Assembly: GCA_902775475.1 (NCBI GenBank)
Contig: CACYME010000005.1
Location: 29,642 to 93,641 of the forward strand
Source of the DNA: an uncultured Prevotellaceae bacterium
Lineage (GTDB): Bacteria; Bacteroidota; Bacteroidia; Bacteroidales; Bacteroidaceae
Direction of reading: 5' to 3'
Length of the DNA: 64,000 bases
The notes under the pieces: generated by a model
Databases searched by the model: none
Told to the model about the DNA's origin: nothing
What the model saw: only the letters and a program-made list of their open reading frames with translations
Shown here: piece after piece, positions 1 through 64,000 of the stretch
Position numbering within the stretch: position 1 is the first letter of the stretch
How the letters are laid out: the number at the start of each line of letters is the position of its first letter
Program-made: the position numbers and the translations under genes

Positions 1-2033
1 GTGAGCTGTCCGCCCTCGTCGTAGCCTACGTATCCCGGAGGTGCTCCGATGAGCCTTGAGACGGTGTGTTTCTCCTGATACTCGCTCATGTCGATACGCG
101 TCATCATCGTCTCGTCGTTGAATAGATACTCTGCCAGTGCCTTGGCCAGCTCGGTCTTGCCTACGCCCGTCGTTCCCATGAAGATGAACGAGGCGATAGG
201 CCGCTTGGGGTCTTGCAGTCCGGCACGCGAGCGGCGCACGGCATCGCTGACGGCCTGGATGGCCTCGTCCTGCCCGATGACGCGATGGTGTAGCTCCTCC
301 TCCAGGTGGAGCAGCTTCTCACGCTCGCTCTGCATCATGCGGCTCACGGGGATGCCCGTCCAGCGGGAGACGACCTCGGCGATGTCGTCGGCGGTGACCT
401 CCTCGCGGACGAGGCGGGAGCCCGACGGAGAACCGTCGGGCACTGCTGCCGATTCCAGCTGGGTCTGGATTTGCTTGATGTGATCTTCGAGGGCCTTCAG
501 CTTTGAGTAGCGAATCTCTGCCACACGGCCATAGTCGCCTTCACGCTCAGCACGTTCCGCCTCTAAGCGCAACTGCTCCATCTGCTGCTTGTCCTGCTGG
601 ATGGTGTTGATGAGCTGGCGCTCACCCTCCCAACGGGCGCGGAACTGCGTCTCCTGCTCGCGCAGTTCGGCGATTTCCTGGTCGAGTTGCTGCAGCTTGG
701 TAGGTGCTGTAGGTGTGGTAGGTGTAGTAGGTGAGGTAGGCGTTTCGCGCTTGATGCTCTCGCGCTCTATTTCGAGCTGCGCCAGGCGGCGGGTAATCTC
801 GTCGAGCTCCTCGGGCACCGAGTCGCGCTCCATGCGCAGCTTGGCAGCAGCCTCGTCCATCAGGTCGATGGCCTTGTCGGGCAGGAAGCGCTCGGTAATG
901 TAGCGCTCCGACAGCTTCACGGCGGCGATGCAGGCATCATCCTGGATGCGCACCTTGTGGTGGTTCTCGTAGCGCTCCTTCAGTCCGCGCAGGATGCTGA
1001 TGGCCGACATCTCGTCGGGCTCGTCGACCATCACCGTCTGGAAGCGTCGCTCCAGGGCCTTGTCCTTCTCAAAATATTTCTGATATTCGTTCAGCGTGGT
1101 GGCACCGATGGCGCGCAGTTCTCCTCGTGCCAGTGCCGGCTTCAGGATGTTGGCGGCATCCATGGCCCCTTCGCCACCACCGGCTCCCACGAGCGTGTGA
1201 ATCTCGTCGATAAAGAGGATGATGCGTCCGTCGGCCTTCGTCACCTCGTTGATGACGCTCTTCAGTCGCTCCTCGAACTCGCCTTTGTACTTCGCACCGG
1301 CCACCAGTGCACCCATGTCGAGCGAATAGAGCTGCTTGTCCTTTAGGTTCTCAGGCACGTCGCCGCGCACGATGCGCCCTGCCAGTCCTTCCACGATGGC
1401 GGTCTTACCCGTGCCGGGCTCGCCAATCAGTATGGGGTTGTTCTTCGTGCGACGCGAGAGAATCTGCAGCAGCCGACGTATCTCGTCGTCGCGGCCAATG
1501 ACGGGGTCGAGTTTCCCTGCCCTCGCCAGACTGACCAGGTTCTTGGCATACTTCTCCAGCGACTGGTAGTTGTCCTCAGCCGACTGCGACTGCACCTTCT
1601 GCCCCTGGCGCAGCTCCAGGATGGCCTGCCGCATGTCGCGCTCGGTGGCACCGGCGTCCTTCAGGATGCGGCTCACGGTGCTGTTCACTATGAGGAGAGC
1701 CAATAATACTGGCTCACACGCAACGAACTCGTCGCCCATCTGCTGCGACAGCTCCTGCGCCTTCAGCAGCACCTTGTTGGCGTCGTTGCTCAAATAAGGC
1801 TCGCCACCCTGCACACGGGCCAGGTGCTGCAGCTCCTGCTGGCAGAGCGTCTGTATCTGCTGGGGATTCACGCCCAGCTTCTGGAAGATGAAGCCCACCA
1901 CTTCGGGGGCTTTGGCCTGTAGGGCGAGCATCAGGTGAACAGGCTCGATAGACTGCTGTCCGTTCTGTCGCGCCAGGTTCACAGCCTGCTGCACGGTTTC
2001 CTGCGCCTTGATGGTAAACTTGTCAAGTGTCAT
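1..2033 (-). CDS. clpB: ATP-dependent chaperone ClpB, first ~677 codons (3' end of the gene lies left of the window)
   Basis: The reverse strand from ATG (cat at 2031-2033) reads [34 protein letters not shown]. It has NBD1 Walker [18 protein letters not shown] and NBD2 [21 protein letters not shown]...[18 protein letters not shown] at the window edge. It is absent from the ORF track only because it is open at the edge. Confidence 0.95.
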
Positions 2034-2078
2034 GATTGTTTCTCCTTTCTTCAATGATGATTATTCCATTTTCGTTTG

Positions 2079-2141
2079 AAAATCCGCACTTGGCGATTTT
2101 TGTCCGCTAACCGCGGATTTTCGTCTGCCCACGTCGGATTT
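2079..2141 (-). promoter_or_regulatory. Conserved ~65-nt upstream motif with repeated GGAC(A/G)AAAATCCGC units, 45-110 nt upstream of clpB; a second copy lies upstream of ispH
   Basis: Aligned by eye to the reverse complement of 10748-10820: AAAATCCG..GATTYTTGTCCGSTARCCGCGGATTTTYGTCYGC..CGGATTT. Both copies have the same orientation relative to the downstream gene. Confidence 0.4.
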
Positions 2142-2257
2142 CTACAGAATCTCCCGCAAACGGCATGCCTCAACACCGACTGCGACAAAACGGCAGAAAC
2201 CGACCGACAAGATGACACAAGAACAGAATCAGATAACCATTCGCTGAGCAGGCTCGC

Positions 2258-2685
2258 AGTGTTCAAAATTTCCACTAATTTTCCTGATCAAAAAGTTCAA
2301 AATTCTGAAGCATTTTGGAGTGAAAAATGGACGTTTTGGACGATTTTCGATGGGCGATGAGCGTGGAAGCAGGTGACCGGAGGACCGAAAATGGCACACT
2401 TACGGTGCTTTTGTGCAACTTTTTCCACTTTTTTTGCCTCACTTTTCGCTTTTTTTGCCTCGTTTCGCTCAGTTTTAAGCACGCCAAATTTTCAAAAGTC
2501 AACGCCAAATTTTCAAAAGGCGTTGACTTTTGAAAACAAAAAATCGCCAAATTTTGGTAAAACAAGGATAAACACCAGATAATCAATCATTTAGCAAACC
2601 CTCTCAAAATTCGCGTTTTTTCAGCCAAAAACTTTCTCGCGCGAAATTTTCGCGTATTTTCGAGGGCCGAGTGTTCAATATTTCC
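2258..2685 (+). repeat. Copy A of a ~0.45 kb AT-rich intergenic repeat family (4 copies in the window)
   Basis: Shares with 17888-18355, 27122-27587 and 50141-50556 the core AAGCACGCCAAATTTTCAAAAGTCAACGCC-loop-GGCGTTGACTTTTGAAAA. It also shares a polypurine tract, a TTTCGCGCGAGAAA box and GGAAAWWTTGAACAC ends. It lies between divergent clpB and the A2M gene. Confidence 0.85.
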
Positions 2686-2861
2686 TCATTTTCGTCTCGT
2701 TTTTAACATCGTTTAGCAGTTCGCCAATGGACAGGGAACAGCCGTTCCCCTGCCCTCAGCCCTGCTCCGGGGAGGAGCTGGGAGGGAAGGCACAATTCGC
2801 CCAAATCGTTAAACTTTCTAATATTTATAAGATGTTTGCGCGTAAAGCGGAGAAAAATGCC

Positions 2862-2869
2862 TAACTTTG
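2862..2869 (+). promoter_or_regulatory. Bacteroidota -7 promoter box TAACTTTG for the A2M gene
   Basis: Matches the established TAnnTTTG consensus and sits 34 nt upstream of ATG 2903. TTTG is at 2835-2838. The TTG start at 2867 used by the ORF track lies inside this box. Confidence 0.6.
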
Positions 2870-2902
2870 CGGATTAAAGCGAACAACGACACTCAAAAAG
2901 AA

Positions 2903-5900
2903 ATGAAAAAACTACTCATTGCCATAACCATTCTGATTGCCATGCCCTTCTGGATGAAAGCCCAAACCTATAGCGCCCTGTGGAAGCAGGTGAAAGACGC
3001 CGAGCAGAAAGACCTGCCGCAGACCGCTCAGCAGGTACTCGGCCAGATAGTGACCAAAGCCGGGCAGGAGGCCAACTACGGCCAGCTGCTGAAGGCTGAG
3101 CTGCAGCGCGCCCGCTCGCAGTGCGACGTGGCTCCCGACTCGCTGCGCCCCGTCGTGGAACAGCTGACGGCCAGGGCCGTCCAGGCCGACGGCAACATCC
3201 CCCTGCAGGCCATCTACCACTGTGTGCTGGGCTACATCTACCGGCATAACCGATGGCTCGACGAGGACCATCACCAGGAGATAGCCCACGACTACTTCGA
3301 GAAGGCCCTCGCCCACCCTGCCGAACTGGCACAGGTGAAGGCCACCGGCTACGAACCCTTCGTCATCAAGGGGCAGGACAGCCGCTACTTCGGCGACGAC
3401 CTGCTGAGCCTGATAGGCTACGAGGCGGAGCGCTACGACCTGTTGCGCGACTACTACATGAAGGCGGGCGACCGCATTGCCGCGCTGCTGGCCACCGACA
3501 TGCTGCTCAGCCTTGAGGCCCCCGACGAGATGGAGCCGCTGAACAAGAGCCACCACATACAGCGCATCGACTCGCTCATCGAGGAGTATCAGGACCTGGT
3601 GGAGTGCGGCGAGGCTGCCATCACCCGCTATGACTACATGGACGAATACACCGACGCCACCGCCGAGCAGAAATGGCAGTATATCAACATGGCGCTGGAG
3701 CGCTGGGGCGACTGGCAGGGCATGAACTACCTGCGCAACAAGCAGCGCGAGCTCACCTGTCCCCTGTTCCATGCCGCTGCCAAGAGCATCACCATCCCCC
3801 TGAAGGAGCAGAAGCTGCGTCTCTACGAGCTGCGCAACGTCTCTGACGTGACCCTGCGCATCTACAAGGTACGAGCCGACGGCAACACTGACCTGAACCC
3901 CAGCAGCCAGGAGGGCTACAAGAAGCTGAAGCCGCTGCTGACGGCCTTGCCTCAGCTGACGCAGACGCGCAAGTTCATGGGCAAGCGCCCCTACGAGGTG
4001 TTCGAAGACAGCATGATGCTGCCCGCGCTGCCCGTGGGTGTGTATATGCTGGAGATGGAGAGCCTGCCCGCCACGCAGGTGGTGCGCCAGCTCTACTTCG
4101 TGAGCGACGTGCGCGTGCTCACCCAGTCGCAGCCGGCATCATCGGGCGAGAAAGGAAACGAGCTGCGCATCGTCGTGGTGAACGCCACCACCGGCCAGCC
4201 CATCAAGGGTGCCACGGTGAGGGTGACGCAAAACAGAAACAGAAGCAACGCCAAGACGACAACGCTGACCAGCAGCGAGGGCGGCGAATGCAGCTTCCCC
4301 GGACAGCGAGGCATGGAATGTGAGCTATGGGCCTACACCGCTGACGACAAGGCCTGCCCGCCCTGCAGCCAGTGGGGGATGTTCCTCTTCGACAATGGCG
4401 AGCGCCACGACCGCAAGACCAGCATCTTCACCGACCGTGCCATCTATCGTCCCGGGCAGACCGTCCACGTGGCCGTAGTCCGCTATCGGCAGAAGGACAT
4501 CAGCTTAGAGGCCTGTGCCGGCGAGCAGCTCAATCTCACCCTGAAAGATGCCAACTGGAAGGACGTCAGCGAGCAGCAGGTCACTACCGACCAGTTCGGA
4601 ACGGCCAAGGCCAGCTTCGTCCTGCCCACGTCGGGCCTGACGGGGTCGTTCTCCATCGTTGTCAACAACGAGCAAAGCCAGAACATCAGGGTGGAGGAAT
4701 ACAAGCGGCCCGCCTTCGAGGTCGACATCCCCCGCGTGGCGCAGAACTATGAGGATGGCGACACCGTCGTGGCCCGCGGCACGGCCCGCAGCTATGCCGG
4801 CGTGCCCGTGCAGGGAGCCACCGTCAAGTACAAGGTGGTGCGCCGTCGCGCATTCTGGTGGATGAGCTACTCACGCTACTGGGACATGGGCTACATTGGC
4901 ACCGGCACTGACGACGAGGTGGTGGCCGAGGGCGAGACGACGACCGACGAGCGCGGACAGTTCACGGCCGACATGCCCATGGTGCTACCCAAGACGCGCC
5001 ACACCATGTTCTACAACTTCGTGCTCACGGCCGACGTCACCGACCAGGCCGGCGAGACCCATCAGGGAACCATGTCGCTGCCTCTGGGCAACCGCAAGAC
5101 GGCCTTCACGGCCTCGCTGCCCGAGAAGGTGCTCAACGAGGGCAACACGAAGATGACCTTCCACCTGCAGAACGCCGCCGGCATCGACCTTGAAGGACAG
5201 GTGCGCTATCGCTTCGACAACCAGCGCTGGCAGGAGGCCGCCACGAACGCACTGATAGCCATCCCGCAGCTGAAGAGTGGCAAGCACACGCTCTTTGCCA
5301 CCTGCCAGCAGGACACGCTGGAGCAGGACTTCGTGGTGTTCTCGCTCGACGACCATCGGCCAGCCACTGACACCCGCAGCTGGTTCTACACCAGCCACGA
5401 GGGACGCTTCCCCATGGACGGCGGTCCCGTCACCGTGCAGGCCGGTTCGTCGGACAAGAACGTGCACATGGTCTACAGCGTCATCAGCGGCAACAAGCTG
5501 CTGGAAAGCGGGGCCGTAGACCTGTCGAACGAACTGCTCAACCGCAAGTTCCTCTACCGCGAGGAGTACGGCAACGGCCTGCTGCTCACCTTCGCCTGGA
5601 TGAAGGATGGCGAGACCTACGAATACAGCACCCACATACAGCGCCCCATGCCCGACATGCACCTCGACATGAAGTGGCAGACCTTCCGCAACCGACTGAC
5701 ACCCGGCCAGCAGGAGGAGTGGACGCTGAGCATCACCAAGCCCGACGGCTCGCCCGCCGACGCTCAGCTGGTGGCCACGCTTTACGACAAGAGCCTCGAC
5801 CAGCTGATGCCCCACGAATGGGGCTTCGGCCCGTCGGTGTGGCTACCACTGCCGCAGACCAACTGGAACAAGGGCATCTGGTATCGGAACTCCGCGGTAG

Positions 5901-8524
5901 AATTCAGCGCTGAGAAGCAACAGCAATGGCTCAGCTGGCAGCAGTTGCAGTACAGCCATTTCGACCACGACGTGTATCCCCAGTACAACTTCTACGCCCG
6001 CCGCAGGGTGCTTACAAGAGGCTTGAACGCTGCCTTGTCTGACAACATGGTGATGGCACAAGCTGCCGATGAGGAAGGCGCCAATTTAGAAATTGCCTTC
6101 GGTACGCAAAAGGCCTCGATGACGTCGGGTGCCGTGATGAAGGCCGATGATGCCCTGCAAGGACGCATTGCAGGACTTGACATTCAATCGGCCGACAGCG
6201 GCGAGGGCGAGCAGGCCGCTCCCATGCAGATGCGCGAGAACCTGCAGGAGACTGCCTTCTTCATGCCCCAGCTCGTCTGCGACTCCACGGGTCGTGTCAG
6301 CATGAAGTTCACATTGCCCGAAAGCCTCACCACCTGGCGCTTCCTCGGCGTGGCTCACACCCGTGACATGATGTACGGCTCGATGAGCGACGAGGCCGTG
6401 GCCCGCAAGGACGTGATGATACAGCCCAACATGCCGCGATTCCTCAGGCAGGGCGACCAGGGCACCATCAGCGCCCGCGTGATGAACATGAGCGACCAGC
6501 CGCTCAGCGGCACCACCATGCTGCAGCTCCTCGACCCCGAGACAGAAAAGGTCATCATGGAGCAGAAGCAGCAGGTGACGGTGAAAGACAGCTCCACCGT
6601 CAGCGTCACGTTCCCCGTCGATGCCACCCGTCTTTCCTCGCTCGTCTCTACGCTCTGCATCGCCCGCGTCAGCATCAGCACTCCCAAGCAAAGCGACGGC
6701 GAACAGCACTATCTGCCCATTCTACCCAACGCCGAGCGCGTCACCGTCACCGTGCCCTTCACGCAGAATGGCCCCGGCACCAAAGCCATTGACCTGGAGC
6801 AGCTGATTCCCAAGACTGCCCTGAAATCTCCAACCACAAATCTCCAGCCTCAAATCACCATAGAGTACACCAATAATCCCGCCTGGCTGCTCATCCAGGC
6901 GCTGCCCACCGTGGGGCATCCCCACGACGACTGCGCCGTGTGCCAGGCCGCATCGCTCTATGCCAACAGCATCGGTCGCCACATCCTGGGCCAGAACCCC
7001 ACGGCGAAGCACGTCTTTGAGCTGTGGAAACAGGAGGAGAAGACTGCCATTGCCAATTCTTCACTCACCACTCTTCACTCATCACTTCAGAAGAATCAGT
7101 CGCTGAAGGACCTCGTGCTCAGCGAGACACCCTGGGTGATGGATGCCGACAACGAGCAGGAGCAGCGCCAGCGGCTGGCCGATTTCTTCGACCAGAACCT
7201 GATGGCCCAGCGCATCAGTCAGGCACTGGACAAGCTGGGTAAGCTGCAGCGCACCGACGGCTCGTGGAGCTGGTGGCCCGACATGCCGGGCTCGGTCTAC
7301 ATGACCACCTCGGTCTGCGAGATGCTCGTCAGGCTGAACCAAATGGCCGGCCAGCAGAGCGCAACGGCAAAGATGCTCAGCAGTGCCTTTACCTTCCTGG
7401 GAAAAGACATCGTGGAACTGGTGGACGAGATGAAGAAGGAGGAGAAGAAGGGCCACAAGCAAGTCTTCCCCAGCCACCGCGCCCTTCAGTGGCTCTACAT
7501 CTGCGCCCTCGACGGCCGCGAGCTGCCCGCCAAGGTCAGCGAGGCCAACAGCTACCTGAAGAACCTGCTGAAGAAGGAGACGCAGAGCCAGAGCATCTAC
7601 GAGAAAGCCCTCTCGGCCATCGTGCTGCAGAACAAGACCTACATCCGCAGCCTGAAGGAATGGACGGTGTACAAAGAGGACATGGGCCGCTACTACGACA
7701 CGCAGCGGGCCGGCTACTCCTGGCGCGACTACAAGATTCCCACACAGGTGGCCGCCATCGAGGCGCTGAAGCGACTGACGCCGCAGGACACCGTGACCAT
7801 CAGCGAGATGCAGCGCTGGCTGCTACAGCAGAGGCGCACACAGGCCTGGGACACGCCGCTGAACAGCGCCGACGCCATCTATGCCTTCCTCGACGGCAAC
7901 AGCCAGACGCTGGCCCCGCAGCCGAAGACCACGCTGAGCATCAACGGGAAACCGCTGCCCACCAGCGATGCCACCGCCGGCATCGGCTATGTGAAGACGT
8001 CCGTTGACGCCCAAGGTGCCAAGACCTTCAAGGCCGAAAAGACTTCCACGGGAACGTCGTGGGGTGCCGTCTATGCGCAGTTCATGCAGCCCGCCAGCGA
8101 CATTGCCGACCAGCAGAGCGGCATCAGCGTGAAGCGCGAACTGCTGAATGCCCAGCACTCGGCACTCGACGCTCAACACTCAACACTGCAGGTGGGCGAC
8201 CGCATCATCGTGCGCATCACCATCGAGGCCGACCGCGACTACGACTTTGTGCAGCTGCAAGACAAGCGTGCCGCCTGTCTGGAACCCGTGAAGCAGCTGA
8301 GCGGCTACAACTGGCGCGAAGGCTACTACTGTGCCCCCAAGGACTACACCACCAACTTCTTCTTCGACATGCTGAGCAAGGGTCGTCACGTCATCGAGAC
8401 GGAATACTACGTCGACCGCGAAGGAACCTACGAGACTGGCACCTGCAGCGTACAGTGCACCTACAGCCCCGAGTTCCGCGGCAGCACGAAGTCGATGAAG
8501 ATTGAAGTGAAGAGTCATCAGTGA
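2903..8524 (+). CDS. Alpha-2-macroglobulin family protein (MG-domain giant, 1873 aa), no canonical thioester
   Basis: Signal peptide MKKLLIAITILIAMPFWMKAQ. Family-typical strings are RVEEYKRPAFEVDIP and LQETAFFMPQLVCDSTGRVSMKFTLPESLTTWRFLGVAH, plus a C-terminal receptor-like domain FVQLQDKRAACLEPV...YYVDREGTYETG. No CxEQ is present at the expected TED position. Confidence 0.85.
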   Translation: MKKLLIAITILIAMPFWMKAQTYSALWKQVKDAEQKDLPQTAQQVLGQIVTKAGQEANYGQLLKAELQRARSQCDVAPDSLRPVVEQLTARAVQADGNIPLQAIYHCVLGYIYRHNRWLDEDHHQEIAHDYFEKALAHPAELAQVKATGYEPFVIKGQDSRYFGDDLLSLIGYEAERYDLLRDYYMKAGDRIAALLATDMLLSLEAPDEMEPLNKSHHIQRIDSLIEEYQDLVECGEAAITRYDYMDEYTDATAEQKWQYINMALERWGDWQGMNYLRNKQRELTCPLFHAAAKSITIPLKEQKLRLYELRNVSDVTLRIYKVRADGNTDLNPSSQEGYKKLKPLLTALPQLTQTRKFMGKRPYEVFEDSMMLPALPVGVYMLEMESLPATQVVRQLYFVSDVRVLTQSQPASSGEKGNELRIVVVNATTGQPIKGATVRVTQNRNRSNAKTTTLTSSEGGECSFPGQRGMECELWAYTADDKACPPCSQWGMFLFDNGERHDRKTSIFTDRAIYRPGQTVHVAVVRYRQKDISLEACAGEQLNLTLKDANWKDVSEQQVTTDQFGTAKASFVLPTSGLTGSFSIVVNNEQSQNIRVEEYKRPAFEVDIPRVAQNYEDGDTVVARGTARSYAGVPVQGATVKYKVVRRRAFWWMSYSRYWDMGYIGTGTDDEVVAEGETTTDERGQFTADMPMVLPKTRHTMFYNFVLTADVTDQAGETHQGTMSLPLGNRKTAFTASLPEKVLNEGNTKMTFHLQNAAGIDLEGQVRYRFDNQRWQEAATNALIAIPQLKSGKHTLFATCQQDTLEQDFVVFSLDDHRPATDTRSWFYTSHEGRFPMDGGPVTVQAGSSDKNVHMVYSVISGNKLLESGAVDLSNELLNRKFLYREEYGNGLLLTFAWMKDGETYEYSTHIQRPMPDMHLDMKWQTFRNRLTPGQQEEWTLSITKPDGSPADAQLVATLYDKSLDQLMPHEWGFGPSVWLPLPQTNWNKGIWYRNSAVEFSAEKQQQWLSWQQLQYSHFDHDVYPQYNFYARRRVLTRGLNAALSDNMVMAQAADEEGANLEIAFGTQKASMTSGAVMKADDALQGRIAGLDIQSADSGEGEQAAPMQMRENLQETAFFMPQLVCDSTGRVSMKFTLPESLTTWRFLGVAHTRDMMYGSMSDEAVARKDVMIQPNMPRFLRQGDQGTISARVMNMSDQPLSGTTMLQLLDPETEKVIMEQKQQVTVKDSSTVSVTFPVDATRLSSLVSTLCIARVSISTPKQSDGEQHYLPILPNAERVTVTVPFTQNGPGTKAIDLEQLIPKTALKSPTTNLQPQITIEYTNNPAWLLIQALPTVGHPHDDCAVCQAASLYANSIGRHILGQNPTAKHVFELWKQEEKTAIANSSLTTLHSSLQKNQSLKDLVLSETPWVMDADNEQEQRQRLADFFDQNLMAQRISQALDKLGKLQRTDGSWSWWPDMPGSVYMTTSVCEMLVRLNQMAGQQSATAKMLSSAFTFLGKDIVELVDEMKKEEKKGHKQVFPSHRALQWLYICALDGRELPAKVSEANSYLKNLLKKETQSQSIYEKALSAIVLQNKTYIRSLKEWTVYKEDMGRYYDTQRAGYSWRDYKIPTQVAAIEALKRLTPQDTVTISEMQRWLLQQRRTQAWDTPLNSADAIYAFLDGNSQTLAPQPKTTLSINGKPLPTSDATAGIGYVKTSVDAQGAKTFKAEKTSTGTSWGAVYAQFMQPASDIADQQSGISVKRELLNAQHSALDAQHSTLQVGDRIIVRITIEADRDYDFVQLQDKRAACLEPVKQLSGYNWREGYYCAPKDYTTNFFFDMLSKGRHVIETEYYVDREGTYETGTCSVQCTYSPEFRGSTKSMKIEVKSHQ

Positions 8525-8550
8525 AATGAACGAAAGCCATAATTAAGAAT

Positions 8551-9633
8551 ATGTACAATGTTTTGAAATGGAAAAGGATAGCTAAGGCGACAGCCCTGTC
8601 ATTCCTTCTATTCCATCTATCATTCAGCCCTGCTGCGGCCCAGAAGCTGAGCATCAACAAGACCACCATCGACGTGGGGAAGACGGGCTTCGAAGTGCCC
8701 GTGACCGCCACGTTCGAGTTGCGCAACAAGAGTCTGAGGACGATAGAGATCAGCGAACTGAAGACCGACTGCGGCTGCACCACCGTGGATGCACCCAAGC
8801 AGACCATCGCCCCCGGCGAACGGTTCACCATCTCGCTCACCTACGATGCACGCCTGCTGGGCCATTTCACCAAGCAGGTGGCCGTCTACAGCAATGCCAC
8901 CCGCGAGCCCGTCTACCTGAAGATGAAAGGCGTGGTGCTTGCCGACATGGTAGACTACTCCAACCGCTACCCCTACGATATGGGAGGCATGCTGGCCAGC
9001 GTGAACAACGTGGAGTTCGACGACGTGAAGAAGGGCGAGAACCGCGAAGTGGAAATCAACCTGATGAACAACACCGAAGCCGACATGACGCCCAACATGC
9101 TGCACATGCCGGCCTGGCTCCACGCGCTGGCACTGCCCGAGAAACTGGAGCCCAACCGCAGCGGCAAGATGATCCTGACGCTCAATTCGGAGGAAGTTCA
9201 CAACTACGGCCTGACGCAGGTGTCCATCTATCTGGCGAAGAAACTTGGCGAGAAGATCAGCAGCGAGACGGAGATCCCCGTCTCGGTGGTGCTGCTGCCC
9301 GACATGTCGCAGTTTGAGGGACAGAACCGCGAGCAGGCCCCGAAGCTCCACCTCTCGGCGCAGTCGCTCAACCTGGACCGCCACCACAAGCAGGGCACCA
9401 TCATCCTAACGAACAAGGGACAGTCGAAGCTCAGCATCACGTCGCTGCAGATGTTCACTGGTGGTGTGAAGGTGAAGCTGGCCAAACAGGAGCTGCAACC
9501 CGGCGAATCGACCAAGCTGCGCGTCACCATCATCCCCGAACAGATACGCAAGGCCCGCTCGAAGCCCCGTGTGCTGATGATTACCAACGACCCTGAGAAC
9601 GCAAAAGTAGTAATAACGATAAATGTAGAATAA
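8551..9633 (+). CDS. DUF1573 domain-containing exported protein
   Basis: Signal peptide ...ALSFLLFHLSFSPAAAQ followed by the DUF1573 hallmark ...FELRNKSLRTIEISELKTDCGCTTVDAPKQTIAPGE. A second similar Ig-like half follows (ITSLQMFTGGVKVKLAKQELQPGESTKLRV). Confidence 0.8.
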   Translation: MYNVLKWKRIAKATALSFLLFHLSFSPAAAQKLSINKTTIDVGKTGFEVPVTATFELRNKSLRTIEISELKTDCGCTTVDAPKQTIAPGERFTISLTYDARLLGHFTKQVAVYSNATREPVYLKMKGVVLADMVDYSNRYPYDMGGMLASVNNVEFDDVKKGENREVEINLMNNTEADMTPNMLHMPAWLHALALPEKLEPNRSGKMILTLNSEEVHNYGLTQVSIYLAKKLGEKISSETEIPVSVVLLPDMSQFEGQNREQAPKLHLSAQSLNLDRHHKQGTIILTNKGQSKLSITSLQMFTGGVKVKLAKQELQPGESTKLRVTIIPEQIRKARSKPRVLMITNDPENAKVVITINVE

Positions 9634-10734
9634 ATGGAACACCCAGAGAATAGCAGCGAGTACGCCGGTCTGCAAGTGAACAGCGGCGTGGAGCAGCCCA
9701 GCATCATCAATCCCTATTTGAAGCGCAACCGTTTCCGCCGCCGCGAGCTGTCAGCCGCCGAGATGGTGGAAGGCATCGTGAAGGGCGACGTCACCATCCT
9801 CTCGCAGGCCGTGACGCTCATCGAGAGCGTCAACCCCGACCATCAGGCGAAGGCGCAGGAGGTCATCGAGAAATGCCTGCCCCACAGCGGGCGCAGCGTG
9901 CGCATCGGCATCAGCGGCGTGCCCGGTGCCGGCAAGTCGACCAGCATCGACGTGTTCGGCATCCACCTGCTGAAGGAGAAGGGAGGCCGCCTCGCCGTGC
10001 TGGCCATCGACCCCTCAAGCGAGCGCACCAAGGGCAGCATCCTCGGCGACAAGACGCGCATGGAGAAACTCAGCGTACACCCCGACTCGTTCATCCGTCC
10101 CAGCCCGTCGGCAGGCTCGCTGGGCGGCGTAGCCCGCAAGACGCGTGAGACCATCATCCTCTGCGAGGCCGCCGGCTTCGACAAGATTTTCGTGGAGACC
10201 GTCGGCGTGGGCCAGAGCGAGACCGCCTGCCACTCCATGGTCGACTTCTTCCTGCTCATCCAGGTGGCCGGCACGGGCGACGAGCTGCAGGGCATCAAGC
10301 GCGGCATCATGGAAATCAGCGACGGCATCGTCATCAACAAGTGCGACGGCGACAATGTAGACCGCTGCCACATGGCTGCCACCAACTTCCGCAATGCCCT
10401 GCACTTCTTCCCCATGCCCGAAAGCGGCTGGACGCCGAAGGTGCTGTGCTACTCAGGCTTCTACGGCACGGGCGTGAAGGAGGTGTGGGACATGATATAC
10501 CAGTACTTCGACTTCGTAAAAGCCAACGGCTACTTCGACTACCGACGCAACGAGCAGGCCAAATACTGGATGTACGAGAGCATCAACGAGCACCTGCGCC
10601 TGAACTTCTACAACAACCCGCTCATCCGACAGCAGCTGAAGCTCGCTGAGCAGACAGTCCTGGCCGGACAGAAGACCAGCTTCGTGGCAGCACAGAACCT
10701 GCTCGACCTGTACTATGCCCAGCTAAAAGGATAG
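9634..10734 (+). CDS. meaB: Methylmalonyl-CoA mutase-associated GTPase MeaB/ArgK family
   Basis: P-loop GISGVPGAGKSTSIDVFG with downstream VETVGVGQSE and INKCDGDN motifs. The ATG directly abuts the stop of the upstream gene. Confidence 0.9.
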   Translation: MEHPENSSEYAGLQVNSGVEQPSIINPYLKRNRFRRRELSAAEMVEGIVKGDVTILSQAVTLIESVNPDHQAKAQEVIEKCLPHSGRSVRIGISGVPGAGKSTSIDVFGIHLLKEKGGRLAVLAIDPSSERTKGSILGDKTRMEKLSVHPDSFIRPSPSAGSLGGVARKTRETIILCEAAGFDKIFVETVGVGQSETACHSMVDFFLLIQVAGTGDELQGIKRGIMEISDGIVINKCDGDNVDRCHMAATNFRNALHFFPMPESGWTPKVLCYSGFYGTGVKEVWDMIYQYFDFVKANGYFDYRRNEQAKYWMYESINEHLRLNFYNNPLIRQQLKLAEQTVLAGQKTSFVAAQNLLDLYYAQLKG

Positions 10735-10747
10735 ACCGGACGAAGCG

Positions 10748-10820
10748 TCCGCAAAAATCCGCCCACAGCGGACAAAAATCCGCGGCTACCGGACAAGAAT
10801 CCTACATGGACGGATTTTGG
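10748..10820 (+). promoter_or_regulatory. Second copy of the GGAC(A)AAAATCCGC-repeat upstream motif (upstream of ispH)
   Basis: TCCGCAAAAATCCGCCCACAGCGGACAAAAATCCGCGGCTACCGGACAAGAATCC..GGACGGATTTTGG. It aligns with the reverse complement of 2079-2141. Confidence 0.4.
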
Positions 10821-10849
10821 CGAACCGACACCTGAGAACAAACAACGCA

Positions 10850-11764
10850 ATGCTACAGATTGAAATAGACAGCGGCAGCGGCTTCTGCTTCGGCGTGACC
10901 ACCGCCATCAAGAAGGCCGAGGAAGAACTGGCAGCGGGCGAGGCGCTCTACTGCTTAGGCGACATCGTGCACAACGGCATGGAGTGCGAGCGGCTGCGCC
11001 AGATGGGCCTCGTCACCATCGACCACGAGCAGATGAAACAGCTGCACGGCGTGAAGGTGCTGCTGCGTGCCCATGGCGAGCCGCCCGAGACCTACGAGCT
11101 GGCCCGGCGCAACGACATCGAAATCATCGACGCCACCTGCCCCGTGGTGCTGCAGCTGCAAAGGCGCATCAAGAAGCAGTACGGCGAAGGCCTCAACCCG
11201 CAAATCTCAAATCTCAAACCTCAAACCTCAAATCTCCCTCCCCAAATCGTCATCTTTGGCAAGCGAGGGCACGCCGAGGTGCTCGGCCTTGTGGGGCAGA
11301 CCAGCGGCAACGCCATCGTCATCGAGAACTTCGACGAGGCGAAGCGGCTCGACTTCACCCGCGACATCTACCTCTATTCGCAGACCACGAAGAGCCTCGA
11401 TGAGTTCCACCGCATCATCGACTACATTCAGCAGCACATCGCCACAGGTGCCACCTTCCGCAGTTTCGACACCATCTGCCGCTCCGTGGCCAACCGCATG
11501 CCCAGCATCACGCAGTTTGCCGCCCGCCACGACCTCATTCTCTTCGTCTGCGGACGCAAGAGCAGCAACGGCAAGGTACTCTTCAGCGAGTGCCAGCGCG
11601 TGAACAGCAACACCCACCTCATCGAGGGGCCAGAGGAGATAGACCCGTCCTGGCTCGAAGGCATCAGCTCCGTGGGCATCTGCGGAGCCACCTCCACGCC
11701 CAAATGGCTGATGGAGCAATGTCAGGAGGCCATCTGGAGCATAGTCAACAAGCTAACCCACTAA
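10850..11764 (+). CDS. ispH: 4-hydroxy-3-methylbut-2-enyl diphosphate reductase
   Basis: MLQIEIDSGSGFCFGVTTAIKKAEEEL...DIVHNGME...ATCPVVLQLQRRIKK...GKRGHAEVLGLVGQT...ICGATSTPKWLM. The start is set at ATG 10850 rather than the upstream TTG. The gene contains a heptamer-repeat insertion at 11191-11248. Confidence 0.93.
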   Translation: MLQIEIDSGSGFCFGVTTAIKKAEEELAAGEALYCLGDIVHNGMECERLRQMGLVTIDHEQMKQLHGVKVLLRAHGEPPETYELARRNDIEIIDATCPVVLQLQRRIKKQYGEGLNPQISNLKPQTSNLPPQIVIFGKRGHAEVLGLVGQTSGNAIVIENFDEAKRLDFTRDIYLYSQTTKSLDEFHRIIDYIQQHIATGATFRSFDTICRSVANRMPSITQFAARHDLILFVCGRKSSNGKVLFSECQRVNSNTHLIEGPEEIDPSWLEGISSVGICGATSTPKWLMEQCQEAIWSIVNKLTH

Positions 11765-11777
11765 ACCATCGTATTAT

Positions 11778-13259
11778 ATGAAACGTCGATTACTGTTTCT
11801 GTCATTCATCATCTGCCTTTTACCGCTTAGCCCGGCAAGGGCGCAGTACGACATTATTCCCCTACCCGACCTCATCAGCATCGATGCCAAGGGCCGCACG
11901 CTGCCCGTCGATGCCTCCACTACCGTGCAGGAGAAGCTAAACCCGAAGCTGACATCGCCCGAAGGCTGGCGGCTGACGGTCGACAAGCAGGGCATACTCC
12001 TTGAGAGCAGCACCGAGGCAGGCCTCTTCCACGGTCGCCAGGCCCTGCGTCAGGTGCTCACCGACAGCACGACCTCGCTGCCTTACGCCGTGGTGGAGTC
12101 TACGCCACGCTTTGCCTACCGCGGCATGCACCTCGACATCTGCCGCCATTTCTTCCCGAAGGACGTGGTAAAGAACTACCTCGACATGATGGCCCTGCAC
12201 GGCATGAACACGCTGCACTGGCACCTGAGCGACGACCAGGGCTGGCGCATCGAAATCAAGAAATGGCCACGGCTGACGCAGGTGGGAGCCTGGCGCGACC
12301 GCACCGTCATCGGTCGCAACATGGGTCTCTACGACCACACGATGTACGGCGGATTCTACTCGCAGAAGGACATCCGCGAGATTGTGGAGTATGCGCAGCA
12401 GCGCCACATCACCATCATCCCCGAGATTGACATGCCCGGCCACATGGTGGCTGCCGTCACCGCCTACCCCGAGCTGGGCTGCACGGGCGGTCCCTACGAG
12501 GTGTGGCCCGACTGGGGCGTCAGCGACGACATCCTCTGCGCCGGCAATCCCAGGGTCTACCAGTTCTTAGAGGACGTACTCACCGAGGTGATGGAGCTGT
12601 TCCCCTCGAAAATCATCCATCTGGGTGGCGACGAGGCGCCGAAGGTGCGCTGGAAGGCGTGTCCCAAATGCCAGCAGAAGATGCGTGAGGAGCATCTTGA
12701 CAACGAAGAGCACCTGCAGGGCTACATGGTGCGCCGCATGGAGCAGCTGCTCAGCCAGCACGGCCGACGGCTGATGGGCTGGGACGAGATTATGTACTGC
12801 AACGTTCCCAAGTCGTCGCTCATCATGAACTGGCGCGACTGGCAGGGCGTCGACGACCCCGCCGTAGAGGGCTTCGACTGCGTGCGCACCCCCAACAGCA
12901 CGCTCTACTTCGACCACTACCAGATTCCGCAGAACACCTGGAGCAACACCCTGCTCTTCGGCGGCAACGCCCCGTTGGAGAAGGTCTACAACTACGAGCC
13001 GGCACCCGAAACACTCACCCCCGAGCAGAAGGCGCATGTGGTGGGCGTGCAGGCCAACCTCTGGACGGAGTACATCGCCTACTCCGAGCTGATAGAGTAT
13101 CAGGTACTGCCGCGCATGGCCGCGCTGGCCGAGGTGCAGTGGGCCGCCCCGGAGCAGAAGGACTACGAAGGCTTCAAGAAGCGTCTGCAACGCCTCATCA
13201 GCATCTACGAGGCCGAGGGATGGAAGTATTGTGCGGCCTTCGGCCTAAATAATAAATAA
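11778..13259 (+). CDS. Beta-N-acetylhexosaminidase, glycoside hydrolase family 20
   Basis: Signal peptide, then FAYRGMHLDICRHFF, MNTLHWHLSDDQGWRIEIKKWPRLT and catalytic HLGGDE. Confidence 0.9.
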   Translation: MKRRLLFLSFIICLLPLSPARAQYDIIPLPDLISIDAKGRTLPVDASTTVQEKLNPKLTSPEGWRLTVDKQGILLESSTEAGLFHGRQALRQVLTDSTTSLPYAVVESTPRFAYRGMHLDICRHFFPKDVVKNYLDMMALHGMNTLHWHLSDDQGWRIEIKKWPRLTQVGAWRDRTVIGRNMGLYDHTMYGGFYSQKDIREIVEYAQQRHITIIPEIDMPGHMVAAVTAYPELGCTGGPYEVWPDWGVSDDILCAGNPRVYQFLEDVLTEVMELFPSKIIHLGGDEAPKVRWKACPKCQQKMREEHLDNEEHLQGYMVRRMEQLLSQHGRRLMGWDEIMYCNVPKSSLIMNWRDWQGVDDPAVEGFDCVRTPNSTLYFDHYQIPQNTWSNTLLFGGNAPLEKVYNYEPAPETLTPEQKAHVVGVQANLWTEYIAYSELIEYQVLPRMAALAEVQWAAPEQKDYEGFKKRLQRLISIYEAEGWKYCAAFGLNNK

Positions 13260-13275
13260 TTAATTCTTGCGGGGC

Positions 13276-15456
13276 ATGAACAGGGTTTCTCTTCTTTTAT
13301 TTTATATGCTATTGCTGGTCTCGCCAGCGAGTGCCCAGCAGGCGCAGATGGGCAAGCTGTCATCGTGGCTGCGACAGATTGTGAGGAAGGCAGCCCCCTC
13401 CAACCTCCCACAAAGGAGGGAGGCAGCCCCCCTCAATCCCCCCAACTGGGGGGAAGTGGCTGCGCCGGATTCCGCGGCAGAAGTAACTTCTAAAGCCTCC
13501 CCCAGTTGGGGGAGGTTGGAGGGGGCCGGGGAATCGAGGGGGCCTGCTGTCATCGCCTTCATCCGCCTCACCGCCGATGGCGACGAGGTGCTGGCCGAGC
13601 ACGGCTGCCGCAGTCTGGCCCGCTCCGGCGACATACACATTGCCGAGATTCCCCTCAGCGAGATTCCGCAGATGACGCTCGACCGCCGTGTGCTGCGCAT
13701 AGAGGCCAGCCGCAGCAACCGCCTGCTCACCGACTCGATGGCCATCCACCTGAACGCCACGCAGGCCTATACTGGCAAAGGGCTGCCCAGCATCTACACC
13801 GGACGGGGCGTCGTCATGGGCAGCATGGACGTGGGCTTCGACCTGACACACCCCAACTTCTACAGCCGCGACACCACCACCTATCGCATCCGCCGCTTCT
13901 GGGACCAGATTTCGCAGGACACCATCGGCAGCGACCTGCCCGTGGGCCGCGACTTCACCACGCGTGAGGAGCTGCTCGCCGTGGGCCACTCACGCGACGG
14001 CCTCGACCTCACCCACGGCACCCACACGCTGGGCATCTCCTGCGGCAGTGGCTACGACTCGCCCTACCGCGGCATGGCCCCCGAGGCCGACATCTGCCTG
14101 GTAGCCAACGCGGTGAGCGAAGACCTGCCCTACATCGACTCTGCCGATGTCTACAAGTACACCTTCGCCACCGATGCCCTCGGCTTCAAGTACATCTTCG
14201 ACTACGCCGAGCAGGTGGGCAAGCCCTGCGTCATCTCCTTCAGTGAAGGTAGCCAGCAGGATTTCTACGGCTACGACCAGCTCTACTATGCCCTCCTCAG
14301 CAACCTCACCGGTCCTGGCCGCATCCTCGTGGCCGCTGCCGGCAACGACGGGCACAACCTGAACTATGTGCACAAGACGACCGACCGCCGCAGTGCTGGC
14401 ACATTTATGCGCCGCAGCGCGAAGACGATGGACGTGGTCATCAAGTCGGCCGATGACTTTCTCATCCGTCTGGTCAACTACGACAGCACGCCCGACACGC
14501 TGCTGCTACGCCCACGGCTGGCCCTGCAGCAGCCCGACTCGCTGCTCAGCGACAGCGCCGCCACCTTCGCCGCCGAGGTCTACGCCTACCCGTCGAGCTA
14601 CATCCCCGAGGAGACCTGCTACGACCTCACCGTCAGCTGTCCGTCGAAGGTGGGCGTCAGTCCCCGCCTGTCCATCGAGCTGGTGGGCGACGGTGCCGAC
14701 ATCGAGATGTGGCGTGTGAACGGCCATTTCGACACTTTCGAGGAGAACCCGCGCCTGAGCGACGCCATCACCGCCCACTATATCCACTCGCCCTCTACCG
14801 CCCCCTCGGTCATCAGCGTCGGCGCCACCACCTACCGCGACCATATCGTCAGTCTGGCGGGCGACACCATGACCTACTGGATGGGCACCGGCGGACGCCG
14901 TGCCGACTTCTCGTCGATGGGTCCCACCTTCGACGGGCGCATCAAGCCCGACTGCGTGGCACCCGGCAACAACATCATCTCGAGCTATAGCAGCTTCTTC
15001 CGCGAAACCCACCCCGACTCGAACGACCTGCTCTGGGACGTGGGCGTCTTCGACTTCAACGGACGCACCTACAGCTGGACGTCGAACAGCGGCACGTCGT
15101 CGTCGGCCCCTGCTGTGGGTGGCGCCATCGCCCTGTGGCTGCAGGCCTGCCCCACGCTGTCGCCTGCCGACGTGCTCGGCGTGCTGCAGCGCACCTGCCG
15201 TCATCCCTCAGCAGCGCTCGACTACCCCAACAACGAGTATGGCTACGGCGAGATTGACGTCTACGCCGGACTGCTCGACATCCTCGGCCTGCCCAACCTC
15301 GACGACATCGGCGAGCCCGTCAGCGTGAGCGCCCCGGCAGGTGCCGCTGCCGTCTACAACCTGCAGGGGCAGCGCGTGGCCGACAGCCTGAGCGACGCCT
15401 CGCTGCCTGCCGGACTCTATATCCGCCAGGGCCACAAGGTGGTGAAAAAGAAATAG
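13276..15456 (+). CDS. S8 (subtilisin-like) serine peptidase with a T9SS-type C-terminal tail
   Basis: Signal peptide MNRVSLLLFYMLLLVSPASAQQ. Catalytic triad context is VVMGSMDVGFD, HGTHTLGISCG and NSGTSSSAPAVGGAIALW. C-terminal tail is VYNLQGQRVADSLSDASLPAGLYIRQGHKVVKKK. Confidence 0.88.
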   Translation: MNRVSLLLFYMLLLVSPASAQQAQMGKLSSWLRQIVRKAAPSNLPQRREAAPLNPPNWGEVAAPDSAAEVTSKASPSWGRLEGAGESRGPAVIAFIRLTADGDEVLAEHGCRSLARSGDIHIAEIPLSEIPQMTLDRRVLRIEASRSNRLLTDSMAIHLNATQAYTGKGLPSIYTGRGVVMGSMDVGFDLTHPNFYSRDTTTYRIRRFWDQISQDTIGSDLPVGRDFTTREELLAVGHSRDGLDLTHGTHTLGISCGSGYDSPYRGMAPEADICLVANAVSEDLPYIDSADVYKYTFATDALGFKYIFDYAEQVGKPCVISFSEGSQQDFYGYDQLYYALLSNLTGPGRILVAAAGNDGHNLNYVHKTTDRRSAGTFMRRSAKTMDVVIKSADDFLIRLVNYDSTPDTLLLRPRLALQQPDSLLSDSAATFAAEVYAYPSSYIPEETCYDLTVSCPSKVGVSPRLSIELVGDGADIEMWRVNGHFDTFEENPRLSDAITAHYIHSPSTAPSVISVGATTYRDHIVSLAGDTMTYWMGTGGRRADFSSMGPTFDGRIKPDCVAPGNNIISSYSSFFRETHPDSNDLLWDVGVFDFNGRTYSWTSNSGTSSSAPAVGGAIALWLQACPTLSPADVLGVLQRTCRHPSAALDYPNNEYGYGEIDVYAGLLDILGLPNLDDIGEPVSVSAPAGAAAVYNLQGQRVADSLSDASLPAGLYIRQGHKVVKKK

Positions 15457-15528
15457 GCAGAAAGCGACATCACGTCGGTCTCTGCCCGCTGGTCCAATGA
15501 ACCAGTCTACTATTTACTAACTTTACTA

Positions 15529-17334
15529 TTATTCGTCTGTCTCCATGAGTGCCGGTGCCAAGGCACGCAGCAGGTATTCGGGTGTCTCTACGCGCTGGTA
15601 ATGCACCTCAGACATGAGCTTACCAGCTTCGTAGTTCGTTATCCACATGTGGTTGTCGTATAGGTGCGACACCTCCAGCTCCAGCGGCTCAACGCCCACT
15701 ATGCCCAGCTCCAGTCGCCCATTAGCCAATGAGTGAAAGGTGCTGATCATGCCGCTGCCACCATAGCGGAAACCGTCAACCACCTTGCTGGGGTGCAGAT
15801 TGATGGCCATCATCACCGTGTCGTTCACCAGCAGATAGCCTGCCTCCTTCTTGTCGTCGCCCAGCTTCAGCCAAGTGCCGTCCATTGGCCGTTCGGCACT
15901 GGGGCGTGCCGTATAGGCGGCGCGGAAGGCGGCCACGATGTCCTCGTCTGGCTGGATGCGACTCCACTGCTCGGTGATGTCGGGACCACCGACGCCGGCC
16001 ATCTGCGTGGAGTCCTTCATCCATCGCGAAATGGCGGTGCGCTCATCGGGGAAAGTGTAGTCGGTGGGGCGTCCGTCGGCCGAATAGAGCGTGTCGCCAC
16101 GCCAGATGTAGCCCTCGCCCGAGATGCTGAATGCCATGTTCATGCCATTCTTGCTGAAGTAGCTGAAGCAGAGGAAGGTGCTGTCGTTGTAGAAGCCATA
16201 GTGCATGGCGAAGGGATGCACCTGCTCGCCCGAGCCTGTGTTCGAAATCCAGTCCATAGTCCAGCAGCCCAGCATAGGGTGGTGCTTCACGTTTTCTGTT
16301 AGCGTCCCATTCTTCTCGCGCGTCTGGCAACCAACGGCCAGTGCCATTGTCATGACCAGCGCCAAGGCGCCCACGGCTGCCGCCTGGCGAAAGCGCATGG
16401 TCTTGGGATTCATCGTGGTGTTCATAAATATGATTCGTTGTTTTAGGGGTTTCAGTCCGTAGGCCGTGCGCAGCAGAATCCACTTGCCCTCGCTGACGCA
16501 GACGCGCAGCAGCGACAGCTGGTAGTCCTCGCGGTCGATGCCCTGGCTGAGCACGTCGCCGTCGACCTCCATCTCCTGCTGCAGGCGCATCTCGGCAAAG
16601 AAGAGCCATGCAAAGGGGTTGTACCAGTTGAGGGCGGTGAAGCCTTGCAGCAGGCAGAGTTTCAGGAAGTGGCGCCGGCGGATGTGGGCCAGTTCGTGCA
16701 TCAGCACATAGCGGGTGGTGGCCTCGTCCATCGAGGTGCGCAGGAAGATGTTGCGGCCGAAGGAGAAGGGGGCCAGCTGGTCAGTGTGGTAGATGTTCAC
16801 GCCGTCCTGGCACTCGCCGTGGTACTTCCTGCACAGGGAGTAGAGCCACAGCAGCTGACAGCCGAAGTAGACGAGCACCAGCACCACGCCAATCAGATAG
16901 AGCCTACCCAGCAGGGGCAGCGCATTCTGGAACGCCACCGACGGCGAGAACTCCAGCGCAGCCGCTTCTTTAGCCGTGAGGGCAGAGCCATGCGCAGCCG
17001 CTCCCCGCCCCTCAAGGGGATGGGTCAGGGGTGGGGTCTGTAACTCCCCATCAGCGGCATAGGCTGAGATACCATCGCCAGCTCCGCCACTGGAAGGGAG
17101 GGTAGCAGCTGTTCCGGAGGCATCGCCGGAAACGACGGGAGCTGCCTGCGCCACCACCTCGCGCACCGGGGCCACCAGCTGCACGGCTGTCGTCAGCAGC
17201 AGGGCCACGGCAATGAACACCTGTGCCCATCGGCTGGGGCACTTCAGGCGGAGCACCCACCAGTAGAGTGCAAAGAGTGCTCCGCCCACCAGCAGTCCCA
17301 TTACGGGGAAGAATCCTGTCTCCATCGCGTACAT
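15529..17334 (-). CDS. BlaR1/MecR1-like M56 family membrane metallopeptidase (signal transducer)
   Basis: N-terminal TM helices and the M56 zinc motif YVLMHELAHIRRRHF. It lies immediately downstream of a BlaI-family repressor gene. The C-terminal ~280 aa sensor domain is unassigned. Confidence 0.85.
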   Translation of the reverse strand: MYAMETGFFPVMGLLVGGALFALYWWVLRLKCPSRWAQVFIAVALLLTTAVQLVAPVREVVAQAAPVVSGDASGTAATLPSSGGAGDGISAYAADGELQTPPLTHPLEGRGAAAHGSALTAKEAAALEFSPSVAFQNALPLLGRLYLIGVVLVLVYFGCQLLWLYSLCRKYHGECQDGVNIYHTDQLAPFSFGRNIFLRTSMDEATTRYVLMHELAHIRRRHFLKLCLLQGFTALNWYNPFAWLFFAEMRLQQEMEVDGDVLSQGIDREDYQLSLLRVCVSEGKWILLRTAYGLKPLKQRIIFMNTTMNPKTMRFRQAAAVGALALVMTMALAVGCQTREKNGTLTENVKHHPMLGCWTMDWISNTGSGEQVHPFAMHYGFYNDSTFLCFSYFSKNGMNMAFSISGEGYIWRGDTLYSADGRPTDYTFPDERTAISRWMKDSTQMAGVGGPDITEQWSRIQPDEDIVAAFRAAYTARPSAERPMDGTWLKLGDDKKEAGYLLVNDTVMMAINLHPSKVVDGFRYGGSGMISTFHSLANGRLELGIVGVEPLELEVSHLYDNHMWITNYEAGKLMSEVHYQRVETPEYLLRALAPALMETDE

Positions 17335-17364
17335 AGTTATTAATATAAGGTAGTTTGTTGTTAG

Positions 17365-17748
17365 TTAGTGTCTGCTCTTAATCAACTTCACCAGCTCGTC
17401 GATTTCCTCGTCGCTCAGCTGCTCTTCCTTGGCGAAGAACGATACCAGCGAGGCCGCACTGCCGCCGAAGAACGTGTTCTTCACCTCGGTCATGTACTGG
17501 CGCGTGTACTGGTCGCGGCTCACGGCGGGCATGAAGCGCAGGGCCTTGCCCACCTTCTCGGTCAGTACGTAGCCCTTCTCCCTGAGAATCTTCAGGAAGG
17601 TGAGCAGCGTGGTCATCGCGGGCTTCGGCTCGGGCATGCGCTCCATAATCTCTGCCGAGTTGGCACCTTCCTGGGGCAGGCTCCACAGCGCGTTCATCAC
17701 CTGCTGCTCGGCTCGGGTCAGTTGTTTCTTGGTTTCTTTTAGCTTCAT
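17365..17748 (-). CDS. BlaI/MecI/CopY family transcriptional repressor
   Basis: 127 aa winged-helix protein: LTRAEQQVMNALWSL...MTTLLTFLKILREKGYVLTEKVGKALRFMPAVSRDQY. Confidence 0.88.
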   Translation of the reverse strand: MKLKETKKQLTRAEQQVMNALWSLPQEGANSAEIMERMPEPKPAMTTLLTFLKILREKGYVLTEKVGKALRFMPAVSRDQYTRQYMTEVKNTFFGGSAASLVSFFAKEEQLSDEEIDELVKLIKSRH

Positions 17749-17831
17749 ATTCTAAAGTTTTAGAATTTCACGCTGCAAAGATATTCTAAAATCTTAGAAC
17801 GACCAAATATTTCATTCTAATTCTTTAGAAT
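17749..17831. promoter_or_regulatory. Three ATTCTAA-N3/4-TTAGAAT palindromes: candidate BlaI operator array
   Basis: ATTCTAAAGTTTTAGAAT (17749-17766, abutting the blaI ATG), ATTCTAAAATCTTAGAA (17783-17799, overlapping the -7 box) and ATTCTAATTCTTTAGAAT (17814-17831). Spacing is about 32-34 bp. Confidence 0.5.
17776..17783 (-). promoter_or_regulatory. -7 promoter box TATCTTTG for blaI-blaR1
   Basis: The reverse complement of CAAAGATA matches TAnnTTTG, 28 nt upstream of the blaI ATG. Confidence 0.55.
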
Positions 17832-17887
17832 ATTAATAATTTTTAAGAATATCACGGCCGACCAACGAAAAGTGGCTGTGTAGTTTA

Positions 17888-18355
17888 GAAGCCCTTCACG
17901 AAATCTTAAAAATAAATAATTTTAAGGAAAAATTGAACACTCAACCCTCGAAAATACTCAAAAATTTCGCGCGAGAAAACTTTTGGACGAAAATTAGCGA
18001 GTTTTGAGAGAGTTCGCTAAATATTTGATTAACTGATGCTTACGCTTATTTCATCAAAATTTGGCAGCTTTTCGTTTTCAAAAGTCAACGCCAAATTTTC
18101 AAAAGGCGTTGACTTTTGAAAATTTGGCGTGCTTAAAAATGAGCGAAACGAGCCAAAAAACGCGAAAAAAGAGCGAAAAAAAGCAGAAAAAGATGCACAA
18201 AAAACGTCTCAATTGTGCATTTTTTGGCCTTTCCGACTCCTTCTTCTCAGTTCGGCAAAGAGCAAAAACGGCTCGAAACTCCCATTTTTCACTCCAGAAT
18301 GCATCGGAATTCTGAACTTTTCATTTTAGGAATTTTAAGGAAATTTTGAACACTC
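17888..18355 (-). repeat. Copy B of the ~0.45 kb AT-rich repeat family (loop of the core hairpin inverted relative to the other copies)
   Basis: Collinear with copy C from GAAGCC..GAAATCTTAAAAATAAATAATTTTAAGGAAA to GGAAATTTTGAACACTC. A 23-nt direct repeat AATTTTAAGGAAAWWTTGAACAC occurs at 17918-17940 and 18331-18353. It lies between divergent blaI and argS. Confidence 0.85.
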
Positions 18356-18480
18356 TGAACCATTCTACAAAGAGCAGACGGGGGTTCGTTCGGAGTGGAC
18401 ACCAGCCTCGATTTCGGACTTTTCGCAGCAATTTGCTCACATTTTTATCCCGACAGGCAGAAAATCTCGATTTTTTTATC

Positions 18481-18488
18481 TAATTTTG
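18481..18488 (+). promoter_or_regulatory. -7 promoter box TAATTTTG for argS
   Basis: Matches TAnnTTTG, 29 nt upstream of ATG 18517. Confidence 0.55.
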
Positions 18489-18516
18489 CAGCCGATTATA
18501 ACATTATTAAAGACTC

Positions 18517-20313
18517 ATGAAGATTGAAACACTCATAAGCCAGGCCGCCGCCGAGGCTGTGAAGGTCCTCTACGGTATGGAGGCCACAGAAAAGATGCTG
18601 CAGCTGCAGAAGACGCGTAGCGAGTTTGAAGGAAACCTGACCCTGGTGGTCTTCCCATTCGTGAAGGCTGCCAGGAAATCGCCAGAACAGACGGCGCAGG
18701 AGATAGGCCAATATCTGGTGGAGCATTGTGCCGCCGTGGAGAAGTTCAACGTGGTGAAGGGCTTCCTCAACCTTAGCATCGGCAACGGGGCATGGCTGCA
18801 ACTGCTCGAAGCCATCGACCAGGACGCCAACTTCGGCCGCAAAGCCGTGAACGAAGATTCGCCCCTCGTGATGATTGAATACTCTTCGCCCAACACCAAC
18901 AAGCCGCTCCACCTGGGCCACGTGCGCAACAACCTGCTTGGCTGGAGCCTGGCACAGATCATGGAGGCCAACGGCAACCGTGTGGTGAAGACGAACATCG
19001 TGAACGACCGAGGCATACACATCTGCAAGTCGATGCTCGCCTGGCTGAAGTATGGCAACGGCGAGACGCCGGAGAGCAGCGGCAAGAAGGGCGACCACCT
19101 CATCGGCGACTACTACGTGAGCTTCGACAAGCACTACCGCGAGGAAATCAAGCAGCTCGTGGCCCAGGGCATGGACGAGGAGAAGGCCAAGCAGGAGGCT
19201 CCGCTCATCAAGGAGGCCCACGAGATGCTGGTGAAATGGGAGCAGGGCGACCCCGAGGTGCGCGCACTGTGGGAGAAGATGAACGCATGGGTGTATGCCG
19301 GCTTCGACGAGACCTACAAGAAGATGGGCGTCTCGTTCGACAAGATATACTACGAGAGCCAGACCTACCTGAAGGGTAAGGCCAAGGTGGAGGAGGGGCT
19401 GCAGAAGGGTCTGTTCTTCCGCAAGGACGACGGCTCGGTGTGGGCCGACCTGACGGGCGAGGGACTGGACCAGAAGCTGCTGCTGCGCAGCGACGGCACC
19501 AGCGTCTACATGACGCAGGACATCGGCACCGCCGAGATGCGCTTCCAGGACTACCCCATCGACAAGATGATCTACGTGGTGGGCAACGAGCAGAACTACC
19601 ACTTCCAGGTGCTCAGCATCCTGCTCGACCGTCTCGGCTTCAAGTGGGGCAAGGAGCTGACGCACTTCAGCTACGGCATGGTGGAGCTGCCCAACGGCAA
19701 GATGAAGAGCCGCGAGGGCACCGTCGTTGACGCCGACGACCTGATGGAGCTGATGGTGGAGGATGCCTACAAAACGTCGATGGAGCTGGGCAAGTTCGAC
19801 GATATGACTGAGGAGGAGCGCCGCGAGATAGCCCGCATCGTGGGCATGGGTGCCCTGAAGTATTTCATCCTGAAGGTCGACGCCCGCAAGAACATGCTCT
19901 TTAACCCCGAGGAGAGCATCGACTTCAACGGCAACACAGGGCCCTTCATCCAGTACACGCATGCACGCATCCGCTCAATCCTAAGAAAAAGCGGACTCTC
20001 ACCCTTACCCCTACCTGAGAGGAGGGCGGAACAGGGGGAGAGTCTTCTTCCTAAGGAAATAGAGCTCATCCAGAAGATGAACGAGTTCCCCGCCGCCGTG
20101 GAACAGGCCGGCAAGGACTACTCTCCTTCTGGCATCGCCAACTACTGCTACGAGCTGACAAAGGTCTTCAACCAGTTCTACCACGACTACAGCATCCTCA
20201 ATGAGCCCGATGCCCAGAAGAAGGCCGTCCGCCTCGTCCTGGCCCGCAACGTCGCCAAAATCATCAAGAGCGGCATGAGCCTCCTCGGCATCGAGGTCCC
20301 CGAACGCATGTAG
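18517..20313 (+). CDS. argS: Arginine--tRNA ligase
   Basis: 598 aa with class I HIGH region SSPNTNKPLHLGHVRNN, a KMSK-like GKMKSREG, and the anticodon-binding C-terminus ...ARLVLARNVAKIIKSGMSLLGIEVPERM. Confidence 0.95.
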   Translation: MKIETLISQAAAEAVKVLYGMEATEKMLQLQKTRSEFEGNLTLVVFPFVKAARKSPEQTAQEIGQYLVEHCAAVEKFNVVKGFLNLSIGNGAWLQLLEAIDQDANFGRKAVNEDSPLVMIEYSSPNTNKPLHLGHVRNNLLGWSLAQIMEANGNRVVKTNIVNDRGIHICKSMLAWLKYGNGETPESSGKKGDHLIGDYYVSFDKHYREEIKQLVAQGMDEEKAKQEAPLIKEAHEMLVKWEQGDPEVRALWEKMNAWVYAGFDETYKKMGVSFDKIYYESQTYLKGKAKVEEGLQKGLFFRKDDGSVWADLTGEGLDQKLLLRSDGTSVYMTQDIGTAEMRFQDYPIDKMIYVVGNEQNYHFQVLSILLDRLGFKWGKELTHFSYGMVELPNGKMKSREGTVVDADDLMELMVEDAYKTSMELGKFDDMTEEERREIARIVGMGALKYFILKVDARKNMLFNPEESIDFNGNTGPFIQYTHARIRSILRKSGLSPLPLPERRAEQGESLLPKEIELIQKMNEFPAAVEQAGKDYSPSGIANYCYELTKVFNQFYHDYSILNEPDAQKKAVRLVLARNVAKIIKSGMSLLGIEVPERM

Positions 20314-20356
20314 CTCCTTAACCGTAATATTGCGACTCTGTCGCAATCTCAAAGTC

Positions 20357-20818
20357 ATGCCACAAAACCCTCCTGACTATAGCCACGACACCGTGCTGCC
20401 ACTTCCACCGGAAGTGACAGCCGATGCCTGGGCCGTGGATGCCGCCTGCTCGGGAAACCCGGGGCCGATGGAGTATCAGGCCATCGACCTGCAGACGGGA
20501 TACAGGGTCTTTCACTTCGGCCCCATGAAGGGCACGAACAACATCGGCGAGTTCCTCGCCATCGTCCATGCCCTCGCCCTCTGCTGGCAACATGGCCTAT
20601 ACGCAAAGACCATCTATTCTGACAGCTACAATGCTATTCTCTGGGTGAAGAAGCGCCAGTGCAAGACGAAGCTGGAGCGCACCCCCGAGACGGAGCCGAT
20701 CTACCAGATTATACAGCGCGCAGAAATCTGGCTGCGCACACACGACTATCGCAATCCTATCATCAAATGGGAAACGTCGAAGTGGGGCGAAGTGCCCGCC
20801 GACTTCGGTCGAAAATGA
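20357..20818 (+). CDS. rnhA: Ribonuclease H (type 1)
   Basis: WAVDAACSGNPGPMEYQAIDLQTG...GTNNIGEFLAIVHALALC...IYSDSYNAILWVKKRQCKT. The start is set at ATG 20357. Confidence 0.8.
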   Translation: MPQNPPDYSHDTVLPLPPEVTADAWAVDAACSGNPGPMEYQAIDLQTGYRVFHFGPMKGTNNIGEFLAIVHALALCWQHGLYAKTIYSDSYNAILWVKKRQCKTKLERTPETEPIYQIIQRAEIWLRTHDYRNPIIKWETSKWGEVPADFGRK

Positions 20819-20821
20819 TGA

Positions 20822-20895
20822 GGGTTAAGTGTTGAGAGTTGAGAGACGTTAGACAGGTCGGCAGAACTAACGTCTCTCAACTCTAAACCCTTAAC
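20822..20895. terminator. Long hairpin built from GTTGAGA heptamer words between convergent rnhA and ribD (probable bidirectional terminator / REP-like element)
   Basis: GGGTTAAGTGTTGAGAGTTGAGAGACGTTAG - loop ACAGGTCGGCAGAAC - CTAACGTCTCTCAACTCTAAACCCTTAAC. About 19 bp are perfect next to the loop. The same right-arm unit recurs at 33281 and 33337. Confidence 0.7.
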
Positions 20896-20907
20896 ACAAA
20901 ACAACTT

Positions 20908-21834
20908 TCAACAAGGCAATGGGGCAAAGATGGTGATGGCATTCTGTCCATAGCTGCAGCTGCTCACCACGCGGGCTGGGGCAGGCAGCTGGGGCGCACG
21001 GGTGCCTCCGCTGGCGGTCAGCGCATGGTTCGTCTCCACACGAATCTCGTCCCAAAGACCTTGAATCAGGAAACTCTCAAGCGTCTTGCGGCCTCCCTCG
21101 ACGATGAGCGACTGCACGTTGTGATGATAAAGACTCTCGAGGTTCAGCGGGTGCTGGTGGTCAACGACCAGCCGCTTGGGCGACGGCCCCACCCAGTGGC
21201 GCACGTTCAGCTGCGGATGCTCGCGCTCGTCGGTCACGCGGCCCACAAGGATGGCGTCCTCCTCGGCACGCAGCTTGTGGCTGAGCATCTGCGTGAAGGG
21301 CGACGAGATGGCCAACGCGTGCCCATGATCATCGATGAAGCCATTGGCTGTCTGCGCCCATTTCAAGATGATGTAAGGACGGTGCAGCCGATGGAAGGTG
21401 AAGAAACGGCGGTTCAGCCATCGGCATTCCTCCTCGAGCACGCCCACGGTGACGTCGATGCCGGCATCGCGCAGCTTCTGCACTCCCCTACCCTGCACCT
21501 CGGCAAACTCGTCGATACAGCCCACGACCACACGGCGCACTCCTTTGCTGATGATAAGGTCGGCACAGGGCGGTGTCCTTCCATAGTGCGAACAGGGCTC
21601 CAGCGAGACATACATCGTGGCCTGGCTGAGCAGCGGCTCGTCCTCGGCGCGCACCGAGGCAAAGGCGTTCACCTCCGCATGGCCCTCGCCACAGCGCACG
21701 TGGTAGCCCTCGCCGATGATTCTCCCCTCGGCATTCACGATAACCGCCCCCACCATGGGGTTGGGCTTGGCTGTCTGTCGTCCGTTGGCAGCCAGCTGCA
21801 GGCTGCGGCGCATATATTTTTCGTCTTCACTCAT
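20908..21834 (-). CDS. ribD: Bifunctional riboflavin biosynthesis protein RibD (deaminase/reductase)
   Basis: MSEDEKYMRRSLQLA...NPMVGAVIV...GYHVRCGEGHAEVNAF...SLEPCSHYGRTPPCADLI, then a reductase half. The start is set at the ATG giving MSEDEKYM. Confidence 0.92.
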   Translation of the reverse strand: MSEDEKYMRRSLQLAANGRQTAKPNPMVGAVIVNAEGRIIGEGYHVRCGEGHAEVNAFASVRAEDEPLLSQATMYVSLEPCSHYGRTPPCADLIISKGVRRVVVGCIDEFAEVQGRGVQKLRDAGIDVTVGVLEEECRWLNRRFFTFHRLHRPYIILKWAQTANGFIDDHGHALAISSPFTQMLSHKLRAEEDAILVGRVTDEREHPQLNVRHWVGPSPKRLVVDHQHPLNLESLYHHNVQSLIVEGGRKTLESFLIQGLWDEIRVETNHALTASGGTRAPQLPAPARVVSSCSYGQNAITIFAPLPC

Positions 21835-21865
21835 AAAAAAACTTTGCATTTTGAATAATAATTTG

Positions 21866-21873
21866 TAACTTTG
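21866..21873 (+). promoter_or_regulatory. -7 promoter box TAACTTTG for prmC
   Basis: Matches TAnnTTTG, only 8 nt before ATG 21882, so the leader would be very short. Confidence 0.45.
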
Positions 21874-21881
21874 CATCCGTT

Positions 21882-22727
21882 ATGACCTATATGGAACTGT
21901 GGCACCGACTGACCGCCGTCTATGATGCTGGCGAGGCGAAAGCCGTTGCCCGCATGGTGCTGCAGACGTGCTTCCAGCTGTCGATGACCGACATTCTCAT
22001 CGGCAAAGATACACAATTATCGGCATCCGACCAAGAAGAATTGGAAAAAATATCGCTGCGCCTGCTGCGTGGCGAGCCCGTGCAGTATGTGCTGGGGCGT
22101 GCCGAGTTCGGCGGACGCTGGTTCCGCGTGGAGCCAGGCGTGCTGATTCCCCGCCCCGAGACCTACGAGCTGTGCCAATGGATCATGCGCAGCGAACGGC
22201 GGCGGACGAAGCGCGACCGTCTGCGCATTCTCGACGTGGGCACAGGCAGCGGCTGCATCGCCTGCACGCTGGCCGCCGAGCTGCCGCAGGCCGCAGTAAC
22301 GGCGTGGGACATCAGCGAGCAAGCGCTGATAGTGGCCCGCGACAATGCCGCACGGCTGGGCGTGAAGGTGGCGTTTGAGCGGCAGGACGCCCTCTCCCCG
22401 CCCGATAACCACCAGCACTGGGACGTCATCGTGAGCAATCCGCCCTACGTCTGTGAAAGCGAGAAGGCGCAGATGGCCCGCAACGTGCTCGACCACGAGC
22501 CTGCCGAGGCCCTCTTCGTGCCCGACGACGACCCGCTGCGCTTCTACACCGCCATCGGACGCTATGCCCTGCAGGCGCTGAAGCCTGGCGGCTACGCGCT
22601 CTTCGAAATCAACGCCATGCTGGCCGATGACACGCGCAACGAGCTGCGCCATCTGGGCTTCGGCCACATCAGGCTGATGAAAGACCAGTTCGGCAAGGAC
22701 CGTTTCATCCTTGCTGCCGAACACTAA
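21882..22727 (+). CDS. prmC: Peptide chain release factor N5-glutamine methyltransferase
   Basis: 281 aa with SAM motif ILDVGTGSGCIA and catalytic IVSNPPYV. Confidence 0.9.
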   Translation: MTYMELWHRLTAVYDAGEAKAVARMVLQTCFQLSMTDILIGKDTQLSASDQEELEKISLRLLRGEPVQYVLGRAEFGGRWFRVEPGVLIPRPETYELCQWIMRSERRRTKRDRLRILDVGTGSGCIACTLAAELPQAAVTAWDISEQALIVARDNAARLGVKVAFERQDALSPPDNHQHWDVIVSNPPYVCESEKAQMARNVLDHEPAEALFVPDDDPLRFYTAIGRYALQALKPGGYALFEINAMLADDTRNELRHLGFGHIRLMKDQFGKDRFILAAEH

Positions 22728-22739
22728 ACCATTACAGAC

Positions 22740-23234
22740 ATGCCATACGGAACGAAAAAGGAACTGACAGCCCAGCAAGCCTTCCAGAAGCTGGCTGCCC
22801 TGTGTGCCAAGGGCGAGCACTGCCAGCAGGAGATGCTGGAGAAGATGCGCCAGTGGGGCGTCAGCGAAGAGGAGCAGGCCACGGTGATGGCGCGCCTCGT
22901 CGGCGAGCGTTATGTAGACGACCAGCGCTTCACCCGTGCCTTCGTCAGCGACAAAATCCGGTATAACAAGTGGGGGCGCCGCAAGGTGGAGCAGGCGCTC
23001 TGGCTGAAGCACATCGACAAGGCCATCGTGGCGCAAGTGCTCGACGACATCCCCGACGAGGAATACATCAGCGTGCTGAAGCCCCTGCTGAAGCAGAAAC
23101 ACCGCAGCACCAAGGCCGCGAGCGAGTACGAGCTGACCATGAAGCTCATCAAGTTTGCCATCAGCCGCGGCTTCACCATGGACATCATCAAGCAGTGCAT
23201 CGAAGTGGAGGATGAGGACGAGTTTCTGGACTAA
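22740..23234 (+). CDS. recX: Regulatory protein RecX
   Basis: 164 aa: ALCAKGEHCQQEMLEKMRQWGVSEEEQATVMARLVGERYVDDQRFTRAFVSDKIRYNKWGRRKV. Confidence 0.85.
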   Translation: MPYGTKKELTAQQAFQKLAALCAKGEHCQQEMLEKMRQWGVSEEEQATVMARLVGERYVDDQRFTRAFVSDKIRYNKWGRRKVEQALWLKHIDKAIVAQVLDDIPDEEYISVLKPLLKQKHRSTKAASEYELTMKLIKFAISRGFTMDIIKQCIEVEDEDEFLD

Positions 23235-23910
23235 GCTGCTCGATGTCGTCTCGCCGCGCTGCTGTGTCATCTGCGGCAGCCGCCTCTCGGCTAACGAGCA
23301 GGTGCTCTGTGCATCTTGTCACCTGCACCTGCCGCTCACCCACTACGAGCGGTCACCCCTCGACAACCCGATGGCACGCCTCTTCTGGGGGCAATTCCCC
23401 GTAGAGCGCGCCGCCGCCCTCTTCTTCTACGAGCCGCAATCGGGCGTCAGCCACCTCATCTACGACATGAAATACAACGGCATGTCCGAGATCGCCGAGG
23501 CCATGGGCCAGATTGTAGCCCGCCAGTTTCTTGCCTCAGGCTTCTTCGACGGCATCGAAGCGCTGGTGCCCATGCCCATCACGCGCCTCCGCCAATGGCA
23601 CCGAGGCTACAACCAGAGCATGGAGATAGCCCGTGGCGTGCGGAGCGTCACCGGGCTGCCCATCGTCAGCAAGGCCGTCAGCCGCACGCACTTCAGGCAG
23701 AGTCAGACAACGCAACATGCCTGGGAGCGGCTGCGCAACGTCGACGACGCCTTCCTGCTGAAGGACGCCGACAGCATTGCGGGCCGTCATCTGCTGCTCA
23801 TCGACGACATCGTCACCACCGGGGCCACCATCACCGCCTGCGGCCAGCAACTGGCCAAGGCGCCGCACGTGCGCATCAGCATTCTTTCACTCGGAATTAC
23901 GAAGTATTAG
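23212..23910 (+). CDS. comF: ComF family protein (phosphoribosyltransferase domain)
   Basis: N-terminal zinc finger PRCCVICGSRL...CASCH and PRTase motif HLLLIDDIVTTGATI. The start at ATG 23212 overlaps the recX end by 23 nt. Confidence 0.85.
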   Translation: MRTSFWTKLLDVVSPRCCVICGSRLSANEQVLCASCHLHLPLTHYERSPLDNPMARLFWGQFPVERAAALFFYEPQSGVSHLIYDMKYNGMSEIAEAMGQIVARQFLASGFFDGIEALVPMPITRLRQWHRGYNQSMEIARGVRSVTGLPIVSKAVSRTHFRQSQTTQHAWERLRNVDDAFLLKDADSIAGRHLLLIDDIVTTGATITACGQQLAKAPHVRISILSLGITKY

Positions 23911-23922
23911 TGGCCCACTCCT

Positions 23923-26841
23923 TTAACTCCCTATATTTCTCTCAGTCTTCACCCACTGCAAAGGAGTGGTATTATAAAAACGGCGGAAGACGTGGGTGAA
24001 GTGGGCACTATCCGAGAAGCCGCAACGCTCGGCCACGTCGGCAATTGTCACGTTCGGATAGTCGGCCAGTATCAGGCAGGCCTGCTCCATGCGCCGTCGC
24101 ATGATATACTGTGCCGGCGGTGTGCCCGTCAGGGCCACCAGCTTTCTGCGGAAAGTCGATGGGTGCATGAACAGCTGCGTTGACACATGCTCCAGGTCGG
24201 CCTCACCCTTCGGCATCAGCTCCACGATGATGGCGTCGACCTTCTCCAGGAACTGCTGGTCGAGCGTCGTCGGCAGCACCTCAGCGGCAGGTGCCTGCGG
24301 CTCCGTAGGCTCCTTGGCGCTCATCTGCTGCGAGAACTTCTCGCGCAGCAGTCGCCGCTGCTCCAGCAGCTTCTTCACGCGCACCTTCAGCACCTCTTCC
24401 TCGAAAGGCTTCGTCAGATAGGCATCGGCTCCAGCCTCCAGCCCCTTCACGCGGTCGCCGTCGGCAGCCAGCGCCGTGATGACGATGACGGGCACGTGGC
24501 TCGTCAGCTCGTCGCTGCGCAGCTGTCGGCAGAGTTCCAGTCCGTCGGTGTGCGGCATCATCAGGTCGGTCACGATGATGTCGGGCACCAGCGTGCGGGC
24601 CTTCGCCATGCCATCGGTGCCGTCGGCAGCGTAGCAGACCTCATAGCCCTCCTGGCTGAGCACCTTCCCCACGTAGTAGGCCACGGCCTTGTTGTCTTCC
24701 ACGACGAGCACCCGCTGTCTGCTGGTATCGTCGTCGCCGCTGTCGGTCAGTCTGATGCTGTCGTCGATGCCGACGTCGGCACCATTACTGCTGTCCAATA
24801 CCTCGTCGGCCATGCCTTCCTCAGCCGGTTTGATGTCGGCGATGTCGGTCTGTCGCAGTGGGAGCCTGACGGTGAAGCGCGTTCCCTCGGCCTCGCTGCT
24901 CACGGCGCCGATGGTGCCCTTCATGGCAAGCACGAGCTGCTCCGTCAGCGCCAGTCCGATGCCGGTGCCGTTGGCCATGTCGCCGTCGGAAGCCTGATAG
25001 AACGGCTCGAAGATGTGGGGTAGCACGTCGGGCGCGATGGGCTGGCCCGTATTGCAGACGCTAAGGCGCAGCGCGTCGCCCTCGGCCGTAGCCGTCACCT
25101 CGATGTGTCCGCCTTCGGGCGTATGCTTCAGCGCATTGCCCACCAGGTTGCCCACAATCTTCTGCATGTAGTCGGCCACATAGTCCATCTCCACGATTTT
25201 ATCGTGTTTATAGGAGAATTTTATCCCCCCCATTTTTGCCATGTGGGCGAAGTTTTCAGCCATCATCGTGAGCTGTGGCATCACGTCGCCGTGCACCCAG
25301 CGTGCCATGCCGATGGCCAGTTTCACCTTCGAGATGTCGAGCAGCTGGTTCACCAGCGTCAGCAGCTGCTTGCCCTGCTGTTCAATGATGGCGGCCTCGC
25401 TGGCCACGGTGGCGGTGTCGGCAGCGTGGCCGGCATCTTGCAGCTGTCGGCTCAGCCCCTGGATGACGGTCAGCGGTGTACGGAACTCATGGGTGATGTT
25501 GGTAAAGAACTGTTCGCGTGTGTTCTGTAGCTGCCGCATCGCCTGGTTGGTGCGTTCGCGCAGGCGATTGATATAGAGCAGCACGCCGATGACCGCCAGC
25601 AGCAGAGCACCGATGCCCAGTGCCATGAGCAGAATCTGGCGGTTGCGCCGATGGCTGTCGGCATTGGCCGTCTGCAGCTCGTCGTTGTGCAGCTGTGCAT
25701 TGGCCTGCCCGAGCACCTCGTGCATCTGGGCGTAGTGGATGGAGTCCATCATGCTGGAATAGCGGCGCAGGGCGGCCATGGCCACGCGGGGACTGTCGGG
25801 CTCAAGGGCCTCGGCCAGCGACTTATAGTCGTAGCACACCGACCGCGTGTTGCCCACCTCCTGCTGCAGGGCGATGGCCCGTCTGACGATGGGCACCGCC
25901 TCGGCGTTGCGCTTCATGTCGAGCAGGTTGTAGGCCACATACTCCAGGCTGATGGCCAGCAGGTTACGGTCGATGACAGGCATCTGCTCCACGGTGCTGA
26001 CGGCCTCGCGGGCCATGCGCAGACCGGCCTCGTAGTCACCCTTGCGGTTGTAGGCATAGCTGAGCTGCGCCAAGTGATTGACAACACCCTCGGCATAGCC
26101 AATGTTGCGGGCAGCCTCCACGGCCTGACGGCCATACATGATGGCCGAGTCGGGTACCTTGGCCACGTTGTAGACCTCGCAGGCAATGCCCAGATAGTTG
26201 TGGGTGTTCAGATTGGAGCCCGACTCGCGGTCGGTCTGCAGGGCCTTCTTCACGAAGTGCTTGGCCTCGTCGATACTGTTCAGGCTCAAGTTAATGATGG
26301 CCAGATAGTTGTAGGCCCTGGCCAGCGGCAATAGCAGCTCTTCCTGCTTGGCCAGCCGTTCGGCCTCCATCTCCGCATCCACAGCCTCGGTGTTGTTGCC
26401 AGTCTTGTACAGGCAGTAGCCCTTGTCGCAGAGCAACGTAGCCCTCGTCTCCGCCCTCCCGTGCTGTGTCAGCGGCAGGGCTCGGTCAATCAGGGCGATG
26501 GCCTCGGCAAAGTAGGCATGATTGAAATAGTATCGCTCTGCAGCATACCACACGGCAAGGTCTATCGAGTCGTGCGAAGTGCGCTCGTTGAGGTTCGGCT
26601 TACGGTCGCGAGTCAGGGGGTCGTCGGCCATGCAGCGGTCTATCAGTTTCCTGGCCATAGCAGTCCGCAGGGGTTGGTCTGCCTTCCCGTAGGCCTCCAG
26701 CAGGGAGTCTACTTCGGATGGCGACACGGGATGGGCCTGCCCGATTGCCGGACTGGCAAAGGCCATCAGACACGCCAGCAGGCACACCCATAAGCGTCCG
26801 CCAACACGCGCGAAACAATTAAATAGAAAATTCTTCGCCAT
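23923..26841 (-). CDS. Hybrid sensor histidine kinase / response regulator / AraC-type HTH with an extracytoplasmic TPR sensor region
   Basis: Signal/TM segment, ~380 aa of TPR-like repeats, then TM ILLMALGIGALLLAVIGVLLYI. H-box FFTNITHEFRTPLTVIQG, HATPase GTGIGLALTEQLV, receiver VLVVEDN...DLMMPHTDGLEL...LTKPF, and C-terminal HTH FSDSAHFTHVFRRFYNTTPLQW. Confidence 0.9.
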   Translation of the reverse strand: MAKNFLFNCFARVGGRLWVCLLACLMAFASPAIGQAHPVSPSEVDSLLEAYGKADQPLRTAMARKLIDRCMADDPLTRDRKPNLNERTSHDSIDLAVWYAAERYYFNHAYFAEAIALIDRALPLTQHGRAETRATLLCDKGYCLYKTGNNTEAVDAEMEAERLAKQEELLLPLARAYNYLAIINLSLNSIDEAKHFVKKALQTDRESGSNLNTHNYLGIACEVYNVAKVPDSAIMYGRQAVEAARNIGYAEGVVNHLAQLSYAYNRKGDYEAGLRMAREAVSTVEQMPVIDRNLLAISLEYVAYNLLDMKRNAEAVPIVRRAIALQQEVGNTRSVCYDYKSLAEALEPDSPRVAMAALRRYSSMMDSIHYAQMHEVLGQANAQLHNDELQTANADSHRRNRQILLMALGIGALLLAVIGVLLYINRLRERTNQAMRQLQNTREQFFTNITHEFRTPLTVIQGLSRQLQDAGHAADTATVASEAAIIEQQGKQLLTLVNQLLDISKVKLAIGMARWVHGDVMPQLTMMAENFAHMAKMGGIKFSYKHDKIVEMDYVADYMQKIVGNLVGNALKHTPEGGHIEVTATAEGDALRLSVCNTGQPIAPDVLPHIFEPFYQASDGDMANGTGIGLALTEQLVLAMKGTIGAVSSEAEGTRFTVRLPLRQTDIADIKPAEEGMADEVLDSSNGADVGIDDSIRLTDSGDDDTSRQRVLVVEDNKAVAYYVGKVLSQEGYEVCYAADGTDGMAKARTLVPDIIVTDLMMPHTDGLELCRQLRSDELTSHVPVIVITALAADGDRVKGLEAGADAYLTKPFEEEVLKVRVKKLLEQRRLLREKFSQQMSAKEPTEPQAPAAEVLPTTLDQQFLEKVDAIIVELMPKGEADLEHVSTQLFMHPSTFRRKLVALTGTPPAQYIMRRRMEQACLILADYPNVTIADVAERCGFSDSAHFTHVFRRFYNTTPLQWVKTERNIGS

Positions 26842-26849
26842 AATTTATG

Positions 26850-26857
26850 CAAAGTTA
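26850..26857 (-). promoter_or_regulatory. -7 promoter box TAACTTTG for the hybrid sensor gene
   Basis: Reverse complement of CAAAGTTA, 9 nt upstream of the ATG (cat 26839-26841). Confidence 0.5.
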
Positions 26858-27121
26858 CCAAAACGCTCTCAAACAACCTTGTCTATTTTTTACAAATCTG
26901 CAGTTTGTTAGAGATTCTAAACGAATTTTAATCAATTTTTCACACGTAGGGTCGTTTTGTAGCAACTCCGATGCCAGCGGAAAACATTTAGACATCTGAA
27001 CAAATGAAAGAAATTTTCGTAATTTACACAAGAGCCCACTTGAAACGTACTTTTCGAACGGGGCAGAAAAGGCACGATAAGGTTTCTGTCCTTTTCTGGT
27101 TGGGGGGGGCAGTGTAGCTAT

Positions 27122-27587
27122 GAAGCCTCATTGAAATCTTAAAAATAAATAATTTTAAGGAAATATTGAACACCCGCCCCTCGAAAATACGCGAAAATTT
27201 CGCGCGAGAAAGTTTTTGGCTGAAAAAACGCGAATTTTAAGAGGGCTTTCTAAATGGCTGGTTATCTGATATTTATGATTAATTTGCCAAAATTTTGCGC
27301 TTTTTCGCTTTCAAAAGTCAACGCCTTTTGAAAATTTGGCGTTGACTTTTGAAAATTTGGCGTGCTTAAAAATGAACGAAACAAGGCAAGAAAAGCGAAA
27401 AATGAGGCAAAAAAAGCTGAAAAAGCTGCACAAAACCACCACAAGTGTGCCATTTTCGGCCCTTTCGTCACCTGCTTCCACGCCCATCGCCCATCGAAAA
27501 TCGTCCGAAACGCCCATTTGTCGCTCCAGAATGCTCCTGAATCGTGAACTTTTCATTTAAGGGAATTTAAGGAAATTTTGAACACTC
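27122..27587 (-). repeat. Copy C of the ~0.45 kb AT-rich repeat family; left bracket of the 22-kb cluster
   Basis: Collinear with copy B. The 23-nt end repeats are at 27151-27173 and 27563-27585, and the core hairpin at 27309-27355. It lies between the divergent hybrid sensor and AraC genes. Confidence 0.85.
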
Positions 27588-27612
27588 ACTTAGACAAACA
27601 TCGTATTCTCTT

Positions 27613-27710
27613 AACAACGAATTAAGACGAATGGAACGAATGGCAAGGATTATACGAATTGCACTAATAGCAACGCGCAGCAATTCGTCCAATTCGTTAA
27701 ATTCGTTGTT
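27613..27710. promoter_or_regulatory. ~100-bp palindrome built from ACGAAT / ATTCGT words upstream of the AraC gene
   Basis: AACAACGAATTAAGACGAATGGAACGAATGG..TACGAATTGC - 17 nt - GCAATTCGTCCAATTCGTTAAATTCGTTGTT. The inner 9-bp arms are perfect and the outer 22-nt arms nearly so. Confidence 0.5.
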
Positions 27711-27881
27711 CATATAAATCATTTCGGTGTTTAGAAGGGACTACGAAAACGGGCTAAACGGGTGTTATAAACAGACAAACTCGTTGTATAGAAATGGCAA
27801 ATTGTCTGTTTTTACCTCATTTTGTAAGAAAGCGACAATTTTTTGTAAATTTTAGACAATAAGATTTCTAATAATTCTCAC

Positions 27882-27889
27882 TAACTTTG
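27882..27889 (+). promoter_or_regulatory. -7 promoter box TAACTTTG, the only such box found by eye in front of or inside the 22-kb cluster
   Basis: Matches TAnnTTTG, 13 nt upstream of ATG 27902. The TTG start at 27887 used by the ORF track lies inside the box. Confidence 0.55.
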
Positions 27890-27901
27890 CAACAACAGAA
27901 A

Positions 27902-28315
27902 ATGCTCATTTATGTGTTCATCAAAATGAATCAATTTAAGCATATCGAAGAACAGCTCCATCAGCTCCAGCTGAGCACCGCCGAGAAGGCTTTTCTCGAC
28001 GATGTGAGGACCTACATCCTGAGCAACATGGCCGAGGGTCACCTCTCCGTGGAGTCGGTTGCTGAAGGGCTGTTCATCCACGAGTCTAAACTGCGCCGCC
28101 GCATCGCCCAGTCCACGGGGCTCACCCCCCGGATGTTCCTGGCCGTGGTGCGCATGGAGCGCGCCTGCGAGTTCCTGACCACCTATCCCGCCATGACCAT
28201 CGAGCAGATTGCCTACGAATGCGGCTTCGCCGACCACAGCCACTTCACCCACTCCTTCCGCCGGCTCTTCGGCATGAGCCCCACCAGCTATGCCAGACAG
28301 CTGTCTGCTTCCTGA
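27902..28315 (+). CDS. Small AraC/XylS-family HTH transcriptional regulator (DNA-binding domain plus short N-terminal region)
   Basis: LFIHESKLRRRIAQSTGLTPRMFLAVVRMERACEFLTTYPAMTIEQIAYECGFADHSHFTHSFRRLFGMSPTSYARQ. Confidence 0.85.
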   Translation: MLIYVFIKMNQFKHIEEQLHQLQLSTAEKAFLDDVRTYILSNMAEGHLSVESVAEGLFIHESKLRRRIAQSTGLTPRMFLAVVRMERACEFLTTYPAMTIEQIAYECGFADHSHFTHSFRRLFGMSPTSYARQLSAS

Positions 28316-28343
28316 GAACAATCACCTCCAAAATAAGTGCGAT

Positions 28344-30152
28344 ATGAAAAAGACACTTCTCCTGCTGACCACCCTGCTGAGCCTCGGTCTCGGTGCATAC
28401 GCGCAGAGCGCATGGACCGGGCCCGACGCCCACCAGTATAACGACGAGACCGTCGTCTATGCCACGCTGAGCATCAACGGCCATGCCGCCGGAGCCGACA
28501 ACGCCGACTACGCCGTGGCCGCCTTCATCGGTGACGAATGCCGCGCCGTGGCCGAGGAGGCCATGACGGGTGTCGGCGGCACGACGCTCTTCGTGCTGCG
28601 CGTGGGCGGCGACCGCGAGGCCGACCAGGGCACCACGCTGCGCTTCGAGGCCCGCTACAAGGCCAAAGGCACTACCTACGCCGTCAGCGCCGCCACCGCC
28701 GTCACGTTCAACAGCGAGAGCTGGGGCCGCCCGTCGCTGCCCGTCGTGCTCAGCGGCGAAGGCTACACGCCACACACGTCGGTCACTGGCTTCGAGTGGA
28801 GCCTCAGCGGCCAGCCCTACAACCGCGAGACTGTGCAGCTCAGGCTGACACCACGGCCCGCCAACGCCACGTTCAGTCCGGCCGACCTGCGTTTCCGCTA
28901 CACCTCCGACTACAACTGGGAGCAGGTGTGGCAGATTGTCGACTTGCAGCTGGCCTCGCGCGAACCTCTTATATATAATGTCACGTTCCAGGTGCCCATG
29001 GGCGCCGACATCAAGGCCTACTGGGCCGACGAGCCCGACGTGGAGGTGCCCCTCTGGCCTGCAGGCGAGACCGAGGCCTACTGCGCCATGACAGCGTGGT
29101 TCCGCCTCGACCTCAAGGAGGGCTGGCAGTGGCGCTCCAACCCCTGCGGCTATCTCTGGGACGACGACCTCGAAGCGGGCTTCGGCCCCTACCTCATCGA
29201 GGCCCGCACGCAGGACGAGCTGCTCTACAACGACCCCTCGTGGGGCTACTTCGGCACGATGATGGAAGGCAACGGCATCGACGACAAAATGGCCTACAAG
29301 GTGCGCATGGCCCAGGACTACCGCTCGCGCACTTTCGGCTCCACCGTCGGAACGGGTGGCGACCCCTTCGAGCTGCCCGTCAGCGAAGGATGGACCTGGA
29401 TGCCCTCGCCCTACCTCTACGACCGTCTGCTGCAGAACATCTTCCAGGCCGACCAGCTCGTTGAGGGCATGGTCATCATCTCGAAGGAAGAAGGCTCGGC
29501 CGAATGGAACGGCAGCCAGTGGGAAGGCGACCTCGAAGTGCTGCCCACCGAGCAGAGCTTCCTCCTCTATATGCCTGAAGGAGCCAGCTTCAACCTCCGC
29601 TTCAACCCCGAGCGCTACATGCCGCAGGGCAACGAGACAGCCCCCACCCCCTCGCGCCGCTCTGAGCAGGCTGAGGGCGCTGCCAGCGTAGGCCACGAGG
29701 TGGCCCGCCGCTTCCGCGACAACCTGACCATGGTGGCCACGCTGTCGCTGGCGGCTAATCAGGCTGACTACCAGCTGCGTGCCTACGTCGGCGACGAACT
29801 GCGCGGCGTGGGCCATGCCGGCCAGGCCGACCGCGTGTTCGTCACCGTCCATGCCGATGGTGGCGAGCGCGTCAGTTTCCGTCTGGCCGACCTGCACACG
29901 GGCGCCGAGTATGCCGTCGACGAAACGGTCGTCGTGGCACAGCCGCGCCTCGGCTCGCTGCGACAGCCCGTGGAGCTCCACGCCACAGCACTCACGCAGG
30001 GCATTGCCGACCTCCCCACGGAAGCCACGGCAACAGCCGCCACCCAGCGCTACGACCTGCAGGGCCGCAGCCTGTCCTCCTCTTCCCCTTCGAAGGGCAT
30101 CGTCATCCGCCGTGCTGCCGACGGCAGCGTCCGCAAGGTGGTGCAGCGGTGA
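28344..30152 (+). CDS. Exported protein of unknown function with a T9SS-like C-terminal tail (602 aa), paralog 1
   Basis: Signal peptide MKKTLLLLTTLLSLGLGAYAQS. N- and C-terminal copies of a ~90-aa FxGDECRG module and a central GWQWRSNPCG...GWTWMPSPY domain. Tail is RYDLQGRSLSSSSPSKGIVIRRAADGSVRKVVQR, resembling the S8 peptidase tail at 15340-15456. Confidence 0.7.
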   Translation: MKKTLLLLTTLLSLGLGAYAQSAWTGPDAHQYNDETVVYATLSINGHAAGADNADYAVAAFIGDECRAVAEEAMTGVGGTTLFVLRVGGDREADQGTTLRFEARYKAKGTTYAVSAATAVTFNSESWGRPSLPVVLSGEGYTPHTSVTGFEWSLSGQPYNRETVQLRLTPRPANATFSPADLRFRYTSDYNWEQVWQIVDLQLASREPLIYNVTFQVPMGADIKAYWADEPDVEVPLWPAGETEAYCAMTAWFRLDLKEGWQWRSNPCGYLWDDDLEAGFGPYLIEARTQDELLYNDPSWGYFGTMMEGNGIDDKMAYKVRMAQDYRSRTFGSTVGTGGDPFELPVSEGWTWMPSPYLYDRLLQNIFQADQLVEGMVIISKEEGSAEWNGSQWEGDLEVLPTEQSFLLYMPEGASFNLRFNPERYMPQGNETAPTPSRRSEQAEGAASVGHEVARRFRDNLTMVATLSLAANQADYQLRAYVGDELRGVGHAGQADRVFVTVHADGGERVSFRLADLHTGAEYAVDETVVVAQPRLGSLRQPVELHATALTQGIADLPTEATATAATQRYDLQGRSLSSSSPSKGIVIRRAADGSVRKVVQR

Positions 30153-30223
30153 ACGACTCCTATCGACAGTAAGCATAAAATCAGAAACAATCAATATTAA
30201 CAACCAAAAAAACAGTAACAGTT

Positions 30224-33200
30224 ATGAAAAAGCTATTATCACTGCTGATGGTCTTATGCTGCGCCATCGGAGCATCAGCACAGCAAGGCTGGACAGCCCG
30301 CACGGGCCAGTCGCAGGACAGAACGGTCGTCATAGCCGACTTTTCCGTAACCAATGGTGCGTCTGTCTATGAAGGCAACTGGCGAATTGGCGTCTTCGTC
30401 GGCGGCGAGTGCCGCTTGGTAACGAGTGACAACGCTCAAGGCGTACTGACGCACATGAACAACCAACAGTTCCTGATGCTCGAGGTTCCCGGCAACTTCG
30501 ACGATGAGAACGACGAGGGCAAGGAAATCGTCATCAAAGTCAGTTCATCGATGGGCGACGTCTACACCCTGAAGCCCGACCAGACGCTGACATGGCAGCC
30601 TGAGACCACCTACGGCGTAGGCTCCGGCCCCCGTGTGCAGTTGGCACTCACCCTTCCCGCCGAAGTCACTCTTAGTGGTTTCAGAATCGATGCAGGAAAC
30701 AGTGTCGACCTGACAAACTTCCTGAACGTCAGTCCCGCTAATGCTCAGATTCCTGAGAATCTCATCTGGTACGTTGGCAACAACTACTATCAGCCAGGTG
30801 ACTACGGTCAGTTTGCCACCATCAGCGGCAGCACGCTGACCGCCGTGAAGCCCAACCTGAGCGAAGGCGAGAACCTGCCTATTCCCTACGGCTTCGTCAT
30901 CAATGCAGGCAACTACATGCCACTAATCGTCAATGGCAACCCTGTTGAGAACGCATCTTTCTACATCGAGCAACCCGCTACGACCCTGACCATCGTCACC
31001 GAGACATTTGAGGTAGAGAGGGGCTTTGCTGAGGAACTGACCGTCTTCATGCGCAACCAACACAACTACAAGGCCTACAGCACCACCCCAGAAGAAATTA
31101 CCGACGAGGTGAAGTGGGAAATTGAGGATGCTACCTACATCCAGGAAGATCAGGGCACGTGGGAACCCATCAAGGGCGGCACCACCCGCATCCGCCCCTA
31201 CATTGAGCGCGCTGACGGCAACCTCTACCCCGAGGGCAACAAGTGGATTACGGTCAACATCATCGTGCCCGTAGAAGAAGCTTATTTCAACTGGCCTTAC
31301 GACCCACAGACGCAGCAACAGATCACCTTTAAGTGCAATGTTGGCGACGAGAACATCCTTCAGCACCTAGACCAATATGTGAGAATTCTTCCTTTGGATG
31401 CTACCGACAGGACTTACACCATCACCGACATCAGCTCTTACGGTTCGCCTCAAGAACTTGGCTACAGGCCTGTACTTTATGTCAATTCCGACAATACCAT
31501 CGAAGCCAGTGCGTCTGGTTATGCCGAACTCCTGATTCAACCCAATGGCATTGGTGGCGAAGATTTGGCATTCACTGTATTTGTAGAAGTGGACGATCCT
31601 CTCAAGGAGGTAAGCTTCACCGAGGATCCCCTTACATTCGACTCAGCAACCAACACGCTCGAAACCATCACCAGCGGAATCCGTCGTAACATCATCTGGC
31701 AAGATGAGTACAAGGCCTTGCAATTCGGAACGCTTAGCGTAGCGGGTGTTCTCACTGGCTCTGGTGAATTCTCGGCCAACGGTCCCATGCTGACCCTGAA
31801 CAACACGGAAATCCCAAAGGGCGAGAGCACCATTACCGTCAGACTCGGATGGAATGACTACAGCCAATACGACGGTACGGAAGAGTCCATCGCTCAGCAG
31901 TGGAACGCAGGCCAGAGCTTCAAGGTCGTCATCACCATGGGCCTCGACCACTTCACCATCACCGTCACCCCAAGCAGCGATGATCCCACCCGCGGCACCA
32001 TCACTCTGACGCCCGTGCCTGCTGACGCCGACTTCGACTGGGCCGACTACGCAGACATCCTCACCGTCAGCAGCGATTACTACGATAGCTCTTGGCACAC
32101 CATCGACATCAAGGCTGGAGGCGAAGGCATCTACACCTACGTGGCGCTGCTGCCTGGAATGTTCGCTGCCAACTGCGACCCTGACGAAGAGGACGTGTTT
32201 TTTGAGGTTCCCTACAGGGTCACCTTCGCCAACGGATGGCAGTGGAAGAGTAATCCTTACGGCGATATGATGTCGAACAAGAACCTCTATAGTTACTTTG
32301 GTGACGACCTTGCTGAGGCCCGCACCTACGACAAGCTGCTTTACAACGATACCGAATGGGGCTACTGGGGCTCGCTCTACGACAGCCAAGAAATCGCCAT
32401 CGAGCAGGCTCAGATGTATAAGGTGAAGATGAATGCCGCCCATGAGACCTTCCTATACGGTGGTAATAGTGCAGAATGGAACGAATTTAACGTTGCCAAG
32501 GGCTGGAATTGGATTGGCTCGCCTTACTTCTATAAGCGCACGCTGGATCGCATCACAACTCCCGTCGATGGAATGATCGTCGTGGGCAAGACAGGCTCGG
32601 CCGAATACGACTACAACAGCAACACCTGGAGCGGCGATTTGAAGGCCATCGAGCCTGGACAGGGCTATTACGTCTACATGCCCGCAGAGACAGAGACCGG
32701 AACCATTATTCTGGAATGTGAGGTCTTCGGACACATGAATCAGAGCGACGATGGCGGCGCCGGTGCCCGTGCTGCCCGCCAGAGCGTATGGAGCTACGAT
32801 CACTCGCGCTTCGCCAACAACATGACGATGGTGGCCGAGGTGAGCGACCTTGACAATCCCGAGGAGTACACCATCGGTGCATTCGTCGACGGTGAGTGCC
32901 GCGGTGAGGGTATCTTCGAGGATGGACGCGCCTTCATCACAGTACACACCGACGGCGGCGAGCAGGTGGCACTGCGCCTGCACAACGAGCTCACCGGCGA
33001 ATACACTGACATCGACCAGACCATCAGCACCACGGCCATGCGCCTCGGCTCGCTGAAGGCTCCCGTGCAGCTCACGGCACAAGGCGTCGTCACCGGCATC
33101 AGCACCGTAGAGGGCGCACAGCAGCCGACAGAGCGCTTCGACCTGAACGGACGCACCGTGAAGGGCAACCACAAGGGCATGACCATCGTGCGCCAGGCCG

Positions 33201-33229
33201 ATGGCAGCGTCCGCAAGGTAGTTCGCTAA
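30224..33229 (+). CDS. Exported protein of unknown function with a T9SS-like C-terminal tail (1001 aa), paralog 2
   Basis: Signal peptide MKKLLSLLMVLCCAIGASAQQ. It has the same terminal modules (IGVFVGGECRLV; IGAFVDGECRGEG) and central domain GWQWKSNPYG...GWNWIGSPYFY as paralog 1, plus ~400 extra residues of Ig-like segments. Tail is RFDLNGRTVKGNHKGMTIVRQADGSVRKVVR. Confidence 0.7.
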   Translation: MKKLLSLLMVLCCAIGASAQQGWTARTGQSQDRTVVIADFSVTNGASVYEGNWRIGVFVGGECRLVTSDNAQGVLTHMNNQQFLMLEVPGNFDDENDEGKEIVIKVSSSMGDVYTLKPDQTLTWQPETTYGVGSGPRVQLALTLPAEVTLSGFRIDAGNSVDLTNFLNVSPANAQIPENLIWYVGNNYYQPGDYGQFATISGSTLTAVKPNLSEGENLPIPYGFVINAGNYMPLIVNGNPVENASFYIEQPATTLTIVTETFEVERGFAEELTVFMRNQHNYKAYSTTPEEITDEVKWEIEDATYIQEDQGTWEPIKGGTTRIRPYIERADGNLYPEGNKWITVNIIVPVEEAYFNWPYDPQTQQQITFKCNVGDENILQHLDQYVRILPLDATDRTYTITDISSYGSPQELGYRPVLYVNSDNTIEASASGYAELLIQPNGIGGEDLAFTVFVEVDDPLKEVSFTEDPLTFDSATNTLETITSGIRRNIIWQDEYKALQFGTLSVAGVLTGSGEFSANGPMLTLNNTEIPKGESTITVRLGWNDYSQYDGTEESIAQQWNAGQSFKVVITMGLDHFTITVTPSSDDPTRGTITLTPVPADADFDWADYADILTVSSDYYDSSWHTIDIKAGGEGIYTYVALLPGMFAANCDPDEEDVFFEVPYRVTFANGWQWKSNPYGDMMSNKNLYSYFGDDLAEARTYDKLLYNDTEWGYWGSLYDSQEIAIEQAQMYKVKMNAAHETFLYGGNSAEWNEFNVAKGWNWIGSPYFYKRTLDRITTPVDGMIVVGKTGSAEYDYNSNTWSGDLKAIEPGQGYYVYMPAETETGTIILECEVFGHMNQSDDGGAGARAARQSVWSYDHSRFANNMTMVAEVSDLDNPEEYTIGAFVDGECRGEGIFEDGRAFITVHTDGGEQVALRLHNELTGEYTDIDQTISTTAMRLGSLKAPVQLTAQGVVTGISTVEGAQQPTERFDLNGRTVKGNHKGMTIVRQADGSVRKVVR

Positions 33230-33231
33230 AT

Positions 33232-33385
33232 GTTAAGGGTTGAGTGTTGAGAGTTAAGAGTTGAGAGACTTTAGACTGGGCGGCAGGACTGACGTCTCTC
33301 AACACTAAACACTGATCACTCAACACTCAACCCTAATTCAGCAGAACTAAAGTCTCTCAACTCTCAACCCTAAACACTCAAACCT
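33232..33385. terminator. Three-arm GTTGAGA-word hairpin element (one left arm, two alternative right arms) between paralog 2 and the OMP gene
   Basis: The left arm GTTAAGGGTTGAGTGTTGAGAGTTAAGAGTTGAGAGACTTTAG has two possible partners. One is GTCTCTCAACACTAAACAC..CACTCAACACTCAACCCTAA (33293-33335). The other is CTAAAGTCTCTCAACTCTCAACCCTAAAC (33348-33376). It belongs to the same family as 20822-20895. Confidence 0.6.
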
Positions 33386-33388
33386 AAT

Positions 33389-35188
33389 ATGATGAGCAGG
33401 AAAAATAACAATAAGGTACGCGCGTACATTAAATTTATTCTATGTACCGCAGCAATGCTGACCTCTTCCGGATGGAGGGGGCAGGGGGAGGTCTCGGCCC
33501 AGTCCATCACGCTGGGGCAGAACACCATCTCAAACATCGCCAAAAGCGACCCGCTCATCATCACTGGCGCCATCGGCACGCAGAACACCTATTACCACTC
33601 CTCCATAGGCAATGGCTACCGTTCACCGTGGGCCAACTCGTTCTACGCCGACCTTAACATCTCGCTCTATGGCATCTCCATGCCTTTTGCGTTCTACTAC
33701 AGCAACAACAACTCGTCGTGGAGCTTCCCCCACATCTCGTTCCACATCGACCCTACGTACAAGAACTGGCGCGGCCACTTCGGACGCTCCAATATGGGCA
33801 TGCACCCTTATCTGATGAACATGTCGTTCAACGGTGTGGGCCTGGAGTACAACTCCTCAAAAGTGCGCGTAGGAATCTTCCACGGCGAACTGCGCAATGC
33901 CATCAACGACGACCCCGAAAACCCCAGCGCCCGCAACCCGCAATATCGGCGCATGGGCTGGGGCATCAAGGCTGGCTATGGTTCCGGCCGCAACCACCTC
34001 GACCTGTCGTTTCTGCGAGCCTACGACCGCATCAACTCCATCGACCCGCGCTGGCAGGAAAGGATTAATCCACAAGACAACATCGCCGTGGCCGTAAAGG
34101 GCGGACTCGGCATCACCCGCTGGCTCACACTGCAGGGCAACCTGGCCTGGACAGCCTTCTCATCCGACAAGCGCGCCCAACGCCTGCATACCGAGCAAAC
34201 CGACCGCTGGGACAAGGTGTTCGACGCCCGTTACACCTCGCTGATGCGCATTGCCGGCGACATCTCAGCCACACTCAGCCTGAAGGGCTTCAACACCACT
34301 GTGTTCTATCGCATGGTGCAGCCCGACTACACCACCCTGGGACTCTACTACACCTCGAACAACTACCAGTCGCTGGGCATCAACGCCTCGACCACCCTCT
34401 TCAAGAAAGTAACCCTCTCGGCATCGTTCAGCGGCCAGGAGGACAACATAACGCGCCGCCAGCTCTACACCACGCGCGGCTTCGTCTACAACGCTACGGC
34501 TTCCACATCGCTCACAGAGAACCTCGCCCTCACTGCTGGCTACAGCGGCTATCGGCAGCTGCAATCCGACTGCAAAGCCCGCGTCAACGACACCACGCGT
34601 GTCAACCGCATCATGCACTCACTCTATCTCACCCCCTCCTACACTATCGACGGCGAAACCACCGAGAACACCTTCGCGCTCTCGGCCAGCTTCACCAAGA
34701 ACAAAGACCTGAATCGCTTCGCCACAGGCATCAGCGACGTGACGACATTCTCGGCCGGACTCAGCCACTCCATCATGGTGAAGCCATGGGAGATGTCGTT
34801 CTCGACCTCGCTATCCCACCAGCAGTCGAAGGGCTACCAGACACGCTACTCTTCCGAGATTCTCAGCTTCTCCACGGGACGCTCGTTCCTCAAGGAGAAG
34901 AACCTCTATACGTCGGCTGCCCTGTCGCTCTGCTACAACGACGTCCGCAACCAGCAGCGCAACCTCTCTGTGGGAGCCGACATCACGGCAGGCTATACGC
35001 TGGCCAAGGTGCACCAGTTCTCCTTCGCGGCCGGATTCAACAAATACAGCGACACCAACATCTCGGCCGACTACACTTCCATGGGCACCACCGAGATCAG
35101 CCTATCGCTCAACTACAACTACACCTTCTCGCTGCTCCAGCTGAAGAGCAAAAAGACGGCAGATGCGGCCTCCGGCCAAAATAAATAA
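33389..35188 (+). CDS. Putative outer-membrane beta-barrel protein (599 aa), family not recognised
   Basis: Signal peptide ...CTAAMLTSSGWRGQGEVSAQS. The sequence is Y/S/N/G/T-rich with alternating-hydrophobic strands throughout, e.g. LSASFSGQ, LTAGYSGY, FSAGLSHS and ISLSLNYNYTFSL near the C-terminus. Confidence 0.55.
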   Translation: MMSRKNNNKVRAYIKFILCTAAMLTSSGWRGQGEVSAQSITLGQNTISNIAKSDPLIITGAIGTQNTYYHSSIGNGYRSPWANSFYADLNISLYGISMPFAFYYSNNNSSWSFPHISFHIDPTYKNWRGHFGRSNMGMHPYLMNMSFNGVGLEYNSSKVRVGIFHGELRNAINDDPENPSARNPQYRRMGWGIKAGYGSGRNHLDLSFLRAYDRINSIDPRWQERINPQDNIAVAVKGGLGITRWLTLQGNLAWTAFSSDKRAQRLHTEQTDRWDKVFDARYTSLMRIAGDISATLSLKGFNTTVFYRMVQPDYTTLGLYYTSNNYQSLGINASTTLFKKVTLSASFSGQEDNITRRQLYTTRGFVYNATASTSLTENLALTAGYSGYRQLQSDCKARVNDTTRVNRIMHSLYLTPSYTIDGETTENTFALSASFTKNKDLNRFATGISDVTTFSAGLSHSIMVKPWEMSFSTSLSHQQSKGYQTRYSSEILSFSTGRSFLKEKNLYTSAALSLCYNDVRNQQRNLSVGADITAGYTLAKVHQFSFAAGFNKYSDTNISADYTSMGTTEISLSLNYNYTFSLLQLKSKKTADAASGQNK

Positions 35189-35201
35189 TGATAAATGATA
35201 T

Positions 35202-38200
35202 ATGGCTATGAATAAAAAAGAAAGAATAAAGAGTTTCTGCTCAATGATAAAGGACAGTCGATGGATGATGGCGTTAGCCCTATCATTTATCATTTACCAT
35301 TTGTCATTTAGCCGCGCAGCGGCGCAAGACGTGACCCTCCAGGTGACGCCCGTTCAGAGCGTGCTGCCCCCACAGGCCGGCAAGTATATCGACAACCTGG
35401 GCCGCTACTTCAGGGTGACCGTCATCAACAACACCGATGCCGCCCAGCGCATCTACTTTGGCGTTCAGGTGCAGCAGAAGTTCCCCAACGACGTGCTGTG
35501 GATGTCGACCAACGTGGAGACGATGCACATCCCTCAACAGCCCATCGTGCTCTCGCCCAACCAGCACAAGACGCTCAACAGCATCGAACTGAAGCACCTC
35601 TTCGACCACTTCGACTCGCACGACATCTTTGTGCGCGAAGGCCGCTACAAGAACATCCTCGACTCCGAGTTCGGTCTGCTCGACGAAGGACAATACGAGC
35701 TGCAGCTCACCGCCTACAAGTGGGATCCCGAGCTGTCGTCGCCCGTAGTGCTCAACAACCAAACCGATGGCCTGGCCCTCTTCAACATCTGCTACGAGGC
35801 CGAGGCCCCAACGTTCATCAGCCCTATCCGCTCGTTGGTGCCCGATGGTCTGAGCGACCTGGCCATCACCAAGATTAATAAGAAGCAGGCACAGATACGC
35901 TTTGAGTGGACGCAGCCCACGCTCAATTGCAACGCTACGATGGTGAACTACCGCTATCGCATCCGCTTCGTCGAACTCGGCTCGATGATGCCCGACGAGG
36001 CTATGGAGGAGAACACCATCACCTTCCTTGAGCAACGCGAGCTGCTGACCAACAGCTACAGCATACCAACGCCCTACGTCGCCCAGATGATTGCCGACAC
36101 TGCCGCCTACGGCAAAGTCTACGCCATGCAGGTGACGGCCTACACCCCTTATCAGAACAAAAACTCGCTCAACGTCGCTCTCATCAAGAACGAAGGCAAG
36201 AGCGACATCTTCCTCTTCCAGCTCTACGATCCGGAAAAAGCTGACAGAAGCGTTACGAAGGGCGAGGCGAAAGGCTCCGACGTGATAGCAGAAGACGGCG
36301 GGGTGCTCTACCGCTTCGAGCAGCCCACGCTGACATCACCACAGTTTCCTGACAACAGGAGCCGACTGATGTTTGTTGGCGACAGCATCAAGGTGGAGTG
36401 GCGCAAGGCCTGGTTTGCAGGCGGCAAGGGCGAACGCCAGGACACGGTGAACTTTGAGTACACCGTCAACCTCTTCAAGGGAAATACGGCCGACACCCGC
36501 GAGGTGATACTGAAAACCACCAAGCCCTTCTATACAAAGACCACCAAAGAACTGAAGGACACCATCCGATGGAAGGCCATTCAGTCGGAAATCAAATCTG
36601 GCGACTACTGCATCCTGCGCGTCACCGCCAAGCCCACCAACAAGCCCGACTCCATCTTCAAGATGCAGGGCGACTCACTCAACTTCAAGGACTTCGCCTT
36701 CACCTCGCACTTCGACGAGACCTACATGTGCGGACGCAACACCGCCACGGTGGAGAACAAGGAACCCATTGCCGAGAAGCCCAAGGCCGGCACAAGATAC
36801 AAGATTGGACAGTGGAACCTGGAACTCATCGACGAGCCATCCCGCCCGCTGGAGTTCGACAAGGAAAAGAAGACGCTGAAGGGCTTCGGGCGCATCGAAT
36901 GGAGCGTCATGAAACCCAAGGCCTACATCGCCGTGAAGTTCGACAGCCTGAAAGTCAATACCGACGGCATTGTCTTCGACGGCATCTGCAAGACCTACGC
37001 CAAGAGCAGCCAGAAGGTGGATGGCACCGAGTACACCGAAGAGCAGATTGTAGACTCACTGTTCTCGTTGGCCAGCCTCGACAATATCTTCGGCTCGCTG
37101 TCCATCCCGAAAAGTGTTCAGGACCGTGTCACTGGCTATGCCAAGGACGAGGCCACCAATCTGGCGAAGAGCTACAACCTGGGCAAATACTACACCCAGT
37201 ACAAGAAGGCCGAGACCACTTGGGAAAACTGGCAGAAGGGCGACCTGGGCGACCTCTACTTCCCCTTTGAGGCCCCCGATGAGATCAAGAAGTACCTGCC
37301 CAAGGACTTCAGCCTGCAGATTGGCAACATGACATTCTCGCCGTCGTATTCCGTGATGAACCTCATCGGTGCCATCACGCTGCCCAACAGCGACATCTTT
37401 GAAGACCAGAATGTGCTCGTCTTCGGCGCGCCACGCCTGTGCATCTCGCCCGACCGATTCTTCCCCGAGGACGGCGTGCTGGCTCTGCTGAGCAACTTCG
37501 TCATCAGCGACCCGTCGAGCGACTTCAAGCTTGTCTTCAAGGCTCCCTCCGACCCACTTAATCCCGTCACTGAAGACGGCTGCTTCATCAAGTGGGAGAA
37601 TGACGAGTTCGATGCCCTCGGCATGGAGATTGCCATGACCATCCCCAACACCACGCGCGTCGTCGACGGCAAGACACAGAAGGACGTGCCCGCCCTGCTC
37701 GACCTGTGGACCACCATTGAGGCCGGAGGCAACGCATGCGACTTCATCGCCGAAGGTACCATGACACCCTTCCAGGTGAACGACCTGCCCGACTGGACCT
37801 TCACCGTGGGCAAAAAGATTGTCTTTGACCACCACCTGGAGCGCAACGGCAAGAACATGCCCACCCTAAAGACCGTTGAGGAGTGGAGCAACAACACCTA
37901 CGACCTCAAGGAGGTAACCAACTACAAGAGCTGGGAAGCCTGGCAAGGGGTCTACATCGACGAAATCAGCGTCCAGTTCCCCAAGTGGGCGGTCATTGGC
38001 AACGGCGAGAAGGGTGTCACGCTCGGCGGTCAGCACATGATCTTCGATGCATCGGGCGTCACGGCCAAGTTCTTCGCCAAGGATGTGCTGAATGCTGAGA
38101 CGGGCAAGTGTGGCGGATGGAAGTTCACCATCGACGAAGCCAACGTGCAGATAGTGCAAAACAACTTCGACAACTGCTCCATCAAGGGCGGCTTCGGCGT

Positions 38201-41200
38201 GCCCCTGCTGGGCAAGGTGTCACAAGAGAAAGCTGGCGACAAGGCTGGCGACAAGGCCGGCGGCAAAGATGGCAGCGGAGGAAAGAGTGGCAGCGGCGAC
38301 AAGGGCAAAGAAGAGGAGCACCAGGATACTGACATTGATTATTTCTGCCAGATCCGCAACATGACCGACCCGGAATCCGTCGAGACGTACTACACCTACG
38401 ACAACGATGGCAAGAAGATTGAGCACACTCGCAAGAAGTACTACGAGGAAAAGAACCGCTATGGCTACGTCTTCACCACCCAGAATGCCAGCAAGGCCAA
38501 GCTGGGCCTCAACTTCTATATTGCCGACATGACGCTCCTTGAAAAGCAGACCTACTTCCTCGTGGAGTCGGTTGACACCGTCATCAACAAGGAGGAGACG
38601 CAGTACACGCAGGTGGAGCTGTGCATGGCCGGCGACATCACCATAGCTGGAATCGACCAGCTGAACGGCACCAAGAGCGATAGCCAAAAGAGCAGCTTCG
38701 CCAAGCGCGTGGAGGAAATCAACAAGAGTCTGCCTCTGCCACTCAAGCTGCCCGGCATACACTTCGCTAAGATGCGCCTGTCGAACAAGGCGCTCAATGA
38801 CTGGAAGAATCTGGGCGTTGACTTAGAGAACACCCACCAGAAGGGCATCGAGGCACAAGAGAAATGGGAGCAGGATAACAAGAAGCTCTACGAGTTCAGC
38901 GCCGGCAAGGAAATCGCTTTAGGCAAGGAGTGCTACTTCAACTACGGCGAATGGTCGCTTGCATCGGCCGAAAAGAAGCTGGGCCCCTTCACCTTCACCC
39001 TGAAAGAGTTCAAACCCGACATGAAGGGCGATAGCATCATGCTCGACGTGGAAGGCCAGATAGGCCTCATGGACGGAAAGTTTGCCGTGGGAGCTGGCAT
39101 CAGGCTCCAAGCCATGGCCCACACCCAAGGCTCCATCTCCGATTGGTACGTCGACGATGGCGAAGTGAAGTTCAAGAGCTTCGAAATGAATGTCGACTGG
39201 GAGGTGTTCAAGTTCAGTGGCCGCCTTGACCTTGAAGACTCCGGCACCGACAAGGGCTATGGCGGCAACATCAACCTGGAAATCAAAGACCTCTTCAAAC
39301 TCGACGTTGCCGGCGGCTACTACAATCACAAGGGCATCTCGGAAGAAGAGAAGAAGACAAAGATTGCCGACGCCAAACTTCGCGCTGCCAAAGAAGACCA
39401 CAACGAGAACCTCTACAAGAAATATTACAATCCCGATGAGGACTTCTACTCATGGGGCTACTTCCTCGCCACCGTCGGCGGCCAAGGCCTCCGCATAGAC
39501 CCCATCGTCATCAACCGCATCACGGGCGGCTTCTTCTACAACTGCAATCCCGTCGTAGGGCAGAAGGATGCCAAGGGGCGTCCCTCCTATACTGGTAAGC
39601 CAACGGCAAAATACGGCACCATCGGCGTGGTGTTCGGAGTGGGCATCACAACGTCGGGCGGCGAGGAGACCATCCAGGGCGACTTCGACGTAGTGGTCAT
39701 CTACGACAAGAAGAACAGCCGCATGTCGCACTTCGAGTTCAATGGCGACATATCGGCAGTGGGCGACATCGTCCATGCCAAGGCCAGCATCATCTACGAG
39801 AACAACGACGCCGACCGATACTTCTGCATGAACCTCACCATGACCGTCGGCCTCGACTCCGATGCCATGGTGGAAAAGCTGGGAGTCATCAGCAATGAAC
39901 TGTCAGCCCTGAAGAACGAGCTGGATAAATTCCAAGGCTCCATCAGCAGTGTCGTGATGAAGAAGCCCAGTAAGGATGAGATGAAGGGCGACCTTGACAA
40001 AATGGAAAGCGACTACGGTAACAAGACGAAGAAAGCTGACGAAAACAAGACCGACGAGAAAGTGAGCAAAGGTGCCCAGAAGAGCACGGTATCCTACGGA
40101 AAGACCGACATCTACGTGGAGTTCAAGGTGACCTACCGTGAGAATGGCAGCGATACATACCCGACGAAGTGGCACCTCTACCTGGGCGAGCCCAAGAAGG
40201 AAAAGCGGTGCCTGTTCCAGACCATCGATTACAAGGACGAGAATGGCATTATTGCAGTAAACATCGGCTCCGACGCCTACCTCTGCGTGGGCAACGAGCT
40301 GCCCGGCAACGGACAGCTGCCCGACATCCCGGCAGAGATTACCGAATTCCTCAACGGCCACAAGAACTCAGCCGTCTCCACTGGCGCTGACATGTCGAAG
40401 GTGAACAATGCACGCTCGAAAGTCATCAAGGACATGTTGCAGAATGCTGGCACCAAGGGCGGTGTCATGGTGGGCGCCTCCACATGGGGCTTCGTCAATG
40501 TCGAACTCGGACTGTTCTACGGCTACATGAAGGCCATCGGCGGTTTCGACATCTCGCTCGTCAAATATGCCAACCCGCAGTATTGCGCCAACTACGGCGG
40601 CTACATGGGCATCAACAACTGGTATGCCATGGGACAGCTCTACGCTTACCTCGCTGCCAAGTTTGGACTTCACATCAAGCTGGGCAAGCTCATCGACGAG
40701 CACGTCGACCTGGTTGACGCCGGCATCGGCGGGCTGTTCAAGCTGGGACTGCCATCACCCACATGGATTGAGGGCCAGGCACGCGTGAAGGTGAGCCTAC
40801 TGGGTGGACTGGTGAAGGTCGACAAGGGCTTCAACTTCTCCGCCGGTAGCAAGTGCGTGCCCTTCAAGGGCAATGCCCTCGACGACTTTGCACTCTTTGG
40901 CGATTTTACCGTGGCCGACGACGACGTCAATGAAGGCTGGAAGAAAGAGAACGCCGTCAGCGTCAAGGATGCCAAGAACATCCAGTTCAGCACCTACGCC
41001 AACCTCGGCGAGCGCTACCGACTCTACGACCCCACCACGGGCGGTGAGCTCAGCGAAGAGACGGGCTACAGCGAGGATCAGATGAGCCTCTATGCCTCGC
41101 GCACCTACATCTTCGACATCAACAAAGCCCGCGTCTTGGAGGAGAACAAAAATGCGAATTATAACATAAGCCTCGGAGCAAGACTCTACGAAATACCATT

Positions 41201-44200
41201 GGATGCCGACATCATTGTCGACCGAAAAACTTACAATTACTATAAAAATGGAACATTTACTGGCAATGGCTTCAAAGGTGTCGTAAAGCCCAATGACGAC
41301 AATTTCTTGAAATATTTATACAAAAACGACAAAGGCGGTTTGTATTCTTGGAACAATGCCATCATGAGCCGCTGGATGAAAAATCAGAATCTGGACTGTC
41401 AGGAGAAAGAAATGAATGAAGATGACTTTGAAGGGGATGAGGCATTATGGAATGTGAGATACTGGAAAGGCTATAACTTAAAGCGCGAATCGGAAAGAGA
41501 GACATGGCATGATCACTATGATGGTGTGGAAGAAATGATTAAGCCCTTCCTCGTTGCAGACACTATGCAATACCAGATAATGCCTGGGTTTTATTTACCT
41601 CTCCTGGTTCCTGGCGGTGTGACCATCAAGGAAAGCACCGGGCGTAATTTCCACCTGACGCTGTCTAACCTTAAGCCAGGCAAGCTTTATATCCTGGAAC
41701 TGAACGGCCAGGCCTTCGAGGTGCTCAACGGCAAGCGTGTGTGGACGAAAATGACAGTGACGACCAAAAAGAAGGGCAAAGAAAAGATGCGCGAGGAATA
41801 CGTGCGCTGGGAGCAGAAGCGCCTGGTGTTCTTCCGCACGAAGACCGAGGCGGAGGAGCAGGAAGCTATCCCCAACAACCCAACCGACATCCAGCCATAC
41901 GTGGCACTGGCCTACCCCTCGGCACCTGGCAACAAGCTCTTCCAGACCAAGGCAGAAGGAGAGAAGAACAGGGCCAACATCGTAGACATCAAGCGTCCCA
42001 CCATCGCCTTGAACACCGACATACGCTCGAAACTCTCGAGCGGAAAGCTGGAATGGGTGCTACAGGGATATGCCTACAACTCCACCGGTACGAGAGCCAT
42101 CAAGCAACAAACGATAGAAAACGAATTCAAGGATGTCAGCGGCTGCGTGAACATGCAGCCCAAGAAGGATTTCGACCTCTCCTCATTGCAGAACACGTAT
42201 CCTGAACTTGATGACTTCCAAATCTTGCTGAAACACACCTATCCCGTCTACAAGGGAACGACCAAGGTGGCTGCATCGGGAGAGTCTATGGATGAATTGA
42301 CAGCAAGATATGCGGCCGTGCACGGAGAGGGAGCATTGTACGATTATATCATTAATTACTATAACAATCTTGTCAGCGACGAAGCGAAGCTTGACATGAG
42401 CGGAGCTACGCTTGACAAAAAGGAAGCGACTTGCTTTGGGATAATATTGGGATTATATTTGGCAGGTAGTCAGCAGGCCGTAAACGACCTTCAAACCAAT
42501 TTATTAAGCTTATTGGGTACTCGATTTGTTGACCAAGAAGTTTACAAAGACACCACCGTCTATCTGGCCAACATGTGGTTCAAGGGTTTGCCCGAAGCCT
42601 CCTGGCATTTGGGCAACAATGGCCCTACGGCTTACGAGAAGCAGTTTGTGGGCATCCGCCCGTTCAACACGCCAGAATTTACCTTTGGCGGCTGGAACCC
42701 TGACGATGACTACACCACAGGCAACCAAAGTGAAGAGAACGGACAGCCGATGAGAATTGCCGACCCCTACCTCTATTTCGCCTACCTGTCGAAACATGTG
42801 TTCATCGGCGACGTGGCACTCGACAAATACGATTTCGACGATGTGAAAGTGCCGCACGCCAGCGAATCGCTCACCTTCAGCTTCAATGGCCACGGCATCT
42901 CAGGCTCGCTCATCCCAGGCAGCAAATACCGCGACAAACGCATGTCAACGCTACGCGGAGAGATGTACGACACCTGGAGGAAAGCCTGGTACTATAAAAA
43001 CAACACCAACTACTCTGACTTGGTCTATCCGCTGCCCCTGTATCCGGACGAAGACTGGGGACTGACAAGCAACAACCAGACGTTCATCTCGCAACGATAC
43101 AATAAGTTCAACAACTGGGATGTCAATTATGTTGGCTCGGCCGTCAGGCGGAGCGATAAGACAAAGGACGGCAAAGGCGGCAAATACCTGGCTCAGCAGT
43201 TCACCGCACCTTACTACATCGCCGAGACTTTGAGTAGACAAATGGGAAAGATTGCCAACCAGATTTATAATATCTACAAATCATCTTCCGACAACAAGAC
43301 AGTGAACAAGGCTATGATTGCCTGGCAGAATCTGCATCGCGGTCAATATCTGTCGGTGAGCAGTTGCGGTTTTGAGGTGAAAGTGCCCTACTATCAGTTC
43401 CCGCTCATCTTCGGCGACTGTCTCAGCGGCGACCGCACGTTCAGCAAGTCCATCAAGGACAATGCCGACAACCTCATCACCAAGTTCAGGAACGACAGGA
43501 AGACGTCCAACCTGTACTTCTTCCGCCTGATGGGAGGAACGCCATTAGACAAATACGATAAGAAAAATTATCCCTACATCTACAATTCCTCTGGCAATGT
43601 AACACAAGATTTATTCAGTGCTTCCGCAGCATTAAAAACAGTAAAGAAATTCGACTACCTGGCCTATCGCGTCAACAGCTACGACCTGTCAACCAATCGG
43701 TATGAGTACAATACCGGCATTGGCAATAATGGCACGTACGCTGGGACATATCCCAATACTGACGTGAGCGTCACGCTTGTCGACAATAACAACAACAATA
43801 CTAATGGTTACTACATCAATATGGAGTATGCCATGCGCACGTTGGGCCAACCGGATGTCTACATCAACGGGGTTCCCAATCAGAATTGGGGCGATGGCAA
43901 CAGTGCCATAGTGACCGCTACCGCATTGTCCAACCTCTCCCGATGGATGCAGGACAACGTGCCCGACCTCTATGCCATCTATAAGGAAAGTAACAATGCC
44001 AACAAGATCAAGATGCTGCAGGAATGGGCCAAGGCAAACGACCCGACGCTGGGCAAGGAGAACAAGGCCCTACACGATATCATGTTATGGGACAAAAATG
44101 CGGTTTCTTATTATAAAGTACAAAACCAGATTAATCTGATATATGGCATGCCTGCTACTTACCCCGAATCGGAACCCAAATTCCCCAACACGCTCTTCAA

Positions 44201-44237
44201 AGACATCATCTCACATAAATATGGAATTATATGGTAA
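35202..44237 (+). CDS. Giant exported protein, 3011 aa, unknown function
   Basis: A single uninterrupted ORF starting 13 nt after the OMP stop. Signal peptide-like MMALALSFIIYHLSFSRAAAQD. Charged low-complexity linkers occur, such as EKAGDKAGDKAGGKDGSGGKSGSGDKGKEEEH at 38217-38335. No catalytic motif was recognised by eye. Confidence 0.8.
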   Translation: MAMNKKERIKSFCSMIKDSRWMMALALSFIIYHLSFSRAAAQDVTLQVTPVQSVLPPQAGKYIDNLGRYFRVTVINNTDAAQRIYFGVQVQQKFPNDVLWMSTNVETMHIPQQPIVLSPNQHKTLNSIELKHLFDHFDSHDIFVREGRYKNILDSEFGLLDEGQYELQLTAYKWDPELSSPVVLNNQTDGLALFNICYEAEAPTFISPIRSLVPDGLSDLAITKINKKQAQIRFEWTQPTLNCNATMVNYRYRIRFVELGSMMPDEAMEENTITFLEQRELLTNSYSIPTPYVAQMIADTAAYGKVYAMQVTAYTPYQNKNSLNVALIKNEGKSDIFLFQLYDPEKADRSVTKGEAKGSDVIAEDGGVLYRFEQPTLTSPQFPDNRSRLMFVGDSIKVEWRKAWFAGGKGERQDTVNFEYTVNLFKGNTADTREVILKTTKPFYTKTTKELKDTIRWKAIQSEIKSGDYCILRVTAKPTNKPDSIFKMQGDSLNFKDFAFTSHFDETYMCGRNTATVENKEPIAEKPKAGTRYKIGQWNLELIDEPSRPLEFDKEKKTLKGFGRIEWSVMKPKAYIAVKFDSLKVNTDGIVFDGICKTYAKSSQKVDGTEYTEEQIVDSLFSLASLDNIFGSLSIPKSVQDRVTGYAKDEATNLAKSYNLGKYYTQYKKAETTWENWQKGDLGDLYFPFEAPDEIKKYLPKDFSLQIGNMTFSPSYSVMNLIGAITLPNSDIFEDQNVLVFGAPRLCISPDRFFPEDGVLALLSNFVISDPSSDFKLVFKAPSDPLNPVTEDGCFIKWENDEFDALGMEIAMTIPNTTRVVDGKTQKDVPALLDLWTTIEAGGNACDFIAEGTMTPFQVNDLPDWTFTVGKKIVFDHHLERNGKNMPTLKTVEEWSNNTYDLKEVTNYKSWEAWQGVYIDEISVQFPKWAVIGNGEKGVTLGGQHMIFDASGVTAKFFAKDVLNAETGKCGGWKFTIDEANVQIVQNNFDNCSIKGGFGVPLLGKVSQEKAGDKAGDKAGGKDGSGGKSGSGDKGKEEEHQDTDIDYFCQIRNMTDPESVETYYTYDNDGKKIEHTRKKYYEEKNRYGYVFTTQNASKAKLGLNFYIADMTLLEKQTYFLVESVDTVINKEETQYTQVELCMAGDITIAGIDQLNGTKSDSQKSSFAKRVEEINKSLPLPLKLPGIHFAKMRLSNKALNDWKNLGVDLENTHQKGIEAQEKWEQDNKKLYEFSAGKEIALGKECYFNYGEWSLASAEKKLGPFTFTLKEFKPDMKGDSIMLDVEGQIGLMDGKFAVGAGIRLQAMAHTQGSISDWYVDDGEVKFKSFEMNVDWEVFKFSGRLDLEDSGTDKGYGGNINLEIKDLFKLDVAGGYYNHKGISEEEKKTKIADAKLRAAKEDHNENLYKKYYNPDEDFYSWGYFLATVGGQGLRIDPIVINRITGGFFYNCNPVVGQKDAKGRPSYTGKPTAKYGTIGVVFGVGITTSGGEETIQGDFDVVVIYDKKNSRMSHFEFNGDISAVGDIVHAKASIIYENNDADRYFCMNLTMTVGLDSDAMVEKLGVISNELSALKNELDKFQGSISSVVMKKPSKDEMKGDLDKMESDYGNKTKKADENKTDEKVSKGAQKSTVSYGKTDIYVEFKVTYRENGSDTYPTKWHLYLGEPKKEKRCLFQTIDYKDENGIIAVNIGSDAYLCVGNELPGNGQLPDIPAEITEFLNGHKNSAVSTGADMSKVNNARSKVIKDMLQNAGTKGGVMVGASTWGFVNVELGLFYGYMKAIGGFDISLVKYANPQYCANYGGYMGINNWYAMGQLYAYLAAKFGLHIKLGKLIDEHVDLVDAGIGGLFKLGLPSPTWIEGQARVKVSLLGGLVKVDKGFNFSAGSKCVPFKGNALDDFALFGDFTVADDDVNEGWKKENAVSVKDAKNIQFSTYANLGERYRLYDPTTGGELSEETGYSEDQMSLYASRTYIFDINKARVLEENKNANYNISLGARLYEIPLDADIIVDRKTYNYYKNGTFTGNGFKGVVKPNDDNFLKYLYKNDKGGLYSWNNAIMSRWMKNQNLDCQEKEMNEDDFEGDEALWNVRYWKGYNLKRESERETWHDHYDGVEEMIKPFLVADTMQYQIMPGFYLPLLVPGGVTIKESTGRNFHLTLSNLKPGKLYILELNGQAFEVLNGKRVWTKMTVTTKKKGKEKMREEYVRWEQKRLVFFRTKTEAEEQEAIPNNPTDIQPYVALAYPSAPGNKLFQTKAEGEKNRANIVDIKRPTIALNTDIRSKLSSGKLEWVLQGYAYNSTGTRAIKQQTIENEFKDVSGCVNMQPKKDFDLSSLQNTYPELDDFQILLKHTYPVYKGTTKVAASGESMDELTARYAAVHGEGALYDYIINYYNNLVSDEAKLDMSGATLDKKEATCFGIILGLYLAGSQQAVNDLQTNLLSLLGTRFVDQEVYKDTTVYLANMWFKGLPEASWHLGNNGPTAYEKQFVGIRPFNTPEFTFGGWNPDDDYTTGNQSEENGQPMRIADPYLYFAYLSKHVFIGDVALDKYDFDDVKVPHASESLTFSFNGHGISGSLIPGSKYRDKRMSTLRGEMYDTWRKAWYYKNNTNYSDLVYPLPLYPDEDWGLTSNNQTFISQRYNKFNNWDVNYVGSAVRRSDKTKDGKGGKYLAQQFTAPYYIAETLSRQMGKIANQIYNIYKSSSDNKTVNKAMIAWQNLHRGQYLSVSSCGFEVKVPYYQFPLIFGDCLSGDRTFSKSIKDNADNLITKFRNDRKTSNLYFFRLMGGTPLDKYDKKNYPYIYNSSGNVTQDLFSASAALKTVKKFDYLAYRVNSYDLSTNRYEYNTGIGNNGTYAGTYPNTDVSVTLVDNNNNNTNGYYINMEYAMRTLGQPDVYINGVPNQNWGDGNSAIVTATALSNLSRWMQDNVPDLYAIYKESNNANKIKMLQEWAKANDPTLGKENKALHDIMLWDKNAVSYYKVQNQINLIYGMPATYPESEPKFPNTLFKDIISHKYGIIW

Positions 44238-46540
44238 GCAATAAGAATATCCTCGTTGTTGGGGCCACGCTGCTCATGAGCGGCTCCACGGCCATGGCCC
44301 AGTCTACTGACAGCATTGCCAGCCCAGACATCCTGACGGTAGCCGACAGTACCCAGCATCGTCAGCTGGTCGACGCCGACACCATCATCTACCAGGAGCC
44401 ATCCATCATCACCACGAAGATTCGCGCCCTGGCCCGCACCTATGGCGACAGCATCGCGCTGCGGTGGGTGCCCGAAGACTACGTGTCATGGCGCTACCTC
44501 TGCCAGACGGGCGTCAACATCCTTCGCACGGAGAGCAACGCCGAGACCTTTGCCATCGACACGCTGGCCTATGCGCTGAAGCCCCTCAGCGAGGAAGCGT
44601 TCAGGGCGAAGTATGCGCCCAACGACAGCAACGCGCTGGTGGCTCAGGGCATCCTCTATGGCGAGGGTCGCCTGGGTGCCAACCAGACCGAGAACTTCCC
44701 TGGCTCCATGGGGGCTTCGATGGAATACAACAACGAGCAGGATCTCTCATTTGCCTTCGCCATGCTCGTGGCCGAATGGCGCCCCGACCTGGCCCGCGAC
44801 ATGGCCGTAGGCTTCCTCGACCGCACCGCGCAGCCCGGCAAGATGTACGACTACTACATCCAGCCCACGCAGTGGGACACCGACGGCCGCCTCATCTTCG
44901 AGCCTGGTGTGGCTGAGCGCGTGAGAAACCATGAATACACGCCCGACATCTTCGACCCTCGGATGGTAGACTCCATCTCCAGTCCGCGCCGCCACGTGCT
45001 GGGCTGGTGGGACGACAAGTACTCCACTTATGACATCTATCGTCGCCACGTGAGCGATGCCGATGGCAATCCCGTTGACGGGACGTGGAAGCGCATCAAC
45101 CAAAAGCCCTATCTCTCCATCATCGAGCTGCCAGAGGGCGACGACTACAAAGCCTACTCCGACTCCGTGCCCAGCTTCGGCGTCTACGAATACTTTGTTG
45201 TGGGCCACGACCCCTTCGGCACCGCCAACCCATCGCTCCACCATCTCAAGGTGAACGTCTACGACAACGAGCCGCCATCGGCACCACAGCTGAAGGGTAT
45301 CGTCGTCGACTACCCCGACGACGACATCCGCGGACGAACGCGGGCACACATCATCTGGGAGAAGGACACGATAGAGGGCGACCTACAGGGCTACGTGGTC
45401 AGATACTACAACGCGAAGATCAGCGGCGAGACTTGGATAGAGCTGAACGACAAGATGATTCCCCCGACGGACACGATGTTTGTGGCCGACGTCACCGGCC
45501 TGCGCACGGGCATGCTGCAGGTGGCGGCCTACGACCTGTCGGGCAACGAGGCCACGTCGTTTTCGCAGCTCATCGAGCTACACGACTTCAAGGCTCCCGC
45601 CCCCCCTGACTCACTAACGGCACAGGTGGTGGTGCCACAACTGACACCGCTCTACAAGAAAGAGATGAAGCATGCCTACGTCATCCTACGCTGGAAGCCC
45701 AACCCTGCCGACGACGACATCATGCACTACGACATCGCCTTCGCCAACGACACCACCCACGCCTTCCAGCGACTCAACGAGCAGTCCATCAACGCCCAGT
45801 GGTTCATCGACTCGCTGGCCCTCGACGCCAACCAGAAATACATCTACTACAAGGTGCGCGCCACCGACTATTCTACCAACGAGGGCGAGTGGAGCCCCTG
45901 GATTCAGGTGAAGCGCCCACACCTCACACCGCCCACACAGCCCCACTTGGAACGCTCGAACAACAGCGACGAGGAGGGCATCCACATGGAGTGGGTGATA
46001 GGAACTGATGCCGACATGGAGTATCACAAAGCCTTCCGCCGCCGTGGCGAGGTGGGTGAATGGGAGCTGATAGGCCGCTACGACCACGACTCGCTGACGG
46101 CCCACAGCTACACCATCGTCATCGACGACCGGCCAGAGTTCGACCGCCAGCAGCGCTACTACTACTACGTGGAGTCGTTCAACTCGTCGCCCTTCACCTC
46201 GAAGAGCCTCGCCGTGAGCTTCCTCTTCCAGGGCCCGAAGATATGGGACGTCAGCCTGAAACTCATCGGCGACTACGACGAGAAGACGAACCTGACGCGA
46301 CTGGTGTGGGACACGGGCAAGCTGCCCTTCGATGCCCCCTACTACTACTGCATCTACCGGCGAGCCGCTGGCGAGGAGCGCTATGAATACATGGGCAACG
46401 TGCCAGCTGACACACAGGAATTCACCGACCAGCGCCTGAAGCCGGGCGAGCAGGCCGAGTACTATGTGATGATACAGTGGCGCGACGGACGGCAGAGCAC
46501 ACTGTCGAATACCATCACGGTGAAGAGAAGTGAAAAGTGA
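44231..46540 (+). CDS. Exported protein made of repeated fibronectin-type-III-like modules (769 aa)
   Basis: The start overlaps the giant gene stop (ATGGTAA). Signal peptide NILVVGATLLMSGSTAMAQS. There are 4-5 repeats of a W..(D/P)..D..GY..Y......W......Y.Y.V.A.D..GNE pattern, e.g. AHIIWEKDTIEGDLQGYVVRYY...LQVAAYDLSGNEATS and YVILRWKPNP...IYYKVRATDYSTNEGEWS. Confidence 0.6.
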   Translation: MVSNKNILVVGATLLMSGSTAMAQSTDSIASPDILTVADSTQHRQLVDADTIIYQEPSIITTKIRALARTYGDSIALRWVPEDYVSWRYLCQTGVNILRTESNAETFAIDTLAYALKPLSEEAFRAKYAPNDSNALVAQGILYGEGRLGANQTENFPGSMGASMEYNNEQDLSFAFAMLVAEWRPDLARDMAVGFLDRTAQPGKMYDYYIQPTQWDTDGRLIFEPGVAERVRNHEYTPDIFDPRMVDSISSPRRHVLGWWDDKYSTYDIYRRHVSDADGNPVDGTWKRINQKPYLSIIELPEGDDYKAYSDSVPSFGVYEYFVVGHDPFGTANPSLHHLKVNVYDNEPPSAPQLKGIVVDYPDDDIRGRTRAHIIWEKDTIEGDLQGYVVRYYNAKISGETWIELNDKMIPPTDTMFVADVTGLRTGMLQVAAYDLSGNEATSFSQLIELHDFKAPAPPDSLTAQVVVPQLTPLYKKEMKHAYVILRWKPNPADDDIMHYDIAFANDTTHAFQRLNEQSINAQWFIDSLALDANQKYIYYKVRATDYSTNEGEWSPWIQVKRPHLTPPTQPHLERSNNSDEEGIHMEWVIGTDADMEYHKAFRRRGEVGEWELIGRYDHDSLTAHSYTIVIDDRPEFDRQQRYYYYVESFNSSPFTSKSLAVSFLFQGPKIWDVSLKLIGDYDEKTNLTRLVWDTGKLPFDAPYYYCIYRRAAGEERYEYMGNVPADTQEFTDQRLKPGEQAEYYVMIQWRDGRQSTLSNTITVKRSEK

Positions 46541-46581
46541 AGAGTGAAGATTTTGCTTCCGCTGAAAAAACGCAAAAGGAT

Positions 46582-47379
46582 ATGAAAAGGAGAATGTTTT
46601 GGCTTCAGAAGCGCTGGGCATCGTCACTCAGCCTGATAGCGATAAGTGCATTGTTGGTCGCCTGCGGCGAATACTGGGAGGGCGGCGAGCCCGTGGCTGC
46701 CCGGAAGATGACGCTGGGGCGAAAGGTGGTGAACATGGTGGTGGGCGACCGCTACCGCATTCCCGTCTTCTTCGAGCCCGACACGCTCTCGAACCGCGCC
46801 GTGTTCTGGCAGACGGAGGACAATGAGATAGCCCTGGTGGAGAACGACACGGTAGTAGCCGTCAACGTGGGCCTCACACGGGCCTACGCACTGAGCGTCA
46901 GCGACCGACAGACGGACTCATGCTGGGTGAACGTGTTGCCACCGATGTACATCAACTCTAAGCTGTACCCCTACGACATGGTCATCTATGCCGACGTCAC
47001 CATCCATGGCCACCACTACACCCAGGCCGACGAAGACTCGCTCATCATCGCCGCCTACTCTGGCGATGACCTGCGGGGCATCGGCAAGATGCGCCAGTGG
47101 AACGACAAAGACTACATGGAGCTGCGCATCTGGAGCCCCATCCGCTATGGCGGCGAAGTGCAGCTGCGCTGCTACTACCGGGGCAAGGCCCTGGCCGAGG
47201 TATTCCCCGACGTGCTGGAGTTCGACGGCGACGCTCACGGCACGCTCTCGAACCTCTACCCGCTGGTGCTCGACAACAACGCCGAGGAATACCTGCCCGC
47301 CATCGACCCCGACGACTACGACCCCTACCACGAAGATGGCGATACCATCCATGTGGTCATAACCGACCCAGAACCTTAA
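46582..47379 (+). CDS. Lipoprotein with a Big_2-like Ig domain and one copy of the FxGDECRG-type module (265 aa)
   Basis: Lipobox MKRRMFWLQKRWASSLSLIAISALLVAC. Big_2-like segment VVNMVVGDRYRIPVFFEPDTLSNRAVFWQTEDNEIALVENDTVVAVNVGLTRAYAL. Module is LIIAAYSGDDLRGIG...MELRIWSPIRYGGEVQLRCYY. An alternative GTG start at 46537 would overlap the upstream stop. Confidence 0.65.
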   Translation: MKRRMFWLQKRWASSLSLIAISALLVACGEYWEGGEPVAARKMTLGRKVVNMVVGDRYRIPVFFEPDTLSNRAVFWQTEDNEIALVENDTVVAVNVGLTRAYALSVSDRQTDSCWVNVLPPMYINSKLYPYDMVIYADVTIHGHHYTQADEDSLIIAAYSGDDLRGIGKMRQWNDKDYMELRIWSPIRYGGEVQLRCYYRGKALAEVFPDVLEFDGDAHGTLSNLYPLVLDNNAEEYLPAIDPDDYDPYHEDGDTIHVVITDPEP

Positions 47380-47396
47380 AAAAAAGCATAACCATT

Positions 47397-49832
47397 ATGA
47401 AGACGATCATATCCCGACTCTGCTGCTTCATAGGCCTCACGGCCATGATGGCCTCATGCAACCTCTTCATCGACGACGACGAGCTGGAGGCCAACGAGTT
47501 CAGAAACGTTCCCGTGCATTCGGGCGAAGGCTACGACGCCCCAGTAAAAGAACACGAAGGCGGCTGCGACATTGAATATCAGTTCAATGAAGACGTGCGG
47601 GTGGTGGCGGCCGAGACGCAGGATGCCTACATCACCAGCGTCAAAGCGGACGAAGACAACATGTCGCTCATCGTGAGCTTCCGCGCCGACACGCCAAAGG
47701 AACTGCTTCCAAAAGCCGGTGAAATTTTCCTCAGCACAGCGACCAACAAGTTCCCCATGGGAGCCAACCACCGAGTACTGGAGTGCGAGAAGGAGGGCGA
47801 TGGCTACCAATGCGTGATGGCCTTCGCCAAGCTGGAGGAAACGTTCAAGACGCTGCACATCAATGGAAGCGTGGACTTTGGAACAGACTCTTTCCAAGTT
47901 GCCAGTCCACCTTACGAGGAAGAAGCTGGTGCACGCACAAGAGCCGAGGGTGATGACGCCTCCGTTACGGCTGATGTGAAATGCGAAGGAAACGAAATAT
48001 CCTTCAGCTTGCCTTTTAGCTTTAGCCTCAACTACCTCCACCCTAACGGACTTCATGGTGAAGCTACTGCAAGCAAGGAAAAGAATTTCTATAAGGTGAC
48101 CAACGAATTCAAGTTCGACGATTTCTCGCTCGACAACATGAAGGCCGACTTTGTTCAGACCATAGAGGAGAGTGCAGGCATCGTTATCTCCGGCGGGTTC
48201 ACAAAGTCAGTCAGACTGACCAAGAATTCCTTATATATCCTGAGGAACAAGCCCGTTCTCATCGGATCCGTGTTGGTATTGGTATTTTGGATCTCCGCCG
48301 ATGTGTATCTTGACTTGGATCTTTCCGCCACTATCACCATCAGCAAGCACAAGAAATACCAAAACATCTACCACCTCGACCTATACGAGCAAAAGTTAAC
48401 CAAGGAGACCAAAGTGCTGATTGACAAAGAGTGGCATCTGGATGCGAGCATCGATGGCAGCTTTGGCCTAAGAGTGGAACTGACAATCGGCATAGGCATT
48501 TATGGAAAAGTGCTTTCCGTCAGATTCATTCCTACGCTTAGGGCGATGTTCACACTCACCACTCCCATCGTCTCACACGAATCAGGTCAGTTGTGGTTCG
48601 ATCTCTCTAATGCTGCGGGACTAACCTTCACAATTGATTTCTCAGTAAAACTTGGCGTATTCCTCGATTTGTCACTGAAAACTTTGTTTGGTGACAGTAG
48701 TAAACCCATGAAGAATAAGGAACTGATAGACAAAGTGAAGAAGGGAGACCCAGAAGCAAAGAAAAAGTTCGACGAATTGGCCAATCAAGCCAGCAACAAT
48801 GACCATATTGACGAAAAGGGTGCATACCTCAACTTAGGGCCATGGATACTCTTCACCAAAACGTTTACATGGTATCCCAAATTGGACGACAAATCATTCC
48901 AAATCATCAGGTCATGGGACAAAGACAATAAGCAGATGACGTTCTCTGCCCAATACAAGCTCTCAAAATGGGGGTTTTGGACATCCATCATGGGCAGGCA
49001 TTTCACGCCAGGTTTGATGATTAAGAGGGGGAAAAAATACATCACCACTATCTTCCCCAATGAAGGAGGAACAGAGGCGACATGCTCGCTCGATAAAACA
49101 TACACCTTCGACATCCCTATCGACTATGATGAAAAAGACATCATGTACACAGCATATCCATGCTTCTTCGAATTGCCATGGAAGAGCAATATGCCCGATG
49201 CTTTCGACAAAGGTCTCCCCTTCTGTAACACCTCGCCCGAAATAGTTATCAACGAAGTAGTACCCTACGACCTGCATAAGGAGTGGCTCTCCGAGAATGG
49301 AGAGTTAGTTTTTGTTGAAGACGATTTCTATGACTACGCTTACACCTTTGATATCAAGACTCTTACCGCCATCAAAGGCGCAGCGAATATAGATTCTTGG
49401 CAAATCAATGAGTTATACACGGGAACAAAGCATAAATACAGTTCGAAAAAAGACAAAAAGAAAGACGGCATATACATTATGTACTGGGACTTCACGGTAT
49501 ACCGGAAAAACGACAAGAAATTTCCTATGTACCTGTCTTTCTACCCGATATTTTCGCTCAAGGATAGCAATAGTTCATGGACGACAGGAAGGAAATACGA
49601 TATGACAATATGGAGCAACAGGACTTATGAAGTGACACAAGACAGCTACGGAGGCAGCTTTACAGACACTTTCTCGCGCATGCGAGATGCCAATCCAGAC
49701 AGCGACGACGAGAAGAGCGTGACGAAATGCCAGTTGAATGCCATTGAATGCGACGGCGAAATCATCTGGCAACGGCCCGGCAGCAACTTCCAGAAGCCCG
49801 AACCATCGACCACGCCGTTCCAAAAGCTTTAA
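47397..49832 (+). CDS. Lipoprotein of unknown function (811 aa), mostly AT-rich coding sequence
   Basis: Lipobox MKTIISRLCCFIGLTAMMASC at ATG 47397. The upstream 100 codons in the ORF track overlap the previous gene and are Arg/Pro-rich shadow. The beta-rich middle reads VLVFWISADVYLDLDLSATITIS...GLRVELTIGIGIYGKVLSVRF. Confidence 0.7.
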   Translation: MKTIISRLCCFIGLTAMMASCNLFIDDDELEANEFRNVPVHSGEGYDAPVKEHEGGCDIEYQFNEDVRVVAAETQDAYITSVKADEDNMSLIVSFRADTPKELLPKAGEIFLSTATNKFPMGANHRVLECEKEGDGYQCVMAFAKLEETFKTLHINGSVDFGTDSFQVASPPYEEEAGARTRAEGDDASVTADVKCEGNEISFSLPFSFSLNYLHPNGLHGEATASKEKNFYKVTNEFKFDDFSLDNMKADFVQTIEESAGIVISGGFTKSVRLTKNSLYILRNKPVLIGSVLVLVFWISADVYLDLDLSATITISKHKKYQNIYHLDLYEQKLTKETKVLIDKEWHLDASIDGSFGLRVELTIGIGIYGKVLSVRFIPTLRAMFTLTTPIVSHESGQLWFDLSNAAGLTFTIDFSVKLGVFLDLSLKTLFGDSSKPMKNKELIDKVKKGDPEAKKKFDELANQASNNDHIDEKGAYLNLGPWILFTKTFTWYPKLDDKSFQIIRSWDKDNKQMTFSAQYKLSKWGFWTSIMGRHFTPGLMIKRGKKYITTIFPNEGGTEATCSLDKTYTFDIPIDYDEKDIMYTAYPCFFELPWKSNMPDAFDKGLPFCNTSPEIVINEVVPYDLHKEWLSENGELVFVEDDFYDYAYTFDIKTLTAIKGAANIDSWQINELYTGTKHKYSSKKDKKKDGIYIMYWDFTVYRKNDKKFPMYLSFYPIFSLKDSNSSWTTGRKYDMTIWSNRTYEVTQDSYGGSFTDTFSRMRDANPDSDDEKSVTKCQLNAIECDGEIIWQRPGSNFQKPEPSTTPFQKL

Positions 49833-49865
49833 TCGTCCTTTACAGAGGACAACACCACACCTACT

Positions 49866-49919
49866 CCCCGCTGCCATTCCTCCACTCACAATGTGGCAAG
49901 GATGACAGCGGGCTTTTTC
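49866..49919 (+). terminator. Hairpin plus T-run terminating the cluster
   Basis: CCCCGCTGCCAT - 27 nt - ATGACAGCGGG followed by CTTTTT, 34 nt after the stop at 49832. There is one mismatch in an 11-bp stem. Confidence 0.5.
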
Positions 49920-50140
49920 GACCTATTCGGTTGAATCGCGATGCAAAGGCGTTTCCAACCGAATATACCGCAGAGGCTTTTTCACTCCGTTAAAAGTAGG
50001 AAATCACCTTATGTAATTCTGTCCTGCGGCATGTTGTGCGGCGTTAGACAAGCTAACGCCCTACAGCGGCGGAGAAGCGGCGGAGAAAATACAGCGAGAC
50101 TTGGATTGATTTTCGTTTTTGAACATACCGACGGATTAAA

Positions 50141-50556
50141 ATTGTCAAAATATTTCACAAAAAAACAGCTCACGGCAACGAGGCAAAATTTGGCGAAAAA
50201 TGGCCGTTTTGGGGGCTTAGAGAACCCATGGGGAGCCTCTCTTAAAGAAAGATTAAGTAAAATAATCTTAATTATTGCACAAACCCCCTAATTTTGCGCA
50301 CGTTTTTCTCGCATTTTTTGCCCATTTTCGCGTTTCTGTAAGCACGCCAAATTTTCAAAAGTCAACGCCAAATTTTCAAAAGGCGTTGACTTTTTTTTCT
50401 CAACGAACGCCTTTTTTCGCAAAAATCAGCCCAATATACTAAAAATCAATCATTTAACAAACCCTCTCAAAACTCGCTCATTTTCGTCCAAAAGTTTTTT
50501 CGTGGAGAATTTTCGAAATATGGAGGCCAAAAATGGCCATTTTGTCAATATCTTTC
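50141..50556 (+). repeat. Copy D (most diverged) of the ~0.45 kb AT-rich repeat family; right bracket of the 22-kb cluster
   Basis: The core at 50344-50394 is identical to copy A (AAGCACGCCAAATTTTCAAAAGTCAACGCCAAATTTTCAAAAGGCGTTGACTTTT), here followed by a T-run. The ends are TTGTCAAAATATTTC and TTGTCAATATCTTTC. Confidence 0.7.
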
Positions 50557-50745
50557 AAAAAAAATACATCCTCGTCCTGGCAGTTTTTTTTCGCTTTTAG
50601 TAACCATAAAAACCGCAACAATTCTGTGGTGGCACGCTATTTATCACAATTAGTGAAAAGGACATTTTGGCTGCGCCGAAGGTACTCCCGTTTGGAAAAG
50701 CAAAAGAAAAAGGTGTTTTTCTTTTGCTTTTCGCTCACTTATTCG

Positions 50746-50753
50746 TACCTTTG
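50746..50753 (+). promoter_or_regulatory. -7 promoter box TACCTTTG for pyrE
   Basis: Matches TAnnTTTG, 37 nt upstream of ATG 50790. Confidence 0.5.
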
Positions 50754-50789
50754 CAGAAAATTTTGAAGGAACATTATTATATAATATAT

Positions 50790-51440
50790 ATGAATAGCAA
50801 CATGGATAGCATCAAGAAAATCTTTGCAAAGAAGCTGCTTGAGGTGAAGGCCGTCAAGCTGCAACCCCAGGAGCCGTTCACATGGGCCAGCGGCTGGAAG
50901 TCGCCCATCTACACCGATAACCGCAAGACGCTGTCGTTTCCCTCGCTGCGCTCGTTCGTCAAGCTGGAGCTCTGCCACCTCATCCTGGAGAACTTCCCCG
51001 AGGCCGAGGCAGTGGCCGGCGTAGCTACAGGAGCCATTGCCCAGGGTGCGCTGGTGGCCGACCAGCTGGGCCTGCCCTTCTCGTATGTGAGGCCGAAGCC
51101 GAAGGACCACGGCATGGGCAACCAGATTGAGGGCGAGGTGAAGAAGGGTGCCAAGGTGGTGGTGGTGGAAGACCTCATCTCTACTGGCGGCAGCAGCCTG
51201 AAGGCTGTGCAGGCCCTGCGCGACTACGGCGTAGAGGTGGTCGGCATGGTGGCGTCGTTCACCTACGGGTTCCCCGTGGCCGAGGAGGCTTTCCGCGAGG
51301 CCGGCGTCAGACTGCTGACGCTGAGCGACTATGAGCACGTGGTCAGCGAGGCCGCGAAAACGGGCTACATCCGCGAAGAGGACATGCCCGTGCTGGCCGA
51401 ATGGCGCAAGAACCCCGGGGAATGGAAAAGCACGGAATAA
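50790..51440 (+). CDS. pyrE: Orotate phosphoribosyltransferase
   Basis: MNSNMDSIKKIFAKKLLEVKAVKLQPQEPFTWASGWKSPIYTDNRKTL... with PRPP motif VVVVEDLISTGGSS. Confidence 0.92.
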   Translation: MNSNMDSIKKIFAKKLLEVKAVKLQPQEPFTWASGWKSPIYTDNRKTLSFPSLRSFVKLELCHLILENFPEAEAVAGVATGAIAQGALVADQLGLPFSYVRPKPKDHGMGNQIEGEVKKGAKVVVVEDLISTGGSSLKAVQALRDYGVEVVGMVASFTYGFPVAEEAFREAGVRLLTLSDYEHVVSEAAKTGYIREEDMPVLAEWRKNPGEWKSTE

Positions 51441-51458
51441 ACGAAAACAGATGATAGT

Positions 51459-51875
51459 ATGAGCAAGTACGAGAGTAGCATCAAGACGGTGCCCTATCCG
51501 CAGGAGGCGGTCTATCGCAACATCAGCGACCTGAGCAACCTGGCTCGCATCCGCGACCGCATACCCAGCGACAAGGTGCAGGAGTTCACCTTCGACCAGG
51601 ACAGCGTGTCGGTGAGCGTGCCGCCCGTGGGGCAGATCACCCTACGCATCGTGGAACGCGAGGAGCCGAAGTGCATCAAGTTCGAGGCCGTGCAGAGTCC
51701 CCTACCCTTCAACCTCTGGGTGCAGATTCTGCCCATTGACGAGCAGACGTCGAAGATGAAGGTCACCGTAGACGCCGATATCCCCATGATGCTGAAGCCC
51801 ATGGTGAGCGGCCCGCTGCAGGACGGCGTGGAGAAGGTGGCCGACGCACTGGCACTCATTGACTACAGAGATTGA
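51459..51875 (+). CDS. SRPBCC-like small protein (138 aa), function unknown
   Basis: The size and pattern (KYESSIKTVPYPQEAVYRNISDLSNL...KMKVTVDADIPMMLKPMVSGPLQDGVEKVADALA) resemble SRPBCC/START-fold proteins. The assignment is tentative. Confidence 0.45.
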   Translation: MSKYESSIKTVPYPQEAVYRNISDLSNLARIRDRIPSDKVQEFTFDQDSVSVSVPPVGQITLRIVEREEPKCIKFEAVQSPLPFNLWVQILPIDEQTSKMKVTVDADIPMMLKPMVSGPLQDGVEKVADALALIDYRD

Positions 51876-51954
51876 CGACAGACTATTGACTGAAAGACCA
51901 TAGTCTGAAGCTCCAAGTCAACAAACAAAAGTCGCAATTAATATTTGTCGGAAC

Positions 51955-53289
51955 ATGAAACTGTGGGAGAAAGATTTTGAAATCAACAGCGAGATAGAGC
52001 GGTTCACCGTGGGCCGCGACCGCGAGCTGGACCTCTACCTGGCCCCCTACGACGTGCTGGGGTCGATGGCCCACGTGACGATGCTGGAGTCGATAGGCCT
52101 CATCGGGAAGGACGAGTTGCCCGTGCTGCTGCGCGAGCTGCGCGCCATCTACGAGCAGACGCAGCGAGGCGAGTTCGTCATCGAGGACGGCATCGAGGAT
52201 GTGCACTCGCAGGTGGAGCTGATGCTGACGCGCCGTCTGGGCGACATGGGCAAGAAGATTCACTCGGGTCGGTCGCGCAACGACCAGGTGCTCGTCGACC
52301 TGAAGCTCTTCACACGCCATCAGCTACAGTTGGTGGCCGAGGCGGTGAAGGACCTCTTCGACCAGCTCATCCAGAAGAGCGAGCAGTACAAGGACGTGCT
52401 CATGCCCGGCTACACCCACCTGCAGGTGGCCATGCCCAGCTCGTTCGGCCTGTGGTTCGGAGCCTACGCCGAGAGCCTGGCCGACGACATGCTCTTCCTG
52501 CATGCGGCCTACAGGATGACCAACCGCAACCCCTTGGGGTCGGCAGCGGGCTATGGCTCCAGCTTCCCCCTGAACCGCCAGATGACCACCGACCTGCTGG
52601 GCTTCGACTCGATGGACTACAACGTGGTTTACGCCCAGATGGGCCGTGGCAAGACGGAGCGCAACGTGGGCTTCGCCCTCGCCACCATCGCCGGCACCAT
52701 GGCCAAGCTGGCCTTCGACGCCTGTCTGTTCAACTCGCAGAACTTCGGCTTCGTCCGTCTGCCCAAGGAGTGCACCACGGGCAGCAGCATCATGCCCCAC
52801 AAGAAGAACCCCGACGTGTTTGAGCTGATTCGCGCCAAGAGCAACAAGCTGCAGGCACTGCCGCAGCAGGTGACGCTCATCATGAACAACCTGCCCGTGG
52901 GCTACTTCCGCGACCTGCAAATCATCAAGGAGGTGTTTCTTCCGGCCTTCGACGAGCTGCTCGACTGCCTGCGCATGACGGCCTACATCATCAACCGCAT
53001 TGAGGTGAACGACCACATCCTCGACGACCCGCGTTACGACCCGATGTTCAGCGTGGAGGAGGTGAACCGCCTGGCAGCCGAGGGCATGCCTTTCCGCGAT
53101 GCCTACAAGAAGGTAGGCCTCGACATCGAGGCGGGACGCTTCACGCCCTGCAAGGACATCCACCACACCCACGAGGGCAGCATCGGCAACCTCTGCAACG
53201 ACCGCATCAAGGCACTCATGGACGAGACCATGCGCCAGTTCGGCTTCGAACGCGTTTCAAAAGCAGAAAAAAAGCTCATCTATGCGTAG
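51955..53289 (+). CDS. argH: Argininosuccinate lyase
   Basis: MKLWEKDFEINSEIERFTVGRD...GYTHLQVAMPSSFG... with the fumarate-lyase signature GSSIMPHKKNPDVFELIR. Confidence 0.93.
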   Translation: MKLWEKDFEINSEIERFTVGRDRELDLYLAPYDVLGSMAHVTMLESIGLIGKDELPVLLRELRAIYEQTQRGEFVIEDGIEDVHSQVELMLTRRLGDMGKKIHSGRSRNDQVLVDLKLFTRHQLQLVAEAVKDLFDQLIQKSEQYKDVLMPGYTHLQVAMPSSFGLWFGAYAESLADDMLFLHAAYRMTNRNPLGSAAGYGSSFPLNRQMTTDLLGFDSMDYNVVYAQMGRGKTERNVGFALATIAGTMAKLAFDACLFNSQNFGFVRLPKECTTGSSIMPHKKNPDVFELIRAKSNKLQALPQQVTLIMNNLPVGYFRDLQIIKEVFLPAFDELLDCLRMTAYIINRIEVNDHILDDPRYDPMFSVEEVNRLAAEGMPFRDAYKKVGLDIEAGRFTPCKDIHHTHEGSIGNLCNDRIKALMDETMRQFGFERVSKAEKKLIYA

Positions 53290-53845
53290 GCTACTGTTGG
53301 GTTTCTTGCTTTGCCTGCTGGCGGCTTGCCAGACCGACAACATGTACAGTTCGGCCTATTGCCGCTTCACGTTCAACGCCTCGCTCTATCCCTCGAGCGC
53401 CCTCACCCGTGCCGTTGGCTCTGCTGGCGGCGACTTCTGCATCGTGAAGGCATCGGTGAGGAACGGCATCACCCACCTGCTGCTGACGCCTAACCGCGGC
53501 ACTTACGCCCAGACCGACCTGGACCTGCCGATGAACACCGCCATCAGCGGCGAGCGCACCAGCTATGCCGCCATGGGCTATCGTCAGGGGCTTATTATCG
53601 GTCGCTCACTCTATGGACAGCTGCGCTGCTACGACCTGATGTGCCCCAATTGCGATAACATCAACGAGCTGAAATGGAGCGAGGAGCAGACGCTCGACCT
53701 GGTGTGCGGCAAGTGCCACCGCACCTACAACATCGACGGCGAGTATGGCTACGTGAAGTCGGGCGAAAAGGGCCGCGCACTGACGCTCTACCGCAACATC
53801 AGCTACGCTCCCGACAGCGGCATGCTCATCGTTAGCAATCCGTAA
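53282..53845 (+). CDS. Lipoprotein with a CxxC...CxxC zinc-ribbon-like motif, function unknown
   Basis: Lipobox MRRLLLGFLLCLLAAC and DLMCPNCDNINELKWSEEQTLDLVCGKCHRTY. The start overlaps the argH stop by 8 nt. Confidence 0.6.
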   Translation: MRRLLLGFLLCLLAACQTDNMYSSAYCRFTFNASLYPSSALTRAVGSAGGDFCIVKASVRNGITHLLLTPNRGTYAQTDLDLPMNTAISGERTSYAAMGYRQGLIIGRSLYGQLRCYDLMCPNCDNINELKWSEEQTLDLVCGKCHRTYNIDGEYGYVKSGEKGRALTLYRNISYAPDSGMLIVSNP

Positions 53846-53858
53846 GCGGCGCTACGCG

Positions 53859-53939
53859 CCTAAATAATAAATGACAAATGATAAATGACGGGGCTGCTCA
53901 AGCCTGCTATCATTTATCATTTGTCATTTATCATTTAGG
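53859..53939. terminator. 30-bp-stem hairpin built from AAATGAY heptamer words, between the lipoprotein gene end and the tRNA-Leu 3' end (bidirectional terminator candidate)
   Basis: CCTAAATAATAAATGACAAATGATAAATGAC - loop - TATCATTTATCATTTGTCATTTATCATTTAGG, with one mismatch. Confidence 0.7.
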
Positions 53940-53955
53940 ACGAAGCACGCAATCC

Positions 53956-54043
53956 TGGTGCCGCGAGCGGGACTCGAACCCGCACAACCCTTCCGGGTCA
54001 AGGGATTTTAAGTCCCTCGTGTCTACCATTCCACCATCGCGGC
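53956..54043 (-). tRNA. tRNA-Leu (anticodon UAA), long variable arm, CCA encoded
   Basis: The reverse strand reads GCCGCGATGGTGGAATGGTAGACACGAGGGACTTAAAATCCCTTGACCCGGAAGGGTTGTGCGGGTTCGAGTCCCGCTCGCGGCACCA. Acceptor GCCGCGA/TCGCGGC, anticodon stem AGGGA/TCCCT with loop CTTAAAA, and T-loop GGTTCGAGTCC. Confidence 0.93.
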
Positions 54044-54068
54044 ATCCATTTCGCGTTGAAATCGGCTG

Positions 54069-54076
54069 CAAAGGTA
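54069..54076 (-). promoter_or_regulatory. -7 promoter box TACCTTTG for tRNA-Leu
   Basis: Reverse complement of CAAAGGTA, 26 nt upstream of the tRNA 5' end. Confidence 0.5.
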
Positions 54077-54081
54077 ATAAA

Positions 54082-54170
54082 AAGTTAGGAGTTAGGAGTT
54101 AGGAGTTAGGAGTTTTTGCTCCTCCCTTAATTATTTTTAACTCGCAACCTCAAACTGCCAACTCCTAACT
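54082..54170. terminator. GTTAGGA x4 heptamer tract with a partial complementary arm directly after the GH28 stop
   Basis: AAGTTAGGAGTTAGGAGTTAGGAGTTAGGAGTTTTT ... CCAACTCCTAACTC. About 12 bp of complementarity, plus a local AGGAG-TTTTTG-CTCCT hairpin. Confidence 0.45.
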
Positions 54171-55510
54171 CATTCAATGGTCTCTCCATTCACCACGACG
54201 TTCTTCAGCATCAGGTTGTCGATGGGGCGCTGGGAGAAGGCTTTCTCCTTGGCGTAGTCCTTCACGTCAATATCTTCAAACGCGAAGTCCTTCAGCGCAT
54301 ACTTGTCGGAGCCGGTGACATTGAAGAACACGTTGCACGTCATCTGGATATTGCGGAACGTGACGTTGTTGCACTGCGAGAGCGGCATGTCGAGGCGCTC
54401 CTGCTTCTCGTAGAACTGAGTCCAAGGGCGCACGAGCAGGAAGTTGCGGCACTTGCCCGTGAAGCCTTCCACGTGGACATATTCGTAGTGCTGCGGCGTG
54501 TCGGGACGCATCTTCAGCCAGAGCACGTTGTTCGTGTCGTCGGCCACGCAGTTGCGCATGATGACGTTCCAGTCGTGGACGCTCTCCGAGCCTAAGGTCA
54601 TGCAGCCATGCACCATGCCGTAGTGGCAGTTCTCCACCAGGATGTTGTAGCAGGGGCCATTCTCGGGAGCCTGGTCGGCGAAGGTGCCCTTGCCGCCCTT
54701 CAGCACCACGGCATCGTCGTTCACGTTCATGTAGCAGCCTCGCACCACCACGTCGTGGCACACGTCGATGTCGATGGCATCGGTCGACGGGCCCTTGATG
54801 CCCGTGGTGGACGAATAGATGTAGAGGTCGAGGTAGCGCACGTGGTCGCAGCGGTAGATATGGTTCGTCCAGAAGGGCGAGTTGATGAGCCGCACATCCT
54901 GGATGGTGACATTCTTGCAGTTCGAGATGTAGGTCAGGCGTGGCCGCTGGGCATCCTTGTTGGTGCACTGCGGATTCCACTGGCGGCGAATCCAGAACTC
55001 CTCCCAGTAGTCCTGTCCGTTGCCGTCGATGGTGCCCTTGCCGGTGATGGTGAAGCCGTCGAGGCCGTCGGCATTGACGAGTGCCACGAAGTACTTGCAC
55101 GTCTGGCCCTCAATGCGCGTCTCGCGGATTTCGAAGTCGTGCACGCGGTCGCTGCCTTTCAGCACGGCGCCCTCCTGCAAGTGCAAGTGTGTGCCCTGCT
55201 TGAAGAACAGGCTGCCGCTGAAGAACGTTCCCTTCGGCACAACGATGACGCCGCCACCCTCGGCAGCCGCCTTGTCGATGACGGCCTGAATCTCGCGCGT
55301 CTGGATGTCCGTCGTGCCCTGACGCACGCCATAGTTAGTCAGCACATACTGCTTGCCCAGCGTACTGACATCCACCTTCGCCGTGTCCGTGAACCAGGCA
55401 TCCATCACCTCGCCGTTGGGCCACAGCTCTTGTTTCACCACTTTTTTCTTTCCCATGGCCACCGTGCACAGCATCAGCATCACGAGGCCCATCAGTAGTC
55501 TCTGTCTCAT
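54170..55510 (-). CDS. Glycoside hydrolase family 28 (polygalacturonase-like)
   Basis: Signal peptide MRQRLLMGLVMLMLCTVAMG. Parallel beta-helix motifs are STDAIDIDVCHDVVVRGC, NVNDDAVVLKGGKG and HGCMTLGSE. The start is set at ATG (cat 55508-55510). Confidence 0.85.
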   Translation of the reverse strand: MRQRLLMGLVMLMLCTVAMGKKKVVKQELWPNGEVMDAWFTDTAKVDVSTLGKQYVLTNYGVRQGTTDIQTREIQAVIDKAAAEGGGVIVVPKGTFFSGSLFFKQGTHLHLQEGAVLKGSDRVHDFEIRETRIEGQTCKYFVALVNADGLDGFTITGKGTIDGNGQDYWEEFWIRRQWNPQCTNKDAQRPRLTYISNCKNVTIQDVRLINSPFWTNHIYRCDHVRYLDLYIYSSTTGIKGPSTDAIDIDVCHDVVVRGCYMNVNDDAVVLKGGKGTFADQAPENGPCYNILVENCHYGMVHGCMTLGSESVHDWNVIMRNCVADDTNNVLWLKMRPDTPQHYEYVHVEGFTGKCRNFLLVRPWTQFYEKQERLDMPLSQCNNVTFRNIQMTCNVFFNVTGSDKYALKDFAFEDIDVKDYAKEKAFSQRPIDNLMLKNVVVNGETIE

Positions 55511-55542
55511 GTGTAAGTTTGTTTTGATTTGTTTAGCCGCGA

Positions 55543-55550
55543 CAAAGGTA
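55543..55550 (-). promoter_or_regulatory. -7 promoter box TACCTTTG for the GH28 gene
   Basis: Reverse complement of CAAAGGTA, 33 nt upstream of the ATG. Confidence 0.5.
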
Positions 55551-55561
55551 ATAAAAAACGA

Positions 55562-55603
55562 GGGAAACGCAAAAGAAAAGCGGGCTTTTCTTTTGCGTTT
55601 CCC
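55562..55603 (-). terminator. Perfect 19-bp hairpin downstream of the inositol-3-phosphate synthase gene
   Basis: GGGAAACGCAAAAGAAAAG-CGGG-CTTTTCTTTTGCGTTTCCC, 25 nt beyond the stop at 55628. Confidence 0.75.
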
Positions 55604-55627
55604 TACACCTGTCAATGACGGCGAGGC

Positions 55628-56971
55628 TTAATCGACCTCCTCGTCAGCCTCGTAGCCGCCCATCTCGCGGATGGCGTTTTTCAGCATGGTGTACTGCTGG
55701 TAGAGGTTGTTCACCGGCTCCTCGCCTGTGGTGTAGTCGTGCTGCGGCGACTTCAGGAAGAAGGAGAGGAAGCGCTGCGTGCCGTAGCGGCCAGCACGTG
55801 CTGCAAGGTCGGAGAGCAGGGTGAGGTCGAGGCAGAGCGGAGCGGCAAGGATGCTGTCGCGGCAGAGGAAGTTAATCTTAATCTGCATGGGATAGCCCAG
55901 CCAGCCGAAGATGTCGATGTTATCCCATCCCTCCTTGTTGTCGTTGCGGGGCGGATAGTAGTTGATGCGCACCTTGTGGTAGTACTGCGTGTCATCGTCG
56001 TTGCCGTGGCCATAGAGGTCGGGCTGCCAGTCGGGCTTCAGGATGGTCTCCAGCGTGGAGAGCTTCGACACCTCCTTGGTGCGGAAGTTGGCAGGCTCGT
56101 CGAGCACGAGGCCGTCGCGGTTGCCGAGGATATTGGTTGAGAACCAGCCGCTGAGTCCCAGCGAGCGCACACCGATGATGGGTGCGAAGCCGCTCTTCAC
56201 CAGCGTCTGCCCCGTCTTGAAGTCTTTGCCGGCGATGGGCATTCGCGTCTGCTCGGCCAACTGCCACATGGCGGGAATGTCGACGGTGGTGTTCGGAGCG
56301 CCCATGATGAAGGGAGCGCCCTCCTGCAGGGCAGCGTAGGCATAGCACATCGAGGGTGCCACGTGCTCGCGGTCGTCGGCCTTCATGGCGGCTTCGAGGT
56401 CGCTCAGCTGATAGTGCACCTGCTTGTCGACAGGCACGTAAATCTCCGTCGAGGCAGCCCAGAGCACCACCACGCGCTCCACCTGCTTCTCTTCCTTGAA
56501 GCGGCGGATGTCCTCGCGCAGCATCTCCACCATCTCCCAGCGGGTGGGCAGGGCTCCTTCCCGGGAGGCTTTCACGTTGTCGCCGTCGAGTCGCTTGGCA
56601 TAGTTCTTGTCGAAGGCGGCCTTCATGGGCACTATCTGCTCCAGCTCGTCGCGCACCTGGTTGATGTCCTTCTCCTTCAGCACCTCGGCATACATGGCTG
56701 CCTGATAGGCGTTCTGCGGATAGACATCCCAGCAGCCGAACACGATGTCGTTGAGACTGGCCAGCGGCACGATGCTGCCCACGGGCAGATACTGCTTGTC
56801 GGCCCCACGGCCCACGCGGATTTTGTCATACTGAGTGAATGATCCCACGGGCTTGCCCAGCCCCTTGCGGGCCAGGAGGACACCCGTCATAAACGTGGTG
56901 GAGACTGCGCCGCAGCCCACGACCAGGATACCCAATTTGCCAGATGCTGGCTTTACTTTTGAAGTTTCCAT
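55628..56971 (-). CDS. Inositol-3-phosphate synthase (myo-inositol-1-phosphate synthase)
   Basis: METSKVKPASGKLGILVVGCGAVSTTFMTGV...WAASTEIY...GKDFKTGQTLVKS...SILAAPLCLDL, typical of the bacterial MIPS family. The start is set at the ATG giving METSKV. Confidence 0.85.
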   Translation of the reverse strand: METSKVKPASGKLGILVVGCGAVSTTFMTGVLLARKGLGKPVGSFTQYDKIRVGRGADKQYLPVGSIVPLASLNDIVFGCWDVYPQNAYQAAMYAEVLKEKDINQVRDELEQIVPMKAAFDKNYAKRLDGDNVKASREGALPTRWEMVEMLREDIRRFKEEKQVERVVVLWAASTEIYVPVDKQVHYQLSDLEAAMKADDREHVAPSMCYAYAALQEGAPFIMGAPNTTVDIPAMWQLAEQTRMPIAGKDFKTGQTLVKSGFAPIIGVRSLGLSGWFSTNILGNRDGLVLDEPANFRTKEVSKLSTLETILKPDWQPDLYGHGNDDDTQYYHKVRINYYPPRNDNKEGWDNIDIFGWLGYPMQIKINFLCRDSILAAPLCLDLTLLSDLAARAGRYGTQRFLSFFLKSPQHDYTTGEEPVNNLYQQYTMLKNAIREMGGYEADEEVD

Positions 56972-57007
56972 TACAACGAATTTACAAATAATTAGTAAAA
57001 CTGACGG

Positions 57008-57015
57008 CAAAGTTA
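57008..57015 (-). promoter_or_regulatory. -7 promoter box TAACTTTG for the inositol-3-phosphate synthase gene
   Basis: Reverse complement of CAAAGTTA, 37 nt upstream of the ATG. Confidence 0.5.
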
Positions 57016-57173
57016 CAGCTTATTTATCGAACAACACCATTTTCCGCCAACTTTTTACTCCTATCAGGAAGAAAAAGAACATTTCAGACACGATTTGAAA
57101 CATTTGAATCATGAAACAGACCGTTTTTCAAAATCTTTTTCCCAATCATGGAAGCTGATTGCGTTTTTTTTCG

Positions 57174-57181
57174 TAACTTTG
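57174..57181 (+). promoter_or_regulatory. -7 promoter box TAACTTTG for the Cys/His-rich protein / TBDR / DUF4625 unit
   Basis: Matches TAnnTTTG. It lies inside the 5' end of the 57148 ORF as drawn in the track, which implies a downstream GTG start. Confidence 0.5.
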
Positions 57182-57186
57182 CCGCC

Positions 57187-57531
57187 GTGAACGTGAAGAC
57201 TAAACGACATATCGCTTCTTGGTTGCTGTTGGCCGTATTCGTGCCAATGCTATTGCTGTCGTCGCTTCACATTCACGAAGCCGTACAATCAGAACTGACA
57301 TCCTGCGCCGAATGCGTCCAACATCATTGTGGCGGACATCTGGGCCAGCAGGCCATTGCGCTGCACGCCTGCGTGCTCTGCCAGTTCCTCACCCTGCCCA
57401 TGCTGGCCGTGGCCGTGGCCACCCTTCTTATATTTAATAATGTGTGCAAGGCGGCACCCTTCACCTGGCGGCGCAGCGTCTGCGTGGCCCATCTCAGCAT
57501 GGTCGGGCTGCGCGGCCCACCTGCTGTTTGA
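57187..57531 (+). CDS. Small Cys/His-rich membrane protein (about 114 aa), possible metal-binding partner of the downstream TonB-dependent receptor
   Basis: TM helix ASWLLLAVFVPMLLLSS, then HIHEAVQSELTSCAECVQHHCGGHLGQQAIALHACVLCQF and a second TM helix. The start is uncertain: GTG 57187 or 57193 given the -7 box, or ATG 57148 in the ORF track. Confidence 0.55.
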   Translation: MNVKTKRHIASWLLLAVFVPMLLLSSLHIHEAVQSELTSCAECVQHHCGGHLGQQAIALHACVLCQFLTLPMLAVAVATLLIFNNVCKAAPFTWRRSVCVAHLSMVGLRGPPAV

Positions 57532-57575
57532 TTCCTTCAGTACCATCTCGTCTTACGAATCAAACAGCATGAATC

Positions 57576-59663
57576 ATGATCAGCAACATAGTGGCTGCAG
57601 CACTCTTGTCGTGCGCAGTCAATGACACCGTGGTCACGCTCGATGCCGTGACCGTCACGGGTCAGCAGCGCCACGACTACCAGATGCGCTCGTCGCAGAG
57701 CGCCGTTCAGGTGAGCGGCGACTATCTCCAACAGCATTTCGCTGGCAGCCTGATGCAGACGCTGGAAGGCATCCCCGGCGTGAAGGCCATGGCCATCGGC
57801 TCCGGGCAGTCGAAGCCCGCCATCCGCGGCCTGGGCTTCAACCGCCTGGCCGTCAGCGAGGACGGCGTGAAGCACGAGGGCCAGCAGTGGGGCGACGACC
57901 ACGGACTGGAGATAGACCAGTTTGCCATCGACCGCGCCGAGGTCATCAAGGGCCCCGCCGCCATCCTCTATGGCAGCGACGCCATCGGCGGCGTGCTCAG
58001 CCTCTACACCAACCACGTGCCGACGAAGCCGCTGGAGGGTGCCGTGCAGCTCTTCGGCCGCACGAACAACGAGCAGCTGGGCCTCTCGGCCAAGGTGGGC
58101 GGCCGTCACGGCAAGTTCTTCTACCGCGCCAACGCCACGTTCATCGACTATGCCGACTACCGCGTGCCGACGGACAGCATCCAGTACTACTCCTACTGGA
58201 TTAAGCTGAAGGACCAGCGGCTGCGCAACACCGCCGGCACAGAGCGCGACGGCAGCCTGATGCTGGGCTACGCCGGCTACAACTTCCACACCGACGTGCG
58301 CCTGAGCGACAGCTACTCGAAGAGTGGCTTCTTCGCCAACGCCCACGGGCTGGAGGTTCGCCTGAGCGACATCGACTACGACCACTCGCGGCGCGACGTC
58401 GACCTGCCCCGCCAGTGGGTGAACCACCTGAAGGTGCTCAGCCACACCACCTGGCGCAGCGAGGCCACGTCGGCAGAGCTGAACCTGGCCTACCAGAACA
58501 ACCTGCGCGAAGAGCTGTCGGAGCCCGTCAGCCACGGCTACATGCCCACCCCACCCAACTCCTTAGAGCGCCGCTTCAACAAGCACACCTACACCGCCTC
58601 GCTCTCGCTGCGCCAGCAGCTGGGGCGGCACGAGCTGCAAGGGGGCATCAGCGGCGAGCTGCAGCACAACCGCCGCGACGGATGGGGGTTCATCATCCCC
58701 GACTTCGAGACGGCCACCGCCGGACTCTTCGTCTTCGACCGCTTCACCCTGCGCGAGAACCTGGCGGTGAACGCCGGACTGCGCTACGACCATGCGAAGA
58801 CCCACATCCACAGTTATCAGGACTGGTACCAGACTCCCTCGGAAGAGGGGGAGGCCTACCAGCAGCGCTCAGCCGACCGCAGGCGCCACTTCAACAGCAT
58901 CACGTGGTCGGCAGGCGTGAACTACAGCACGGGGCAGTGGGTGATGAAGGCCAACGTGGGCAAGTCGTTCCGCGTGCCCATCGCCAAGGAGCTGGGAGCC
59001 AACGGCGTGAACTACCACATCTTCCGCTACGAGCGGGGCAACGCACAGCTCGATCCTGAAGAGTCTTACCAGATAGATGCCACCGTGAGCTGGAGCAACG
59101 ACCGCTGGGAAGTGCAGGCAGAGCCCTACCTAAACTTTTTTCCCAACTACATCTACCTGAACCCCACGGCGCAGTATGTAGAAGGACTGCAGCTCTATCA
59201 CTACACCCAGGCCCGCGTCCTGCGCTACGGCCTGGAGGCCCAGGCCACCTGCCACATCAGCCGTCGCTGGCAGGCCCACGTGCAAGGCGAATACCTCTAT
59301 GCACGTCAGCGGTCGGGCGAGAAGAAGGGCTACACCCTACCCTTCTCCACCCCGTGGTCAACCGATGTAGGGCTGCGCTATGCCTTCGCCCCCAATGACG
59401 AGGGATTCGTGGCGCTGAACGCCCACATCGTTGGCCGACAAGACGAGATTGTACCCCCCGAGAAACCTACCGACGGCTACTGGACGCTGAACCTCTCGGC
59501 AGGGAAACGCTTCCCGCTGAAGGGCAGCACGACGCTCAACGTGGCGCTCCATGCAGACAACCTGCTCGACCGCCGCTACTACGACCACACTAGCTACTAC
59601 CGCCTCATCGACGTGCCCGAACCGGGGCGCAACGTCGCACTGAAGGTAGGGCTGGAGTTTTAG
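57576..59663 (+). CDS. TonB-dependent receptor (695 aa)
   Basis: Plug region LDAVTVTGQQ...LEGIPGVKAMAIGSGQSKPAIRGLGFNRLAVSEDGVKHEGQQWG...AEVIKGPAAILYGSDAIGGVL. The barrel ends NVALKVGLEF. Confidence 0.9.
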   Translation: MISNIVAAALLSCAVNDTVVTLDAVTVTGQQRHDYQMRSSQSAVQVSGDYLQQHFAGSLMQTLEGIPGVKAMAIGSGQSKPAIRGLGFNRLAVSEDGVKHEGQQWGDDHGLEIDQFAIDRAEVIKGPAAILYGSDAIGGVLSLYTNHVPTKPLEGAVQLFGRTNNEQLGLSAKVGGRHGKFFYRANATFIDYADYRVPTDSIQYYSYWIKLKDQRLRNTAGTERDGSLMLGYAGYNFHTDVRLSDSYSKSGFFANAHGLEVRLSDIDYDHSRRDVDLPRQWVNHLKVLSHTTWRSEATSAELNLAYQNNLREELSEPVSHGYMPTPPNSLERRFNKHTYTASLSLRQQLGRHELQGGISGELQHNRRDGWGFIIPDFETATAGLFVFDRFTLRENLAVNAGLRYDHAKTHIHSYQDWYQTPSEEGEAYQQRSADRRRHFNSITWSAGVNYSTGQWVMKANVGKSFRVPIAKELGANGVNYHIFRYERGNAQLDPEESYQIDATVSWSNDRWEVQAEPYLNFFPNYIYLNPTAQYVEGLQLYHYTQARVLRYGLEAQATCHISRRWQAHVQGEYLYARQRSGEKKGYTLPFSTPWSTDVGLRYAFAPNDEGFVALNAHIVGRQDEIVPPEKPTDGYWTLNLSAGKRFPLKGSTTLNVALHADNLLDRRYYDHTSYYRLIDVPEPGRNVALKVGLEF

Positions 59664-59696
59664 CAGACCCCTCCAACAAAAAAAACGAACAAAACA

Positions 59697-60200
59697 ATGA
59701 AAACAAATAAGAAATATCTGAGCCTCATGATGGCTCTTGTGGCTACATTCACCTTTGGTTTTGCTGCCTGCAGCGACGATGACAACGAGGAGAAGGACAT
59801 GACCTATCCCGAAATCAGCAGCCAGGGCATCGCCGCCAACCCCATCGACTGCCAAGTCTATGAACGCGGCAGCGTCATCCCCTTCTGCTACGTCTTCACC
59901 GACAACCAGGAGCTGGGCAACTACAACATCGAGATTCACACCAACGCCGACCACCACTCGCACAGCACGTCGGCTACCGAATGCGAGGAGGACGAGGACC
60001 ACGACCACGAGCAGCCCTCGGTGAAGCCCTGGGTGTTCAACCAGGACTACGCCATCCCCACAGGTCAGAAGGCCTACACAGCCCGCTTCGACATTCCCAT
60101 CCCCGATGACATCGACGCTGGCGACTACCACTTTATGATTCGCCTCACCGACCGTGCCGGATGGCAGCAGCTGAAGGCCGTGGCCATCAGGATTGAATAA
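59697..60200 (+). CDS. DUF4625-like lipoprotein with a His/Asp/Glu-rich loop
   Basis: Lipobox LMMALVATFTFGFAAC. Other segments are IEIHTNADHHSHSTSATECEEDEDHDHEQ and DAGDYHFMIRLTDRAGW. Confidence 0.65.
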   Translation: MKTNKKYLSLMMALVATFTFGFAACSDDDNEEKDMTYPEISSQGIAANPIDCQVYERGSVIPFCYVFTDNQELGNYNIEIHTNADHHSHSTSATECEEDEDHDHEQPSVKPWVFNQDYAIPTGQKAYTARFDIPIPDDIDAGDYHFMIRLTDRAGWQQLKAVAIRIE

Positions 60201-60488
60201 AACAGGGCAACAGCTATATTATTGCGCACAAAGAAAAGCCAAGCAGGTTGAAAGACCTCGCGTTTCCACACAGCAGCAGGGAGGAGAGGAAAAAGGCGGC
60301 GACAATTTGGGACCCGGCCATACCGGAGTGGGAAAAAGGGCACGCCTTTTCCGTTTGCAGCGGACGGGGACGATATTGGCAGCGGCCGCTGCCAATAATG
60401 GCAGCGGGCGGGAAAATTAATGGCAGCGCCCGCTGCCTTCCCTGCTGAGAACAGCTGCGCACAAATAGGTCAACTGCTATATCATTGC

Positions 60489-60541
60489 CAAAAAAAGAGT
60501 ATCTCCATCGGTGTGGAAGCCTACACGCCGATGGAGATACT
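60489..60541 (-). terminator. Rho-independent terminator for the hydrolase gene remnant
   Basis: On the minus strand AGTATCTCCATCGGCGTG-loop-CACACCGATGGAGATACT is followed by CTTTTTTT. The stem is 18 bp with one mismatch. Confidence 0.75.
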
Positions 60542-60590
60542 ATGAATGCTCTGACCAGCTCTTGCAGCGGCCTATGCTGCACGGTTTCTA

Positions 60591-60806
60591 CTACTTGTAG
60601 TTCTTGTGTTGTATGGAGAAGCCGTCATAGCCAGTGAGGTCGCCGCCGATGAAGAGTTTTTCGCTTTCCTTATTGCCCTTCAGTTGCCAGTCGAGCCATG
60701 CCTTCACCATGCGGGCGTTGGCACCACCGCTGGGCTGCTCGTAGGTGCCACCATGACCACTCTGGGTGTTGTCGGCCAGCACCACGGGCACCCGCTTGAT
60801 GGCCGA
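60591..60806 (-). pseudogene. 3'-terminal remnant (~70 codons) of an alpha/beta-hydrolase (dienelactone hydrolase/cutinase-like) gene
   Basis: The minus-strand frame reads ...IKRVPVVLADNTQSGHGGTYEQPSGGANARMVKAWLDWQLKGNKESEKLFIGGDLTGYDGFSIQHKNYK*. This looks like the catalytic-His region and C-terminus of such esterases. Upstream it runs straight into the sppA promoter and antisense sppA with no plausible N-terminal part. Confidence 0.4.
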
Positions 60807-60870
60807 TGGCGCTTTTGCGTAAAATTGCGTTTTTTTTCGCCTTTTTGTAGTATAGTACGAAAAAAAAGTG

Positions 60871-60878
60871 TAACTTTG
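60871..60878 (+). promoter_or_regulatory. -7 promoter box TAACTTTG for sppA
   Basis: Matches TAnnTTTG, 31 nt upstream of ATG 60909. TTTG is at 60844-60847. Confidence 0.55.
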
Positions 60879-60908
60879 CGCGTGAATTATCATTAAACCA
60901 TTTTTCAG

Positions 60909-62705
60909 ATGAAAGATTTTTTCAAATACATGATGGCCACGATATGCGGCATCATCGTACTGATTATCGTTGGCGGCATCCTCTTCGCACTCACGCTGAT
61001 GGGCATGCTCGCCGGAGGTGACACCAAGGTGAAGGCCAAGGAGAACAGCGTCTTCGTCCTCCAGCTGAACGGCTCGGTGAGCGAGCGGGTTGAGGACAAC
61101 GGCCCCCTCTCCATCCTGCTCGGCTCGGCTGGCATGGACGAGATGGGACTCGACGACATCGTGAACGCCATCCGTCTGGCCCGCGACGAGGAGAACATCA
61201 AGGGCATCTACATAGAGGGGGGAGCCGCCATGTTCGACTCGCCCGCCACGGCCCAGCAGGTGCGCGATGCGCTGGCCGACTTCAAGAAGAGCGGCAAGTG
61301 GGTGCTGGCCTACGCCGACCAGATGATGCAGGCCAGCTACTACGTGAGCTCGGTGGCCGACAGCCTCTTCCTGAACAAGACGGGCATGATCGACTTCAAG
61401 GGCCTGGGCGGCAAGCATGAGTACATGACCGGCCTCTACGAGAAGCTCGGCGTGAAGTATCAGGCTGCCCGCGTGGGGAAGTACAAGAGCTACGTGGAGA
61501 GCGTCACCCGCAAGGACATGAGCGCCGAGGACCGCGAGCAGCGCGAGGCCTACCTGAAGGGCATCTGGCAGCAGTGGACGACACAGATGGCCGAGAGCCG
61601 CCACCTTGCCGCAGAGCAGCTGGACCAGCTGGCCAACGACAGCATCATCTTGTTCGCTTCGGTCGACGACTACCTGAAGGCCGGCCTCATCGACCGCGCT
61701 TTCTATCCCGAGGAGATGAAGCAGGTGGTGCGCCGGAAGCTGAAGATTGACAAGGACGACGACATCAACCAGCTGACGCTGACCGACATGCGCAACCTGA
61801 AGCCCGCCAAGAAGGTGAAGCAGAAGGGTGGCGAGGTGGCCGTCTACTATGCCTATGGCGAAATCGTCGACGAGGTGGCGAGCGGCTTCATGAGCGGCCA
61901 TAGCATCGTGGGCAACACCACCGTGGAAGACCTGCAGCAGCTGGCCGACGACGACAATGTGAAGGCCGTGGTGCTGCGCGTGAACAGCGGTGGCGGCAGT
62001 GCCGTGGCCAGCGAGCAGATAGCCCATGCCATCGACTTGCTGAAGGCCAAGAAGCCCGTGGTGGTGTCGATGGGCGGAGCAGCTGCTTCGGGCGGCTACA
62101 TGATCAGCTGCGGTGCCAACTACATCTTTGCCGAGCCTACGACCATCACCGGCTCCATCGGCATCTTCGGACTTATCCCCAACTTCAGCGGACTCGTCAC
62201 CGACAAGCTGGGCATCACCTGGGACGGCGTCAGCACCAACAAATACTCCGACTACGAGACGAGCCTCATCTTCGGCTCGGAAAACAGCGACGAGATGCGC
62301 TATCTGCAGGGCTACACAGACCGCGGCTACGAGAAGTTCCTCGACATCGTGGGTAAGGGCCGCAGCATGACCAAGGACGAGGTGAACGAGATAGCCCAGG
62401 GCCGCGTGTGGCTGGCCACCGATGCCCTCGGCATCAAGCTCGTCGACCAGCTGGGCTCGCTCAACGATGCCGTGAAGAAGGCTGCCGAGCTGGCCTCGCT
62501 GCAGGAGTATCACACTGCCGCCTATCCTGCCAAGACCGAATGGATTGACAACCTGCTGAACAGCGATGAAAAGAAGGGCAGCTACCTCGACAGCCAGCTG
62601 CGCCAGGCACTGGGCGACCTCTATGAGCCCGTCATGCAGCTCCGCCTCGACCAGATGCGCAACCGCCTGCAGGCCCGCCTGCCCTACAGCATCGCGGTCA
62701 GATAG
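60909..62705 (+). CDS. sppA: Signal peptide peptidase SppA, 67K type
   Basis: N-terminal TM MMATICGIIVLIIVGGILFAL and two ClpP-fold halves. The second half reads VVLRVNSGGGSAVASEQI...VVVSMGGAAASGGYMISCGANYIFAEPTTITGSIGIFG. Confidence 0.92.
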   Translation: MKDFFKYMMATICGIIVLIIVGGILFALTLMGMLAGGDTKVKAKENSVFVLQLNGSVSERVEDNGPLSILLGSAGMDEMGLDDIVNAIRLARDEENIKGIYIEGGAAMFDSPATAQQVRDALADFKKSGKWVLAYADQMMQASYYVSSVADSLFLNKTGMIDFKGLGGKHEYMTGLYEKLGVKYQAARVGKYKSYVESVTRKDMSAEDREQREAYLKGIWQQWTTQMAESRHLAAEQLDQLANDSIILFASVDDYLKAGLIDRAFYPEEMKQVVRRKLKIDKDDDINQLTLTDMRNLKPAKKVKQKGGEVAVYYAYGEIVDEVASGFMSGHSIVGNTTVEDLQQLADDDNVKAVVLRVNSGGGSAVASEQIAHAIDLLKAKKPVVVSMGGAAASGGYMISCGANYIFAEPTTITGSIGIFGLIPNFSGLVTDKLGITWDGVSTNKYSDYETSLIFGSENSDEMRYLQGYTDRGYEKFLDIVGKGRSMTKDEVNEIAQGRVWLATDALGIKLVDQLGSLNDAVKKAAELASLQEYHTAAYPAKTEWIDNLLNSDEKKGSYLDSQLRQALGDLYEPVMQLRLDQMRNRLQARLPYSIAVR

Positions 62706-62720
62706 TGTTGAGTGTTGAAT

Positions 62721-62808
62721 GTTTGTTGTTGAGTGACTATAGACAAGGCTATGGATTTCAACTACAGGAAGCTCAAGGCCTCATTCCTAAAGTCACTCAA
62801 CAATAAAC
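62721..62808. terminator. Word-type hairpin after sppA (18-bp stem, one mismatch, ~52-nt loop)
   Basis: GTTTGTTGTTGAGTGACT ... AGTCACTCAACAATAAAC, preceded by GTGTTGAGTGTTGAATG words. Confidence 0.5.
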
Positions 62809-62828
62809 TAAAAACAATAAACTGAGTA

Positions 62829-64000
62829 ATGGAGGGTGACTTTATAAAGATACGGGAGAGCCTGCTGCCGCTGAGCTGGATCTACGGCTGCGGGGTAAGC
62901 CTGCGCAACTTCTGCTTCGACGTGGGGCTGCTGAAGAGCCACGCGTTCCACGTGCCCGTCATTGCCGTGGGCAACATCACCGTGGGAGGAACGGGCAAGA
63001 CCCCCCACGTGGAGCACCTCATCCGACTGCTGCAAAACAGGTTCAAGGTGGCTGTGCTCAGCCGGGGCTACAAGCGGAAGACGAAAGGCTTCCAGCAGGC
63101 CGACAGCAGCACCACCGCCAAGGACATCGGCGACGAGCCCTTCCAGATGAAACGGAAATACCCCGGCATCACCGTGGCCGTGGACAAGAAGCGCGTGCAC
63201 GGCATACAGCAGCTCACCGACGACGATGCACAGCTCGACGTGGTGCTGCTCGATGATGCCTTCCAGCATCGCTACGTGAAGCCCGGCGTGAACATCCTGC
63301 TGGTGGACTATCACCGCCTCATCATCTACGACAAGCTGCTGCCTGCCGGCCGCCTGCGCGAGCCACTGAAAGGCAAGAACCGCGCCGACCTGGTCATCGT
63401 CACGAAGTGCCCCCGCGAGCTGAAGCCCATGGAGTTCCGCGTCATCACCAAGGCCATGGACCTCTATCCCTATCAGCACCTCTTCTTCACCACGCTCAGC
63501 TACGATGAGCTGCAGCCCGTCTTCGGCAACGGTGCCCCGGCACCACTATCCGGAGGACTCGACGTTCTGAAGGGGCAGAACGTGCTGCTGCTCTCGGGTA
63601 TCGCCTCGCCCCGACAGCTGGAGGAAGACCTGAAGACGCTGGCCGCTCCGGCACAGCTGACACCCCTCGTCTACCCCGACCACCACAGCTTCCGCCGCAA
63701 GGACGTGGAGCGCATCAACAGCACCTTCGCCGCCATGCCCTCGCCCAAGTGCATCGTCACAACAGAGAAAGATGCGGCCCGGCTGACCAGCGTCAGCGGA
63801 CTGAGCGACGAGGTGCGGAGAAACCTCTATGCCCTGCCCGTGCGCATCACGTTCATGCAGCCCGAACAGGAGGAGAAGTTCAACGAGACCATCGTAGGCT
63901 ATGTGCTGAAGAACTCACGAAACAGCATCCTCGTGAAGGGCAAGGACGACAGCAAGCCCCACGACAGCCAGCACACGGGCAACAAGCCACGCACCATCAG
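62829..64000 (+). CDS. lpxK: Tetraacyldisaccharide 4'-kinase (open at the right window edge)
   Basis: MEGDFIKIRESLLPLSWIYGCGVSLRNFCFD...VPVIAVGNITVGGTGKTPHVEHLIRLL...VLSRGYKRKTKGF...VVLLDDAFQH. It is not in the ORF track because no stop is reached. Confidence 0.9.
   Translation, partial: MEGDFIKIRESLLPLSWIYGCGVSLRNFCFDVGLLKSHAFHVPVIAVGNITVGGTGKTPHVEHLIRLLQNRFKVAVLSRGYKRKTKGFQQADSSTTAKDIGDEPFQMKRKYPGITVAVDKKRVHGIQQLTDDDAQLDVVLLDDAFQHRYVKPGVNILLVDYHRLIIYDKLLPAGRLREPLKGKNRADLVIVTKCPRELKPMEFRVITKAMDLYPYQHLFFTTLSYDELQPVFGNGAPAPLSGGLDVLKGQNVLLLSGIASPRQLEEDLKTLAAPAQLTPLVYPDHHSFRRKDVERINSTFAAMPSPKCIVTTEKDAARLTSVSGLSDEVRRNLYALPVRITFMQPEQEEKFNETIVGYVLKNSRNSILVKGKDDSKPHDSQHTGNKPRTI

What the first reader, a model, noticed from the sequence alone, without database searches (positions are those of the whole stretch)
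35202..44237. 3011-aa uninterrupted ORF with modular architecture and no recognisable domain
This is the largest gene in the window. It starts 13 nt after the OMP stop and overlaps the next gene start. It has a long N-region plus hydrophobic core (MMALALSFIIYHLSFSRAAAQ). It is punctuated by strongly charged low-complexity linkers. One is EKAGDKAGDKAGGKDGSGGKSGSGDKGKEEEH at 38217-38335, which includes a tandem GCTGGCGACAAG duplication. Others are KGISEEEKKTKIADAKLRAAKEDH around 39330-39400 and KKPSKDEMKGDLDKMESDYGNKTKKADENKTDEKVSKG around 39960-40075. Between the linkers lie Gly/aromatic-rich amphipathic beta-type segments. Examples are GASTWGFVNVELGLFYGYMKAIGGFDISLV and LYAYLAAKFGLHIKLGKL...GGLFKLGLPSPTWIEGQARVKVSLLGGLVKVDKGFNF. 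These resemble similar segments in the 811-aa lipoprotein (VLVFWISADVYLDLDLSATITIS; GLRVELTIGIGIYGKVLSVRF). Such segments could form a very large beta-sheet, barrel or groove structure. That reading is inference only.
Basis: partly seen in the sequence, partly recalled or inferred. Interest (0 to 1): 0.7.

Follow-up and report, generated by a model that had tools for sequence, protein, structure and literature searches.

The report
Giant envelope protein with toxin-type N-terminus
This 3011-residue gene is real and belongs to a large, unnamed family of giant exported proteins of Bacteroidota, always encoded between its own outer-membrane protein and a fibronectin-type protein; its front end is related to the delivery module of a little-studied class of bacterial toxins, so it may mark an undescribed surface display or export machine.

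Summary
The ORF (35202-44237, 3011 aa) is confirmed and is not an artefact. There are 98 close homologs, and 1788 clusters (at 50% identity) match its core. Direct scans (Pfam, NCBIfam, PADLOC, PDB sequences) find nothing.

Its anatomy is:
- a Sec signal peptide (conserved A|Q site);
- an N-terminal array of beta-sandwich domains (aa ~42-603);
- a non-repetitive core (aa ~604-1990) of long amphipathic antiparallel strands.
- a weakly conserved C module, then a lineage-specific tail. Relatives carry BspA-type LRRs there instead.

The N-module is homologous (HHalign 99.5%, E 2e-22) to the N-terminus of a Persicobacter PT-HINT toxin whose architecture matches TANFOR-class polymorphic toxins.

The gene order ~570-600-aa OMP, giant, ~700-aa Fn3 protein holds across Bacteroidales, Cytophagales and distant relatives. 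T9SS-cargo genes and a TPR sensor kinase lie alongside.

My best reading is an outer-membrane-anchored surface display or delivery platform. This mechanism is inferred. Whether the core is a barrel or an open sheet is unresolved. The claimed resemblance to the 811-aa lipoprotein is not homology.

The parts
35202..44237 (+). Giant ORF, 3011 aa (2990 aa if translation starts at M22)
   Evidence: 98 homologs of 2100-4770 aa; P0001 is 99% identical
35202..35324 (+). Sec signal peptide, aa 1-41, with predicted SPase I site AAA|QD. An N-terminal Gln after cleavage fits the Bacteroidetes 'Q-rule' (own knowledge)
   Evidence: sequence; A41 and Q42 at least 90% conserved
35325..37010 (+). N-module, aa 42-603: tandem Ig/Fn3-like beta-sandwich domains, homologous to the N-terminus of PT-HINT (TANFOR-type architecture) toxins
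   Evidence: AF2 model and Foldseek hits to tandem Fn3/MG arrays; HHalign 93.5% single sequence, 99.5% and E 2e-22 profile-profile; HMMER E 3.9e-11; shuffled controls at most 0.5%
37011..38216 (+). Core part 1, aa 604-1005: helical insert at aa ~613-678, then beta-rich block M1, one of the best conserved stretches
   Evidence: retained in the 1560-aa Persicobacter core protein
38217..38321 (+). Charged low-complexity loop, aa 1006-1040 (EKAGDKAGDK...), containing the 12-nt tandem repeat. Disordered and poorly conserved
   Evidence: pLDDT below 50; occupancy 0.65; TRF
38322..39857 (+). Core part 2 (B1), aa 1041-1552: meander of long amphipathic strands, with a helical charged insert at aa ~1381-1407. 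Relatives give sub-threshold DUF6603 matches here
   Evidence: DUF6603 in P0096 at 25.6 bits, and in 2 of 10 relatives at E 6.5e-7
39858..40091 (+). Helix plus disordered charged loop, aa 1553-1630 (KKPSKDEMKGD...)
   Evidence: pLDDT 34-46
40092..41171 (+). Core part 3 (B2), aa 1631-1990: the most conserved block (WHLYLGEP, YLCIGNELP, WYAMGQxYAYL), with four conserved Cys. It is the part that reaches the most distant relatives
41172..41618 (+). Variable spacer, aa 1991-2139
   Evidence: identity 0.09, occupancy 0.48
41619..43706 (+). C module, aa 2140-2835: weakly conserved (25-35% identity) and lower in G+C (0.49 against 0.56)
43707..44234 (+). Lineage-specific tail, aa 2836-3011, shared only with the four closest homologs. 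Relatives carry BspA-type LRR or Ig-like arrays here
33389..35188 (+). Dedicated predicted outer-membrane beta-barrel protein (599 aa), 13 nt upstream. It is the best conserved gene of the cluster
   Evidence: 874 homologs at 55-89% identity; present in 73 of 83 loci; 22.5% identity over the full length to the Persicobacter OMP, HMM E 5e-57; no Pfam or PDB match
44231..46540 (+). 769-aa Sec-exported Fn3-containing protein, overlapping the giant's stop codon. Third member of the conserved triad
   Evidence: Persicobacter homolog E 1e-70; L088 and L089
28290..33229 (+). Two paralogous T9SS-cargo genes (620 and 1001 aa) with short C-terminal sorting domains
   Evidence: motifs match the Prevotella short CTDs of PMC11969387
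46537..49832 (+). Two lipoprotein genes: ~261-280 aa (lipobox LVAC) and 811 aa starting at 47397 (lipobox MASC)
23923..28315 (.). Regulators: a TPR-HisKA-HATPase-receiver-AraC hybrid sensor (23923-26841, minus strand) and a small AraC-type ORF (27887-28315, plus strand)
   Evidence: the sensor is found within 10 kb in 30 of 83 loci

Best explanation
The ORF encodes a Sec-exported giant envelope protein of an unnamed family found across Bacteroidota.

Shown:
- After a cleavable signal peptide comes a ~560-aa array of beta-sandwich domains. This array is homologous to the N-terminal module of PT-HINT toxins with TANFOR-type architecture.
- Next comes a ~1400-aa non-repetitive core of long amphipathic antiparallel strands, with conserved cysteines and charged loop insertions.
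- Last come a fast-evolving C module and a lineage-specific tail. Relatives carry BspA-type LRR or Ig-like arrays there.
- The gene always sits in the order OMP (~570-600 aa), giant, Fn3 protein (~700-770 aa). T9SS-cargo genes and a TPR sensor kinase lie next to it.
- In Persicobacter, and in fragments in Bergeyella, the same parts are split. A core protein lacks the N-module, and separate toxin genes carry it.

Inferred mechanism:
- The triad is an outer-membrane display or delivery platform.
- The dedicated OMP exports or anchors the giant, and the hydrophobic face of the beta core associates with the outer membrane.
- The N-module is the docking or trafficking element.
- The variable C-terminal part is exposed at the cell surface for binding. 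In split systems a toxin takes its place.
- The neighbouring T9SS cargoes and lipoproteins are surface partners.
- In concept this resembles two-partner secretion (CdiB/CdiA) without being related to it.
For: Reality and family:
- 98 homologs cover aa 20-1975.
- 1788 clusters at 50% identity match the core profile, 864 of them at E<=1e-30.
- 323 relatives were confirmed by tblastn among GTDB species-representative genomes. The 80 loci listed are all Bacteroidales.
- Further relatives occur in Brumimicrobium, Persicobacter and Bergeyella.

Export:
- The signal peptide has a conserved A|Q site.
- Invariant cysteines fit an oxidising compartment.

Structure:
- AF2 and DSSP show long strands and tandem beta-sandwiches.
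- The strands are amphipathic.
- Foldseek matches giant OM barrels for the core and Fn3/MG arrays for the N-module.

Synteny:
- The order is conserved in 83 loci.
- It also holds in distant loci L001, L084, L088, L089, L090 and L091.
- The Persicobacter triad has the OMP at E 5e-57, the core at HHalign 100%, and the Fn3 protein at E 1e-70.

N-module shared with toxins:
-.
- Bergeyella has core fragments, three ORFs bearing the N3 block, and a deaminase gene.

Surface exposure:
- Relatives have C-terminal BspA-type LRR or Ig arrays.
- The C-terminal third diverges fastest and has a different G+C content.

T9SS cargo neighbours:
-.

Literature:
- TANFOR neighbourhoods are enriched in SprB, Fn3 and Por_Secre_tail domains, and the secretion route of TANFOR proteins is unknown (PMC7073777).
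- The Tannerella forsythia TANFOR protein is 3078 aa. It has a 548-560-aa gene overlapping upstream and a 665-683-aa exported protein downstream.
- That protein was detected in an OMV/EV proteome (PMC10682907).
Against: - No experiment bears on localisation or function.
- The OMP is called a barrel only from composition, its signal peptide and one homolog's OMP_b-brl hit. I did not model it.
- The AF2 models are of medium confidence (pLDDT 71-72, pTM 0.46-0.52). Foldseek TM-scores are 0.1-0.2, so the fold class of the core is open.
- NCBIfam (which should include TIGR02542, TANFOR) gave no hit on the giant at E<=0.1.
The TANFOR label therefore rests on architecture alone.
- The window's own tail has no recognisable binding or toxin domain.
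- Split core-plus-toxin loci were seen in only two lineages.
Confidence: 0.4

Rival explanations
1. The core is itself a giant outer-membrane beta-barrel, a SprA-like translocon. It would form the pore through which neighbouring proteins or TANFOR-type toxins cross the outer membrane.
For: - Foldseek's top PDB hits for aa 1040-1990 are SprA (8gl6_A, E 1.8e-5, prob 1.0), SlpA/SDBC, LptD and FimD.
- The segment has about 36 long amphipathic strands with aromatic residues at strand ends.
- T9SS cargo genes are always adjacent.
Against: - TM-scores are only 0.1-0.2, and target-normalised scores to 18-26-strand barrels are 0.17-0.29.
- Hydrophobic faces run along strands of 18-21 residues, longer than a membrane belt needs.
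- Beta structure continues upstream from aa ~530, which gives far more strands than any known barrel.
- There is no SprA_N or other OMP Pfam hit.
- A separate dedicated OMP is already encoded upstream.
Confidence: 0.2
2. It is a bridge-like or groove-type carrier of lipids or other hydrophobic molecules, analogous to TamB, AsmA, YhdP or VPS13. Its long sheet would line a hydrophobic channel across the periplasm or at the cell surface.
For: - One face of nearly every long strand is strongly hydrophobic.
- Groups of strands are separated by disordered or helical charged loops.
- Foldseek also lists ApoB100 and vitellogenin lipid-binding sheets (ranks 14, 19, 49).
Against: - It has a cleavable signal peptide with a conserved A|Q site, not an inner-membrane anchor.
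- There is no AsmA, DUF490 or DUF748 Pfam hit even at E=10.
- No TamB, VPS13, ATG2 or Lpt jellyroll appears in the top 50 Foldseek hits.
- There is no repeating unit.
- Adhesin-type C-terminal extensions in relatives point outward.
Confidence: 0.1
3. The protein is itself a polymorphic toxin or effector of the TANFOR class, and its lineage-specific C-terminal tail is the payload.
For: - The N-module is shared with PT-HINT toxins.
- The C-terminus is variable and differs in G+C content.
- TANFOR proteins carry variable C-terminal toxins (PMC7073777).
Against: - Neither the window protein nor the 98 homologs have a PT-HINT, toxin or any other Pfam domain of that kind in the C-terminal third.
- There is no small variable immunity-type gene downstream. 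The next gene overlaps the stop codon and is conserved family-wide.
- The alternative tails in relatives are LRR or Ig adhesin-type domains.
Confidence: 0.1
4. The ORF is an assembly or annotation artefact, a fusion of several genes, or a pseudogene that is not expressed.
For: There is no expression data for this organism. The high G+C content produces many long spurious ORFs on other frames.
Against: - Full-length collinear homologs down to about 30% identity occur on many independent contigs.
- The seven-block architecture is intact in 167 of 233 relatives.
- The signal peptide, cysteines and motifs are conserved.
- A 3078-aa TANFOR protein was detected by proteomics in T. forsythia. Its homology to this protein was not tested.
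Confidence: 0.02

Closest known systems
TANFOR-domain large proteins / TANFOR-class polymorphic toxins of Bacteroidetes (TIGR02542; Jana, Salomon & Bosis 2020, PMC7073777)
   Same: - Sec signal, then an N-terminal array of ~150-aa beta-sandwich domains with Fn3.
- Sizes of 2000-4000 aa and restriction to Bacteroidota.
- Neighbourhoods rich in T9SS cargo (SprB/CTD) and Fn3 proteins.
- The T. forsythia member is 3078 aa, with a ~550-aa gene overlapping upstream and a ~670-aa exported protein downstream.
- The giant's N-module is homologous to a PT-HINT toxin of this architecture.
   Different: - TIGR02542 is not detected in the window protein.
- Hallella seregens, which carries a homolog (L069), scored 0 TANFOR proteins in the paper's Supplemental Data 2.
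- There is no C-terminal toxin and no immunity gene.
- The paper describes neither the ~1400-aa beta core nor the OMP-giant-Fn3 triad.
Two-partner secretion / contact-dependent inhibition (CdiB-CdiA, FhaC-FhaB)
   Same: - An OMP gene lies immediately upstream of a giant exported protein.
- The protein has a conserved N-terminal part and a variable C-terminus.
- Related loci carry toxin cassettes.
   Different: - No sequence relationship: there is no TPS domain, no beta-helical FHA repeats, and no POTRA/Omp85 signature in the OMP.
- A conserved Fn3 partner and T9SS cargo neighbours are present here.
SprA/Sov, the 36-strand T9SS translocon
   Same: - Bacteroidota-specific, over 2400 aa and Sec-exported.
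- It is the best Foldseek match of the core.
- It is genomically associated with T9SS cargo.
   Different: - TM-score is only 0.2.
- There is no SprA_N Pfam hit.
- Conserved neighbours differ.
- The giant carries an N-terminal Ig/Fn3 array and a variable tail.
AsmA-like / repeating beta-groove lipid transfer proteins (TamB, YhdP, VPS13)
   Same: Very long amphipathic beta meander interrupted by disordered loops.
   Different: - Cleavable signal peptide instead of a membrane anchor.
- No family HMM hit.
- No repeat unit.
- No Foldseek match.
DUF6603 (PF20248)
   Same: Sub-threshold matches of relatives in block B1: P0096 at 25.6 bits against a cutoff of 27, and 2 of 10 relatives with best E 6.5e-7.
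   Different: - The window protein itself gives no hit.
- Only profile positions 39-163 of 502 are matched.
- The family has no known function, and the full-text library holds no literature on it.

Membership tests
TANFOR-domain proteins (TIGR02542) | Match to the TIGR02542 / T_forsyth_147 model | tested here: not met
   The NCBIfam scan of the whole protein gave 0 families at E<=0.1. NCBI names relatives only 'hypothetical protein'.
TANFOR-domain proteins (TIGR02542) | N-terminal position directly after a Sec signal, accompanied by Fn3-type domains, in a large Bacteroidota protein | tested here: met
   Signal peptide and tandem beta-sandwich/Fn3-like array at aa 42-603. Homology to the N-terminus of a PT-HINT toxin with signal peptide and fn3 at 297-379.
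TANFOR-domain proteins (TIGR02542) | The bridging Persicobacter toxin is itself TIGR02542-positive | not tested
This is inferred only from its architecture, which is the same as Chryseolinea flava WP_112745954.1 in the paper's Supplemental Data 1.
TANFOR-class polymorphic toxins | Variable C-terminal toxin domain (often after PT-HINT) with a downstream immunity gene | tested here: not met
   No Pfam hit in aa 1991-3011 at E<=10. The next gene overlaps the stop codon and is conserved family-wide.
TANFOR-class neighbourhood | Adjacent T9SS cargo (CTD) and Fn3 protein genes | tested here: met
   g620 and g1001 carry short CTDs and g769 carries fn3. The arrangement is conserved in 69-74 of 83 loci.
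T9SS cargo | [quoted passage not shown] | tested here: not met
   No PF18962 or PF13585 hit. The C-terminus ...SHKYGIIW lacks motifs B, D and E.
SprA/Sov translocon | SprA_N domains and a closed 36-strand barrel | tested here: not met
   No Pfam hit. The Foldseek match has TM 0.20/0.11 and rmsd 29 A. Barrel closure could not be assessed.
AsmA-like / TamB | AsmA, DUF490 or DUF748 domains and an N-terminal inner-membrane anchor | tested here: not met
   No Pfam hit at E<=10 on thirds of the protein. The signal peptide is cleavable with a conserved A|Q site.
Two-partner secretion (TpsA/TpsB) | TPS domain in the exoprotein; Omp85/POTRA partner | tested here: not met
   No Haemagg_act, Fil_haemagg, ShlB or POTRA hits in the giant or in 35 OMP homologs.
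DUF6603 (PF20248) | Score at or above the Pfam gathering cutoff of 27 bits | tested here: not met
   The window protein gives no hit. Relative P0096 scores 25.6 bits, and 2 of 10 relatives have best E 6.5e-7.
Unnamed giant family (this work): N1-N2-N3-M1-B1-B2-C | Collinear match to all seven family blocks, and a position between the OMP and the Fn3 gene | tested here: met
   The block HMMs were built on this protein's family, and 167 of 233 relatives have all seven blocks. Synteny is shown.

The most novel reading that the evidence does not exclude
The OMP-giant-Fn3 triad may be an unrecognised outer-membrane export and display system of Bacteroidota. It would be functionally analogous to two-partner secretion or CDI but unrelated to them, and possibly coupled to T9SS cargo.

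It would be the missing delivery route for TANFOR-class polymorphic toxins. The shared N-terminal module would be the docking signal and the giant beta core the platform. In gut and rumen Bacteroidales the signal and the platform would be fused into a single ~3000-aa surface protein with exchangeable adhesive tips.
Probability: 0.3. Interest if true: 0.85.

Novelty: new variant of a known kind. Interest (0 to 1): 0.7.

Why it matters
- The family is very large: 1788 clusters at 50% identity, often with 2-3 copies per genome in rumen and gut Bacteroidales. Each copy costs the cell about 9 kb plus six partner genes, yet it has no Pfam or NCBIfam model and no name.
- Linking it to TANFOR-type toxins, and to a strictly conserved OMP and Fn3 partner, gives a concrete and testable candidate for how this toxin class leaves the cell. 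The 2020 paper could only suggest T9SS.
- It also points to a possible new way for Prevotella and its relatives to display adhesins such as BspA-type LRRs. Those adhesins are relevant to colonisation of the gut, rumen and oral cavity.

Tried and rejected
- Direct scans of the giant against Pfam, NCBIfam and PADLOC, whole and in thirds, up to E=10: nothing.
- PDB sequence search with the single protein and with a family profile: only a spurious low-complexity SNF5 hit.
- OMP family profile against PDB and Pfam: nothing usable.
- Foldseek against viral structures: no meaningful match.
- tblastn of the core against phage genomes: no match, so a phage origin is rejected.
- Internal repeats by BLAST and by HHalign of family blocks: none. 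A repeat-module architecture, including an RBG-type unit, is therefore not supported.
- Homology of the giant to any operon neighbour, including the 811-aa lipoprotein: rejected.
- Pfam on five distant relatives: nothing.
- Literature searches for DUF6603, PF20248, giant barrels, and Prevotella giant proteins: nothing relevant.
- Search for a second N-module (toxin-like) gene in the 83 Bacteroidales loci: none found, only frameshift fragments.
- Cluster look-ups for names: only 'hypothetical protein' or 'leucine-rich repeat domain-containing protein'.
- I could not obtain model coordinates, so barrel closure and any hydrophobic belt were not examined.

Full report
**Observation.** The window holds one uninterrupted ORF at 35202..44237 (+) of 3011 codons, the longest in the window.
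- It starts 13 nt after the stop of a 599-aa ORF, and the next ORF (start 44231) overlaps it by 7 nt.
- The N-terminus reads MAMNKKERIKSFCSMIKDSRW-MMALALSFIIYHLSF-SRAAA|QD. A41 and Q42 are at least 90% conserved in homologs, which fits a signal peptidase I site. An N-terminal Gln after cleavage is the Bacteroidetes 'Q-rule' (own knowledge).
- Public gene calls for the near-identical protein P0001 start at M22 (2990 aa).
- The three charged stretches are at the stated coordinates. The 12-nt tandem GCTGGCGACAAG is present in 2.9 copies at 38232-38266.
- Pfam, NCBIfam, PADLOC and PDB sequence searches give nothing, even on thirds of the protein at E<=10.

**Not an artefact.**
- A search of 5.8 billion proteins returned 98 homologs of 1784-4766 aa (30-99% identity). 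All are unnamed or 'hypothetical protein [Prevotella sp.]'.
- BLAST mapping shows a universal core at aa ~20-1975, a second module at aa ~2140-2835 in most homologs, and a tail (aa ~2850-3011) shared only with the four closest.
- Longer relatives (4300-4770 aa) replace the tail with BspA-type LRR arrays. One relative carries Ig-like (Cep192/HYDIN/filamin) arrays.
- A profile of aa 1040-1990 found 1788 clusters at 50% identity (864 at E<=1e-30). Nearly all are proteins of 2100-5000 aa.
- A scan of GTDB species-representative genomes confirmed 323 relatives by tblastn. The 80 loci listed are all Bacteroidales: Prevotellaceae, Bacteroidaceae, Muribaculaceae and Porphyromonadaceae, mostly rumen and gut MAGs. 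Two are cultured, Hallella seregens ATCC 51272 and Prevotella sp. 885. Several genomes have 2-3 copies.
- More distant members occur in Brumimicrobium, Persicobacter and Bergeyella.

**Anatomy.** I ran AlphaFold2 on two overlapping pieces, each with an alignment of 30 family members.

Residues 22-1200 (pLDDT 72, pTM 0.46):
- tandem beta-sandwich domains to about aa 520;
- further strands, then a helical insert at aa ~613-678;
- a beta-rich block from aa ~680 to 1000;
- a disordered stretch at aa 1013-1040.
- Foldseek matches tandem Fn3, MG and Ig arrays: insulin-receptor Fn3, CD109, C5a peptidase, transglutaminase and RbmA.

Residues 1040-1990 (pLDDT 71, pTM 0.52):
- about 36 antiparallel strands of 9-21 residues joined by tight turns;
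- three long insertions: aa ~1150-1230; a helix at 1381-1407; a helix plus disorder at 1553-1630.
- almost every long strand has one strongly hydrophobic face and one polar face;
- four cysteines (C1670, C1695, C1795, C1885) are invariant or nearly so.
- Foldseek against the PDB ranks giant outer-membrane barrels first: SprA 8gl6_A at E 1.8e-5, then SlpA/SDBC, SusC, LptD and FimD. ApoB100 and vitellogenin sheets come lower.
- All TM-scores are 0.1-0.2, so only the class 'very large antiparallel sheet' is supported. I could not inspect coordinates.

Other anatomical points:
- There are no internal repeats. BLAST finds none, and all-against-all HHalign of 150-aa family blocks gives at best 27%, between two Fn3-like domains.
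- Conservation peaks at aa 701-800 and 1701-1900. It collapses at aa 1001-1100, 2001-2100 and beyond 2900.
- G+C falls from ~0.56 in the first two-thirds of the gene to ~0.49 in the last third.
- Two of ten relatives give sub-threshold DUF6603 matches in block B1.

**Context.** In 83 related loci the gene order is the same wherever the contig reaches: one or two g620/g1001-like genes, the OMP, the giant, a ~700-770-aa Fn3 protein, a ~230-280-aa lipoprotein, and usually a ~740-830-aa lipoprotein.
- The OMP is the best conserved gene (49-87% identity, against 31-70% for the giant).
- It has 874 homologs and no Pfam or PDB match, apart from one OMP_b-brl hit.
- A TPR-HisKA-HATPase-receiver-AraC hybrid sensor, and often a small AraC protein, lie alongside.
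- The two upstream genes of the window are paralogs. Their C-termini read ...T/GI...(Y/F)DLxGR...KG(I/M)xI...RKVV(Q)R, 44-50 aa in all.
- Homologs in other loci give consistent sub-threshold Por_Secre_tail hits at E 7e-6 to 0.03.
- No neighbour is homologous to the giant (HHalign at most 1.4%).

**The key lead.**
- tblastn of the most conserved block against plasmid records hit a 1.58-Mb replicon of Persicobacter sp. JZB09 (Cytophagales) and a Bergeyella porcorum plasmid.
- In Persicobacter (L087) the triad is present in a smaller form:
  - a 581-aa OMP (full-length match, HMM E 5e-57);
  - a 1560-aa protein that aligns to giant aa 624-2690 (HHalign 100%) but has no N-module;
  - a 689-aa Fn3 protein (E 1e-70).
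- One kilobase downstream lies a 2119-aa protein with a signal peptide, fn3 (297-379) and a Pretoxin-HINT domain (1700-1825). A 353-aa gene follows it.
- The first ~480 residues of that protein are homologous to giant aa 39-603:
  - HHalign 93.5% with the single sequence;
  - HMMER E 3.9e-11, with reversed and shuffled controls at most 0.5%;
  - 99.5% and E 2e-22 when a profile of it plus six homologs is used.
- Both families begin, right after the signal peptide, with the same motif: AQ..YPVQA..L.PPY against AQDVTLQVTPVQSVLPPQAG.
- Upstream in that locus are a SprB-repeat/CTD protein, a CHU_C (type B CTD) protein and a PorP/SprF-OmpA protein.
- In Bergeyella, fragments of the core (B1, B2) are followed by three ORFs carrying block N3 and by a deaminase-domain gene.
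- Block HMMs show that the fused architecture (N1-N3 plus M1-B1-B2) is the rule, even in distant 2100-2340-aa relatives. Those relatives keep the OMP-giant-Fn3 order, a TPR kinase and, in L088, an upstream T9SS cargo.

**Comparison with the literature.**
- The Persicobacter toxin has the architecture of the TANFOR-class polymorphic toxins of Jana, Salomon and Bosis (PMC7073777).
- That class is defined by a Sec signal, an N-terminal TANFOR domain (TIGR02542, ~147 aa) with Fn3, and variable C-terminal toxins. Its neighbourhoods are enriched in SprB, Fn3 (COG3401), PKD and Por_Secre_tail.
- Their Supplemental Data 1 lists Chryseolinea flava WP_112745954.1: 2184 aa, TANFOR 90-197, FN3 289-376, PT-HINT 1768-1890, with a 548-aa gene 6 bp upstream.
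- It also lists Tannerella forsythia WP_052449025.1: 3078 aa with four tandem TANFOR domains at 72-652. A 548-560-aa exported protein overlaps it upstream and a 665-683-aa exported protein lies downstream. In sizes and order this matches the triad.
- That T. forsythia protein was detected in an OMV/EV proteome (PMC10682907).
- The authors could only hypothesise T9SS as the export route.
- The window protein itself gave no NCBIfam hit. Hallella seregens, which carries a homolog, scored zero TANFOR proteins in their table.
- Membership in TANFOR as currently defined is therefore not met. The relationship is a remote one, established through the toxin's N-module.

**Interpretation.**
- Shown: a real, conserved, Sec-exported giant protein with an N-terminal beta-sandwich array shared with PT-HINT toxins; a huge non-repetitive amphipathic beta core; a fast-evolving C-terminal third with exchangeable tips; and an invariant OMP and Fn3 partnership next to T9SS cargo genes.
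- Inferred: the triad is an outer-membrane display or delivery platform.
  - The split (core plus N-module toxin) and fused arrangements are a Rosetta-stone argument that the N-module works with the core.
  - Adhesin-type tips in relatives argue that the C-terminus is outside the cell.
  - With no CTD and no lipobox, the tightly coupled and best-conserved OMP is the obvious route or anchor.
- I give this mechanism about 0.4.
- Rivals: a SprA-like giant translocon barrel (0.2), a hydrophobic-groove carrier (0.1), the giant as a toxin itself (0.1), and an artefact (0.02).

**Verdict.**
The 'modules' and the lipoprotein resemblance are not.
- The protein is best filed as a divergent, toxin-less variant of the poorly understood TANFOR-type giants.
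- It brings to light a conserved core and partner set that the literature has not described.

Noticed in passing
window 28290-33229: Two paralogous exported proteins (620 and 1001 aa) end in 44-50-aa sequences that fit the 'short' T9SS sorting domain known from Prevotella intermedia. They also share a ~60-aa motif (...FITVHTDGGE.V.FRL...) at both ends, and weakly with the 280-aa lipoprotein (46537-47379; BLAST E 0.003).
   Followed up: partly
window 23923-28315: A TPR-HisKA-HATPase-receiver-AraC hybrid sensor (minus strand) and a small AraC-type ORF (27887-28315) flank an AT-rich gap (27000-27999, G+C 0.38). The same regulator types accompany the cluster in distant loci. Non-Bacteroidales relatives have a TPR kinase plus a GerE-type response regulator instead.
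   Followed up: partly
window 28000-50000: G+C is uneven within the one gene cluster: g620 0.64-0.67, the first two-thirds of the giant ~0.56, its last third 0.49, and the 811-aa lipoprotein gene 0.45-0.46. The low-G+C parts are also the least conserved, which suggests mosaic replacement of surface-exposed parts.
   Followed up: partly
L087 (Persicobacter sp. JZB09 CP012852.1) 20124-30755: A 2119-aa PT-HINT toxin-like gene is followed by a 353-aa gene (weak PQQ_2 and DUF4221 hits, possibly immunity). A second ORF at 29424-30755 also carries the N3 block. This looks like an array of alternative toxin genes beside the OMP-core-Fn3 triad.
   Followed up: partly
L086 (Bergeyella porcorum pQD2021) 10927-24980: A 70-kb plasmid carries fragmented core pieces (B1, B2), three ORFs with the N3 block (two annotated as Fn3 proteins) and a deaminase-domain gene. 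The many short CDSs suggest frameshifts or decay.
   Followed up: partly
L024, L028, L065 (one MAG, RGIG4794); L006, L016 (RUG12472); L004, L007 (RGIG3793): Single genomes carry two or three diverged copies of the whole cluster, as expected if the copies have different specificities.
   Followed up: no
window 33389-35188: The 599-aa predicted OMP is far better conserved (49-87% identity) than the giant it precedes. It has 874 homologs but no Pfam, NCBIfam or PDB relative, so it appears to be an undescribed OMP family in its own right.
   Followed up: partly
literature (PMC7073777 Supplemental Data 1; PMC10682907): The Tannerella forsythia TANFOR protein WP_052449025.1 is 3078 aa. It has a 548-560-aa exported protein overlapping upstream and a 665-683-aa exported protein downstream, and it was detected in an OMV/EV proteome. 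It is likely the nearest studied relative, but its sequence could not be fetched to test this.
   Followed up: partly
window 28245-30203 (-) and other antisense ORFs: Long ORFs on the opposite strand (for example 652 aa opposite g620) have Arg/Gly/Ala-rich nonsense-like translations. They are shadow ORFs of G+C-rich coding sequence, not genes.
   Followed up: no
window 2867-9633: An unrelated 1885-aa bacterial alpha-2-macroglobulin gene (MG2, A2M, bMG10) is followed by a DUF1573/HYDIN-type Ig protein. DUF1573 genes also recur near the giant cluster in loci L090 and L091.
   Followed up: no
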